IMG/VR virus record: IMGVR_UViG_2563366800_000003
DNA: 19,093 nt
From: a virus
Taxonomy: Duplodnaviria; Heunggongvirae; Uroviricota; Caudoviricetes
Direction: 5' to 3' (one strand)
Shown: positions 1-19,093 of the stretch, piece after piece
Layout of the letters: every line of letters begins with the position of its first letter
How positions within the stretch are numbered: the first letter of the stretch is position 1
The notes under the pieces: generated by a model
Told to the model about the DNA's origin: nothing
What the model saw: the letters and a program-made list of their open reading frames with translations, nothing else
Database searches by the model: none
Made by a program: the position numbers and the translations under genes

Positions 1-195
1 CCGCTGTATGAATCCCGCCTGAAGGGAAAGCTGCACGTAATCAGCAAGCGATATACGCAGCGAATTGAGCGGCATAACCTGAATCTGAGGCAGCACCTGG
101 CACGGCTGGGACGGAAGTCGCTGTCGTTCTCAAAATCGGTGGAGCTGCATGACAAAGTCATCGGGCATTATCTGAACATAAAACACTATCAATAA
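1..195 (+). CDS. insB: IS1 transposase InsB, C-terminal 64 codons (5'-partial; start lies outside the window)
   Basis: Frame 1 translates [64 protein letters not shown], stop TAA at 193-195, 15 nt before the IS1 terminus. Not in the ORF track because it has no start codon in the window. Confidence 0.8.
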
Positions 196-210
196 GTTGG
201 AGTCATTACC
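1..210 (+). mobile_element. IS1, right-hand ~210 bp including the terminal inverted repeat; element continues off the left edge of the window
   Basis: Sequence 1-210 matches my memory of the 3' end of IS1 and ends ...CTATCAATAAGTTGGAGTCATTACC at 210; frame 1 is open from the window edge and translates to an InsB C-terminus. Confidence 0.85.
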
Positions 211-270
211 GTCAATACTCTCAGAGGAGTTCAGAAAGTAAAATTCTTACTCACCAGGGAATCTGATCAT

Positions 271-745
271 TGTTCTTGCCCCCTTATTTCCAGACAGGGG
301 GTGTATCTTAAGTTAACGTTACCCGCTGACGTCGATATTCTCGCGGAGAGCGGTAACCCAACGCACTGTGCGGATGGTTTTCATTGTAATGTTCGATCGC
401 CACTGCAAGATTATGCAATGCCGTTCTTACATTCGGTTTCGGCATGAACGCGATGTAGTCTTCCTTCATCGTTTTCACGAACCTTTCTGCCATTCCATTA
501 CTCTGAGGACTGCTGATTGCCGTTGTGCAGGGCTCCAGATTCAACTCTCTGGCGAACTGCCGTGTTTCATGCGCTCTATACGCTGAACCGTTATCTGTCA
601 GCCACTGGATGGACTGTTCCGGTACTTTATCGCCAAAGCGTTTTTCTATCGCTCCTAACATGACATCCTGCACTGTCGCTTTATCGTAACCTCCCGTGCT
701 TGCGGCCCAGTCTATGGCTTCACGATCGCAACAGTCCAGGGCGAT
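271..745 (-). mobile_element. Truncated IS3-family (IS2-group) insertion sequence remnant; terminal repeat near 271-296, N-terminal part of the transposase missing
   Basis: 271-300 (TGTTCTTGCCCCCTTATTTCCAGACA...) resembles the IS2 terminal inverted repeat; the adjacent minus-strand ORF encodes an IS2-like OrfB C-terminus; similarity is lost upstream of ~745. Confidence 0.6.
308..745 (-). pseudogene. IS3-family (IS2-like) OrfB/InsD transposase, C-terminal fragment only
   Basis: Track ORF 308-673 (…[57 protein letters not shown]…[18 protein letters not shown]) matches the IS2 InsD C-terminal domain pattern; the frame stays open upstream to a stop at 746-748 (…[25 protein letters not shown]…) with no plausible N-terminus, so it is truncated. 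Confidence 0.7.
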
Positions 746-1020
746 TCATCTGGGCCAATCCTCGCTCATAACAGGCATTCACTTCAGTCATGGCAGAAAG
801 GTATGCATGCTGGAGAAGTCGTGAAAGAAAAGAAGACTGCTGCGCCGTTTGTCGTCACGTTTATCTTCATTGGCTATGCAAGTCGTAATACAAGGTGGGA
901 CAAAACTGAGACACATAAGGCCTCGCAATGGCTTGCAAGGCTTTACATGTTTTGATGTGGTGGGACGTGTGAGCGCAGTGTTGATGGGGTAATGCTTTGA
1001 ATTAGAAGCGGATTCTTATA

Positions 1021-1066
1021 ATTCGTAATGCGAAGGTCGTAGGTTCGACTCCTATTATCGGCACCA
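1021..1066 (+). other. 46-nt 3' portion of tRNA-Thr(CGU) (thrW-type) without its 5' half; attachment-site core of the downstream integrative element
   Basis: ATTCGTAATGCGAAGGTCGTAGGTTCGACTCCTATTATCGGCACCA matches my recollection of the E. coli thrW 3' end (anticodon CGT, T-arm GGTTCGACTCC, acceptor TATCGGC + CCA). The preceding 30 nt do not form the matching 5' acceptor/D-arm (GCCGATA…), so this is not an intact tRNA gene. Confidence 0.7.
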
Positions 1067-1083
1067 TTCAAACATCTCCCCAA

Positions 1084-1165
1084 GTCTACTAAAGTCTTTC
1101 AAAACCCCTTATAATCCGCGTATTAAAGCCCCGTTCGTCTTTTGACGTCTACTAAAGTCCCTCAA
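1084..1165 (+). repeat. Two direct copies of GTCTACTAAAGTC(Y)(Y)TCAAAA (1084-1102 and 1147-1165) between the att core and int
   Basis: Seen directly in the sequence, 63 bp apart; the position fits accessory-factor or arm-type binding sites of an attP-derived region (inference). Confidence 0.45.
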
Positions 1166-1178
1166 AATCTACGGTCAG

Positions 1179-1231
1179 ATGGGGGTACTTATGGGGGTAT
1201 TTGCTGTTCGGTTTAGTGGAGGTACCCCCAA
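1179..1231. promoter_or_regulatory. Three TGGGGGTA motifs (two direct at 1180-1187 and 1192-1199, one inverted at 1223-1230) immediately upstream of int; candidate arm-type integrase binding sites
   Basis: Seen directly; a near-identical ATGGGGGTACTT(T)TGGGGGTAT block recurs at 17693-17718 near the proposed right end. A GGAGG Shine-Dalgarno (1218-1222) for int lies within this region. Confidence 0.45.
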
Positions 1232-2446
1232 GTGAAACTCAATGCCCGTCAAATAGACACAGCCAAGCCAAAAGAGAAGGCTTACAAGCTGGCCGATGGT
1301 GGCGGTTTGTATCTCTTGGTAAAACCTAATGGAGGTAAATACTGGCGACTTAAATATCGTGTAGCTGGTAAAGAGAAGCTATTGGCACTAGGTGTGTATC
1401 CTGAGGTTACTCTAGCCGATGCTCGGGCAAAACGTGAAGATGCGAAAAGAGGTATCGCTGGTGGTATCGATCCGATGGAAGCGAAACGAGAGGAAAAGAT
1501 TGCCCGGGAAACGCAGTTAAACAACACCTTCAAAGATATTGCCCTTGAGTGGCACAGCAGCAAATTAAAAAAATGGTCTGCTGGTTATGCTTCAGACATC
1601 CTCGAAGCCTTCAACAAAGATGTGTTCCCTTACATTGGCAAAAAACCAATCGCCGAAATCAAACCACTTGAACTTCTGAATGTGCTGCGGCGCATCGAGG
1701 GGCGCGGTGCTACAGAAAAAGCCAAAAAAGTGAGGCAGCGGTGCGGGGAAGTTTTCCGCTATGCAATAGTCACTGGTCGCGCAGAGTATAACCCTGCACC
1801 AGACCTTACTAGCGCGATGCAAGGCCATGAATCTAATCATTACCCTTTCCTTACAGCCAAAGAATTACCTGATTTTTTCAAGGCATTGTCCAGTTACTCA
1901 GGAAGCGCATTGGTTGTTATGGCGGCTCGTCTACTGATTATCACCGGCTTGCGGACTGGCGAACTACGTGGCGCATTATGGGATGAAATTGATTTCAACA
2001 AGGCTATCTGGGAGATACCCGCTTCACGTATGAAAATGCGGCGGCCTCATATTGTGCCATTGTCTGAGCAGGCTCTTTCGCTTATTGGGAAGATTAGAGA
2101 AATAACAGGCAATTACCCTCTTATGTTTCCCGGGCGCAATGATCCAAGGAAAACAATGAGCGAGGCCAGCATAAACCAAGTGTTTAAGCGCATTGGCTAC
2201 GCTGGACGTGTAACTGGTCATGGGTTCCGGCACACTATGAGTACGATTTTGCATGAGCAGGGCTATAACACCGCGTGGATAGAAACGCAGCTCGCTCACG
2301 TTGATAAGAACTCAATTCGTGGCACATACAACCATGCGCAATATCTGGATGGAAGGCGGGAGATGCTTCAATGGTATGCCGACTATATGGATTCTCTCGA
2401 GCATGGCGGAAATGTGGTGCATATGGTGTTTGAAAAACACGCATGA
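1232..2446 (+). CDS. int: P4-family tyrosine integrase (site-specific recombinase, phage integrase family)
   Basis: 404-aa ORF with GTG start 9 nt after GGAGG; N-terminal arm-binding-type region (LNARQIDTAKPKEKAYKLADGGGLYLLVKPNGGKYWRLKYR), catalytic-domain signatures HGFRHT and C-terminal RGTYNHAQYLDGRREMLQWYADYM typical of CP4-57 IntA/P4 Int relatives; sits directly next to a tRNA 3' fragment. Confidence 0.9.
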   Translation: MKLNARQIDTAKPKEKAYKLADGGGLYLLVKPNGGKYWRLKYRVAGKEKLLALGVYPEVTLADARAKREDAKRGIAGGIDPMEAKREEKIARETQLNNTFKDIALEWHSSKLKKWSAGYASDILEAFNKDVFPYIGKKPIAEIKPLELLNVLRRIEGRGATEKAKKVRQRCGEVFRYAIVTGRAEYNPAPDLTSAMQGHESNHYPFLTAKELPDFFKALSSYSGSALVVMAARLLIITGLRTGELRGALWDEIDFNKAIWEIPASRMKMRRPHIVPLSEQALSLIGKIREITGNYPLMFPGRNDPRKTMSEASINQVFKRIGYAGRVTGHGFRHTMSTILHEQGYNTAWIETQLAHVDKNSIRGTYNHAQYLDGRREMLQWYADYMDSLEHGGNVVHMVFEKHA

Positions 2447-2716
2447 AACAACTGGACAAGTATACAGAGGTTTACTAAAGTATAGGGGAGTAGATTGATA
2501 AAAACTCACAGAGGATTGCTATTTAACAGTTAGCCCTGGAGAAGGGCAATCGCTCTTTTATAAACGAAGGTGTATTGAGCCTTCTACGTCGCTGACAAAG
2601 CGGAATGTTCTTTAAAACTACTGGATGTCACGCCTAATAGCGTGATCCTGCCGAAATGCAGGGTAGCTCTACCCTTGTGGAGCAAACAAACCAAAACAAT
2701 CTGACTATCTTTTATA

Positions 2717-2751
2717 AAAGACCGCAATATGTTTTTCATATTGTGGTCTTT
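2717..2751. promoter_or_regulatory. Imperfect 15-bp inverted repeat (AAAGACCGCAATATG-TTTTT-CATATTGTGGTCTTT) in the AT-rich int-alpA intergenic region; candidate operator or terminator
   Basis: Seen directly; one mismatch in the stem; lies ~90 bp upstream of the alpA start. Confidence 0.3.
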
Positions 2752-2837
2752 GGCGTATTCGGCATTTGACGCAAATAAAACTCTCGCCATTCGTTGCAGG
2801 AGGGGGTTATTGCGTCATTAGTACAGGATATTAATAA

Positions 2838-3041
2838 ATGGCTAATTACAATTCATTAATTCGTCTCTCTGAAGTTCAAAGGCGAACTGGTTATAGCAAA
2901 GCATGGATTTATCGTCTTATTAGTCAGGGGAGGTTCCCTAAACAGGTAAAAATTGGAAGTCGGGCAATTGCTTTTGTTGAGTCTGAAATAGATGAATGGA
3001 TTGAGAAGTGTATATTAGAATCTAGAGACGAGATGGCCTGA
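2838..3041 (+). CDS. alpA: AlpA-family phage transcriptional regulator/excisionase-like DNA-binding protein
   Basis: 67-aa ORF RLSEVQRRTGYSKAWIYRLISQGRFPKQVKIGSRAIAFVESEIDEWI matches the AlpA helix-turn-helix pattern; position directly after int is typical of P4-like/PICI elements. Confidence 0.85.
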   Translation: MANYNSLIRLSEVQRRTGYSKAWIYRLISQGRFPKQVKIGSRAIAFVESEIDEWIEKCILESRDEMA

Positions 3042-3472
3042 TGGAAAAGAAAAACCGCCCATTACAGGCGGCTAATTCAGATATTCGTGTATCTGATGTT
3101 ACGCCCCTTACAAAATCCCTTCAAGCACCAAAGCGCACACCGAAAAAGCATCGTGCCAGAGTCTATATGCTGCGTACTGGTATAGAGGGATGGACAGAAA
3201 ATGACATTCTTCGCTACTGCCGTCTGTCTTCTGGTCGTAACTATGCAACAGAGTTAGAACGCCAGCTTGGAATCACTCTGGAGCGTATCGACGAAAAGAA
3301 TCCTGATGGTATCGGAACACACCTTCGCTACCGTTTCTCCTGCCGTGGTGATGTTCTGAAAGTGATCACTCATATTAACCATCTTGCGAACATAAATGAT
3401 CACAACGGACTTTCTCAGCAGGAAATTGCCGACATTCTGAAACTCTACCCGGACGCGTTTAACGCCGCCTAA
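3041..3472 (+). CDS. Hypothetical protein (143 aa), translationally coupled to alpA (TGATG overlap)
   Basis: ORF with start overlapping the alpA stop; no family recognised. Confidence 0.55.
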   Translation: MEKKNRPLQAANSDIRVSDVTPLTKSLQAPKRTPKKHRARVYMLRTGIEGWTENDILRYCRLSSGRNYATELERQLGITLERIDEKNPDGIGTHLRYRFSCRGDVLKVITHINHLANINDHNGLSQQEIADILKLYPDAFNAA

Positions 3473-3484
3473 CGGAGACTGAAA

Positions 3485-4318
3485 ATGAACATCGAAAAAA
3501 GCAGATTAATTTCTGAGGCTGCCCCTCATCTGAACGCCTCTCTGGGCACAATTAACGGTAATGAATTTGCCGCAATTGTCCCGGTTATTCCTGGTCATAT
3601 CGGTGGGCGTGAAACCAATATTGTTAGCGCAAAAGCGTTACACAAAGCGTTGGGCGTGGGAAAAGACTTCTCTACATGGATCACTGATCGCATCTCTGAA
3701 TATGACTTCACCATTGGGCACGATTACTCAGTCCATAAAACAATTTCCCCAAATTTGGGGAAAAGCCCGAATGGCGCGGCTTACAGCAAGATTAAGCAGT
3801 CTGGCAGACCCGGCAAAGACTATCTGTTAAGTGTCGGAATGGCGAAAGAACTGGCAATGATCGAACGCAATGATCAGGGTCGCGCTATCCGTCGTTATTT
3901 CATCCAGTGCGAGGAAGAATTACAGCGTAGCGTGCCTGAAATCGCCGCCCGCTATCGTCGCCAGCTAAAAGCCCGTATTAGTGCCGCAAACAACTTTAAG
4001 CCAATGTGCGATGCGCTGAATATGGCCCGTGCCGAGCAGGGGAAAACGACGCAGCAACACCACTACACAAACGAGAGCAATATGATTTCTCGTATCGTTC
4101 TTGGTGGGCTAACTGCTAAGCAGTGGGCGCGGATAAATGGCTATTCTGGCGAACCTCGCGACCATATGAACGCAGAACAGCTTGAGCACCTCTCATATCT
4201 CGAAAGCACCAATATCACGTTAATTGATATGGGCATGGAATATGAGCAGCGCAAAGGAGAACTCACCCGCTTGTCGCAACGCTGGCTCGCCAAGCGTCTG
4301 GAGGCGGTCCATGTTTAA
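3485..4318 (+). CDS. Phage antirepressor-like protein with AntA/AntB-type N-terminal domain
   Basis: 277-aa ORF; VSAKALHKALGVGKDFSTWITDRISEYDFTIGHDY fits the AntA/AntB antirepressor domain pattern (V.A..LH..L.....F..W...RI..Y.F....DY). Confidence 0.65.
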   Translation: MNIEKSRLISEAAPHLNASLGTINGNEFAAIVPVIPGHIGGRETNIVSAKALHKALGVGKDFSTWITDRISEYDFTIGHDYSVHKTISPNLGKSPNGAAYSKIKQSGRPGKDYLLSVGMAKELAMIERNDQGRAIRRYFIQCEEELQRSVPEIAARYRRQLKARISAANNFKPMCDALNMARAEQGKTTQQHHYTNESNMISRIVLGGLTAKQWARINGYSGEPRDHMNAEQLEHLSYLESTNITLIDMGMEYEQRKGELTRLSQRWLAKRLEAVHV

Positions 4319-4493
4319 GCCGACAGGAACACCACAACCTCAAAAACGCTACAAAGATGCCCACGGAGCACTCGTTACTGTCGAAAGCGTGTCTCACAAC
4401 CGAGTGACGTTTTATCGCGACGGGTATCAATCGCCATGCGTACAACCGCTGGCACGTTTCATGAAGGAGTTCGCGGAGGTTAACAAATGCTAA
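4311..4493 (+). CDS. Small hypothetical protein (60 aa), ATG overlapping the stop of the preceding gene
   Basis: ATGTTTAA overlap at 4311-4318; [60 protein letters not shown]; the track shows a longer frame from 4224 but coupling favours 4311. Confidence 0.4.
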   Translation: MFKPTGTPQPQKRYKDAHGALVTVESVSHNRVTFYRDGYQSPCVQPLARFMKEFAEVNKC

Positions 4494-5554
4494 CCGCCCA
4501 GAAGAAGATATTTTCACTGGCTGGTATGTCGCCAAAATCCAGCAATATGACAGCAAAGTCAGACATTAATACAGCAGATACAAGCAAAGTTTATCATTTT
4601 CTGGTGGTAGGAGCGGATGCCTTAACTATGTCAGAAATTACGGTCGATGGTGTTAGCGTTGAGAAGGTCAGCGGCTATGCCAGAGAATTTCTGGTCGTAG
4701 ATGGCTTTCTCTGCTCGTGTAGTGACTCCACAAAAACCTTCGTCCACGCGCGTGACGTTAACGAAATGAGCGCGATGTACTGTGCTTCTGGTTCTTCCAA
4801 TAGTGAGTTTTCGGAGTCCATAAAAAAGAGCTTGCCGTTATGCGGCAACACGGTTTATGGTTATAAGGCACCTCATAAAACGGGTGCCGGGATTGGCGTC
4901 CTGAAAATTCTGAAGGCGACATATGACGCGCCGAGCGTCTTTTTTTATGTCGTAGGTCTGACTCACCCATTTTTTGGGCGTTGGTGTATAATCCAGCGCC
5001 TTTGTCAATCAATGGTGGCTCAGGCGGGGGCTTCTTCGGAAGCGCCGGTATCCTTCAGAGCCGGTTACGCCAACCCTGTCTGGGCTACCACCAGCGAAAT
5101 TGGCGTTTCCGGTGGTAGCGTAACCTGCTATCTGAAGGAGGCTGCCACATGCTGGCTACTACCCCTACCCAAAAAACGCAATTTATCTGGATTATCGCCG
5201 CAGTTCGCCGCGATTGCCCGACAATTACCGCCAAAATTCATCATATTGCTGCCGAGTCTGAACGCGATGCTCGCCGTTCTCTGGTGCGCGATCACATCTG
5301 CTTTTTTGCTGGTCGTATCCGCATGGAGGTGGCACATGATTAAAACCTACGATGTGCATATGGATCCCCTCGAACGCACAAGCCAGATCATCACACTGAC
5401 AGAAGTGATTAACGACATTCTGGTGAGCAACTCTCCCTCACGAGACGAAAAACTGAAGGCGTTACTCGCGATATTGGACCTCGCCGTTCGTGACGTTCAT
5501 TTCCTGCTGGAAGGTGGACAAATGCCATGCAAAACGGGGGCAACCAATGAATAA
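4487..5554 (+). CDS. Uninterrupted 355-codon ORF, probably composite: plausible N-terminal ~145-aa hypothetical protein and a separate C-terminal small gene (5336-5554, 72 aa, GGAGG RBS) joined by low-quality run-on
   Basis: Good RBS (GGAGG, 4475-4479) before the ATG at 4487; the middle of the frame contains a terminator-like hairpin plus T-run (~4925-4946), a TATAAT-like hexamer (~4985-4990), and a W/C-rich improbable translation; a second gene with a strong RBS occupies another frame at 5149-5343. Confidence 0.35.
5149..5343 (+). CDS. Small hypothetical protein (64 aa)
   Basis: AAGGAGG 8 nt upstream of the ATG at 5149; its stop overlaps the next ATG (ATGATTAA at 5336-5343), indicating translational coupling. 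Confidence 0.45.
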   Translation: MLATTPTQKTQFIWIIAAVRRDCPTITAKIHHIAAESERDARRSLVRDHICFFAGRIRMEVAHD

Positions 5555-5741
5555 CTCAATTAATACCCCTCGCCTTACGTCCGCACTTCAATTAATCGAG
5601 CAAGCAGCGGCTGTCCCGGTTGCTGTCAGTCTTTCGGCTGAAGAAATGGACGCTGCTGATGTCGTGGATGCGATTAAAGCGTGCTCATCTTTGGTTAACG
5701 ATGCCCGTGCCGAGCTGGTAATTCTTGGGGGTGAAAAATGA
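5547..5741 (+). CDS. Small hypothetical protein (64 aa; track ORF 5490-5741 with internal start at 5547)
   Basis: ATGAATAA overlap with the upstream frame stop at 5552-5554 and a G-rich RBS; [64 protein letters not shown]. Confidence 0.5.
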   Translation: MNNSINTPRLTSALQLIEQAAAVPVAVSLSAEEMDAADVVDAIKACSSLVNDARAELVILGGEK

Positions 5742-6001
5742 ATATCAACTTAATTTATCGTCATCCGTGTGAGCTGGAAATTGAATCATTGCTGGGGCGC
5801 GAAGAGCCATATCCAGACACATTCACTCCCGCAGATTGCGCGACTGAACGGCTTACCAGAGCGCGCACAGGTCTGGTTCATGTGATGAATGAGATTGTTC
5901 CCTCGGTGGGAGGGGAACAGGCGACAGTAATCAATAGCTGGCTACAAAAAGTTACCTCCCTGATAGATATCGGTTTAATCGATGTGGAGAGTGCGAAATG
6001 A
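5738..6001 (+). CDS. Hypothetical protein (87 aa), ATGA-coupled
   Basis: Start overlaps the upstream stop (ATGA at 5738-5741); no family recognised. Confidence 0.55.
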   Translation: MNINLIYRHPCELEIESLLGREEPYPDTFTPADCATERLTRARTGLVHVMNEIVPSVGGEQATVINSWLQKVTSLIDIGLIDVESAK

Positions 6002-6219
6002 CCAACATCCAGCTCATTGAAGCGCAATGTCGCATCGAACAGGTTCAGACTGTTTTAGGGTTCTGGCTTGAAGGGGCCAGCCCCAGCAACAGAGACAAGT
6101 TAATGATTGGCGCGGTTATGTCACTGCTCAATGGCGTACCAGAAGCTATTCAGGAAGCGGACGAATTGTTGGGCAAATATGAGTTACAGAATCATTCAGG
6201 CGAGGCGAAACATGAATAA
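5998..6219 (+). CDS. Hypothetical protein (73 aa), ATGA-coupled
   Basis: Start overlaps the upstream stop (ATGA at 5998-6001); no family recognised. Confidence 0.55.
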   Translation: MTNIQLIEAQCRIEQVQTVLGFWLEGASPSNRDKLMIGAVMSLLNGVPEAIQEADELLGKYELQNHSGEAKHE

Positions 6220-6814
6220 TTTCTTAACTTTCCATGCAGAAGCAACGCCTGACGGCGTAAACATCATGTACCGCAGCAACGATGGCATGACAGAACGCGT
6301 TGATACCGTCTCATATATTGATGCCGTAAATCGTCTGGATGCCGGGGATTATGACGATAAACCAGATGAAGGCATGTTTATACATCTCGCTATTGCCAGT
6401 GGCGGCAACCAGGGATATTTCGATTACACATCACAGCATCACGTGATTATGTGGCGCTGGCTGATAGCAACAGCATTCATCAATGAAATGAGAAAGGAAA
6501 ACGGCACCGTCAGCATTATTGATGACAGTGGCAATCATTCCGTGGTTTCTGTTTATTCCAATGGCATCGTCGCCATGCCGCTGTATCCAGTAGCAGAGCG
6601 CCTCGCTATGGCAAACAACATTGAGGGCGCAATGATCGAGAAATATGGTGTTGATGTCGGAACAAATAATGCCATCATTTTTTACAGCAACATGTTCGAT
6701 GTCGAACAGGGAACACTCACTTCGTTTGGGCGAGAAGTGCTTGCCGATCTTCACAACAGCTTTATTGCCGAACTAAACGAAAACGGCATCCCAGAAGCAC
6801 CAGTGACGCACTAA
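6212..6814 (+). CDS. Hypothetical protein (200 aa; track ORF 6107-6814 with probable start at 6212)
   Basis: ATG at 6212 is preceded by GAGG and overlaps the upstream stop (ATGAATAA); begins MNNFLTFHAEATPDGV…; no family recognised. Confidence 0.6.
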   Translation: MNNFLTFHAEATPDGVNIMYRSNDGMTERVDTVSYIDAVNRLDAGDYDDKPDEGMFIHLAIASGGNQGYFDYTSQHHVIMWRWLIATAFINEMRKENGTVSIIDDSGNHSVVSVYSNGIVAMPLYPVAERLAMANNIEGAMIEKYGVDVGTNNAIIFYSNMFDVEQGTLTSFGREVLADLHNSFIAELNENGIPEAPVTH

Positions 6815-6826
6815 ACGGGGGCCAGA

Positions 6827-9583
6827 ATGCGAAACATTGATCTTATCCGTCAGGTTATCAGTGCGTCTGAAAACAACTGGCCTCATGTGCTGGGCTGCCT
6901 GAACATAAATGTCCCTGACTCTCCGCGCCGTCATGCTCCCTGCCCTGCATGTGGGGGCAAAGATCGATTCCGGTTCGATGACAACGGGCGCGGTAGCTTC
7001 ATCTGTAATCAGTGCGGCGCTGGTGATGGGCTGGATTTAATTAAACGCGTAAATAACTGTGACACAACAGAGGCGGCGCTGCTTGCCGCTGATGTTCTGG
7101 GTATTGATTACCGGACAACGGAAACACCAGAAGCCACCAGCCAGAAACGGGAACAACTGGAAACCGAGCGCCAGCGACGCGAACAGGAGCGCCTGAAAAG
7201 GGCAGAGAAGGACGAACAACAAAGACGGGATACGTTTTCCCGTCAGTTTGATGACATGCGCAGAAAGGCTGTAAACGGCAAATCTGATTATCTGGTTGCG
7301 AAAGGGGTAGGTGATTTTACATTCCCAGTGTTGCCCGATGGATCTCTGTTGCTGGCGCTGGTGGATAAATCCGGCGCAGTCACAGCAGCACAGACTATTA
7401 CCTCACATGGTGAAAAAAGACTCCTGACAGGTTCAGCAAAGCGAGGGGCATATCACGCCATAAACGCACCAGAAACAACACAGAGCATCTTAATCGCAGA
7501 AGGGCTGGCAACGGCATTATCTGCCCATTTAATTCGTCCAGAATCGCTGACAGTGGCGGCGATTGATGCCGGGAACCTGTTATATGTCGCCCAGGTACTG
7601 CGGGATAAATTTCCTTCAGCACAAATCATCATTGCTGCGGATAACGACCACAGCGAAGGAAGACAAAACACGGGGAGAATAGCAGCAGAAAAAGCAGCTT
7701 TATCTGTTTCTGGATGGGTGGCATTACCCCCGACAGATCACAAAGCAGACTGGAATGATTACCACCAAAAACACGGCATTAAATGCGCCACAGAAGCGTT
7801 CAATAAGTCAATGTACCAACCACAGGGTAATGGCGTGAAACAGCAGCCACAGACCATTGAGGGAAGCGATTTTAAGGTTATGGATACCGACCCACTGAAA
7901 CCAAGAATAGAAAGCCGCGAGGATGGTATTTATTGGGTATCTCCGAGAGCTGACAGCCAGAGTGGAGAAATCATCAATAACGAAAGCTGGTTATGTTCTC
8001 CGTTAAGCGTTATCGGTACTGGCAGAGACGATAAAGACCAGTATCTCATTCTTCGCTGGCTGTCGTTTGGTTCTGAAACGCCGACAACCGCTGCCATTCC
8101 ACTGGCTGATATTGGTGAACGTGAAGGATGGCGCACACTTAAAGCTGGTGGGGTAAATGTCACGACCAAAAGCAGCCTCAGAGCAATACTGGCAGACTGG
8201 CTACAACGCAGTGGCTCTCGTGAATTGTGGCGTGTTGCTCATGCCACTGGCTGGCAATGCGGAGCGTACATCATGCCTGATGGGGAAATCATCGGAACAC
8301 CTGAAAATCCTGTGCTGTTCAGCGGGAGAAGCTCAGCCGCAGCCGGATATACCGTCTCAGGGAGCGCGAAAAGCTGGCGTGATAACGTGGCGCGTCTGGC
8401 CTTTGGTAACTATTCAATGATGACCGGGATCGGCGCAGCACTGGCAGCGCCATTGATTGGGCTGGTGGGCGCTGACGGGTTCGGCATTCATTTCTATGAG
8501 CAGTCGAGCGCAGGTAAGACCACCACGGCAAACGTGGCGAGCAGCTTATACGGCAACCCTGATTTATTGCGGCTGACGTGGTACGGAACCGCGCTGGGGC
8601 TGGCAAATGAAGCCGCCGCCCACAATGACGGACTAATACCGCTTGATGAAGTTGGTCAGGGCGCTGATCCTGTCAGTGTTTCACAGTCTGCCTATGCGTT
8701 ATTTAACGGTGTAGGGAAACTGCAAGGCGCTAAAGATGGTGGAAACCGGGATCTAAAACGCTGGCGTACAGTGGCAATCAGCACTGGAGAAATGGATTTA
8801 GAAACATTTATCGCTACTTCCGGGCGAAAAACCAAAGCCGGGCAACTGGTGCGACTGCTGAATATTCCGTTGAGTAAAGCAGTACGCTTTCACGATTACC
8901 AGAACGGAAAACAGCACGCAGACGCACTGAAAGACGCTTACCAGCATCACCACGGCGCAGCCGGGCGTGAGTGGATTAAATGGCTGGCAGACCACCAGCA
9001 ACAGGCAATTAAAACTGTTCGTGACTGCGAAAGCAGATGGAGAAGTCTGATCCCATCCGATTATGGTGAGCAGGTTCACCGTGTAGCCGCGCGATTTGCC
9101 ATTCTGGAGGCCGCATTGCTGTTAGGCGAGGTTGTAACAGGCTGGGATGCTCAGACATGCCGTGATGCGATACAGCACAGCTATAACGCATGGTTGCGCG
9201 AGTTCGGCACAGGTAACAAAGAACATCAGCAGATTATTGAACAAACGGAGGCATTTCTTAATGCCTATGGGCTTAGCCGTTTTGCACCATTTCCATACAG
9301 CCCGGCAGATTTGCCCATCAAAGATTTGGCCGGATACCGTCAGCGTGGAGAACATGACGAAAGCCCAATGATTTTCTACACATTCCCGGCCACATTTGAA
9401 AAGGAGATCGCATGTGGTTTCAACGCAAAACAGTTTGCTGAAGTGTTGAAAAAAGCCGGGATGCTAACCCCACCAAACAGCGGTCGTGGATACCAAAGAA
9501 AATCACCACGTATTCAGGGACGACAAATAAACGTTTATGTACTCAATTACCAGCCAGGAGATTATAACTCATCTGAAGAATGA
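6827..9583 (+). CDS. Primase-helicase replication protein (zinc-binding N-terminus, Toprim primase domain, C-terminal P-loop NTPase/DUF927-like domain), P4 alpha/PICI Pri-Rep type
   Basis: 918-aa ORF; CxxC…CxxC zinc ribbon (CPACGGKDRF…FICNQCGAG); Toprim signature (ILIAEGLATA … IIIAADNDHSEGRQ); P-loop-like SAGKTT with downstream hydrophobic-DE Walker B (GLIPLDEVGQ); iteron array immediately 3'. Confidence 0.9.
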   Translation: MRNIDLIRQVISASENNWPHVLGCLNINVPDSPRRHAPCPACGGKDRFRFDDNGRGSFICNQCGAGDGLDLIKRVNNCDTTEAALLAADVLGIDYRTTETPEATSQKREQLETERQRREQERLKRAEKDEQQRRDTFSRQFDDMRRKAVNGKSDYLVAKGVGDFTFPVLPDGSLLLALVDKSGAVTAAQTITSHGEKRLLTGSAKRGAYHAINAPETTQSILIAEGLATALSAHLIRPESLTVAAIDAGNLLYVAQVLRDKFPSAQIIIAADNDHSEGRQNTGRIAAEKAALSVSGWVALPPTDHKADWNDYHQKHGIKCATEAFNKSMYQPQGNGVKQQPQTIEGSDFKVMDTDPLKPRIESREDGIYWVSPRADSQSGEIINNESWLCSPLSVIGTGRDDKDQYLILRWLSFGSETPTTAAIPLADIGEREGWRTLKAGGVNVTTKSSLRAILADWLQRSGSRELWRVAHATGWQCGAYIMPDGEIIGTPENPVLFSGRSSAAAGYTVSGSAKSWRDNVARLAFGNYSMMTGIGAALAAPLIGLVGADGFGIHFYEQSSAGKTTTANVASSLYGNPDLLRLTWYGTALGLANEAAAHNDGLIPLDEVGQGADPVSVSQSAYALFNGVGKLQGAKDGGNRDLKRWRTVAISTGEMDLETFIATSGRKTKAGQLVRLLNIPLSKAVRFHDYQNGKQHADALKDAYQHHHGAAGREWIKWLADHQQQAIKTVRDCESRWRSLIPSDYGEQVHRVAARFAILEAALLLGEVVTGWDAQTCRDAIQHSYNAWLREFGTGNKEHQQIIEQTEAFLNAYGLSRFAPFPYSPADLPIKDLAGYRQRGEHDESPMIFYTFPATFEKEIACGFNAKQFAEVLKKAGMLTPPNSGRGYQRKSPRIQGRQINVYVLNYQPGDYNSSEE

Positions 9584-9607
9584 GCTTCTTCATGTGCGTA
9601 GAAAAGG

Positions 9608-9722
9608 TGTTGGTTCAGTTGGTTCAGTTGGTTCAATTTGTAAAGAGTATTGTTTTATAAGGATTTTATTCTTTTTATTGAACCAACACTGAACCAACAA
9701 CACGGTATTTTGAACCAACACA
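9608..9722. repeat. Iteron-type origin module: three tandem (G)TTGGTTCA repeats (9608-9637), a 41-bp AT-rich spacer, three inverted TGAACCAAC repeats (9679-9719)
   Basis: Seen directly; sits immediately downstream of the primase-helicase gene, the usual place for a satellite/plasmid ori; an inverted copy occurs at 15638-15762. Confidence 0.6.
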
Positions 9723-10040
9723 ATGTGACTGAATTGATGCGCACAACACCTGGCTGGCATCAGAGAGTGTTTTACGAGACTTTCGTAAAATCCTGTGTAC
9801 AAGGGCGTGACGTTTTTGAAAGTAAGCACTACGAAATTTTCGTAGTTCAAAAAACAGCCTTTGAGAAGTTGTTATGCCTGTTCAGCAAACCATCCGCATA
9901 GCTGATCGCGAATCAAATTACCAATGGAGCCAGAAGCAAGGGCAGAACTGGAAAGCGCCTGCCGTGAAGAGTAATGCGACACCATAAATATAGTTTTTAG
10001 AGTCCATAAAAAACCTGTCAAAACCTGACATACAGAACGA

Positions 10041-10072
10041 TGCCACCAGCTACTGAGTGGTGGCATTTTTTT
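10041..10072 (+). terminator. Rho-independent terminator (8-bp stem TGCCACCA/TGGTGGCA, 9-nt loop, 7 T's)
   Basis: Perfect stem and T-run seen directly at 10041-10072. Confidence 0.6.
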
Positions 10073-10128
10073 GTGCTATTTGTTTCATATTTTGCAATTA
10101 CGATGATGAATATTGCGATTTGTGAAAC

Positions 10129-10152
10129 TATAATAACTGTTGTTTTATACAG
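10129..10152 (+). promoter_or_regulatory. Candidate -10 hexamer TATAAT (10129-10134) followed by a LexA-box-like CTGT-N8-ACAG (10137-10152) upstream of the cargo operon
   Basis: aaCTGTtgttttatACAGtt fits the CTGT-N8-ACAG core of SOS boxes with a mostly AT spacer; flanking bases deviate from the TACTGT…ACAGTA consensus; no convincing -35. Confidence 0.35.
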
Positions 10153-10167
10153 TTCTAAGGGGGCGTT

Positions 10168-10341
10168 ATGGCTATTTCAGTAAAGCCAGTATTGATAAGT
10201 GAGAAGCAAATGGAAGCGATAAAGAAAATTCAGGAGGAGCAGCGTAAAAAATCAGAGGTAGGAGTTGCGCCAACGATCCACGAAATTGCTCGGGGATTAA
10301 TGGATAAGGCGCTGGCTTACACTTTAACTGGACGTGGGTAA
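10168..10341 (+). CDS. Small hypothetical protein (57 aa), first gene of the cargo operon; possibly a small DNA-binding or adaptor protein
   Basis: Strong RBS (AAGGGGGCG) before the ATG at 10168; [57 protein letters not shown]; below the 60-aa cut-off of the ORF track; its stop lies 4 nt before the next ATG. Confidence 0.5.
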
Positions 10342-10345
10342 ATCA

Positions 10346-11782
10346 ATGGCTACGTGGCAACAGGGTATTAATTCTGGTGGTTTTCTGGCTGGCATCGGTA
10401 CGCAAAATGAGAATGCGCCAAAGGCAAGCGACATTAACGCAACGCTTGGTCTGATCCGCGAAAACAATGAACTGGCTCGCTCAGGTGCAAATAACGTTGG
10501 TCTGACCGCGTTACGTGGTCTGGCTGGAGTTGCTGATATTTATAAGCAGCAGCAACAGCAGGAGCGTAAAGCGGCATTCCAGAAAGGTTATGCAGATGCT
10601 TATGCGTCCGGCGACAGGGAGCAGATGCGTAATCTTATTACAGCATTCCCAGAAGAGTTTGAGGAAGTCCGTAAAGGGATGAGTTATGTCGATGATGCTC
10701 AAAGGGATGATTATGGCAATCTGGCGCTCAAAGCACAGGTAGCCTCATCGCTTGGTCCGGGAGCATTTGGCAGGTTCATGATGGATAATGAGCAGGAGAT
10801 GCGTCGTTTAGGTATCCCTCCAGAAACTATTGCTGAAATGCAGGTTAATGACCCGCAGGGCTTCCAGCATTTCGCAGGTAATCTGGCGTTGTTTTCTCTC
10901 GGTCATGAGAAGTACTTCGATATCAAAGATCGAATGGAGGGTCGGGATATTGAGCGTGGCGAGTTGGCAGAGACGATTCGCAGCAATAAAGCTGGGGAAG
11001 GTTTACAGGCGCAAAGCATTGCTGTTAGCCGTGAAAACTCTCTGCGCACTGCTGGAGGTGCTGTTCCTGCATCTGTTAAAGAATATCAATATTTCAACAG
11101 CCTGTCTCCAGAGCAACAAAAGACATATCTTCGTGTTCGAGGCCGTCCTGCTGCTGGCGGGGAGAATGTTGTGCAACTGGCAGATGGTAGAACGGTAACG
11201 GTTGGTCGGAAGCTTCACGGCGCTGGTGCTAATGCGTTCTACGAAGGAATAGACAACGAGGGCAATATGATTCGCGTCCCCGCAAGTTCTATTGCTGCTC
11301 CGGCTACATCGGCAGCTAATGCGCAGAATTACGAAATGAAGAAAGATCTTGATGCAATTTCTGGCGCATCAATTGACGATCTTGGCTTCATGACAGGTAT
11401 TACAGGTTCTTCAGGTTCTTTTGCTCTTGGTGCAGATATTCGTAGCCGGGCATCTGGTGTTGAGGAGAGGAAACTATACAACGCTGCACAGCGAATCATG
11501 GGCAAAATGCAAAATCAGGGGATTGCGGCAGCCCGAGATATGGGGGCATCTGGCATCAACACCGAAGCAGAGGCCAATAGGTATTTTCAGGGTATGCCAA
11601 AGCCTGATTTCTCAAGCCCTGAAGCACTACAACAATCAATGCGCGACATTCAGCAATATACCGACAATTACAACCAGCAATATAACGTTAATGTTGGTAA
11701 ATCTCAGCGGCAGCAATCTCAACCTGCACAGGTATCACAGCCAGCAGCCAGCAGTAACTTTTCTTCACTATGGGGTGATTAA
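10346..11782 (+). CDS. Hypothetical protein (~478 aa; track frame opens at GTG 10334), low-complexity Gly/Ala/Gln-rich, predicted largely helical, no catalytic motif recognised
   Basis: Long ORF with consistent coding character; stop TAA overlaps the next start (TAATG at 11780-11784); N-terminal Gly-rich segment, Q-rich tail (…[19 protein letters not shown]). Confidence 0.8.
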
Positions 11783-13887
11783 TGGCTAAAGCATGGAAAG
11801 ATGTTATCGCTTCTCCACAGTATCAGGCGTTAGCACCAGAACAAAAAGCGCAGGCTCAGGAGCAATACTTCAATGAAGTCGTGGCCCCGCAAGCCGGAGA
11901 AAGTGTAGAGCAGGCTAAGCAGGCTTTTTATGCTGCCTATCCACTGCCATCAACGAATGAAATAGACCGATCCCAATCAGCAACTCAAAATATTCAACAT
12001 ACATCATCTGATAATTCTCTTGCGTCAGGGTATGCAAAGTTAGCTACTCAGCAAAGAGAGGGGCTTGAGCGTTCAGCAGAACAGGGAGCCAGTCTTGGGG
12101 CTGCGATGCGCGATGCTATAACAGGCGAAAGCCGAATGACTCCAGAGATGGAGAGACTGCAAAATGTCGCCTCTGCCCCAGAATTGAACTCACTAAGCAT
12201 GGATGCCTTAAAGGCTGGATGGTCTCAACTTTTCGGCTCTGACGCGTCTCAGGAAAAGATTCTTCAGGGAATGGGGGCGACATTAAGGCAGGATGAGAAG
12301 GGGAATACTATCGTTTCTCTGCCATCAGGTGATTATGCCCTAAACAAGCCGGGTTTATCACCGCAAGACCTGACTTCGTTTCTTGCTAATGCGTTGGCGT
12401 TTACACCAGCGGGCAGGGCTGGAACGGTGCTTGGTGCCATAGGAAAATCAGCAGCTACAGATTTAGCACTACAGGGAGCCACCAGCCTTGCTGGTGGAGA
12501 AGATATTGATCCGTTACAAACGGTAATTTCTGCTGGCATTGGTGGTATTGGTAAGGGGCTGGAAAATACAGCGAGTGCGGTTTCGAGGGCTGTTCGTGGT
12601 GATATGTCGCCTGAAGCAAAGGCTGCTGTCGACTTTGCATCGGAAAGAAATCTGCCGTTAATGACCAGTGACATGCTGAAAGATAAAACCTTTATGCAGA
12701 GTCAGGCTCAGACATTAGGCGAAAGACTTCCTTTTTTTGGAACCGGTAAGAACCGACTGAATCAACAACAAGCACGAGAAAATTTAGTCAGAACATTTAG
12801 CGATGGTCTGGGGGGAATTTCAGATAAACAGCTTTATGAGTCTGCGACTAAAGGGCAGCAAAAATTCATTGAGGCAGCAGGAAAGCGATATAACCGCATA
12901 ATTGACGCTATGGGGGATACCCCTGTCGATCTCTCAAACACGGTAAAAGCTATCGACAATCAGATTGCCGTGTTAAGCCGACCGGGCAAATCTCAGGATA
13001 GAGCCGCGGTAAAAGTCTTGCAGCAATTTAAAGACGATATCACCAGCGGACCCAATGACCTGCGTCTGGCGAGAGAAAACAGAACTGACCTTCGAAAGCG
13101 GTTCATGAATTCAAACGAGACTGTTGATAAAGACACGCTCCAGAAAGCCAGCGATATTGTCTACAAGGCATATACAGCGGATATGAAAAAAGCAGTATCC
13201 CAAAAACTAGGCTCAGAAGAAGCTACCAATATGTCTAGGGTTGATCGCTCATGGGCTAGATTCAATGACATGATGGGAAGAACGCGCGTTCAAAAGGCAA
13301 TAGCCAGCGGCAAGGCCACGCCTGAGGATGTAACAAAACTCGTTTTTAGCCAAAACCCATCAGAACGTTCTCAGCTTTACAGGCTTCTGGATGACAATGG
13401 TAGGCAAAACGCACGAGCCGCCATAGTTCAGAATGCTGTAGATAAGGCGACTGATCCGTCTGGAAATATCAGTGTTGAGAAGTTTATTAATGCGTTACAC
13501 CGGAACAGGAAGCAATCAGCAACTTTCTTTAAAGGCGTATATGGAAAGGAACTGGACGGCGTTATTAAATACCTCAATGATACAAGACACGCGGCAAAAG
13601 CGAACGTTCAAAACTTAAATGGTCAGCAGCTTTATGGATTGTTAGTTGGTGGTGGCATCATAAACGCAGCAGTATTAGCGGGGATGCTAAAAACGGCTGC
13701 GTTTGTTGTTCCTGCTGCTGGTGTCGTAGGCGGAGCAGCGAAGGCATACGAAAGCCCTGTTATACGAAATGCCTTGTTACGTCTGGCAAATACGCCAAAA
13801 GGTAGCACAGCATATGACAGAGCGATCAGTACGGTCACACAATCGCTCACCAGAGTCGCACAGGCATCACAAAAAGAATCTCAATAA
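11782..13887 (+). CDS. Hypothetical protein (701 aa), helical/low-complexity with a C-terminal Gly/Ala-rich hydrophobic hairpin (residues ~617-653); candidate membrane-inserting protein
   Basis: Translationally coupled to the upstream gene, GGGGTGA RBS; hydrophobic LYGLLVGGGIINAAVLAGMLKTAAFVVPAAGVVGGAA near the C-terminus; no nucleotide-binding or nuclease motif seen. Confidence 0.8.
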   Translation: MAKAWKDVIASPQYQALAPEQKAQAQEQYFNEVVAPQAGESVEQAKQAFYAAYPLPSTNEIDRSQSATQNIQHTSSDNSLASGYAKLATQQREGLERSAEQGASLGAAMRDAITGESRMTPEMERLQNVASAPELNSLSMDALKAGWSQLFGSDASQEKILQGMGATLRQDEKGNTIVSLPSGDYALNKPGLSPQDLTSFLANALAFTPAGRAGTVLGAIGKSAATDLALQGATSLAGGEDIDPLQTVISAGIGGIGKGLENTASAVSRAVRGDMSPEAKAAVDFASERNLPLMTSDMLKDKTFMQSQAQTLGERLPFFGTGKNRLNQQQARENLVRTFSDGLGGISDKQLYESATKGQQKFIEAAGKRYNRIIDAMGDTPVDLSNTVKAIDNQIAVLSRPGKSQDRAAVKVLQQFKDDITSGPNDLRLARENRTDLRKRFMNSNETVDKDTLQKASDIVYKAYTADMKKAVSQKLGSEEATNMSRVDRSWARFNDMMGRTRVQKAIASGKATPEDVTKLVFSQNPSERSQLYRLLDDNGRQNARAAIVQNAVDKATDPSGNISVEKFINALHRNRKQSATFFKGVYGKELDGVIKYLNDTRHAAKANVQNLNGQQLYGLLVGGGIINAAVLAGMLKTAAFVVPAAGVVGGAAKAYESPVIRNALLRLANTPKGSTAYDRAISTVTQSLTRVAQASQKESQ

Positions 13888-13891
13888 CTGG

Positions 13892-13916
13892 TTAGCCATG
13901 GATGGCTAATTTTTGT
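13892..13916 (+). terminator. Rho-independent terminator (TTAGCCA-TGGA-TGGCTAA followed by TTTTTGTTCTTT) ending the cargo operon; overlaps the 3' end of the convergent membrane-protein gene
   Basis: 7-bp stem, 4-nt loop, T-rich tail directly after the 701-aa stop codon. Confidence 0.5.
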
Positions 13917-14325
13917 TCTTTGCTCTCATCCATAGGTAAAGAAGGGAAAGAACAAGACAAAAAACAGAGAATAGATAACCTACCTCATATGGTGCGCCAA
14001 AAAAATTAGCTATTGATACGGGCAAAAAAGCTGAAGCGATCAAAATTGAAAGGCAAAAAATAAGCCCAGTAATATAGTTTATTAAATTCTTAAATGAGAA
14101 ACGTTTTGCTTGATTTACGGTCTTAACGAACGATCGCTTAACGACGGATAAAAGCAAATAGATGGCGACAGTTGCTAATACCCCTTTCCACCAGTCTGGA
14201 TATAGTTTTGCGACAATCAGACCAAGTAAAACCATGATGACAGCCTGAGCATTCACACCAACCCTCCCTTTAGCTTTGTTTAGAATGGCAATCATCATAT
14301 ATCCAAGACATGGCATTTGGTACAT
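13906..14325 (-). CDS. Small polytopic inner-membrane protein (predicted 4 TM helices; 139 aa from the first ATG, ~117 aa if the GTG at 14259 with GGGAGGG RBS is used), convergent to the cargo operon
   Basis: Hydrophobic segments VIMVLLGLIVAKLY, VLATVAIYLLLSVV, ITGLIFCLSILIASAFLPV, YLFSVFCLVLSLLYLWM; strongly AT-rich codon usage unlike its neighbours. Confidence 0.65.
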   Translation of the reverse strand: MYQMPCLGYMMIAILNKAKGRVGVNAQAVIMVLLGLIVAKLYPDWWKGVLATVAIYLLLSVVKRSFVKTVNQAKRFSFKNLINYITGLIFCLSILIASAFLPVSIANFFGAPYEVGYLFSVFCLVLSLLYLWMRAKNKN

Positions 14326-14443
14326 AGCTTGGGTCGGGATTTCAAATCCGCTCCCAGTTGATGGGGTCGTTACAGTACGCGCATATCCGCTTTATGTGAA
14401 ACAGGAAGATTTTTCTGATATCACTGCCACAGCAAAACACCAA

Positions 14444-14467
14444 TTTCGAGACAAGTACGCGCGCGAG
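14444..14467. repeat. Copy a of the TTTCG(A/G)GACAAGTACG(Y)GCGCG repeat family
   Basis: Seen directly; related copies at 14731-14758 and 16120-16150, shorter CAGTACGCGC/CAGTACGCAC variants at 14374-14384 and 14505-14518. Confidence 0.5.
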
Positions 14468-14730
14468 GGGTATCAGTTGCAAAATTTTTTGCAACTGCGT
14501 CCGACCAGTACGCACACGATGGCGGGGGATACCATGAAACTGTTCTCTACATAAGTCAGAGTGGTGGTGATGTGTTGATTATCGGCGTATATGCGCACAG
14601 GACGCGCTATGACAATGTTTTATGCGGGTACACCAATCACATGTATCTGGTGTGATAAATCGCGTTACATGACATCTCATGTTGTGCTGGTGGTTATCAC
14701 GACGTTCTGAATCTGGCTTTTGTCTGATAT

Positions 14731-14758
14731 TTTGCGACAAGTACGTGCGCGTAGCATC
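14731..14758. repeat. Copy b of the GACAAGTACG(Y)GCGCG(CG)TAGCA repeat family
   Basis: TTTGCGACAAGTACGTGCGCGTAGCATC; shares the upstream TCTGATAT motif with copy a. Confidence 0.5.
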
Positions 14759-14779
14759 GACAGCATACACATTGGATAT

Positions 14780-15001
14780 TCATTTTGTGACCAATGCGAT
14801 AAGTAGCGGGATAAGCATTGATAAAATCAACAGGCCGATGATCCACTTTTGATTTTCACTGGCCTTATCTCTATTTTCATCAATCTTATCAATAATTCGA
14901 CGCTCCAAGCCGTGCATATCACCGCGAATGGCAATCATCTCATTGCGAACATCCGAGAAGTGGTTGGCTTGATGTTCAATGTGTGGCGTTCTGCCTTTCA
15001 T
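14780..15001 (-). CDS. Small protein (73 aa) with charged helical N-terminus and a single C-terminal transmembrane anchor; XhlA-like architecture
   Basis: …DKIDENRDKASENQKWIIGLLILSMLIPLLIALVTK; GAGG 9 nt upstream of the ATG; family assignment is by architecture only. Confidence 0.5.
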   Translation of the reverse strand: MKGRTPHIEHQANHFSDVRNEMIAIRGDMHGLERRIIDKIDENRDKASENQKWIIGLLILSMLIPLLIALVTK

Positions 15002-15080
15002 TCCTGATCCTCACCTATCGTCACCACCTGCTGGTGTATAAAGGTATTGGCCCAAGCAGCTTTCCAATGGGCACTCATGT

Positions 15081-19093: not shown

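Follow-up and report, generated by a model that had tools for sequence, protein, structure and literature searches.

Candidate integrase arm sites and AlpA repeats in a P4/KplE1-type attachment site at thrW

The short repeats upstream of the integrase gene int in the DNA analysed here (19,093 nucleotides, referred to below as the window) are best explained as working parts of an attachment site. Judged from the sequence, positions 1050-1231 and 17695-17794 would be the attL and attR halves of a 16.7-kb integrative element that belongs to a tandem array at thrW. Within these halves we interpret the TGGGGGTA octamers (A sites) as arm-type sites of the integrase, the GTCTAC-type repeats (B sites) as an array for AlpA, a candidate recombination directionality factor (RDF), and int as a gene that controls its own expression. 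The proteins are assigned to their sites, and the regulation is proposed, by homology with known systems, and we consider this explanation as a whole to be probable. The site is an ordinary, well-preserved att site of the P4/KplE1 type, and no new mechanism needs to be invoked for it. The result would define where a 16.7-kb mobile element truly begins and ends in a crowded thrW hotspot, and which of its parts are at work. Of the by-products, the most interesting one is an apparent residue-to-base rule that links the integrase to its arm sites, together with a modular exchange of arm domain and sites.

Repeats and genes in the window

The argument is built on the following features.

1021-1066, + strand: 46-nt piece of thrW; together with 896-1020 it would be the attR of an upstream SfIV-like prophage remnant, and its last 17 nt (1050-1066) lie inside the left core
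1050-1068, + strand: left core (attL), TCCTATTATCGGCACCATT, which recurs at 17777-17794 minus 1 nt
1084-1099, + strand: B block 1, GTCTAC (1084-1089) and GTCTTT (1094-1099), spaced by 10 bp; putative sites of the RDF (AlpA), counterparts of I1 and I2 among the TorI sites
1147-1172, + strand: B block 2, GTCTAC (1147), GTCCCT (1157) and ATCTAC (1167) in exact 10-bp phasing, directly next to the -35 position; putative sites of the RDF, counterparts of I3-I5 among the TorI sites
1162-1191, + strand: putative int promoter, -35-like TCAAAA (1162-1167), 18-nt spacer, -10-like TACTTA (1186-1191)
1180-1199, + strand: A sites P'1 (1180-1187) and P'2 (1192-1199), TGGGGGTA in tandem, 12 bp apart; candidate integrase arm-type sites
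1223-1230, - strand: A site P'3, inverted TGGGGGTA between the Shine-Dalgarno sequence GGAGG (1218-1222) and the GTG start (1232)
1232-2446, + strand: int, tyrosine integrase with a GTG start and with Arm-DNA-bind_3, Phage_int_M and catalytic domains
2838-3041, + strand: alpA, winged-helix protein of the AlpA/Vis/TorI family, candidate RDF (Pfam Phage_AlpA, 7.5e-20)
17695-17714, + strand: A sites P1 (17695-17702) and P2 (17707-17714), TGGGGGTA in tandem, P arm
17715-17776, + strand: P-arm spacer, 62 bp, AT-rich with A-tracts; presumed bend or host-factor region
17777-17794, + strand: right core (attR), TCCTATTATCG-CACCATT

Two direct repeats and three TGGGGGTA motifs, two of them direct and one inverted, had been described upstream of int in the initial annotation, and all of these were found again in the same places, beyond what chance would give. 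The octamer is matched five times in the window against 0.27 expected matches, and none of 200 shuffles reached five. The copies are at 1180-1187, 1192-1199, 17695-17702 and 17707-17714 on the + strand and at 1223-1230 on the - strand, i.e. the pair does recur near the right end, as had also been proposed, in the form of a tandem (17695-17714) that is 62 bp ahead of the right-end core. The left and the right tandem pairs are 22-nt repeats with 95% identity. The overall layout is the one known from P4: the same motif is present on both arms, each arm has a tandem 12-bp pair, and an inverted copy is located at the start of int. The position of the inverted copy P'3 is matched both in KplE1 and in P4, whose int has two alternative start codons, both overlapped by the copy. 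We regard it as very likely that the A sites are arm-type sites of the integrase. The putative promoter and the start codon of int are overlapped by them as well, so that int could be autoregulated.

The second class of repeats is built on a 13-mer, GTCTACTAAAGTC, which occurs without mismatch at 1084-1096 and 1147-1159. At 90% identity the two copies, 63 bp apart, can be lengthened to 21 nt (1084-1104 and 1147-1167), and with at most two mismatches the 13-mer is matched three times against 0.21 expected, a number that no shuffle gave. The third of these matches is a degenerate copy, GTTTACTAAAGTA (2470-2482), which was dropped as a true third repeat since it is not conserved as such in relatives; these have instead an inverted GTAGAC pair at +31/+41 past the int stop. 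In many relatives the B motif is also found about 31 bp ahead of alpA, and its recurrence past int and before alpA fits a regulator encoded by the element. The 13-mer repeats can be resolved into (G/A)TCTAC-type hexamer pairs that are direct, follow a 10-bp phase and are arranged in blocks of 2+3, with a possible extra copy, GTCTTT, at 1136-1141. The bare hexamer RTCTAC is not enriched across the window (11 found against 10.4 expected); weight is given solely to the phasing of the local cluster and to the conservation across species. Typical RDF sites are direct repeats spaced by one turn of the helix (PMC7498355), and Vis of P4 gives footprints on attP (PMC2603039). It is rather likely, by analogy with these systems, that the B sites are binding sites of AlpA and that AlpA acts as the excision factor.

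Both proteins needed for this model have candidate genes in the window. The Pfam E-values of the integrase are 1.4e-28 for Arm-DNA-bind_3, 1.3e-34 for Phage_int_M and 1.1e-26 for Phage_integrase. Its N-terminal domain matches PDB entries 3JU0 (E 6e-28) and 3JTZ (4.5e-22), deposited as 'Phage integrase' and 'Integrase | CP4-like integrase', respectively, which we take to be the structures of the HAI7 and HPI arm-binding domains (Szwagierczak 2009). AlpA shares 38% identity with TorI over 39 aa (E 6e-8) and 39% with P4 Vis over 49 aa (E 3e-14). The Pfam AlpA family takes its name from the CP4-57 regulatory protein. Downstream of alpA there are genes with AntA and Ash domains and a primase with zinc-ribbon, Toprim and DUF927 domains.

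The int promoter was placed purely by positional homology with PintS of KplE1, which has a -35 TTGACA, an 18-nt spacer and a -10 TAAAAA inside P'1. A consensus scan of positions 1000-1300 for sigma-70 promoters and terminators returned nothing, and the hexamers of the window (TCAAAA/TACTTA) are weak. The family consensus of the two hexamers is TTGAAA for the -35 and TAcATT for the -10, and the P4 hexamers used in the comparison are TTGAAA/CATAAT. The -10-like TACTTA sits between P'1 and P'2 and overlaps both. The geometry resembles that of KplE1 and P4, in that int reads away from the tRNA, the spacer would be 18 nt long and the putative -10 would begin at the TA of P'1.

Positions 1021-1066 match the thrW 3' end (tRNA-Thr CGU), from the anticodon loop to the CCA, exactly over 46 nt. 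The tRNA-Thr(cgt) genes that ARAGORN gives for two related loci (L012 and L023) have 3' ends that support this assignment. ARAGORN found no complete tRNA in the window, the fragment being the 3' 46 nt only. Between 896 and 1068 the window shares 98% identity with the attP region of phage SfIV, which suggests that the tRNA piece of 46 nt represents the attR of an SfIV-like remnant lying upstream. The core of the element itself is, by this match, only about 19 bp long, and the remainder of the tRNA fragment appears to belong to the remnant upstream. The initial annotation had placed an 'att core' in the tRNA piece; the core does lie there (1050-1068), but the piece as a whole is better described as a hybrid junction in a tandem array, most of it SfIV-like remnant attR. 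The wider context is in line with such an array. In a related genome (E. coli 2 HS-C) the intact thrW is located about 9.4 kb upstream, and a decayed prophage, an IS1, an AraC gene and an IS3 fragment lie between thrW and this int. To the right of 17794 there is a CbtA toxin gene, which indicates that another island follows. The attR core has one G less than the attL core, a 1-nt deletion that leaves the present-day activity of the site unproven.

Conservation in related loci and integrase residues

The comparison covered 79 loci with integrases 61-98% identical to that of the window, one genome being taken per species, and seven different tRNA genes are found as targets in this sample. The region upstream of int aligns ungapped among related loci, and the distance from the tRNA end to the int start is 163-167 bp in 48 of the 68 loci that have an upstream tRNA. 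The 12-bp-spaced tandem at -49 to -54, together with the inverted copy at -7 to -11, is present in 50 of 80 loci, and the tandem is shifted or degenerate in 19 further ones. Conservation of the motifs in related elements had been set beforehand as a test of the initial proposal, and the layout upstream of the integrase homologues indeed proved to be conserved. Outside the A sites, the most conserved columns of the P' arm are GTCT, AAGTC.A..AAACCC, ACGTCTACT and T.T..TGAAATCTAC; the conserved columns of B block 1 read GTCT...AAGTC.A..AAACCC.

The A motif itself occurs in several variants: TGGGGGTA in 43 loci, TGGGGGCA in 21, GTGTATAG in 5, and TTGTATAG in 4, while two loci have GGGGGCC or GGGGGCT. 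The tandem and the inverted copies of any one element always agree. The agreement extends to the far end: in the eight elements whose far end was in reach (the window, L001, L012, L023, L030, L031, L035 and L069) a distal tandem of the element's own variant is found 76-82 bp before the attR core, i.e. before the repeat of the tRNA 3' end. The distal variant is accordingly of the GCA type in L023 and GTGTATAG in L069. Many enterobacterial elements, integrated at seven tRNA genes, keep the P4/KplE1 att design almost to the base pair. In this design both arms have arm sites, the sites of the excision factor are arranged 2+3, and the promoter and the start codon of int are embedded among arm sites. 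In practical terms, the A motif pair can be used as an annotation marker for locating the far end of such islands.

The variants of the A motif are linked to the integrase in a way that needs to be discussed. Among 404 columns of the integrase alignment, only residues 29, 50 and 53 split the GTA and the GCA classes perfectly; the residues are L, L and L/V/I in the GTA class and E/Q, R and F in the GCA class, and the rare classes of the A motif have K or M at residue 50. All three residues are within the arm-binding domain. In the window, L29, L50 and L53 accompany the GTA variant of the site. An AlphaFold single-sequence model of integrase residues 1-95 had a low pLDDT (53) and served for rough strand positions only. 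P4 Int, which was left out when the rule was derived, carries E and R in the places of residues 29 and 50, and its arm sites are of the GCA type (TGGGGGCA); the two residues were taken from the sequence as printed, in which there is an insertion close to position 50. The GTA/GCA character requires five changes on the tree of residues 100-400 as against one on the tree of residues 1-90, which argues that the arm domain moves jointly with its sites, as one module.

Based on these data we lean slightly towards a recognition rule for DUF4102/Arm-DNA-bind_3 domains, in which residue 50 (L/R/K/M, with 29 and 53) would correspond to bases 6-8 of the site (variants of the GGGGG-TA, -CA, -CC/-CT, or GTATAG types), and towards the view that arm domain and sites were swapped as a module at least five times. 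In the present sample this exchange would have taken place between integrases with different catalytic domains and different tRNA targets. The rule ties three integrase residues to the arm-site variant and can be tested. If it is true, the arm sites, hence both ends of P4-like islands and satellites, would be predictable from the integrase sequence alone, and arm specificity could be re-engineered.

The variants of the B sites follow a different partner, i.e. they roughly track the type of AlpA and not the class of the A sites. TCTAC is found with AlpA of the RTGYSKAWIY type whatever the A motif, TCAAC with the DKWIY/DKWFY type and TCCAC with the KKSWIY type. This link is based on few independent switches and has an exception (L009), where TCTAC-type block-2 sites are combined with a divergent AlpA; for many of the compared loci no AlpA gene was found within reach.

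Proposed mechanism and alternative readings

In the model that we favour, the N-terminal Arm-DNA-bind_3 domains would bind the five A sites, and the C-terminal domains of the same integrase molecules would bind the approximately 19-bp core in the tRNA 3' end. Since one integrase would bridge arm and core, the arms would fold back onto the core and build the recombination complex; the fold-back of the P arm would have to cross the AT-rich spacer of 62 bp. The B copies, five or six of them grouped in two blocks on the stretch from the core to the -35, would be bound cooperatively by AlpA, and AlpA, as the RDF, would bend attL and drive excision. It might also modulate the int promoter. Negative autoregulation of int is expected, as the P' pair straddles the putative -10 position and P'3 separates the ribosome-binding site from the GTG. 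The positions of the sites, their geometry, conservation and covariation, on which the model is built, are direct observations.

The proposal that the repeats are recombination-complex sites of a P4-family integrase is thereby strengthened, the more so as the annotated arm repeats of P4 and the mapped sites of KplE1 share the layout. The initial annotation had expected both arm-type and host-factor sites. The first half of this is supported, as TGGGGGTA fits an arm type; the second is unlikely, since the GTCTAC class fits an excision factor of the AlpA/TorI/Vis kind instead and the strict IHF consensus WATCARNNNNTTR has no match in either the P or the P' arm. The sole nearby match to the consensus (17797-17809) lies outside the element. 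A similarly AT-rich spacer between the P-arm pair and the core is found in P4 and in related loci, and the A-tract spacer at 17715-17776 may bend the DNA by means other than IHF.

Could the TGGGGGTA copies act mainly as RNA? The second copy (1192-1199) would pair with the inverted one (1223-1230) and sequester the Shine-Dalgarno sequence and the start of int, a form of translational control that might concern, for example, read-through from the tRNA. The hairpin, of -27.7 kcal/mol, does enclose the GGAGG, with z = -2.5 and only 4 of 200 shuffles folding as well; direct and inverted copies co-vary between elements, as the two sides of a stem would; and int of P4 is reportedly also regulated post-transcriptionally, in work of Piazzolla from 2006. 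However, the tandem pair of the far arm co-varies too, although it is 16.5 kb away and beyond any int transcript, and the motif variant follows residues of the integrase N-domain. Moreover, if the -10 lies between the first two A copies as in KplE1 and P4, the int mRNA starts inside the second copy and lacks the 5' half of the stem. Such a role is therefore unlikely as the main one, and the hairpin may rather be an added layer of control than an alternative to arm sites. It is far less probable still that the roles of the two motifs are swapped, with GTCTACTAAAGTC as the arm site of the integrase and TGGGGGTA as the operator of another regulator encoded by the element. The GTCTAC repeats do contain TAAA, as IntS arm sites do, and they are nearer to the core, but the class is missing from the P arm and stays constant across the N-domain classes, elements with TGTGTATA or GGGGGCA keeping TCTAC. 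The TAAA arm sites of KplE1, in turn, are GGGTAAAA and are located at the A positions, where the arm repeats of P4 are annotated as well.

For the B sites, a role as host-factor sites (IHF, Fis) or as an intrinsically bent spacer has to be considered, as att sites of this kind generally require bending proteins, the repeats are helically phased, and IHF is needed for excision of KplE1 in vitro (PMC2951348). Still, TCTAC or TCAAC variants are found within the same genera (Escherichia, Shigella, Citrobacter, Enterobacter), and a host-factor role is unlikely given that different variants occur in the same hosts and that WATCARNNNNTTR is unmatched in either arm. The inverted pair at +31/+41 after int and the copy about 31 bp before alpA are, in addition, operator-like. 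We thus hold such a function to be quite improbable and retain AlpA as the favoured ligand. The least credible reading is that the repeats are due to chance or are a functionless relic of a decayed island. Even though the tandem array is degraded and IS-ridden and the attR has its 1-nt deletion, we give hardly any weight to this reading in view of the shuffle statistics and of the ungapped conservation and covariation across 80 loci from many genera.

Comparison with known att systems

The site can be compared with four known systems. In the P4 record NC_001609 each arm has a tandem pair annotated as 'attP arm sequence repeat', and the inverted copy that lies on the ATG of int has this label too. 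The arrangement is that of the window, i.e. tandem octamers with the same 12-bp spacing on each arm, a further copy, inverted, at the start codon of int, a spacer rich in AT (about 55-60 bp in P4) from the P-arm pair to the core in the tRNA 3' end, phased repeats between the core and the -35 position (GTCC-type repeats and a TTGAAA -35 in P4), and an excisionase of the AlpA family, Vis in P4. The differences are in the components. The arm motif of P4 is TGGGGGCA as opposed to TGGGGGTA, its Int has E/R in place of L29/L50 and is just 42% identical to the integrase of the window, and its B-type motif is TCCG/GTCC as opposed to TCTAC. P4 has an additional annotated arm repeat within int. Its target is leuX, while that of the window is thrW.

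KplE1/CPS-53 is closer in terms of its integrase, IntS, which is 49% identical to that of the window, and its arm sites, GGGTAAAA, are in the same layout as the A sites (TGGGGGTA). In its attR a tandem of GGGTAAAAtagcGGGTAAAA is located 78 bp ahead of the core, and in its attL the mapped -10 is occupied by GGGTAAAAA, while inverted copies directly precede the ATG. Every P' arm-type site of KplE1 contains TAAA, and P'1 overlaps the -10 (Panis et al. 2010, PMC2951348); IntS and TorI both repress PintS (PMC2951348). The five TorI sites in attL (GTTCG, GTCCG, GATCG) form blocks of 2+3, with the last site adjoining the -35, and the B sites of the window have the same arrangement. On the other hand, the RDF motif of KplE1 is GTTCG, its target is argW, and the sites of its first block are 20 bp apart as compared to 10 bp in the window. 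TorI is encoded at the far end of KplE1, whereas alpA is next to int. The KplE1 sites were proven experimentally (PMC2951348), while those of the window are deduced from it and its relatives.

The third system, CP4-57 at ssrA, shares the tandem 12-bp-spaced motif with an inverted copy upstream of intA, as well as repeats (GTCCGA-type) from the ssrA end to the promoter region. It differs in its motif, AGGCCCA, in the clearly different N-terminus of IntA and in a terminator between the B blocks. The fourth system is phage lambda. Its arm-binding fold is different, as the DUF4102 type has an extra strand and an extra helix (PMC8138268), its Xis sites are on the P arm, its int is not promoter-embedded in att, and its target is no tRNA gene. 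The underlying principle is nevertheless similar, in as much as the lambda attP, with its P1, P2 and P'1-3 sites and its Xis and IHF sites, has a heterobivalent integrase that bridges arm and core, and excision is directed by a small winged-helix protein on phased direct repeats, as we propose for the integrase and AlpA of the window.

The flanks and right core at thrW

Elements are arrayed in tandem at thrW, and the tRNA piece of 46 nt is part of the upstream phage remnant; window positions 896-1068 share 98% identity with the SfIV (Shigella phage) attP region. The features lying in the two flanks are as follows.

308-760, truncated IS3-type transposase fragment
18174-18853, CbtA-family toxin gene and adjacent small ORF, right of attR

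When read by eye, positions 1-210 resemble an IS1 end; in a related genome (E. coli 2 HS-C) IS1 is annotated immediately upstream. On the other side, the toxin gene and the small ORF beyond attR show that another CP4-type island comes next.

The attR core (17777-17794) has one G fewer than the tRNA and reads TCCTATTATCG-CACCA. Since the identical deletion is found in the distal core of a Citrobacter amalonaticus element (L012), it is probably not a product of recent decay but native to the attP core of the element, which would place the crossover to the right of it.

Cargo genes and other repeats

Two large cargo genes (10334-13887) encode homologues of P22-type ejection or DNA-transfer proteins (Pfam Inj_translocase; PHROG 917, 770 and 29864). 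For a small element of the int-alpA-primase kind, such cargo seems unusual. Two further repeat families are present in the window.

14443-14465, 14729-14751, 16119-16141, 23-nt direct repeat ATTTCGAGACAAGTACGCGCGCG, three copies, 87-100% identity
4806-4827, 9835-9856, 9992-10013, 22-nt repeat AGTTTTCGGAGTCCATAAAAAA, three copies, 77-100% identity

The 23-nt copies are surrounded by small minus-strand ORFs that have no family match, and two of the three 22-nt copies are located directly past the primase gene.

B-type motifs beyond the attachment site

Motifs resembling the B sites, i.e. the (G/A)TCTAC-type repeats between the core and the int promoter, also have a fixed place past the int gene in many relatives, as a pair of inverted GTAGAC copies, spaced by 10 bp, at +31/+41 from the int stop (loci L002-L013, L027, L029, L033, L046, L067 and L074). 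In place of this pair, the window has GTTTAC at 2470 and ATCTAC, inverted, at 2490-2495. Many relatives also carry one inverted GTAGAC copy about 31 bp upstream of alpA. These post-int and pre-alpA motifs may be extra operators for the protein that binds the B sites.

A-type motifs in relatives and known systems

The P' (int-side) arms of L014 and L015-L017 are near-identical as far as the B sites; past that point the A sites, octamer repeats read as integrase arm-type sites, change from GTA to GCA, and the N-domain of the integrase changes with them. Such a pattern resembles a recombination breakpoint lying between the two classes of site.

A degenerate A-type tandem with 12 bp spacing, AGAGGTATCGCTGGTGGTATC, is found within int itself (1447-1468, codons RGIAGGI), and the intragenic tandem of the related locus L007 (at +216) is almost perfect, AAGGGGTATCGCTGGGGGTATC. 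In P4 an arm repeat is also annotated within int, but elsewhere in the gene. CP4-57 of E. coli K-12 (ssrA-intA) has TAGGCCCAttgaTAGGCCCA and an inverted TGGGCCTA upstream of the intA ATG (590-660 in locus L083), i.e. the same tandem-plus-inverted layout as the window with an unrelated motif, which shows that the design reaches distant P4-like integrases.

Follow-up and report, generated by a model that had tools for sequence, protein, structure and literature searches.

A predicted LexA operator at the promoter of an ejection-protein operon in an EcCIMP1-like phage satellite

EcCIMP1 is a PICI of E. coli MP1 that is excised and transferred by Kapi1, a P22-like temperate phage that can be induced by mitomycin C (PMC11773190). 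AlpA is the master activator in Gram-negative PICIs (PMC11773190), and the trigger for alpA is the helper, not DNA damage itself (PMC11773190, PMC6092414). In Staphylococcus aureus, regulation of the SaPI packaging operon (operon I) by LexA has been demonstrated experimentally (Ubeda et al. 2007, as cited in PMC3152322). Both mobile elements with LexA sites and a satellite operon under LexA control are already known, and the arrangement described here is sensible and not unprecedented. Our literature search found no report of a LexA site on a Gram-negative PICI or on the promoter analysed below, and a search with the exact box sequence returned no match. The EcCIMP1 paper itself mentions neither LexA nor the operon promoter (PMC11773190).

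The window, by which we mean the whole 19,093-nt stretch of DNA analysed (IMG/VR record IMGVR_UViG_2563366800_000003), carries two copies of the att core TCCTATTATC where 0.01 would be expected, and these delimit an island of ~16.7 kb (1050-17786). Pfam and PHROG assignments give the island order as integrase, AlpA, AntA, Ash/Icd, primase, operon, PerC-type region and pRiA4b-ORF3. The hallmarks of a PICI are present: the integrase, AlpA and the primase/replication module are co-directional, and the size falls within ~15-20 kb. Genes for capsid, terminase or lysis proteins were not found in the island. The order is nearly identical to that of EcCIMP1 (int, alpA, antA, ash/icd, DUF927 primase, PerC, pRiA4b-ORF3), the att core is the same, and an identical promoter and box precede the small first gene of the operon. 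The two elements differ in cargo: EcCIMP1 carries four genes (DUF2824, gp7-like, gp20-like and gp16-like with an SLT domain), the window the gp20-like and gp16-like genes only. The initial annotation had likened the operon to genes that a satellite expresses when its helper is induced. Gene order and att cores agree with this, identifying the element as an EcCIMP1-like PICI and a close relative of EcCIMP1, the helper of which is mitomycin C-inducible. The coordinates of the features are collected in Table 1.

Table 1. Features of the satellite island and of its ejection-protein operon (positions in the window)
Feature	Position	Strand	Basis or remark
Left att core TCCTATTATC	1050..1059	+	core reported for EcCIMP1
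Tyrosine integrase	1232..2446	+	profile search
AlpA-family regulator	2838..3041	+	Pfam Phage_AlpA 7.5e-20
Satellite primase/helicase (Zn-ribbon, Toprim, DUF927)	6827..9583	+	profile search
Iterons GTTGGTTCA x3 and inverted TGAACCAAC x3	9607..9721	.	
Intrinsic terminator (hairpin 10040-10066 and T-run), closes upstream unit	10040..10074	+	
Imperfect inverted repeat GTTTCATATTTTGCAAT / ATTGCGATTTGTGAAAC	10082..10128	.	17-nt arms, 76% complementary
Weak -35-like hexamer ATGAAT	10106..10111	+	3/6 matches, 17-nt spacer
-10 hexamer TATAAT	10129..10134	+	invariant in 15-lineage alignment
Predicted LexA (SOS) box, 20-mer AACTGTTGTTTTATACAGTT	10135..10154	.	HI 8.19; core conservation; same in EcCIMP1
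RBS AAGGGGG	10157..10163	+	sequence reading
First gene, 57-aa conserved protein	10168..10341	+	always first gene, whatever the cargo
P22 gp20 homologue (DNA ejection/translocase)	10346..11782	+	Pfam Inj_translocase 3e-82; phrog_917 6e-199
P22 gp16 homologue (DNA transfer/ejection)	11782..13887	+	phrog_770 2e-163; RefSeq 'injection protein'
Right att core TCCTATTATC	17777..17786	+	core reported for EcCIMP1

Directly past the primase stop, the GTTGGTTCA iterons, spaced 9 nt apart, face the inverted TGAACCAAC copies across an AT-rich gap, and this region is probably the replication origin of the satellite. A 23-nt repeat, ATTTCGAGACAAGTACGCGCGCG, occurs three times in the accessory region (14443-14465, 14729-14751 and 16119-16141). 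An Rfam search returned noise only. The island has mosaic surroundings, with an IS integrase-core fragment outside the left att site (308-673) and a type IV toxin-antitoxin pair, CbtA/CbeA, outside the right one (18174-18853). In strain 510016 (locus L001) the same island interrupts a prophage DNA methyltransferase gene (1482-1892 and 20332-20968), near tRNA and lysis genes. The island in that strain is therefore helper-embedded, an arrangement known for PICIs (PMC10111431).

The operon was examined for its gene content. The gp20 homologue shares 64-67% identity with gene 20 of P22-like phages, ST104-like ones included. A comparison with bacteriocin operons, also drawn in the initial annotation, proved wrong and was rejected on gene content, the operon encoding ejection proteins of the P22 gp20/gp16 type; no toxin or PADLOC matches were found among the cargo genes. 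Tai tail-assembly-inhibition systems were weighed as well, and nothing linked the cargo to Tai. The genes that follow the conserved promoter and the 57-aa gene vary by lineage (L005, L007, L009, L025 and others): the cargo is gp14/gp7/gp20/gp16-SLT in EcCIMP1, gp20 and gp16 in the window, an SLT and a Dit-like protein in Klebsiella, a 108-aa protein with a 1050-aa tape measure protein in Erwinia/Pantoea, and 605-aa and 168-aa proteins without assignment in Raoultella. Those cargo proteins that can be identified are phage tail or DNA-delivery proteins. In the literature on satellites with ejection or tape-measure proteins, the operon was not found described beyond EcCIMP1. That the same cassette carries a different genome-delivery cargo according to the host is a more unusual point than the LexA site. 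ETEC H10407 (L161) has the whole cassette, from the promoter through the small gene to gp20/gp16, behind a primase of the DUF5906 type and not DUF927, which indicates that the cassette moves as a unit and passes from one satellite backbone to another. In that strain gp20 carries an internal stop.

A sigma-70 consensus scan of positions 9600-10400 did not find a full promoter, because the -35 element is weak. We call a predicted promoter for the operon because of the invariant TATAAT, the upstream terminator and conservation across the family; the terminator directly upstream means that this promoter heads a separate transcription unit. With no full sigma-70 promoter it may need an activator, and it may be silent without one, in which case release of LexA would be insufficient alone. 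The arms of the inverted repeat (10082-10098 and 10112-10128) bracket the -35 region, and the TTTCAT-N4-TGCAAT pairs are kept family-wide, in every related promoter. The repeat is a candidate operator for a second, non-LexA regulator, either the 57-aa protein or AlpA.

Immediately downstream of the -10 hexamer we read a 16-bp palindromic CTGT-N8-ACAG core, CTGTTGTTTTATACAG, at 10137-10152, composed of CTGT (10137-10140), the spacer TGTTTTAT and ACAG (10149-10152). The motif occurs once in the window. The initial annotation had reported this motif at the promoter, where it is indeed found, just past TATAAT, but had put 3 nt between the two; the gap to CTGT is 2 nt (AA), and the 20-mer at 10135-10154 abuts the hexamer at 10129-10134. 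A distance of 15 nt, given there as separating the motif from the RBS, is instead that from ACAG to the ATG at 10168 (13 nt from the end of the 20-mer), and AAGGGGG begins 4 nt past ACAG. The 15-nt distance from ACAG to ATG is comparable to that of Salmonella SOS genes, which have box-to-ATG distances of 13-21 nt (nlhH 13, umuD 15, yebG 17, dinI 19 and sulA 21; PMC8072944). Overlap with the putative promoter was confirmed, in that the box covers the predicted start site and a terminator lies upstream.

The 20-mer was scored with the heterology index (HI). Because this index is additive, the HI matrix (Lewis/PSOSP) could be recovered exactly by regressing 141 published site/HI pairs, taken from the E. 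coli K-12 CTG-N10-CAG sites of PSOSP Table S1 (PMC12527982), on position-by-base indicators. The recovered matrix gave a maximum residual of 5e-5 and a hold-out error of 8e-5, and the consensus TACTGTATATATATACAGTA scores 0. With this matrix the site at 10135-10154 has an HI of 8.19 and would rank ~20th among the listed K-12 sites, for which the table gives values of 4.31 for recA, 6.11 for uvrB, 8.32 for lexA box 2, 8.61 for ftsK, 8.80 for uvrD and 12.09 for polB (PMC12527982). It falls below both binding thresholds, the classical one (HI <15) and the end of the PSOSP Mean-Shift 'binding' cluster (~13.6), and so lies inside that cluster; the PSOSP classification is reported to agree 100% with 24 tested K-12 sites (PMC12527982). 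The matrix check proposed in the initial annotation, in which a low-scoring site would have spoken against LexA, thus places the box among proven E. coli operators. Because the spacer differs, a search for the perfect LexA consensus with up to 3 mismatches found no match; the appropriate test is the HI matrix.

A pure chance match in an AT-rich intergenic region was considered at this point. The bare CTGT-N8-ACAG pattern is expected 0.18 times per window and appeared at least once in 35 of 200 shuffles, so that these eight letters alone are weak evidence. The full 20-mer, on the other hand, is significant. By exact calculation an HI of 8.19 or less has P = 2e-7 per position, which corresponds to 0.004 sites per window, or ~1 per 4.6 Mb, and to 3e-5 sites in the 102-nt intergenic stretch at its own base composition. 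Given also how widely the site is kept, across hundreds of genomes and beyond the genus (see below), coincidence is a very improbable explanation, effectively refuted by score and conservation.

Further LexA-like sites were recorded in the window and in related loci. The remaining four CTG-N10-CAG sites of the window have HI values of 12.9-26. The one at 2450-2469 (AACTGGACAAGTATACAGAG, HI 12.9) was rejected, since chance alone gives 0.12 such sites per window; it is located just past the integrase stop, where two genes converge, and is not conserved in EcCIMP1. An EcCIMP1 alpA reporter, the stated -449 bp extent of which would span the equivalent of 2450-2469, was not induced by DNA damage alone (PMC11773190). 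The methyltransferase gene of strain 510016 has a strong LexA-like site, TACTGTAAAAATATCCAGTT (HI 5.5), at its start (L001 1490-1509). Tandem LexA boxes, TACTGTGTTTTTATACAGTC (HI 6.2) followed by TACTGTTCATAATCACAGCT, occur in related islands whose main promoter has no canonical box (L046 1038-1079; L084, L128, L137; L164 1638-1679). The tandem boxes precede a two-gene module that matches the PADLOC candidate defence system PDC-M18 A+B and is located between SSB and the small gene. We count them as context in favour of LexA control in the window. Three metagenomic E. coli-type loci have an exact dinD-type box, AACTGTATATAAATACAGTT (HI 3.3), 2.5-3 kb downstream of the small gene (L085 5464, L098 5679 and L100 6056).

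Within E. coli the 60-nt promoter was present in 499 of 5426 complete genomes (~9%). The 44 E. coli-type loci gathered from genomes, IMG/VR and metagenomes represent 17 promoter haplotypes, and among them 15 of the 60 columns upstream of the -10 vary, as compared with none of the 6 columns of TATAAT and none of the 16 of the core. Variation of the box is limited to flank position 1 (A or G; HI 8.19 or 9.53), and the lowest-identity copies keep GACTGTTGTTTTATACAGTT (HI 9.53). In E. coli the spacer varies no more than the half-sites do, a degree of constraint beyond what LexA alone would require. In E. coli UPEC129 (L162, 3037-4930) an ISEc53 element with a ClbS/DfsB gene has inserted in the spacer of the box, with an 8-bp duplication (TGTTTTAT), parting the -10 from the operon.

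The 57-aa gene also heads the post-primase operon in Serratia, Klebsiella, Raoultella, Erwinia, Pantoea, Lonsdalea, Rahnella, Leclercia and Chimaeribacter. The promoters are recognisably alike, with two TTTCAT-N4-TGCAAT elements, TATAAT and then nACTGTAT. The Serratia box, TACTGTGTCTATATACAGTT, has an HI of 6.32 and retains CTGT and ACAG; a further group has (A/G)ACTGTATCGTTATACAGTG (HI 10.0/11.3), and Erwinia, Pantoea and Lonsdalea have TACTGTATAAAATAACAGGA (HI 7.37; cluster range 7.4-9.0). On the first-gene tree these canonical boxes form two separate clusters. The Escherichia/Serratia cluster alone contains three spacers (TGTTTTAT, ATCGTTAT and GTCTATAT; HI 6.3-11.3). Half-sites that are kept while spacers drift are the pattern predicted by selection for LexA binding.

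About half of 131 loci instead read TACTGTATAAATATCAGGrGG, that is CTG-N9-CAG, with an HI >14. This one-base-short form, CTGTATAAATATCAG, was found in Klebsiella, Raoultella, Rahnella, Chimaeribacter and some Pantoea, and by its score it should not bind LexA. A short variant, TACTGTATAAATATCAGG, lies 7-30 nt upstream of the ATG in L005, L009-L011, L014-L017, L020-L024 and many IMG/VR and metagenome loci. The short sites are a LexA consensus from which the A of box position 15 is missing: of all single insertions, that A always scored best and brought the HI to 3-8, while the same procedure applied to 238 background CTG-N9-CAG sites never gave a value below 7.5 (median 16). Being one A from the consensus, the family either has a LexA box as its ancestor or stays within one indel of having one, and a single-base indel separates predicted binders from predicted non-binders. 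Parsimony on the first-gene tree, which rests on ~55 residues of a cassette that recombines, favours an older short form with the canonical spacing gained twice. The Leclercia copies are decayed, with two core mismatches. The short and decayed relatives suggest that LexA control is a lineage-specific add-on and not a fixed property of this promoter family, and that the operon works without it in those lineages.

Loci that lack a canonical box still retain the left half, CTGTAT. Part of the conservation is therefore due to something else, for example the transcription start, the leader or a different factor. This raises an alternative in which the box is a relic or a neutral site: LexA would perhaps bind it weakly with no meaningful effect, AlpA, a helper-encoded factor or the inverted repeat would exert control, and CTGTAT...CAG would be kept as a start site or leader beside the RBS. 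Such an account fits the retention of CTGTAT whatever the state of the box, the predicted non-binding form in about half of the relatives, the decay in Leclercia, the weak -35 with an operator-like repeat upstream, and the fact that the known switch of these satellites is alpA and not SOS (PMC11773190, PMC6092414). It fits poorly with an HI within the range of bound K-12 sites, with canonical spacing being retained together with diverged spacers in two separate clades, and with the distribution in E. coli, where the canonical promoter outnumbers the short type by 499 genomes to just 2. A repressor bound over +1 is furthermore hard to square with zero effect. We therefore consider a relic or neutral site unlikely.

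The palindrome might alternatively be the operator of another protein, for example an autoregulating 57-aa protein or a regulator encoded by the helper phage or the satellite, its likeness to a LexA box being coincidental. The first gene stays with the promoter whatever the cargo, and the AlphaFold model of its product (pLDDT 74), in which an extended N-terminal segment is followed by two helices, is that of what is possibly a ribbon-helix-helix DNA binder, a class that usually autoregulates. The protein gave no useful match in Pfam, PHROGs, PADLOC, a PDB profile search or a Foldseek search with the AlphaFold model, and so has no family, PDB or fold match to back this role. Its N-terminal segment (VKPVL(I/L)S), which would be the part that reads DNA, hardly varies, yet both the spacing of the palindrome (N10 vs N9) and the spacer sequence vary by lineage; the family-wide TTTCAT-N4-TGCAAT repeats would suit an invariant reader better. 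For this reason we think that the 57-aa protein, if it binds DNA, binds the inverted repeat rather than the LexA-like element. In addition, short variants that are a LexA consensus minus one base (HI 3-8 after insertion vs at least 7.5 in the background) would be unexpected for an unrelated operator. An operator for some other protein is accordingly quite improbable.

We regard it as probable, judging from the sequence, that 10135-10154 is a functional SOS (LexA) operator of the three-gene ejection-protein operon. From the observed sequence, score, position, gene content and conservation pattern we infer LexA binding, repression, SOS induction and the following timing logic. In an undamaged cell a LexA dimer at 10135-10154, over the start site, would block RNA polymerase. 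Upon DNA damage RecA would be activated, LexA would cleave itself and the operon would be derepressed. The same SOS signal would induce a P22-like helper prophage, and the gp20 and gp16 homologues of the satellite would thus be on hand while helper capsids assemble and fill. A second input probably gates the promoter, as suggested by the conserved inverted repeat over the -35 region and the weak -35.

A broader reading is offered tentatively, as a possibility that we doubt more than we favour. A portable cassette composed of the inverted-repeat operator, TATAAT, the LexA box and the 57-aa regulator may drive interchangeable genome-delivery proteins matched to the tail type of the helper, these being P22 gp14/7/20/16, a tape measure protein, or SLT and Dit. 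Enterobacterales satellites might then bring their own SOS-timed ejection machinery, with a single-base indel toggling the LexA input between lineages.

If the box acts as a LexA operator, EcCIMP1-type PICIs would have two inputs, the helper through AlpA and DNA damage through LexA on a virion-protein operon. This would mirror the staphylococcal SaPIs and would suggest that unrelated satellites have converged on the same regulatory logic. Control by LexA would further provide a handle on why these satellites carry their own ejection proteins and when these are made, which bears on two traits of EcCIMP1, its unexplained low transfer rate and its superinfection-immunity phenotype. With the promoter present in ~9% of complete E. 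coli genomes, SOS-inducing antibiotics could in that case widely affect the expression of these genes.

The predicted operator can be compared with three kinds of known LexA-controlled system. Like the middling-strength chromosomal operators of lexA (box 2), ftsK, uvrD and ruvAB, it has a CTGT-N8-ACAG core, an HI of 8-9 and an overlap with the core promoter. Those operators control DNA repair and cell-cycle genes and are conserved across Enterobacterales, whereas the box described here is on a mobile element and in some lineages only. Mobile-element genes under LexA control include 186 tum, the Gifsy antirepressors and those behind colicin promoters; the phage examples control lysogeny switches, and colicin promoters have two overlapping LexA boxes ahead of genes for toxin, immunity and lysis proteins. 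The Gifsy dinI gene is LexA-controlled as well (PMC8072944). With temperate-phage and colicin genes the satellite operon would share the borrowing of host LexA by a mobile element, timing expression with DNA damage. It differs from a colicin or bacteriocin SOS operon in having a single box and ejection proteins in place of tandem overlapping boxes and toxin, immunity and lysis genes.

SaPI operon I, the closest functional precedent, is also carried by a phage satellite, lies downstream of the replication module, encodes virion-related proteins and has a LexA operator, which in the present case is predicted. In both systems SOS induction of the helper would coincide with expression of satellite late genes, again a prediction for the operon studied here, and in neither is the master switch SOS-sensitive. 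The SaPI operon belongs to a Gram-positive host with a different LexA motif, and it contains terS and capsid-size genes (cp1/cp2), whereas gp20 and gp16 homologues and a small protein are encoded here. By analogy, the likeness to SaPI operon I is one of regulatory logic only, shared by satellites whose genes and LexA motifs are unrelated.

What the first reader, a model, noticed from the sequence alone, without database searches (positions are those of the whole stretch)
10168..13916. Three-gene cargo operon of large low-complexity proteins with no family I can assign: top candidate for an undescribed system
The 57-aa, ~478-aa and 701-aa genes are translationally coupled, follow a putative SOS-type promoter, and end at a clean terminator. 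They sit in the accessory region bracketed by the inverted iteron modules. The two large proteins are Gly/Ala/Gln-rich, look predominantly helical, and show no Walker, nuclease, protease or glycosidase motif. Competing hypotheses: (1) a pore-forming bacteriocin-like toxin, given the SOS box, C-terminal hydrophobic hairpin and convergent small membrane protein in the classic immunity position; (2) virion ejection/internal-type proteins borrowed from a podovirus, since the sizes and the downstream membrane protein recall a gene 20 / gene 16 / sieA arrangement; (3) a membrane-targeting abortive-infection or inter-satellite competition effector.
Basis: inference. Interest (0 to 1): 0.85.

Follow-up and report, generated by a model that had tools for sequence, protein, structure and literature searches.

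The report
Phage ejection proteins on a satellite
The two large genes are copies of phage P22's ejection proteins gp20 and gp16, which build the channel that carries phage DNA into a cell; they sit in a known kind of phage-parasitising island, which may therefore fit its helper phage's particles with its own DNA-entry machinery, though that has not been tested.

Summary
The operon is real, but it is not an unassignable system. The 478-aa protein is a full-length P22 gp20 homolog (Pfam Inj_translocase, 3e-82; phrog_917, 6e-199). The 701-aa protein is a full-length P22 gp16 homolog (phrog_770, 2e-163). RefSeq already names both as ejection/injection proteins. The convergent 4-helix membrane gene sits exactly where P22 keeps sieA, and a sister island carries a true sieA homolog in that slot.

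The host element is a 16.7-kb island with EcCIMP1's att core and a near-identical primase. EcCIMP1 is a PICI mobilised by the P22-like phage Kapi1 (Pick et al. 2025). That paper did not recognise these genes as ejection proteins.

The module is core to the island family rather than cargo. About 1 in 10 complete E. coli genomes carry it, the genes are under purifying selection (dN/dS 0.12-0.20), and their alleles are highly mosaic on a near-clonal backbone.

In other genera the same 57-aa leader gene precedes tape-measure or T7-type internal virion proteins.

My best guess, which is inferred, is that the satellite loads a cognate gp20+gp16 pair into helper virions to control DNA entry, possibly to evade SieA-type exclusion. 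The headline claim and hypothesis 1 are not supported.

The parts
1050..1059 (+). attL core TCCTATTATC, inside a partial tRNA-Thr 3' end; left end of the island
   Evidence: Exact 10-mer found twice in the window against 0.01 expected. It is identical to the att core published for EcCIMP1. ARAGORN finds no intact tRNA; the sequence is.
6827..9583 (+). Primase/helicase (Zn-ribbon, Toprim, DUF927) of the island; marks the backbone family
   Evidence: Pfam. At least 99% identical in 357 E. coli genomes. 99.3% identical to the EcCIMP1 primase.
9602..9722 (.). Iteron module A (GGTTCAGTT repeats, an AT-rich spacer, then inverted TGAACCAAC repeats); presumed origin
   Evidence: The same module is present in EcCIMP1, strain H9 and an Edwardsiella island.
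10049..10071 (+). Terminator-like hairpin plus T7 run that separates the primase unit from the ejection-protein operon
10129..10152 (+). Promoter -10 (TATAAT, 10129-10134) and LexA-box-like palindrome CTGTTGTTTTATACAG (10137-10152)
   Evidence: Identical in EcCIMP1 and strain H9. LexA-like 16-mers occupy the same position in three other genera. Function untested.
10168..10341 (+). 57-aa leader gene, island-specific; possibly a small DNA-binding regulator
   Evidence: Homologs occur only in primase islands, always at the head of the virion-protein module. The model has two helices at pLDDT 74, with no significant Foldseek PDB match (best E about 6) and no Pfam hit.
10346..11782 (+). P22 gp20-family ejection protein (478 aa)
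   Evidence: PF16928 Inj_translocase 3.3e-82. phrog_917 6e-199 over the full length. 58% identical to P22 gp20. dN/dS 0.12 between islands.
11782..13887 (+). P22 gp16-family ejection protein (701 aa) with a C-terminal hydrophobic stretch at residues 617-650
   Evidence: phrog_770 1.7e-163 over the full length. All but one of the 120 listed homologs carry PF26808 Phage_P22_gp16. 68% identical to phage N7 gp16 and 33% to Sf6/L gp16. dN/dS 0.19-0.20.
13890..13921 (.). Terminator-like hairpin plus T-run shared by the convergent genes
13906..14325 (-). 139-aa (RefSeq: 129-aa) four-helix membrane protein in the sieA position; candidate entry-exclusion protein
   Evidence: Four hydrophobic segments. 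Same geometry as P22 gene 16/sieA. A homolog lies in the sieA slot of a Yersinia P22-like prophage. A true sieA homolog replaces it in a sister island. Not related to SieA by sequence.
15081..15536 (-). 151-aa conserved island gene next to iteron module B; its N-terminus looks like a ribbon-helix-helix
   Evidence: Homologs at 65-97% identity in islands of E. coli, Pectobacterium and 'Enterobacterales 8AC'. No Pfam hit.
15634..15766 (.). Iteron module B, an inverted copy of module A; closes the bracket around the module
   Evidence: 55 nt at 95% complementarity. Conserved in relatives.
17777..17786 (+). attR core TCCTATTATC; right end of the 16.7-kb island

Best explanation
Identity (shown). 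The operon is the ejection-protein module of an EcCIMP1-like phage satellite, a PICI with a P4-type early region, integrated at tRNA-Thr. Its parts are:
- a 57-aa island-specific leader gene;
- a P22 gp20 homolog;
- a P22 gp16 homolog;
- a convergent membrane-protein gene in the place where P22 keeps its entry-exclusion gene sieA.

Mechanism (inferred).
1. When a P22-like helper prophage is induced, the operon is switched on from its own promoter, which may be LexA-controlled.
2. The island's cognate gp20+gp16 pair is assembled into helper-built procapsids, using the helper's gp7 and gp14.
3. The pair is then ejected from the particle at the next cell, where it forms the periplasmic and inner-membrane part of the DNA conduit.
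4. In this way the satellite, not the helper, decides how DNA crosses the recipient's envelope. The likely benefit is getting past entry blocks such as SieA, which acts on exactly these two proteins.
5. The slot gene, expressed in the resident state, would exclude incoming P22-like particles.
For: Identity:
- Family matches are very strong, and RefSeq uses the same names.

Satellite context:
- The att core is identical to EcCIMP1's.
- The backbone is int, alpA, AntA, Ash and a primase 99% identical to EcCIMP1's.
- EcCIMP1 is experimentally induced and transduced by the P22-like phage Kapi1.

Function is maintained:
- The ORFs are intact and dN/dS is 0.12 (gp20) and 0.19-0.20 (gp16) between islands.
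- The module occurs in essentially all islands of the family (357 vs 360 genomes).
- The three gp16 types total about 550 of 5,426 genomes.
- The same leader + gp20 + gp16 + convergent-gene layout occurs in Pectobacterium, Edwardsiella and a Serratia-type island.

Feasibility (Leavitt et al. 2024):
- Foreign E-proteins are incorporated into P22 virions and work.
- gp7 is exchangeable on its own.
- gp16 and gp20 function only as a cognate pair. That is exactly the minimal pair kept in this window.

Link to exclusion:
- SieA-escape mutations map to gp16 and gp20.
- gp20 and gp16 are hypervariable and mosaic on a backbone about 99% identical.
- The slot after gp16 holds sieA or other envelope proteins.

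Generalisation:
- In other genera the leader gene precedes tape-measure proteins or T7-type internal virion proteins, which are the equivalent DNA-delivery proteins of other phage types.
Against: - No experiment shows that island E-proteins enter virions.
- The LexA box is a single consensus match that is not significant by count. It is imperfect in two of four genera.
- Pick et al. found that alpA induction needs the helper, not DNA damage alone. They did not assay this operon.
- EcCIMP1 transduction by Kapi1 is very inefficient, so the module clearly does not guarantee efficient transfer.
- Only 2 of 21 EcCIMP1 strains carry a Kapi1-like prophage.
- Both tested SieA types excluded most E-protein sets, so escape by allele swapping is not automatic.
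- One island has gp16 alone, and gp16 alone would be non-cognate with a helper's gp20.
- One E. coli island has a metalloprotease instead of E-proteins after the leader gene.
Confidence: 0.5

Rival explanations
1. Interference or exclusion role. The island's gp16 and gp20 act against phages rather than for the island. Either they are assembled into helper or foreign P22-like virions as non-cognate subunits, so the progeny cannot deliver DNA, or they sit in the resident cell's envelope and disturb the incoming conduit. Either way they would contribute to superinfection immunity together with the slot gene.
For: - P22 carrying a single non-cognate gp16 or gp20 makes non-infectious particles, even though the foreign gp16 is assembled.
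- One island carries gp16 alone.
- EcCIMP1 adds to superinfection immunity against Kapi1 by an unknown mechanism, with no known defence system on the island.
- Satellites commonly interfere with their helpers (authors' discussion).
Against: - Kapi1 titres from induced lysogens are not reduced by EcCIMP1.
- Virion poisoning would cripple the island's own transfer, because it uses the same particles.
- A promoter repressed in the resting state (LexA-like box) fits poorly with constitutive exclusion.
- Most islands keep a complete cognate pair or the whole gp14-gp7-gp20-gp16 set. That completeness is not needed to poison virions.
Confidence: 0.23
2. Packaging or morphogenesis role, as suggested by Pick et al. 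The post-primase genes would redirect helper packaging or head assembly towards island DNA.
For: - The genes occupy the position where other PICIs keep their packaging module.
- The gp14 homolog (DUF2824/phrog_651) is labelled 'head morphogenesis'.
Against: - The proteins are homologs of ejection proteins, not of terminase, capsid or scaffold.
- The window's island lacks the gp14 homolog altogether.
- Relatives that do have TerS-like genes carry them in addition to the delivery proteins.
Confidence: 0.05
3. Non-functional relic. A fragment of a P22-like prophage was captured by recombination at the shared thrW region and is carried passively.
For: - P22-like prophage fragments lie next to such islands: gp16 and a slot gene sit outside the island end in strain B18271.
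- RefSeq flags the gene as a pseudogene in some genomes.
Against: - The pseudogene flag is an artefact. The ORF is an intact 701 codons in the window, L001, L002, L009 and L010.
- dN/dS is 0.12-0.20.
- The module has its own conserved promoter, leader gene and terminators.
- The architecture is kept across genera.
- Repeated allele replacement has always kept full-length genes.
Confidence: 0.06
4. One reading: an SOS-induced pore-forming bacteriocin with a convergent immunity gene.
For: - There is a LexA-like box.
- gp16 has a hydrophobic C-terminal stretch.
- P22 gp16 associates with membranes and lets DNA into liposomes, according to work cited.
- A small membrane-protein gene lies in the immunity-like position.
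Against: - Both proteins are full-length members of virion ejection-protein families.
- There is no colicin, pyocin or lysis-protein domain.
- The same arrangement in real phages is gene 20 / gene 16 / sieA.
Confidence: 0.03

Closest known systems
Phage P22 (Lederbergvirus) genes 20, 16 and sieA
   Same: - The proteins are homologous. gp20 is 58% identical to P22 gp20. gp16 is 30% identical to P22 gp16 and 68% to the E. coli Lederbergvirus N7 protein.
- The gene order is the same, with overlapping stop and start codons.
- A convergent envelope-protein gene follows about 20 nt after gene 16, with a shared terminator.
   Different: - There is no portal, coat, scaffold, tail, gp14 or gp7 gene in the element.
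- The operon has its own promoter and a 57-aa leader gene not found in the phages examined, instead of lying in a late operon.
- The slot protein is unrelated to SieA.
EcCIMP1, the PICI of E. coli MP1 (Pick, Stadel and Raivio, ISME J 2025, PMC11773190)
   Same: - Same att core and tRNA-Thr site.
- Same backbone. The integrase protein is identical and the primase 99.3% identical; alpA, AntA, Ash, PerC and PRiA4_ORF3 are also shared.
- Same promoter, leader gene and inverted iteron modules.
   Different: - EcCIMP1 is 20 kb and carries gp14 + gp7 + gp20 + a 906-aa gp16 with a lytic transglycosylase domain, then a lipoprotein gene.
- The window's island is 16.7 kb and has only gp20 + gp16 of other allele types (26% identity for gp20; no BLASTP-detectable similarity for gp16) and a 4-helix membrane protein.
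- The paper reports 'no phage-like structural genes' and calls these genes DNA-transfer-like candidates for packaging.
Satellite phage P4
   Same: - Integrase, an AlpA/Vis-type regulator and a primase-helicase with a zinc ribbon.
- A C4/CI-type antisense RNA in the early region.
- Two separated sets of replication-protein iterons, resembling P4 ori and crr. This comparison is from my own knowledge and was not tested here.
   Different: - There are no sid, delta or psu capsid-size and transactivation genes.
- The helper type is a P22-like podovirus rather than P2.
- The only virion genes are ejection proteins.
PICIs and cf-PICIs with morphogenesis or packaging modules (e.g. EcCICFT073 Rpp, capsid-forming PICIs)
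   Same: A satellite-encoded module downstream of the replication gene modifies helper-derived particles for the satellite's benefit.
   Different: Those modules act on packaging specificity or build capsids. This one encodes the proteins that leave the virion to build the DNA-entry conduit. I found no description of such a module in the searchable literature.
Colicin-type SOS operons (toxin plus immunity)
   Same: A LexA-like box in front of a large gene, followed by a small membrane-protein gene.
   Different: There is no toxin, receptor-binding or lysis domain. The proteins belong to virion ejection-protein families.

Membership tests
P22 gp20 ejection protein (Pfam PF16928 Inj_translocase / phrog_917) | N-terminal Inj_translocase domain above the Pfam gathering score | tested here: met
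   275.9 bits against a cut-off of 29.7, E 3.3e-82, residues 16-227.
P22 gp20 ejection protein (Pfam PF16928 Inj_translocase / phrog_917) | Full-length similarity to phage gp20 proteins, and a gene placed immediately upstream of gene 16 | tested here: met
   phrog_917 covers residues 5-482 of the 482-aa ORF, E 6e-199. 58% identity to P22 gp20 over 441 aa. The stop overlaps the gp16 start.
P22 gp20 ejection protein (Pfam PF16928 Inj_translocase / phrog_917) | Present in virions and released on infection | not testable with these tools
   Needs particle proteomics.
P22 gp16 ejection protein (Pfam PF26808 / phrog_770) | Full-length profile match to the gp16 family | tested here: met
   phrog_770 covers residues 19-699, E 1.7e-163. 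The closest database homologs carry precomputed PF26808. The local Pfam copy gave no hit, apparently because it lacks that model.
P22 gp16 ejection protein (Pfam PF26808 / phrog_770) | Membrane association and DNA transfer across the inner membrane | tested here: inconclusive
   A hydrophobic stretch at residues 617-650 is seen in the sequence. The activity itself cannot be tested here.
SieA superinfection-exclusion protein (phrog_7745), for the 139-aa gene | Sequence similarity, including the motif FxRYPxEAxxFNK (Leavitt 2024) | tested here: not met
   BLASTP against P22 SieA gives E 0.94. hhalign against a SieA alignment gives probability 0.1%. No SieA family among its PHROG hits. The motif is absent from the sequence.
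SieA superinfection-exclusion protein (phrog_7745), for the 139-aa gene | Gene convergent to, and directly downstream of, gene 16; a multi-pass inner-membrane protein | tested here: met
   Geometry is identical to P22. Four hydrophobic segments and four predicted helices. A sister island has a true sieA homolog in the same slot.
SieA superinfection-exclusion protein (phrog_7745), for the 139-aa gene | Blocks DNA injection by P22-like phages | not testable with these tools
   Needs plating and K+ efflux assays.
EcCIMP1-like PICI | att core TCCTATTATC flanking the element at tRNA-Thr | tested here: met
   Found at 1050 and 17777, against 0.01 expected. The core lies in a tRNA-Thr 3' fragment.
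EcCIMP1-like PICI | int, alpA and primase backbone | tested here: met
   Pfam. 98.5-100% protein identity to EcCIMP1 for int, alpA, AntA and the primase.
EcCIMP1-like PICI | Excision and transfer only in the presence of an induced helper phage | not testable with these tools
   Shown for EcCIMP1 with Kapi1 by Pick et al., not for this island.
LexA (SOS) regulated promoter | CTGT-N8-ACAG box overlapping a promoter | tested here: inconclusive
   One perfect box directly after a TATAAT. The count is not significant. Related 16-mers at the same position in other genera have 0-1 mismatches in the CTG/CAG positions.
Ribbon-helix-helix regulators, for the 57-aa leader | Strand-helix-helix fold or a family profile match | tested here: inconclusive
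   No Pfam hit and no significant PDB sequence match. The AlphaFold model has two helices at pLDDT 74 and no modelled strand. Foldseek gives no significant match.
Colicin-like bacteriocin operon | Toxin domain and lysis gene | tested here: not met
   No such domain in Pfam, PHROGs or NCBIfam. There is no lysis-gene ORF in the operon.

The most novel reading that the evidence does not exclude
A widespread family of enterobacterial satellites carries, as its only virion genes, the proteins that leave the helper's particle to build the DNA conduit into the next cell. These are P22 gp20 and gp16 in this window, and tape-measure proteins or T7-type internal core proteins behind the same leader gene in other genera.

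On this reading the satellites re-equip helper particles with their own DNA-entry machinery. They pair it with a swappable entry-exclusion gene. This would let them cross barriers such as SieA that block the helper's own particles. It would be a mode of molecular piracy, acting on genome delivery rather than on capsid size or packaging, that I could not find described.
Probability: 0.35. Interest if true: 0.8.

Novelty: new variant of a known kind. Interest (0 to 1): 0.5.

Why it matters
Known satellites pirate their helpers by changing capsid size, packaging specificity or gene expression. A satellite that supplies the ejection proteins would add control of DNA entry to that list.

- It would give a concrete candidate mechanism for two open observations on EcCIMP1: its unexplained contribution to superinfection immunity, and its lack of any recognisable packaging module.
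- It would offer a natural explanation for the extreme mosaicism of gp16 and gp20 in P22-like phages.
- The module is present in roughly one in ten complete E. coli genomes, so it bears on how often such islands, and the defence or virulence-regulating genes they carry, move between strains.
- It is directly testable in the published MP1/Kapi1 system and with the P22 hybrid-phage tools of Leavitt et al.

If the module turns out to be only borrowed phage genes with no role in the satellite, the finding is ordinary.

Tried and rejected
- **Species-representative genome scan.** A scan for gp20 N-terminal relatives first failed because the 8-sequence alignment had no conserved stretch. With a 5-sequence alignment it returned 70 pattern matches but no true relative. 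One genome per species is a poor sample for strain-variable elements, so I used exact-protein context look-ups instead.
- **Solved structures.** Sequence searches of the PDB gave no significant match for gp20, gp16 or the 57-aa protein.
- **57-aa protein structure.** The prediction gave a two-helix model with no significant Foldseek match. The ribbon-helix-helix idea therefore stays a guess.
- **Membrane protein structure.** The model had pLDDT 59, too poor for a fold search, so none was run.
- **The 139-aa protein as a divergent SieA.** Rejected by BLASTP and profile-profile comparison. A tblastn search against 50,697 phage records gave no match.
- **Known defence systems.** PADLOC and NCBIfam gave no hits for any cassette protein.
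- **Homology bait for cointegration with the helper.** Rejected, because the island and helper alleles are only about 25% identical in MP1 and the genes are under protein-level purifying selection.
- **Literature.** Searches for satellites or PICIs with ejection proteins found only the EcCIMP1 paper and general reviews.

Full report
**1. The observation**

The three ORFs exist as described.
- They lie at 10168-10341 (57 aa), 10346-11782 (478 aa from the ATG that RefSeq also uses) and 11782-13887 (701 aa).
- The first stop is 4 nt from the next ATG. The second junction is an overlapping TAATG.
- A hairpin with a T-run follows the last stop at 13890-13921. Another at 10049-10071 closes the upstream primase unit.
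- A perfect TATAAT (10129-10134) is followed by CTGTTGTTTTATACAG (10137-10152). This is the only CTGT-N8-ACAG in the window. With 0.18 expected, and 35 of 200 shuffles reaching one match, the count alone proves nothing.
- The inverted iteron modules are real: 9602-9722 and 15634-15766, with a 55-nt core at 95% complementarity.

**2. What the proteins are**

The claim that no family can be assigned is wrong.
- The 478-aa protein matches Pfam Inj_translocase ('DNA/protein translocase of phage P22 injectosome') at 3e-82. It matches phrog_917 over its whole length at 6e-199.
- The 701-aa protein matches phrog_770 ('DNA transfer protein') over its whole length at 2e-163.
- Of its 120 listed database homologs, all but one carry the precomputed domain PF26808, Phage_P22_gp16. 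My local Pfam copy seems to lack that model, which explains the blank.
- By tblastn the 701-aa protein aligns end to end with gp16 of Sf6, L, ST64T and ST104 at about 33% identity. It aligns with the E. coli Lederbergvirus N7 protein at 66-68%.
- The 478-aa protein is 58% identical to P22 gp20.
- RefSeq names the two genes 'phage DNA ejection protein' and 'injection protein'.
- No solved structure matches by sequence. No defence-system model matches either.

**3. The element that carries them**

The window holds a 16.7-kb island bounded by the 10-mer TCCTATTATC at 1050 and 17777.
- Its genes are an integrase, AlpA, an AntA/B antirepressor, DUF4222, an Ash-family region containing a C4-type antisense RNA and isrK, a Zn-ribbon/Toprim/DUF927 primase, PerC and a PRiA4_ORF3 protein.
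- This is the family of EcCIMP1, a 19,963-bp PICI of E. coli MP1 described by Pick, Stadel and Raivio (ISME J 2025).
- EcCIMP1 has the same att core at tRNA-Thr. It excises only when the P22-like temperate podovirus Kapi1 is induced, and Kapi1 transduces it at very low frequency.
- My locus L003 is EcCIMP1 itself. Its integrase protein is identical to the window's and its primase is 99.3% identical.
[quoted passage not shown] They mentioned the genes downstream of the primase only as resembling 'DNA transfer proteins' and DUF2824, and as candidates for packaging.
- I found no other paper that links satellites with ejection proteins.

**4. The module is core, not cargo**

- In EcCIMP1 and in strain H9 the same promoter and leader gene are followed by homologs of P22 gp14 (phrog_651), gp7 (phrog_598), gp20 and gp16.
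- The window's island goes from the leader gene straight to gp20.
- Among 5,426 complete E. coli genomes, the primase is present (at least 80% coverage) in 360 and the iteron-promoter-leader region in 357.
- The three gp16 types I met occur in 398 genomes (the window's type), 72 (the EcCIMP1 type with a transglycosylase domain) and 84 (a third type). Some of these copies may lie in prophages.
- The island-type gp14+gp7 occurs in 253 genomes.
- The backbone is nearly clonal (the primase is at least 99% identical in 357 genomes). The E-protein genes are not:
  - there are at least five mosaic gp20 alleles, 26-95% identical segment by segment;
  - there are three gp16 types with no BLASTP-detectable similarity to one another.
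- Within an allele the genes evolve under purifying selection. dN/dS is 0.12 for gp20 and 0.19-0.20 for gp16, against 0.05-0.08 for the primase. All copies examined are intact.
- The 'pseudogene, missing C-terminus' flag in some RefSeq records is an annotation artefact.

**5. The convergent gene**

- In P22, gene 16 is followed 22 nt later by the convergent gene sieA. The window has the same geometry.
- The 139-aa protein has four hydrophobic segments.
- It is not a SieA homolog:
  - BLASTP gives E 0.94;
  - hhalign gives probability 0.1%;
  - the motif FxRYPxEAxxFNK is absent;
  - no phage record matches it.
- Its few homologs tell the story:
  - in Yersinia enterocolitica one sits in the sieA slot of a complete P22-like prophage;
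  - in Edwardsiella tarda one sits after gp20-gp16 in a DUF927-primase island.
- A sister E. coli island (strain CS5L) has 99%- and 96%-identical gp20 and gp16, but a different integrase and integration site. Its slot holds a 204-aa protein that is a SieA homolog: BLASTP against P22 SieA gives 6e-8, it carries the motif NRYPGEA, and phrog_7745 matches at 2e-4. Twenty codons of the window-type gene remain beside it.
- Other islands have, in the same slot:
  - a lipoprotein (EcCIMP1);
  - secreted proteins (strain 779 and Pectobacterium, 36% identical to each other);
  - a single-pass protein.
- The slot is therefore a swappable site for envelope proteins. At least one of them belongs to a proven entry-exclusion family.

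**6. Mechanism**

What follows is inference.

Leavitt et al. (mBio 2024) showed four things:
- Escape mutations lie in the C-terminal parts of gp16 and gp20.
- Foreign E-proteins are incorporated into P22 virions and work.
- gp7 can be exchanged alone, whereas gp16 and gp20 function only as a cognate pair. P22 gp7 with Sf6 gp16+gp20 is fully viable. Single swaps are dead, even though the foreign gp16 is assembled.

The window's module is exactly that minimal exchangeable unit. The fuller modules add gp7 and gp14.

In MP1, the island's gp14 is 83% identical to the helper's, gp7 is 57% identical, and gp20 and gp16 are only about 25% identical.

I therefore think the most likely role is as follows. 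The island loads its own gp20+gp16 into helper-built particles and so specifies the periplasmic and inner-membrane step of DNA entry into the next cell. The likely advantage is escape from entry blocks.

The own promoter, with its LexA-like box, would time expression with prophage induction. Similar 16-mers sit at the same place in three other genera, two of them with one mismatch in the critical CTG/CAG positions.

I put this explanation at about 0.5.

**7. Rivals**

- **Interference.** The main rival is that the proteins work against phages, as non-cognate subunits that spoil virions or as resident-cell components of exclusion.
  - For it: the lethality of single non-cognate swaps, an island with gp16 alone, and EcCIMP1's unexplained contribution to superinfection immunity.
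  - Against it: Kapi1 titres are unchanged by EcCIMP1, and poisoning would hit the island's own vehicle.
- **Packaging.** A packaging role does not fit the protein families.
- **Relic.** A passive relic does not fit the selection and conservation data.
- **Bacteriocin.** A bacteriocin operon has only positional resemblance.

**8. Beyond the window**

Homologs of the 57-aa leader (57-87% identical) occur in primase islands of other genera, and I did not find the gene in any of the phage and prophage loci I compared. It heads the following modules:

| Locus | Genes after the leader |
|---|---|
| Serratia-type island | gp20 + gp16 |
| Pectobacterium | gp20 + gp16 |
| 'Enterobacterales 8AC' | gp16 alone |
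| Erwinia | 1,050-aa tape measure protein (phrog_1107, E = 0) behind a 108-aa gene |
| Klebsiella quasipneumoniae | 671-aa tape-measure/transglycosylase protein plus a Dit-like protein |
| Metagenomic island | T7-gp14-like internal virion protein and three further large virion proteins |
| E. coli strain B18271 (exception) | metalloprotease |

These are single loci, not a census. The pattern nevertheless suggests a general rule: the leader gene is followed by the DNA-delivery proteins of whatever helper type the island uses.

The inverted iteron modules bracket the module in E. coli and in Edwardsiella alike. From my own knowledge this resembles the ori and crr arrangement of P4, which I did not test.

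**9. Verdict**

- The finding is real but mislabelled.
- What remains open, and is worth an experiment, is why a satellite keeps these proteins and no other virion proteins.
- Interest is 0.5. Novelty is a new variant of a known kind.

Noticed in passing
Loci L013, L014, L016-L020 (other genera): Homologs of the 57-aa leader gene sit downstream of a DUF927 primase. They are followed by DNA-delivery proteins of different phage types: P22 gp20/gp16, gp16 alone, tape measure proteins (with or without a Dit-like protein), or T7-gp14-like and other internal virion proteins.
   Followed up: partly
window 9602-9722 and 15634-15766; L002, L003, L007: Two inverted copies of an iteron module (iterons, AT-rich spacer, inverted iterons) bracket the ejection-protein module plus variable genes. 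This holds in E. coli islands and in an Edwardsiella island. It may correspond to the ori/crr pair of P4, but its function is unknown.
   Followed up: partly
window 4868-4945 and 5008-5095 (+): Rfam finds isrK (67.8 bits) and a C4 antisense RNA (79.9 bits) inside the ORF annotated as an Ash-family protein. This suggests a P4/P1-type RNA immunity region, and that the long 'Ash' ORF may be partly spurious.
   Followed up: no
window 1-1070 and 17790-19093: The island is not next to an intact tRNA. Only the 3' part of tRNA-Thr is present (about 1027-1066), and ARAGORN finds no tRNA. An IS integrase-core remnant lies at 308-673 (-). A CbtA/CbeA toxin-antitoxin pair lies at 18174-18853 (-). Together these suggest a tandem array of elements at this site.
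   Followed up: partly
L010 15908-16589 (E. coli CS5L): A sister island with a different integrase, inserted between yicC and dinD, has a sieA homolog in the slot after gp16. The first 20 codons of the window-type membrane gene are left beside it, a direct trace of slot swapping.
   Followed up: yes
L003 17086-17784 (EcCIMP1): The gene after gp16 in EcCIMP1 encodes a 232-aa lipoprotein (lipobox LAGC) with no family match. It is a candidate for the published but unexplained superinfection immunity of EcCIMP1.
   Followed up: no
L001 17783-19598; L002 14310-16125: RefSeq marks the gp16 gene as a pseudogene 'missing C-terminus' in some genomes, although the ORF is an intact 701 codons. This is probably an artefact of a shorter family model.
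   Followed up: yes
L022 7579-8423 and 12411-14733 (E. coli B18271): This is an exception to the rule. The leader gene is followed by a 223-aa HExxH metalloprotease and then PerC. A gp16 gene 100% identical to strain H9's, plus its slot gene, lies beyond the island's right end, next to a truncated acyltransferase gene.
   Followed up: no
L021 3315-5666 (E. coli AH20I049): The same leader and ejection-protein module occurs on a backbone whose replication protein has a DUF5906 C-terminal part instead of DUF927. Only the first ~835 bp are shared, at 93% identity. About 110 genomes show this partial match.
   Followed up: no
window 14437-14465, 14723-14751, 16113-16141: A 29-nt direct repeat family (TCTGATATTTTGCGACAAGTACGTGCGCG, 72-100% identical) is scattered in the region between the membrane gene and PerC. 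Its meaning is unknown.
   Followed up: no
window 15081-15536 (-) and 14780-15001 (-): The 151-aa gene next to iteron module B is conserved in islands of several genera and has a ribbon-helix-helix-like N-terminus but no family match. The 73-aa gene matches phrog_6324 (5e-11) and weakly a holin family.
   Followed up: partly

Follow-up and report, generated by a model that had tools for sequence, protein, structure and literature searches.

A Gly/Ala-rich hydrophobic segment as a candidate membrane-crossing element in a satellite-borne protein of the P22 gp16 family

The window, a stretch of 19,093 nucleotides of viral DNA, encodes a 701-aa protein that is identified by homology and gene order as a DNA ejection protein of the P22 gp16 family, with predicted translational coupling to a gp20 homologue. 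The uncharged Gly/Ala-rich segment near its C-terminus is, by family comparisons, a hallmark of gp16 proteins, with no sign of a new toxin. On balance, this segment probably enters the cytoplasmic membrane or rests on its surface, packing with neighbouring gp16 molecules in the DNA channel, the whole serving as a satellite-borne ejection protein. The hydrophobic segment itself is mostly known biology; the satellite setting is the more interesting part. The protein is encoded in the following gene cassette:

10168-10341, plus strand: 57-aa ORF, first in the cassette and kept in sister islands (hypothetical protein in RefSeq)
10346-11782, plus strand: gp20 homologue, 478 aa from the ATG at 10346 (mechanical ORF from the GTG at 10334; PF16928, PHROG 917)
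11782-13887, plus strand: 701-aa protein assigned to the P22 gp16 family of DNA ejection proteins (PHROG 770, tblastn, PF26808 in homologues)
13890-13911, plus strand: terminator-like hairpin where the convergent genes for gp16 and the membrane protein meet
13906-14325, minus strand: 139-aa membrane protein with roughly four TM segments (by hydropathy), in the slot of P22 sieA

Residues 19-699 of the 701-aa protein match positions 3-666 of the 668 in the PHROG 770 profile 'DNA transfer protein' (E 1.7e-163). By tblastn, the closest deposited phage protein is that of Escherichia phage N7 (ORF13/HZ41; 66% identity over residues 69-701), followed by Sf6 gp13 (33% over the full length) and P22 gp16 (30% over 210-683). 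Homologues carry the Pfam family PF26808 (Phage_P22_gp16), which the model set searched here does not contain, and that set gave no Pfam match for the protein. NCBIfam and PADLOC gave no match for the protein or its neighbours, the 57-aa ORF included, and structure and fold searches found no solved structure for the family, which comprises 1396 cluster representatives at E <= 1e-3. Relatives with 73-76% identity reside in complete P22-like prophages, flanked by gp20 and the tailspike region; a contig scan of genomes yielded mainly distant relatives with the N-terminal peptide alone in common. The gp20 homologue is P22-type over its entire length (Inj_translocase PF16928, E 3.3e-82; PHROG 917, E 6e-199) and by this homology is the ejection protein of the periplasmic tunnel, with gp16 as its cognate partner. 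The order gp20-then-gp16 is common to P22, N7, Sf6 and prophages, and the gp16 start codon and the gp20 stop codon share 1 nt (TAATG), an overlap also present in P22. Comparison of two island alleles gives dN/dS values of 0.14 for the whole gp16 gene and 0.11 within the segment, indicating purifying selection on both. The sequence-only reading of this DNA had cast the protein as the effector of its operon; that operon is instead a gp20-gp16 ejection cassette in a phage satellite.

P22 gp16 (609 aa; the ejection protein of the cytoplasmic-membrane channel in a Salmonella phage) resembles the window protein in its position after gp20 with the same overlap, in the framing Gly (G532, equivalent to G614) and YES/RN.LLRLANT, and in the class of the segment between them. 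In P22, however, this segment is nine residues shorter (36 versus 45 from the Gly through YES) and far less hydrophobic (19-residue Kyte-Doolittle value 0.73 versus 1.86). The window protein also differs in its Sf6/HK620-type N-terminus, in a further stretch inserted at about 117-200, for which strands are predicted, and in being encoded by a satellite rather than a phage. Its first 37 residues and its architecture over the full length are those of Sf6 gp13, and it differs from the N7 protein, which has a short 'type II' segment (LTGQMVAGPAALITALASVTNP...), in carrying a long allele. The following elements bear on the segment:

12370-12591, plus strand: residues 197-270, another Gly/Ala-rich region, of moderate hydrophobicity and with charged residues (AlphaFold2 pLDDT 35-45)
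13621-13623, plus strand: codon of G614, the near-invariant Gly opening the segment, equivalent to P22 gp16 G532 in two independent alignments (Gly in 125 of 128 relatives)
13630-13740, plus strand: Gly/Ala-rich hydrophobic segment, residues 617-653
13630-13689, plus strand: arm 1, residues 617-636, 20 uncharged residues
13690-13692, plus strand: turn residue K637
13693-13740, plus strand: arm 2, residues 638-653, 16 residues including a Pro
13747-13755, plus strand: Y656-E657-S658 motif closing the segment (YES in 109 of 128 relatives), with the conserved RNALLRLANTPKGS after it

Residues 617-653 read LYGLLVGGGIINAAVLAGMLKTAAFVVPAAGVVGGAA, and the coordinates 13630-13740 are exact because 11782 + 616 × 3 = 13630. 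Nine Ala and eight Gly make up 46% of the 37 residues (21% Gly plus Ala in the whole protein), together with one Lys (K637), one Pro (P644), one Asn and seven small-xxx-small motifs, so that the sequence-only reading was accurate both in placing the segment and in describing it as a Gly/Ala-rich hydrophobic stretch interrupted by K and P. Kyte-Doolittle hydropathy over 19 residues exceeds 1.2 only here (maximum 1.86; whole-protein mean -0.45). This peak is by itself unremarkable (360 of 5000 shuffles); the mean over all 37 residues, 1.62, was equalled in 2 of 5000 composition-preserving shuffles. Arm 1 averages 1.84 over its 20 residues, exceeding the classic 1.6 cut-off, and simple Hessa-scale sums are unfavourable for both arms (+2.1 kcal/mol for arm 1 and +4.1 for arm 2). 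The same reading had called the rest of the protein hydrophilic, which holds insofar as no other stretch passes 1.2 but overlooks the moderately hydrophobic residues 197-270; the family medians for the region matching the latter are 41% Gly plus Ala, 13% charged residues and a mean hydropathy of 0.41.

In AlphaFold2 models, helices are placed at 614-623, 629-635 and 642-656 with low confidence. The full-length model falls under pLDDT 50 at 624-642, and a fragment model of residues 556-701 alone does so at 618-650, with the flanks above 85, so that the segment lies outside any confident soluble core; burial in such a core was the outcome that the earlier reading had set against a membrane role. 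The fragment model gave no sharper hairpin. With confidence this low, the models amount to a prediction neither of the hairpin itself nor of contact between its arms.

Conservation was assessed in 128 diverse full-length gp16 relatives. The columns of Y656, E657, S658 and R662 are nearly invariant, and the window protein has the complete C-terminal frame of the family, G614 included. Between the Gly and YES, the segment spans 32-45 residues (median 38) of the Gly, Ala, Leu, Val and Thr kind, with 40% Gly plus Ala and a median of one charged residue; charged content is 3% in the segment versus 29% in the core. A mid-segment Pro or polar residue is present in 121 of the 128, and the segment provides the top hydropathy window of the protein in 62% of them. 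Some alleles reach clear TM-level hydrophobicity, including that of the window, which has the greatest length in the sample and ranks with its most hydrophobic. Proteins with about 70% identity outside the segment have swapped it like a cassette (35% identity within it versus 62-83% in the rest), and the long LYGLLVGGG... allele was found only in the islands and in prophages of Citrobacter, Yersinia and Pectobacterium.

Published work on P22 connects this part of gp16 with the cytoplasmic membrane. P22 escapes the inner-membrane exclusion protein SieA through mutations that include G532W and P546S of gp16 (PMC10883804); in two independent alignments, these residues correspond to G614, where the segment begins, and to K637 at its turn. 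In situ cryo-EM has assigned density spanning the cytoplasmic membrane to P22 gp16; in the newest in situ structure the membrane-crossing part is at only about 10 Å, and its authors describe P22 gp16 as lacking a strongly predicted TM helix. Putative C-terminal TM helices are given for every gp16-like protein listed in a review (PMC8954989).

In the favoured reading, gp16 would be packaged in the podovirus head, expelled at infection and assembled beneath the gp20 periplasmic tube, carrying DNA across the cytoplasmic membrane. The segment would be loosely structured or shielded in the virion or in solution; after ejection, it would become a helical hairpin that enters or abuts the cytoplasmic membrane, with small-xxx-small faces that may pack against adjacent gp16 copies, forming or anchoring the trans-membrane part of the channel. 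This membrane step might also be the target of SieA-type inner-membrane exclusion proteins. The identity and context of the protein, the conservation of the segment across the family and the mapping of the escape mutations are established here, while membrane insertion, topology and a role in oligomerisation are inferred from them. Counted in favour of the membrane role are the lack of charge that the segment retains across the family and the places where the SieA-escape mutations fall; counted against it are the weak insertion energetics, the low AlphaFold confidence, truncations of P22 gp16, the 16-residue length of arm 2 and the short, weak segment of P22 itself, with its peak of 0.73.

The main alternative, which is possible although clearly the less probable, is that the segment is a protein-protein interface, contacting through its glycine-zipper faces other gp16 copies, the C-terminal plinth of gp20 or host YajC at the periplasmic face, and that residues 197-270, as a second conserved Gly/Ala-rich region of low pLDDT, bind the membrane. 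The truncations bear on this directly: as cited in PMC10883804, P22 gp16 residues 1-475 were enough for in vitro membrane association and residues 476-609, which take in the homologous segment, were dispensable (Perez et al., 2009). The SieA-escape set joins the gp16 mutations with mutations in the gp20 C-terminus, and in published swaps, in which P22 received the pairs of Sf6, HK620 and CUS-3, gp16 and gp20 need matching partners, while gp7 is interchangeable (PMC10883804). The seven small-xxx-small motifs and the marginal insertion energetics would also suit an interface. However, a soluble interface normally keeps its sequence, whereas only composition and chargelessness are kept here, the segment being swapped as a cassette, and a charge content of 3% fits a segment exposed to lipid better. 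The interface and membrane roles can coexist.

That the segment is a mere flexible low-complexity spacer, aiding unfolding and threading through the portal and tail channel and having no membrane or interface role, is improbable. The pLDDT below 50 in both models, the variable sequence between conserved flanking motifs and the known refolding of ejection proteins (PMC8954989) would agree with a spacer. Linkers, however, are usually polar, whereas this segment is nearly chargeless and tops the hydropathy profile in most relatives; its confined length, its dN/dS and the location within it of escape mutations with a phenotype also argue for a more specific function than spacing.

The cassette resides on an island delimited by att repeats, whose principal features are:

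1050-1059, plus strand: attL core TCCTATTATC (homology to other genomes begins at 1021)
1232-2446, plus strand: tyrosine integrase
6827-9583, plus strand: primase (Zn-ribbon, Toprim, DUF927)
9609-9721, no strand assigned: origin-like iterons, comprising three copies of GTTGGTTCA, an AT-rich spacer and three inverted copies of TGAACCAAC
17777-17786, plus strand: attR core TCCTATTATC (homology to other genomes stops at about 17810)

This island (1050-17786, 16.7 kb) has an integrase, an AlpA-type regulator, a primase with an adjacent ori, flanking att repeats and no capsid or lysis genes, and from its gene content is a phage-inducible chromosomal island (PICI) of the EcCIMP1 type, a satellite of P22-like phages. 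Its DNA is 99.7% identical to the island of strain EPSSH018, which has in common with EcCIMP1 of E. coli MP1 (Pick, Stadel and Raivio, 2025; PMC11773190) the integrase WP_000772643.1, annotated in both EPSSH018 and MP1, and, in these strains, the tRNA-Thr site between proA and yagU. At the left end in the window, no tRNA gene is left and an IS3-family fragment is present. The att core TCCTATTATC is as published for EcCIMP1 (PMC11773190); the backbone genes (AlpA-like HTH, AntA, Ash and primase) and the place of the ejection cassette also agree. EcCIMP1, the excision and transfer of which are induced by its P22-like helper phage Kapi1 (PMC11773190), differs in carrying gp14-gp7-gp20 followed by a 906-aa transglycosylase-type gp16 analogue and a lipoprotein, whereas the window has only gp20-gp16 of another type and the four-TM protein. 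The EcCIMP1 analogue, unrelated-looking as it is, likewise carries just one Gly-rich hydrophobic stretch, close to the C-terminus, which was counted for a membrane role. The backbone of the window island is nearly identical to L024 as far as the 3' end of the 57-aa ORF. A scan upstream of that ORF found no sigma-70 promoter and only a terminator-like hairpin at 10049-10064; a dedicated sigma-70 promoter for the cassette was rejected on this ground, and expression probably needs an activator.

The 139-aa neighbour of gp16 shares 73% identity with its positional counterpart in a P22-like prophage of Yersinia, and the P22 gene order is 7-20-16-sieA, with sieA on the opposite strand. Identification of this neighbour as SieA was rejected: BLAST detected no similarity to P22 SieA or to an RYPGEA-bearing SieA-like prophage protein, and the SieA motif FxRYPxEAxxFNK (PMC10883804) is absent, position and membrane location alone being shared with SieA.

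The island context also bears on the very doubtful proposal that gp20-gp16 is a decaying remnant of a P22-like prophage, once located beside the island at the shared tRNA-Thr site, in which the hairpin would be functionless. The window island has gp20-gp16 only, without the gp14 and gp7 genes carried by sister islands; P22-like phages show the same 20-16 layout followed by a small opposite-strand gene; and the cassette has no upstream sigma-70 consensus promoter, all of which would suit a remnant. Yet the two ORFs are intact, and other strains have them in identical form; this layout is present in 56 complete E. coli genomes and the 14-7-20-16 version in 180, out of 5426 complete genomes. The cassette keeps a fixed position after the primase and ori, with the same small ORF first, even where the islands occupy different chromosomal sites. 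The dN/dS of gp16 likewise speaks for function, and the retained pair is precisely the co-adapted unit that must travel together in published swaps (PMC10883804). A simple deletion remnant was judged unlikely.

Alpha-pore-forming toxins, such as the colicin pore domains and the ClyA family, resemble the window protein in having an uncharged helical hairpin in an otherwise soluble helical protein that switches from water to membrane. They differ in that no significant structural match was obtained, the arms of the segment are shorter and Gly-richer, and the role of gp16 is DNA delivery, not killing. T7 gp16 (1318 aa, putative TMH I and TMH II) is likewise the last of three ejection proteins and soluble before ejection, and it crosses the inner membrane by refolding and also inserts into liposomes (PMC8954989); it differs in being twice as long, in its transglycosylase domain and in having no detectable sequence or fold similarity. 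The sequence-only reading had likened the hairpin to both pore-forming toxins and phage ejection proteins, and the second likeness stands (PHROG 770, tblastn) while the first found no fold similarity. A membrane-damaging toxin of a defence or toxin operon, with a colicin- or ClyA-like pore-forming hairpin, is hardly credible: the hairpin composition and non-significant Foldseek matches to ClyA, PaxB and AhlB (E 0.3-0.9, TM <0.1) point that way, against full-length homology to virion ejection proteins in conserved synteny, no PADLOC match, no significant fold match to any toxin and the unharmed state of cells to which P22 particles deliver gp16 without gp20.

Returning to gp16 as a membrane-crossing ejection protein, a further and only tentative proposal is that the island gp20 and gp16 form the satellite's own 'injection cassette', loaded into helper-built capsids, where they would replace or mix with the proteins of the helper. 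The swappable hydrophobic hairpin would then set the mode of membrane crossing and whether it is blocked by SieA-like proteins of resident prophages, and the variable membrane-protein or lipoprotein gene beside the cassette might be the matching exclusion factor. If so, the entry spectrum of satellite particles would differ from that of the helper, or mismatched gp16 and gp20 would sabotage helper progeny, and the neighbouring exclusion factor could explain the superinfection immunity reported for EcCIMP1.

The uncharged segment that every family member keeps at a fixed place, the alleles at TM-level hydrophobicity and the location within the segment of both gp16 SieA-escape mutations make it a concrete, testable candidate for the crossing of the cytoplasmic membrane, for which the window allele is a better model than that of P22 itself. 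The one paper describing such an island took the cassette genes as possible packaging functions, and their nature as an ejection-protein set went unrecognised (PMC11773190). The presence of such sets, full or partial, in a widespread family of E. coli satellites suggests that satellites may tune DNA entry, beyond capsid size or packaging.

The 701-residue protein, a P22 gp16-family DNA ejection protein, carries near its C-terminus the stretch that the sequence-only reading had described as Gly/Ala-rich, hydrophobic and interrupted by Lys and Pro.

11782–13887, plus strand: translated ORF of 701 residues
13630–13740, plus strand: Gly/Ala-rich segment, residues 617–653, LYGLLVGGGIINAAVLAGMLKTAAFVVPAAGVVGGAA, at exactly matching coordinates

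Sequence, composition, hydropathy and shuffles all bear out this description. Gly and Ala account for 46% of the segment (9 Ala and 8 Gly in 37 residues) but 21% of the whole protein. A single Lys (K637) and a single Pro (P644) are present, arm 1 (617–636) and arm 2 (638–653) consist of 20 and 16 uncharged residues, respectively, and there are seven small-xxx-small motifs. The 19-residue Kyte-Doolittle hydropathy exceeds 1.2 only in this segment (peak 1.86; protein mean −0.45). A 19-mer as strong as this peak arises in 7% of shuffles, whereas the 37-residue mean of 1.62 is matched in only 2 of 5000, and thus the extended stretch is no accident of composition. By simple Hessa-scale sums (+2.1 and +4.1 kcal/mol for arms 1 and 2), spontaneous translocon-type insertion of the arms is marginal.

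The segment is conserved in composition only, not in sequence. Among 128 full-length relatives, mostly 25–45% identical to the window protein, Gly occupies the position of G614 in 125 and a YES motif that of residues 656–658 in 109, and the length from this Gly through YES is 32–45 residues (median 38). This interval is 40% Gly plus Ala, and the median number of charged residues in it is one; across the family, charged content is 3% in the segment versus 29% in the core. The top hydrophobic 19-mer of the protein falls in the segment in 62% of the relatives, with a median segment peak of 1.33 (at least 1.6 in 16%). A mid-segment Pro or polar residue, found in 121 of the 128, is as would be expected for a turn. 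The window allele has the longest segment of the family, and its hydrophobicity is above that of 95% of it. Proteins about 70% identical to one another carry either a long (LYGLLVGGG...) or a short (LMAGPAALAS...) allele; their identity is 35% inside the segment versus 62–83% elsewhere, so that the segment acts like an exchangeable cassette. Comparison of two island alleles gives a dN/dS of 0.14 over the gene and 0.11 within the segment.

Published work on P22 links this part of gp16 to the membrane. Escape of P22 from SieA, its inner-membrane exclusion protein, requires two gp16 mutations, G532W and P546S, together with a change at the C-terminus of gp20 (Leavitt et al., PMC10883804). In two independent alignments, G532 corresponds to G614, the residue opening the segment, and P546 to K637/T638, in its turn; the authors did not tie these mutations to the hydrophobic segment (PMC10883804). 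Yu et al. assigned a density spanning the cytoplasmic membrane to gp16, and reported that P22 gp16 is without a strongly predicted TM helix (bioRxiv 10.64898/2026.09.03.749273). The latter holds for P22, in which the segment is short and only weakly hydrophobic (peak hydropathy 0.73), but not for the window allele (1.86). A review reports putative C-terminal TM helices for every gp16-like protein on its list (PMC8954989), and a C-terminal membrane element in gp16 is therefore not a new idea.

Burial in a soluble core was named beforehand as counting against membrane insertion. AlphaFold2 pLDDT is below 50 at residues 624–642 in the full-length model and 618–650 in a C-terminal fragment model, with confident flanking helices, so no confidently modelled soluble core encloses the segment. 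Neither model positively predicts a hairpin for the segment. In addition, PMC10883804 cites truncation experiments by Perez et al. (2009) in which P22 gp16 did not need residues 476–609 to associate with membranes in vitro. A second conserved region may be what lets P22 gp16 bind membranes after C-terminal truncation.

12370–12591: Gly/Ala-rich region, residues 197–270 (41% Gly plus Ala, 13% charged; AlphaFold pLDDT 35–45)

The membrane reading of the segment is reasonable in view of family conservation and the SieA-escape mapping. On balance, we consider it somewhat more likely than not that the segment is a hairpin of the channel that inserts into the membrane or lies against it. A less probable alternative is that its helices pack, at the membrane face, against gp16, gp20 or a protein of the host. 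That it is no more than a flexible spacer, that it is a decayed remnant, or that the protein is a toxin is improbable even when the three are taken jointly.

The gene is not in a prophage. The surrounding DNA is an att-bounded island with the att core of EcCIMP1, a phage-inducible chromosomal island (PICI) that the P22-like phage Kapi1 mobilises (PMC11773190).

1050–17786: island of 16.7 kb, EcCIMP1-family PICI, bounded by TCCTATTATC repeats
9609–9721: origin-like iterons that immediately follow the primase gene; GTTGGTTCA in three direct copies, an AT-rich spacer and three inverted TGAACCAAC

The island encodes an integrase, an AlpA-like HTH protein, AntA, Ash and a Toprim/DUF927 primase. The tRNA-Thr site is also common with EcCIMP1, in other strains, and EcCIMP1 has its integrase, WP_000772643.1, in common with the island of strain EPSSH018, whose DNA matches that of the window at 99.7% identity. 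Left of attL, an IS3-family transposase fragment (308–673, minus strand) occupies the position that tRNA-Thr has in other strains; no tRNA genes were found in the window. Right of attR (18174–19093, minus strand) lies what we take, by eye from translated sequence, to be a CbtA/CbeA (YeeV/YeeU) toxin–antitoxin pair, presumably belonging to a neighbouring CP4-type island.

In all these islands, the same small ORF and then ejection-protein genes follow the primase and origin. EcCIMP1 carries gp14-gp7-gp20 and a 906-aa transglycosylase-type analogue, whose one Gly-rich hydrophobic stretch likewise lies close to the C-terminus, some 85 residues away from it. A sister island at another chromosomal site (L024) carries gp14-gp7-gp20-gp16, its gp16 being 93% identical to that of the window; the window has gp20-gp16 only, and the two backbones are near-identical as far as the 3' end of the small ORF. 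Among 5426 complete E. coli genomes, 56 have the window-type and 180 the four-gene arrangement, and these island types together occur in about 4%. In published swaps, gp20 and gp16 must stay matched and gp7 is interchangeable (PMC10883804); the pair kept in the window is the unit needing this matching. The window gp20 is of the P22 type from end to end, its gp7-binding N-terminus included. The gp20 genes are mosaic between island types (window 10346–11782; L024 8580–10001), differing in N-terminal and central parts, and their last ~18 residues, at the gp16 junction, are identical, which suggests recombination that would keep the gp20 C-terminus matched with gp16. RefSeq labels the intact, identical EPSSH018 copy of the 701-aa gene (L001, 14283–16098) a pseudogene 'missing C-terminus', its annotated stretch stopping at codon 605, just ahead of the hairpin; as the ORF has zero differences from that of the window, the label is an annotation artefact.

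Variable genes occupy the position next to gp16, on its far side from gp20, a 'moron' slot that in P22 holds sieA.

Window 13906–14325, minus strand: 4-TM protein with 73% identity to a protein of a Yersinia P22-like prophage
L024 (sister island) 12166–12603: secreted 145-aa protein, sharing only about its first 28 residues with that of the window
L026 (EcCIMP1) 12632–13330: 232-aa lipobox protein
L002 (further locus) 5403–5897: slot entry

Among the slot proteins, only those of P22 and Citrobacter resemble SieA. The slot proteins are candidates for the superinfection immunity reported for EcCIMP1, so far unexplained. Between the membrane-protein gene and a PRiA4_ORF3-family gene, the near-identical islands differ (window 14400–16600; L001 16900–20000): an Abi-family gene and a PerC regulator lie there in EPSSH018, and three small minus-strand ORFs, including one for a 151-aa protein, in the window. 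This stretch of the window looks like a variable or defence hotspot.

The EcCIMP1 paper, the sole paper on this island family, read the cassette genes as possible packaging functions (PMC11773190), and our literature search found no paper describing satellite-encoded ejection proteins as such. The finding is real, and the segment is conserved throughout a family that is known and annotated and has published membrane activity. It pinpoints a candidate for the part of gp16 that spans the membrane and for what SieA targets. In addition, a satellite family common in E. coli is shown to bring an ejection-protein cassette of its own.

Follow-up and report, generated by a model that had tools for sequence, protein, structure and literature searches.

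A four-helix membrane protein gene in the sieA slot of an EcCIMP1-like satellite: a candidate superinfection-exclusion gene unrelated to SieA

The DNA analyzed here, a stretch of 19,093 nucleotides that is called the window throughout, contains a small gene that converges on the gene of a 701-aa protein and encodes a predicted multi-pass membrane protein. This raises the question of what the small protein does and against which membrane-active partner, its own neighbor or an incoming one, it might act. An initial annotation had likened the gene both to immunity genes of pore-forming bacteriocins and to superinfection-exclusion genes. The features that are relevant for an answer are collected in Table 1.

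Table 1. Features of the island, the ejection-protein operon and the membrane protein gene (positions in the window)
Feature	Position	Strand	Basis or remarks
EcCIMP1-like phage-inducible chromosomal island (PICI)	1050..17786		direct repeats of TCCTATTATC as bounds
P22 gp20-type ejection protein, 482 aa	10346..11782	+	Pfam PF16928 Inj_translocase E 3.3e-82; phrog_917
P22 gp16-type ejection (DNA transfer) protein, 701 aa	11782..13887	+	phrog_770 E 1.7e-163; BLASTP P22 gp16 E 3e-52
Hairpin 13890-13911 and T-run	13890..13921	+	terminator scan; folding energy -9.6 kcal/mol
CDS, 116-aa predicted four-helix membrane protein	13906..14256	-	GTG start 14256-14254, TAG stop 13908-13906
5' leader and upstream region, common to all three slot alleles	14257..14760	-	blastn against sister islands, 96-97% identity
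RBS GGGAGGG	14262..14268	-	5 nt 5' of GTG; read from sequence

The satellite and its ejection-protein genes

Judged by the features described for this type of island (PMC11773190), the window represents an EcCIMP1-like satellite: an integrase, AlpA, a TOPRIM/DUF927 primase, PerC and the att core were all found, and capsid and lysis genes were absent. EcCIMP1 is a PICI of E. coli that is mobilized by the P22-like phage Kapi1 (Pick et al. 2025, PMC11773190). The att core TCCTATTATC is present at 1050-1059 and 17777-17786 (0.01 matches expected by chance) and is identical to the core reported for EcCIMP1 (PMC11773190). The island genes encode the integrase, an AlpA-like HTH protein, an antirepressor, Ash, the TOPRIM/DUF927 primase, a gp20-gp16 module, the membrane protein, and PerC. 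The window and EcCIMP1 are 95-99% identical over 1021-10316, 14331-14760 and 15659-17794, so that att core, integrase, AlpA, antirepressor, Ash, primase and PerC form a common backbone, and P22-type 'DNA transfer' genes occupy the same place in both. However, the ejection-protein modules differ: that of EcCIMP1 consists of gp14, gp7, gp20 and a 906-aa transglycosylase-type gp16, whereas the window has gp20 and gp16 only, and the EcCIMP1 gp16 gene is adjoined by the gene of a 232-aa lipoprotein instead of the gene with four transmembrane (TM) segments. Islands that cover at least 80% of the window were found in 47 complete E. coli genomes.

The flanks outside of the att repeats (1-1020 and 17811-19093) differ from the thrW surroundings of both EcCIMP1 and strain TUM9803, and thus the island has a different or rearranged neighborhood in its source genome. 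The window is devoid of a tRNA gene, and part of it is repeated in nearly all E. coli genomes. Two clusters (9602-9722 and 15634-15766) contain six TTGGTTCA units each, three per strand, which amounts to 12 copies compared with 0.8 expected by chance. The first cluster begins 19 nt past the primase stop codon, the two clusters are inverted copies of one another (55 nt at 95% identity), and together they enclose the complete cargo, which extends from gp20 to the gene of a 151-aa protein, an arrangement that is also present in EcCIMP1. The clusters look like replication-origin iterons of the island that were duplicated around the cargo.

Satellites of the EcCIMP1 type encode their own P22-type ejection proteins, as is seen in the window (10168-13887) and in two further loci (L014, 4146-8982; L015, 12598-17944). 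Some islands have the order gp14-gp7-gp20-gp16, and in the window gp20-gp16 follow a conserved ORF of 53-57 aa. When the literature was searched for satellites with ejection-protein genes, only the EcCIMP1 paper was retrieved. The 482-aa gene is annotated as 'phage DNA ejection protein' in RefSeq. The 701-aa ORF is intact, yet RefSeq calls it a pseudogene ('missing C-terminus') in several genomes, likely because the last ~100 residues are outside of the annotation model. The 701-aa gp16 has a hydrophobic G/A-rich C-terminal segment, and within this segment G614 and K637 align with G532 and P546 of P22 gp16, sites at which mutations allow escape from SieA (PMC10883804). A gp16-type protein is the presumed type of target of the small membrane protein.

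The gene, its start codon and its predicted product

The ORF list contains a minus-strand ORF of 13906..14325, and the initial annotation had left open whether translation starts at an ATG (14325) or at a GTG that was placed at 14259 and is preceded by the GGGAGGG motif. The GTG and its RBS have stood, with the correct position being 14256-14254, whereas the ATG and the position 14259 have not. The 5'-ends of six loci from three genera, comprising E. coli islands, E. coli prophages, a Yersinia prophage and an Edwardsiella island, were aligned at the DNA level. GGAGG, the spacer and the GTG were invariant, conservation began at the RBS, and the sequences further upstream were unrelated between the contexts. 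In sister islands that carry another gene behind the same gp16, the homology to the window picked up again at 14251-14253 (blastn). The onset of conservation at the RBS and these cassette breakpoints identify GTG 14256 as the real start. The reading 'MYQMPCLGYMMIAILNKAKGRVG' 5' of the GTG is leader and not protein, because unrelated alleles have the same apparent N-terminal extension. ATG 14325 and ATG 14295 were rejected as starts on account of the onset of conservation at the RBS, the occurrence of the same extension in unrelated alleles, and the signal peptide of a secreted allele, which starts at the GTG. The product thus comprises 116 aa instead of the 117-139 aa assumed initially.

Is this ORF a gene at all? 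It might have arisen by chance in an AT-rich spacer and have no function, and the lack of both a promoter consensus and a database family would be compatible with such an origin. However, its length is exactly 116 codons in E. coli, Edwardsiella and Yersinia, dN/dS was 0.12-0.54 in every diverged pair, with 0.12-0.21 in the comparison with the Yersinia orthologue (dS ~1.0-1.3), the RBS and start are invariant, the ORF is present in 229 of 5426 complete E. coli genomes, and diverged family members retain the four-helix layout. The conservation pattern effectively refutes a chance origin, which we regard as extremely improbable, and indicates that the gene is real and subject to purifying selection. 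RefSeq lists its product as a hypothetical protein, and no paper describing it was retrieved by a literature search. As noted in the initial annotation, the gene is more AT-rich than its neighbors: the GC content of 13906-14262 is 37.3%, compared with a window mean of 47.8% (sd 4.4%, 357-nt windows), and only 1.5% of the 357-nt windows have a GC content as low. The different origin that had been proposed for the gene is supported as well, albeit mainly by the cassette breakpoints and less by base composition.

The four predicted TM helices of the initial annotation were found by both approaches that were used. Hydropathy revealed four TM-like segments, and AlphaFold yielded four helices comprising residues 3-18, 22-50, 55-85 and 90-115, with a mean pLDDT of 74.6 when an alignment of 12 sequences was used; an earlier run with eight sequences had a pLDDT of 56 and was unusable. 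Six K/R residues are located in the central loop and three at the C-terminus, and application of the positive-inside rule predicts that both termini are cytoplasmic. This topology would leave PDWWKG and SIANFFGAPYEVGY as short periplasmic loops. The two predicted periplasmic loops, PDWWKG and FFGAPYEVGY, are short, conserved and aromatic. The most conserved part of the family is TM1 together with the first periplasmic turn, LGLIVAKLYP, which is invariant or nearly so, whatever gp16 variant adjoins the gene. The second periplasmic loop is also among the most conserved features in close relatives.

SieA proteins fall into types A, B and C and are represented by Pfam PF26849 and phrog_7745 (Leavitt et al. 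2024, PMC10883804). Membership of the 116-aa protein was analyzed with the precomputed Pfam column and with phrog_7745 including positive controls, the local Pfam set being without PF26849 and PF26808. The Pfam column listed PF26849 for relatives of SieA and '-' throughout the family of the 116-aa protein. The 116-aa protein did not match phrog_7745, while P22 SieA (3.7e-108), HS1 SieA (6.5e-21) and a SieA-like allele from a sister island (4.4e-4) did. BLASTP gave E values of 0.9 with P22 SieA and of 28 with HS1 SieA, the hhalign probability against SieA was 0.4%, and neither the 116-aa sequence nor any other family member contains FxRYPxEAxxFNK, the conserved C-terminal cytoplasmic motif of SieA. 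Searches of Pfam, PHROGs, NCBIfam and PADLOC gave no useful match, and Pfam and NCBIfam gave no match to an immunity family above noise; PDB sequence profiles gave no useful match either, and the best Foldseek hit in BFVD and PDB had an E value of 0.5 and a TM-score below 0.45. On these sequence and profile comparisons, the protein is not a member of the SieA family, and a SieA-like action can be ascribed to it by inference only.

The sieA slot and its exchangeable genes

In P22, gene 16 ends at 4880, and sieA (4903-5397) lies on the opposite strand in convergent orientation, 22 nt on. The membrane protein gene has the equivalent position, with a gp16 end at 13887 and a gene stop at 13906, and the family has the SieA-type location between homologs of gene 16 and gene 9, convergent with gene 16. 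The initial annotation had described transcription towards the 701-aa gene and a terminator hairpin shared by both genes. Orientation and hairpin were confirmed: the gap between the two genes is 18 nt, and the 3' arm of the hairpin extends over the final codon and the stop codon of the membrane protein gene. However, a canonical U-tract is present for the plus strand transcript only, and hairpin and T-run are the terminator of the gp20-gp16 operon. It was the only terminator-like site found in the scan, and its stem core AGCC...GGCT is conserved across the aligned family loci.

The family is small. Searching 5.8 billion proteins yielded 22 clusters, an HMM search of 1.84 billion representative proteins retrieved only 12 proteins, with SieA absent among the matches, and tblastn with three family members against 50,697 phage records gave no match. 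Named members are from E. coli, Salmonella, Edwardsiella and Yersinia. In P22-like prophages of E. coli and Yersinia, some of which are complete, the gene is located between gene 16 and the tailspike gene; other family loci are primase islands. The co-occurrence of the two genes, which the initial annotation had put forward as a check, was found from one side. In 32 of 33 fetched loci with a family member, the gp16 C-terminus converged on it within ~18-37 nt, and the exception was a decayed island in O111:H8 strains, which has lost gp16 and retained an intact membrane protein gene. From the other side, the gene adjoins this gp16 3'-end in 192 of its 229 E. coli genomes, but ~224 further genomes have the same gp16 3'-end without similarity to the gene beside it. 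Members with only 28-44% identity also adjoin a gp16-type gene, and two diverged members adjoin Arc/antirepressor genes, as in the immI region of P22. Every member with a sequenced neighbor is paired with one gp16 subtype, which is at least 61% identical in the C-terminus.

The ~224 further genomes made it possible to define what is exchanged. Their similarity to the window breaks off at 13905-13907, inside the hairpin, which thus forms the left breakpoint of the cassette. Pairwise blastn revealed that in sister islands with the same gp16 only 13906/8-14250/52 is replaced, a segment that corresponds to the ORF from just past the shared GTG start through the stop codon. Three unrelated envelope proteins thus occur beside a single type of gp16 (92-98% DNA identity), and they have a common RBS, GTG start, upstream region and terminator hairpin. 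The first replacement, found in 103 of 5426 complete E. coli genomes, encodes a 204-aa multi-pass protein, in which the SieA motif is present as NRYPGEARRARK (RYPGEA). It matched P22 SieA (E 8e-8), the type B SieA of HS1 (E 2e-9), which is experimentally validated, and phrog_7745 'SieA-like' (E 4e-4), and is, by these similarities, a true SieA homolog. In the sister island of strain MS1494 the gene is located at 3858-4472 (L016), and its product is 34% identical to HS1 SieA. The second replacement, found in 126 of the 5426 genomes, encodes a secreted periplasmic protein of ~131 aa, the signal peptide of which starts at the shared GTG. All slot alleles are AT-rich relative to the adjoining gene 16; the GC content is 37% for the membrane protein gene, 33.5% for P22 sieA and 36% for HS1 sieA, each beside a gene 16 of 47-50% GC. 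The gene of the 116-aa protein is an exact allelic alternative to a true SieA homolog.

How specific is this slot for exclusion functions? The region from gene 16 to the tailspike gene also carries a ClpP-like protease, a peptidase, the YafO toxin and Abi_2, and is a general accessory-gene slot of P22-like phages, so that position alone does not fix the function. P22-like prophages and their satellites could thus carry the 116-aa protein as an accessory ('moron') membrane protein with another role. It might be an effector of abortive infection or a modifier of the envelope or of stress, or it might exclude another type of phage or exclude phages at another step. The diversity of the cargo, the lack of a match to any characterized family, and the occurrence of a functionally uncharacterized secreted protein as another slot allele are in line with such a role. 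This explanation does not account well for the exact swap with a true SieA homolog, from just past the start codon through the stop codon and with the same expression signals, nor for the tight and constant linkage to the gp16 3'-end across genera, down to ~30% identity. We consider it rather unlikely, while keeping it as a serious alternative.

The exchange also bears on the analogy with bacteriocins. Like the immunity proteins of pore-forming colicins, the 116-aa protein is a small multi-pass, predicted inner-membrane protein encoded on the opposite strand right after the gene of a membrane-inserting protein, and the hydrophobic G/A-rich C-terminal segment of gp16 would suit a colicin-like pair, in which the small protein shields the producing cell from the membrane-inserting gp16 of its own element. 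However, a cognate immunity protein would be expected to co-vary with its toxin, and this was not observed: the same gp16 type has three unrelated partners, one of which is periplasmic, the slot is empty in many P22-like phages, and the membrane protein gene is intact where gp16 was lost. Furthermore, no homology to colicin immunity proteins was found. Cognate immunity is thus not supported and appears highly improbable, and the bacteriocin half of the initial analogy was dropped. The other half, superinfection exclusion, was retained and has strong support from the genomic context: the P22-type gp20 and gp16 genes, the sieA slot and the allelism with a SieA homolog.

Several further features of the exchanged region and its surroundings were recorded. 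The upstream region that is common to the three alleles is in part (14331-14760) also conserved in EcCIMP1. A promoter consensus scan upstream of the membrane protein gene found no consensus sigma-70 promoter, and Rfam gave no match in or near the gene. A 430-nt spacer upstream of the gene, conserved in all islands including EcCIMP1, contains a near-perfect palindrome (14473-14497, CAGTTGCAAAA-AA-TTTTGCAACTG; folding energy -15.1 kcal/mol) that has no U-tract on either strand and could be an operator. A 23-nt direct repeat is present at 14443-14465 and 14729-14751. A 92-aa ORF on the plus strand (14276-14554) is divergent from the membrane protein gene; some genomes have an annotated hypothetical protein that corresponds to a longer form of this ORF (L017, 4327-4698), and others are without this annotation. 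Further upstream, on the same strand as the membrane protein gene, follow the genes of a 73-aa protein with a C-terminal hydrophobic anchor (14780-15001; phrog_6324, a family of unknown function) and of the 151-aa protein (15081-15536; phrog_30270 at E 3e-4), the N-terminus of which is ribbon-helix-helix-like by eye. This layout resembles mnt-orf59a-sieA of P22.

Just upstream of the slot, sister islands carry an Abi family gene: 14760-15126, the region of the 73-aa gene in the window, is replaced by an Abi_2 gene (compared with L002, 8161-9567), and an Abi_2 gene is nearby in the Edwardsiella island, too. The stretch between the exclusion slot and PerC thus behaves as a variable defense hotspot. 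In strain TUM9803 (L026), an island with ~99% identity and a complete P22-like prophage are arranged in tandem at thrW. The tailspike gene of this prophage directly follows gene 16, and its sieA slot is empty. The satellite may thus make up for an exclusion function that is missing from its probable helper. In EcCIMP1, the slot gene (L015, 11749-12447) is co-directional with gp16 and encodes the predicted 232-aa lipoprotein (MIKNLLLILSLSLLAGC...), which has no PHROG family and is a candidate for the superinfection immunity of EcCIMP1.

A proposed role in superinfection exclusion

Taking these results together, we lean, with somewhat more confidence than doubt, towards a function of the 116-aa protein in superinfection exclusion, by an action analogous to that of SieA, to which it is unrelated, at the gp20/gp16 conduit. 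The precise swap with a true SieA homolog that uses the same expression signals points to interchangeable function, and the persistence of an intact gene in decayed islands without gp16 is as expected for a function that protects the host. According to this proposal, the protein would be expressed from the resident island or prophage and would sit in the inner membrane, with TM1 and the first periplasmic turn as well as the second periplasmic loop facing the side from which gp16 arrives. It would interfere with the trans-envelope conduit of gp20 and gp16 where gp16 enters the inner membrane and would keep the conduit of the incoming phage from opening this membrane. Incoming P22-like phages, and the transducing particles made by them, would thereby be stopped from completing DNA injection. 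Of these points, the membrane localization, the exclusion phenotype and the target are inferred, and it is an assumption, as the promoter consensus scan was empty, that the gene is expressed without induction.

Exclusion might also be indirect. Mutations that permit escape from SieA affect the C-terminal portions of gp16 and gp20, and both a direct contact with gp16/gp20 and the occlusion of a host factor, with YajC having been raised, were kept open as modes of SieA action by Leavitt et al. (PMC10883804). Likewise, the 116-aa protein could mask or alter a host inner-membrane factor that is needed by the conduit, without contacting gp16 or gp20. A common host component would make the occurrence of three unrelated proteins in one slot easier to explain, and it would fit that TM1 and LGLIVAKLYP are the most conserved part irrespective of the adjoining gp16 variant. 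Nevertheless, the map positions of the SieA escape mutations argue against it, and the pairing of the family with one gp16 subtype could reflect specificity. An indirect mode is, in our view, improbable.

The proposed conduit blocker and SieA have several traits in common: both are encoded by small AT-rich genes for multi-pass membrane proteins that converge with gene 16, ~20 nt from its stop, and are carried by P22-like prophages. SieA is an integral inner-membrane protein with 3-4 transmembrane segments; for the 116-aa protein, four TM-like segments and a positive-inside pattern are predicted. In contrast, there is no detectable sequence or profile similarity between the two, the 116-aa protein is without the motif FxRYPxEAxxFNK, and it is predicted to consist of four tightly packed helices without a long loop and is shorter than SieA (162-212 aa). 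T4 Imm and HK97 gp15 are other small prophage- or phage-encoded inner-membrane proteins that stop DNA entry, and they act on different groups of phages. No PHROG, BFVD or PDB match links the 116-aa protein to them.

Every sieA locus that was examined in detail by Leavitt et al. belongs to a P22-like prophage (PMC10883804), and the presence of SieA-family genes in satellites as well as in P22-like prophages extends this published distribution. EcCIMP1 confers additional superinfection immunity against its P22-like helper and has no known defense system (Pick et al. 2025, PMC11773190); the slot alleles are concrete candidate genes for the immunity reported for satellites of this type, although the slot of EcCIMP1 itself, for which the immunity was measured, holds the lipoprotein gene. 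The exchange itself is an unusually clean, ORF-precise cassette exchange between unrelated envelope proteins, and a second, unrelated protein in the same slot and with the same signals offers a separate way to study the step at which podovirus DNA injection is vulnerable. It is conceivable, though we hold this wider claim only tentatively, that the 116-aa protein is the first member of a new class of P22-type gp20/gp16 conduit blockers without relationship to SieA, and that the islands carry an exchangeable exclusion slot. If this is true, a four-TM protein, a SieA homolog and a secreted protein are swapped ORF-for-ORF beside the ejection genes of a satellite, and the slot would be an arms-race module at the injection step that could explain satellite-mediated superinfection immunity. 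With alleles in 229, 103 and 126 of 5426 complete genomes, the slot may shape how susceptible natural populations of E. coli are to P22-like phages and to transduction.

Follow-up and report, generated by a model that had tools for sequence, protein, structure and literature searches.

Satellites that carry a packaging sequence of their helper phage are a known kind. Helper-type cos sites occur on EcCICFT073-type phage-inducible chromosomal islands (PICIs) and on SaPIbov5, and the cos of P4 is identical to that of P2; in each case the satellite lacks a full terminase and has the packaging sequence of its helper, at a site downstream of the replication/packaging module. The P22-like phages keep a pac site instead, and in P22 the annotated pac lies inside the small-terminase gene terS (gene 3, 22 bp); the corresponding gene of Sf6 is gene 1. 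Such sites are short, asymmetric and orientation-specific. Within Sf6 gene 1, Leavitt et al. reportedly placed the pac site in 2013 in the part encoding the DNA-binding domain of the small terminase (TerS), and reviews give the position of the P22 pac alone. Repeated TerS-binding boxes combined with a bend or A-tract are found in lambda cosB (R3-I1-R2-R1) and in pacL/pacR of SPP1. The satellite family considered here has been treated experimentally in a single paper, which describes the gene content of EcCIMP1-like PICIs, shows that AlpA autoregulates the alpA promoter region and reports that Kapi1, a P22-like phage, specifically transduces and mobilises EcCIMP1 at very low efficiency (PMC11773190). 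According to the same paper, EcCIMP1 has neither a terminase gene nor capsid-remodelling genes, and its packaging mechanism is stated as unknown (PMC11773190).

The window, that is, the whole stretch of 19,093 nucleotides analysed here, is an EcCIMP1-like PICI, a satellite rather than a prophage remnant. Its gene order (integrase, AlpA, antirepressor, isrK/C4 RNAs, primase, P22-type ejection proteins, accessory hotspot, PerC) is that of the family, with Pfam matches to the integrase, AlpA, an AntA antirepressor, a TOPRIM/DUF927 primase, a P22 injectosome protein and PerC, and Rfam matches to the isrK and C4 RNAs at 4868-5095. Identity to EcCIMP1 of E. coli MP1 is 95-99% over 1021-10316, 14331-14760 and 15638-17794. 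The helpers that mobilise such islands are P22-like phages with an Sf6-type TerS. In this island we describe short direct repeats, three of which (units a and b, within 14331-14760, and unit c) are also carried by EcCIMP1, and which, on the comparisons given below, constitute a testable candidate for the DNA-packaging signal of the island.

The non-coding module and its surroundings

A conserved module (14331-14760) lies between two exchangeable slots. On its left, a membrane-protein gene on the minus strand (13906-14325) occupies the position that sieA has in the P22-like layout; it has weak matches to membrane families only and is replaced between 13907 and 14253 in three related islands (L002, L016, L056). 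On its right, a small XhlA/holin-like gene, also on the minus strand (14780-15001; phrog_6324 at 5e-11, and in addition a weak match to a holin PHROG), fills a slot that is taken by Abi, HTH or other genes in other islands. Among 65 related loci the homology of the module starts at 14331/14342 (or at 14251/14253, or at 14193) and ends at 14760. The module is 95.8% identical in EcCIMP1, where the genes on its left side show no DNA-level homology, and its diversity (95-97% identity) resembles that of the neighbouring genes. A Chi site is present at 14686-14693.

Two open reading frames fall in this stretch, one on the plus strand (14276-14554) and one on the minus strand (14579-14770), and the initial annotation had found both unconvincing. 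We agree, since neither has a significant family match in Pfam or PHROG and both are broken among 44 haplotypes by frame-changing indels and by deletions of 53 and 286 nt, for which reasons we regard the stretch as non-coding. A structured RNA was likewise rejected: Rfam gave nothing in 13880-16700 either at gathering thresholds or at E<=5, save a spurious hairpin over the iterons, folding z-scores for the whole stretch were -1.67 and -0.16, and the single units were each insignificant and had no structure in common. Scans of both strands of 14326-14779 detected no sigma-70-like promoter and no intrinsic terminator, with counts at shuffle level. An inverted pair, GTGATAA (14652-14658) and TTATCAC (14694-14700), surrounds ACATGA-CATC-TCATGT on the plus strand (14652-14700) and is followed on its 3' side by a T-rich stretch running into unit b; its folding z-scores are insignificant and the terminator scan passed over it. 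These data bear on the idea that the module encodes a small RNA, for example minus-strand transcripts complementary to the terS mRNA of the helper. An mRNA of the minus strand that extends from the XhlA-like gene as far as the membrane-protein gene would indeed complement 12-18 nt of terS mRNA, three times; yet in addition to the Rfam and folding results the module is polymorphic for indels, and the units upstream of isrK in related islands (see below) have the same sense as the operon and so are not antisense to terS, which leaves this explanation barely credible. Complementarity of the C4 and isrK RNAs to the repeat motif was also considered, but inspection by eye revealed none; the partner of the C4 loop is instead CUGAAGGA at 5125-5132.

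The module sits in a region whose layout follows immI (sieA-mnt) of P22, in the same order: gene 16, a membrane gene transcribed leftward (sieA), a non-coding interval of about 320-455 bp, a leftward small ORF with an RHH gene, and then operators followed by one or more rightward regulators. In the window the non-coding interval measures 455 bp, and intergenic repeats (TGTTGGTTCA) that are iteron-like stand at the position of the P22 operators. The two regions nevertheless differ in that they have no DNA similarity, P22 gives no match to the repeat unit described below, and the rightward gene here is PerC.

The motif might have been a common genome-wide repeat with no association to this element, an outcome that the initial annotation named as refuting its proposal, but it is not dispersed in the manner of REP or ERIC sequences: of 5426 complete E. 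coli genomes, 539 contain the 57-nt region of copy b, at a median of one place per genome and always in this island. When the 16-base core of the unit was scanned against 185,579 species genomes, matches in other phyla were at chance level, in high-GC taxa, and were discounted. Among GenBank phages, neither 14330-14780 nor a composite unit of 35 nt had a match.

Repeat units and recombination between them

The repeat unit has the consensus GGAGTTTCGAGACCAGTACGCGCGCGGG and is built around a 16-mer with three exact copies in the window, copy a (GACAAGTACGCGCGCG, 14450-14465), copy b (GACAAGTACGTGCGCG, 14736-14751) and copy c (16126-16141), the last lying beyond the range of the initial annotation. 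With a fourth, degenerate copy, a2 (14503-14518, 3 mismatches), four copies are found at up to 3 mismatches against 0.21 expected, a number reached in 0 of 200 shuffles, and all four are on the plus strand. The other elements listed by the initial annotation alongside copies a and b are likewise present in the sequence, namely the TCTGATAT motif 5' of copy a (14414-14421) and of copy b (14723-14730), the CAGTACGC variants at 14373 and 14506, the palindrome between a and a2, and the inverted pair.

Unit a with its upstream spacer (GGAAGATTTTTCTGATATCAC ... ATTTCGAGACAAGTACGCGCGCG; 14404-14467, plus strand) is the most complete terS-like copy and scores 39.2 bits at 14440 with a PWM that was built only from 15 distinct non-coding PICI units. 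It has 23 additional bases between TCTGAT and ATTTCG, and its position 14453 is polymorphic, with A in 26 haplotypes and C in 18 (GACAAG or GACCAG). Unit a2 (GACCAGTACGCACACG) has about 30 nt in common with unit a, and its upstream flank is not terS-like. Unit b (CTGGCTTTTGTCTGATATTTTGCGACAAGTACGTGCGCGTAGCA; 14713-14756, 24.6 bits) and unit c (TCCTCTGGCTGGCGGTTTCTGGTATTTCGGGACAAGTACGCGCGCGCGTAGCA; 16096-16148, 40.4 bits), both on the plus strand, are paralogous over about 45 nt, from CTGGC to TAGCA; the latter lies 49 nt past the PerC stop codon, is preceded by a hairpin (16081-16103), and is lost together with the 3' half of PerC in variants that switch at 15879. The weakest member, a short variant CAGTACGCGCA on the plus strand (14373-14383), falls below the PWM threshold and is possibly a chance occurrence. 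Between a and a2 the repeat scan found a perfect 11+11 palindrome with an A/T-tract centre, CAGTTGCAAAA-TT-TTTTGCAACTG (14474-14497), whose arms are retained in 42 of 44 haplotypes and whose centre varies among AAAATTTTTT, AAAAAATTTT, AAAAAGTTTT and a form shorter by 1 nt; haplotypes with a deletion between a and a2 do not have it.

The units recombine with one another. Deletions between a and b are seen in L247 and L256, recombination between a and a2 removes 53 nt in two haplotypes, and copy c shows a slip of a CG dinucleotide, all of which is the behaviour expected of any direct repeat. Furthermore, the homology of alternative cassettes stops at 14760, 4 nt past unit b, in L003, L244, L245, L246, L005, L039 and many metagenome loci. 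We considered many independent breakpoints at this position and discarded the idea, since only two alternative classes of right flank follow unit b and the breakpoint is therefore essentially one ancestral event. At the remaining cassette ends (15126, 15638-15659, 15879, 14251/14253 and 14193) there is no repeat, and no cassette recombinase is evident. Integron attC sites offer the nearest comparison, being likewise short conserved sequences beside exchangeable cassettes with deletions between copies; the units differ from them in being direct rather than imperfect inverted repeats, in having no adjoining IntI-type integrase, and in that cassettes are not bounded by units on both sides, their far ends being unit-free. 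The initial annotation had suggested the scar of a site-specific recombination or cassette-exchange site, and had asked whether cassette boundaries coincide with the repeats. They do so at 14760 and at none of the other cassette ends; its view of the stretch as non-coding holds, as does that of the repeats as substrates of recombination, whereas a site-specific or cassette-exchange scar finds no support in view of two flank classes after unit b, repeat-free far ends, no evident cassette recombinase and arrays that lie off the cassette borders.

A broader version of this idea is that the repeats, with their (CG)4-5 tract, mainly serve as homology patches for the swapping of cassettes and of terS domains. 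The deletions and the CG slip fit it, as do the stop of homology next to unit b, the Chi site, a mosaic junction marked by the motif in one relative (L277, with a homologue of window 4747-4830) and the convergence of two allele groups of the terS DNA-binding domain at GAC AAG TAC GCG, discussed below. We nonetheless consider it improbable: besides the two flank classes and the repeat-free cassette ends, a dedicated recombinase and an inverted-repeat site architecture are absent, the tandem leader arrays of other islands do not stand at cassette borders, and the strict orientation together with an exact core across islands that are 73% identical suggests selection beyond homology.

The element in related islands

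Eighty island relatives were collected via their primase (52-100% identity), and matches to the unit PWM were counted at >=18 bits. All 54 matches lie on the primase strand and none on the opposite one, a fixed orientation such as a pac-type site has, and one that the copies of the window (all plus) follow; 46 of the 80 relatives have no match at this threshold. The matches occur in several unrelated contexts. Relatives of compact type, which have neither the ejection genes nor the hotspot, have 1-5 units as direct repeats just in front of the isrK promoter, and the last of these, a half-unit GAGTTTTCGGAGTCCATAAAAAAGGGCTTGC, overlaps the isrK -35 region and is conserved even in the window (4806-4836). 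The spacer and unit a of the window (14404-14465) are homologous to units of such leader arrays in L418 and L395 (score 39 versus 20.2 +/- 2.3), and a2 has behind it a degenerate ACCATGAAACTG (in other haplotypes ACCATAAAACTG), much as the leader array has TCCATAAAAAAG, a resemblance noted by eye only. The core is kept exactly, as a 16- or 23-mer, at non-syntenic positions in islands that are 73% identical overall; the compact relative L028, for instance, has the exact 23-mer at a different place.

The leader arrays could be operators or activator sites, bound by a transcription factor of the satellite or of the helper that controls the isrK promoter in compact islands and the promoters of the accessory module in this window, the module then being a diverged duplicate of the isrK control region and the terS match described below either incidental or a site for satellite interference with the late genes of the helper. 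The position of one to five direct units upstream of isrK, with a half-unit over the -35 region, speaks for this, as do the homology of 14404-14465 to the leader array, the resemblance of ACCATGAAACTG to TCCATAAAAAAG, and a layout that mirrors P22 immI, where promoters and operators lie at the same place. However, no sigma-70-like promoter was detected on either strand of 14326-14779, and two candidates for the binding protein fail, because the AlpA-autoregulated (PMC11773190) alpA promoter region has no unit and the units persist in compact islands without an RHH gene. No unit arrays lie upstream of isrK in the true phages that have it; the arrays are therefore specific to the satellites rather than part of a general control of isrK. 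Since regulation of this kind would also leave unexplained the site in the helper terS and those inside the terS genes of some satellites, we regard it as rather unlikely, although the regulatory hub that the initial annotation proposed is still a serious competitor.

The helper small-terminase gene and a candidate packaging signal

When the 39.4-kb genome of Kapi1 was scanned with the unit PWM there was one outstanding match (25.6 bits, at 18871 on the plus strand), and it lies inside terS; the next best scored 9.1 bits and the maximum in 200 shuffles was 17.5. Gene 1 of Sf6 has a site identical to that of Kapi1 at nt 162-189, near-identical to the island units, and P22, whose TerS is of another type, gives nothing above 10.6 bits. 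One frame of the 16-mer reads D-K-Y-A-R-A, where Sf6-type TerS proteins have FRDKYAKA, and in the terS frame unit a reads AKHQFRDKYARE against AKHEDFRDKYAKA of TerS. The similarity extends beyond the core: unit c retains TCCTCTGGCTGGC against TTCCGCTGGCTGGC of terS (FRWLA codons) and unit a retains GCAAAACAC against GCAAAGCAT (AKH codons) with a gap of one codon. Unit c aligns over 44 nt with Kapi1 terS (18849-18892; score 18 versus 13.0 +/- 1.1), and flank similarity to terS with the core excluded gave p=0.0003 for unit a, 0.007 for c, 0.008 for e and 0.02 for d. Perfect identity to Kapi1 terS is limited to GACAAGTACGCG, and the CGCGCG extension conserved in the islands is absent from terS. 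Judged by these alignments, the repeats are same-direction copies of a piece of about 25-50 bases from the small-terminase gene of the helper, and the element (about 22-28 bp, or up to about 60 bp with the spacer) has the sequence of the 3' end of the part of Sf6-type terS that encodes the DNA-binding domain.

Four of the relatives (L418, L419, L427 and L435) encode an Sf6-type TerS of their own (Pfam Sf6_terminase, 2.7e-44; 64-66% identical to that of Kapi1), and in each of them the gene contains the site. The non-coding units of L418 share the GACCAG variant with its own terS. It may be asked whether the units are only functionless relics, decayed fragments of an ancestral island terS that were duplicated by chance and are now drifting. 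The intact genes of these relatives, the in-frame gaps that units a and d show relative to terS, and a module diversity similar to that of neighbouring genes would all agree with such an origin, but we find it decidedly improbable, because the same 25-50 nt alone survive, in three to five copies per island and one orientation, with no other part of terS detectable in the window, and because the exact 16- or 23-mer is kept non-syntenically in 73%-identical islands. A terS decayed in situ was rejected on the same absence of other terS parts and for want of synteny between the module and terS in L418. A variant leader motif of other islands, CCGATACGCTTGCGTC, is found in no terS gene and neither supports nor refutes co-variation of units and terS. 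Allele groups of the terS DNA-binding domain switch at codon 59/60, at GAC AAG TAC GCG, which is the position of the motif; standing at the 3' edge of the region encoding this domain and at such a switch, the motif could be a recombination linker and not pac. Finally, one metagenome contig (L090/L342; IMGVR_UViG_3300045988_004969) joins phage structural genes, an Sf6-type terS and the module, and represents either a genuine phage or an assembly chimera.

We tentatively suggest, at somewhat short of an even chance, that the units are TerS recognition sites of pac type that would give a satellite without terS access to the terminase of its helper, with TerS binding to the units and packaging starting there, both of which we infer from sequence comparison. 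Units a, a2, b and c would together form a multipartite pac-type packaging signal, through which an island lacking its own terS would present its replicated DNA to the helper terminase, and their uniform direction would determine which way headful packaging proceeds. By analogy with R3-I1-R2 of lambda cosB, the palindrome with its A/T-tract centre that separates a from a2 might act as a bend. As in lambda cosB and SPP1 pac, where TerS-binding boxes are repeated around a bend or A-tract, a and a2 flank the palindrome and unit b follows 233 bp beyond them; the analogy is one of architecture only, with no sequence relationship and no defined cut site. Like the pac of P22-like phages the units are short, asymmetric and orientation-specific, and they differ from it in being non-coding, in several copies and on a satellite without terS. 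Compared with the satellite cos systems, whose helpers are of cos type, the candidate here would serve a P22-like helper that packages by the headful mode, as a signal of pac type in which multiple degenerate units reproduce an internal piece of the terS coding sequence; a redirecting protein of the Rpp/Ppi kind was not identified. That EcCIMP1-type units would be a case of a satellite carrying the packaging recognition sequence of its helper is a possibility that we put slightly below even odds.

A packaging signal of this kind would fit the strict orientation, the several copies, the free position, the restriction to satellites and the relatives that still have terS, and further points in its favour are the single strong helper site within terS and the flank similarity. 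On the other side, the arrays of compact islands abut the isrK promoter, as operators or activators would; the CGCGCG extension is not in terS, CCGATACGCTTGCGTC is in no terS gene, and 46 of the 80 relatives have no match; EcCIMP1 is transduced by Kapi1 at low efficiency (PMC11773190); and the metagenome contig, if it is a real phage, has pac-like units 14 kb from its own terS. Taking both sides together, it is possible, though somewhat less likely than not, that the EcCIMP1-like satellites of enterobacteria form a family packaged via arrays of an element of about 25 bp copied from the end of the part of Sf6-type terS that encodes the DNA-binding domain, some members keeping a terS of their own with the site in it, and others, after the loss of terS, having only the non-coding copies and so depending on a helper with a matching TerS specificity.

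Were the units operators or recombination linkers, they would be an ordinary feature of a mosaic accessory region. Our data show that in the helper genome the short sites have a single counterpart, located within terS, the gene in which P22-like phages have their pac, and this single match reduces the open question of EcCIMP1 packaging to a few simple experiments. If the packaging interpretation is true, the packaging signal of EcCIMP1 would be identified, the pac element of Sf6-type phages pinpointed and the helper range of these islands explained. Its confirmation would provide, for a Gram-negative PICI, the first packaging signal of pac type (headful) that mimics a helper, together with an independent fix on the recognition sequence of Sf6-type TerS, which is hard to demonstrate in vitro, and would show satellites losing terS while keeping its internal site.

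Sf6-type small terminase genes in island relatives and in the helper phage

Four island relatives (L418, at 15353-16096, L419, L427 and L435), with primase identities of 68-69%, have a small terminase gene of their own, of the Sf6 type (Pfam Sf6_terminase, 2.7e-44), whose product carries an additional N-terminal HTH extension of approximately 100 residues; a large terminase gene is absent from all four. Comparison of terS from Kapi1, the P22-like helper phage (L297:18704-19132), with 80 IMG/VR homologues (L299-L378) revealed two or three allele groups: codons 1-59 differ greatly between them, and the sequence from codon 60 (GAC AAG TAC GCG) onwards is nearly the same. The DNA-binding domain of terS is thus exchanged as a unit whose junction falls on the motif that the island repeat units resemble. 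On a 25-kb metagenome contig (L090/L342, IMGVR_UViG_3300045988_004969), an Sf6-type terS and portal, coat and tail genes resembling those of Kapi1 precede a gp16 gene that shares 97% identity with that of the window; after it come the membrane gene and the a-b module, the conserved non-coding stretch holding repeat units a, a2 and b. This contig is either a genuine P22-like phage that possesses the a-b module or a chimeric assembly.

The a-b module, PerC and the accessory slots

Among the 44 haplotypes of the a-b module, two stretches are invariant (14382-14448, 67 nt; 14557-14613, 57 nt), with variation at adjacent positions. The module also contains a Chi site (GCTGGTGG, 14686-14693, plus strand), which precedes unit b by approximately 45 nt and the recurrent homology break at 14760 by approximately 70 nt. 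Further along, comparison of 15796-16148 with L243-L246 shows that in many islands the PerC gene has an alternative 3' half, the switch lying at 15876-15879, and unit c disappears together with the window-type 3' half in the switched islands. The slots flanking PerC on both sides (the equivalent of 14760-17700) hold accessory genes that differ by strain (L003, L244-L247, L298), including those for an Abi family protein, a Panacea-domain protein, a Doc-type toxin, small HTH regulators and pRiA4b ORF-3, and look like a defence/toxin-antitoxin hotspot of the satellite. The stretch 3' of unit c (16150-16374) is non-coding, contains AATAGCRGYRACCTGAAT twice and closes with CGGGACTGCCCG and then CCCCATCGTTTTTTT, a terminator-like ending; this stretch could be a small RNA, and no Rfam match was found within it.

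A candidate replication origin and a possible RNA immunity module

The 10-mer TGTTGGTTCA has 13 matches against 1.45 expected, and forms two clusters, in each of which six copies, three direct and three inverted, surround an A/T-rich centre. One cluster lies just 3' of the primase gene (9608-9720), the second in the interval from the RHH gene to PerC (15638-15760). Satellite P4 possesses an ori/crr pair that is bound by its primase-helicase; by analogy with that pair, the two clusters are a candidate replication origin of the island. Rfam matches to isrK RNA (4868-4945, 67.8 bits) and C4 antisense RNA (5008-5095, 79.9 bits) both lie within an ORF annotated as 'ash family protein' (4487-5554), and the loop of the C4 RNA, UCCUUCAG, has its complement, CUGAAGGA, at 5125-5132, where the ribosome-binding site of the following gene lies. 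The arrangement suggests that the satellite carries a P1/P4-type RNA immunity module, and the ash ORF may be spurious.
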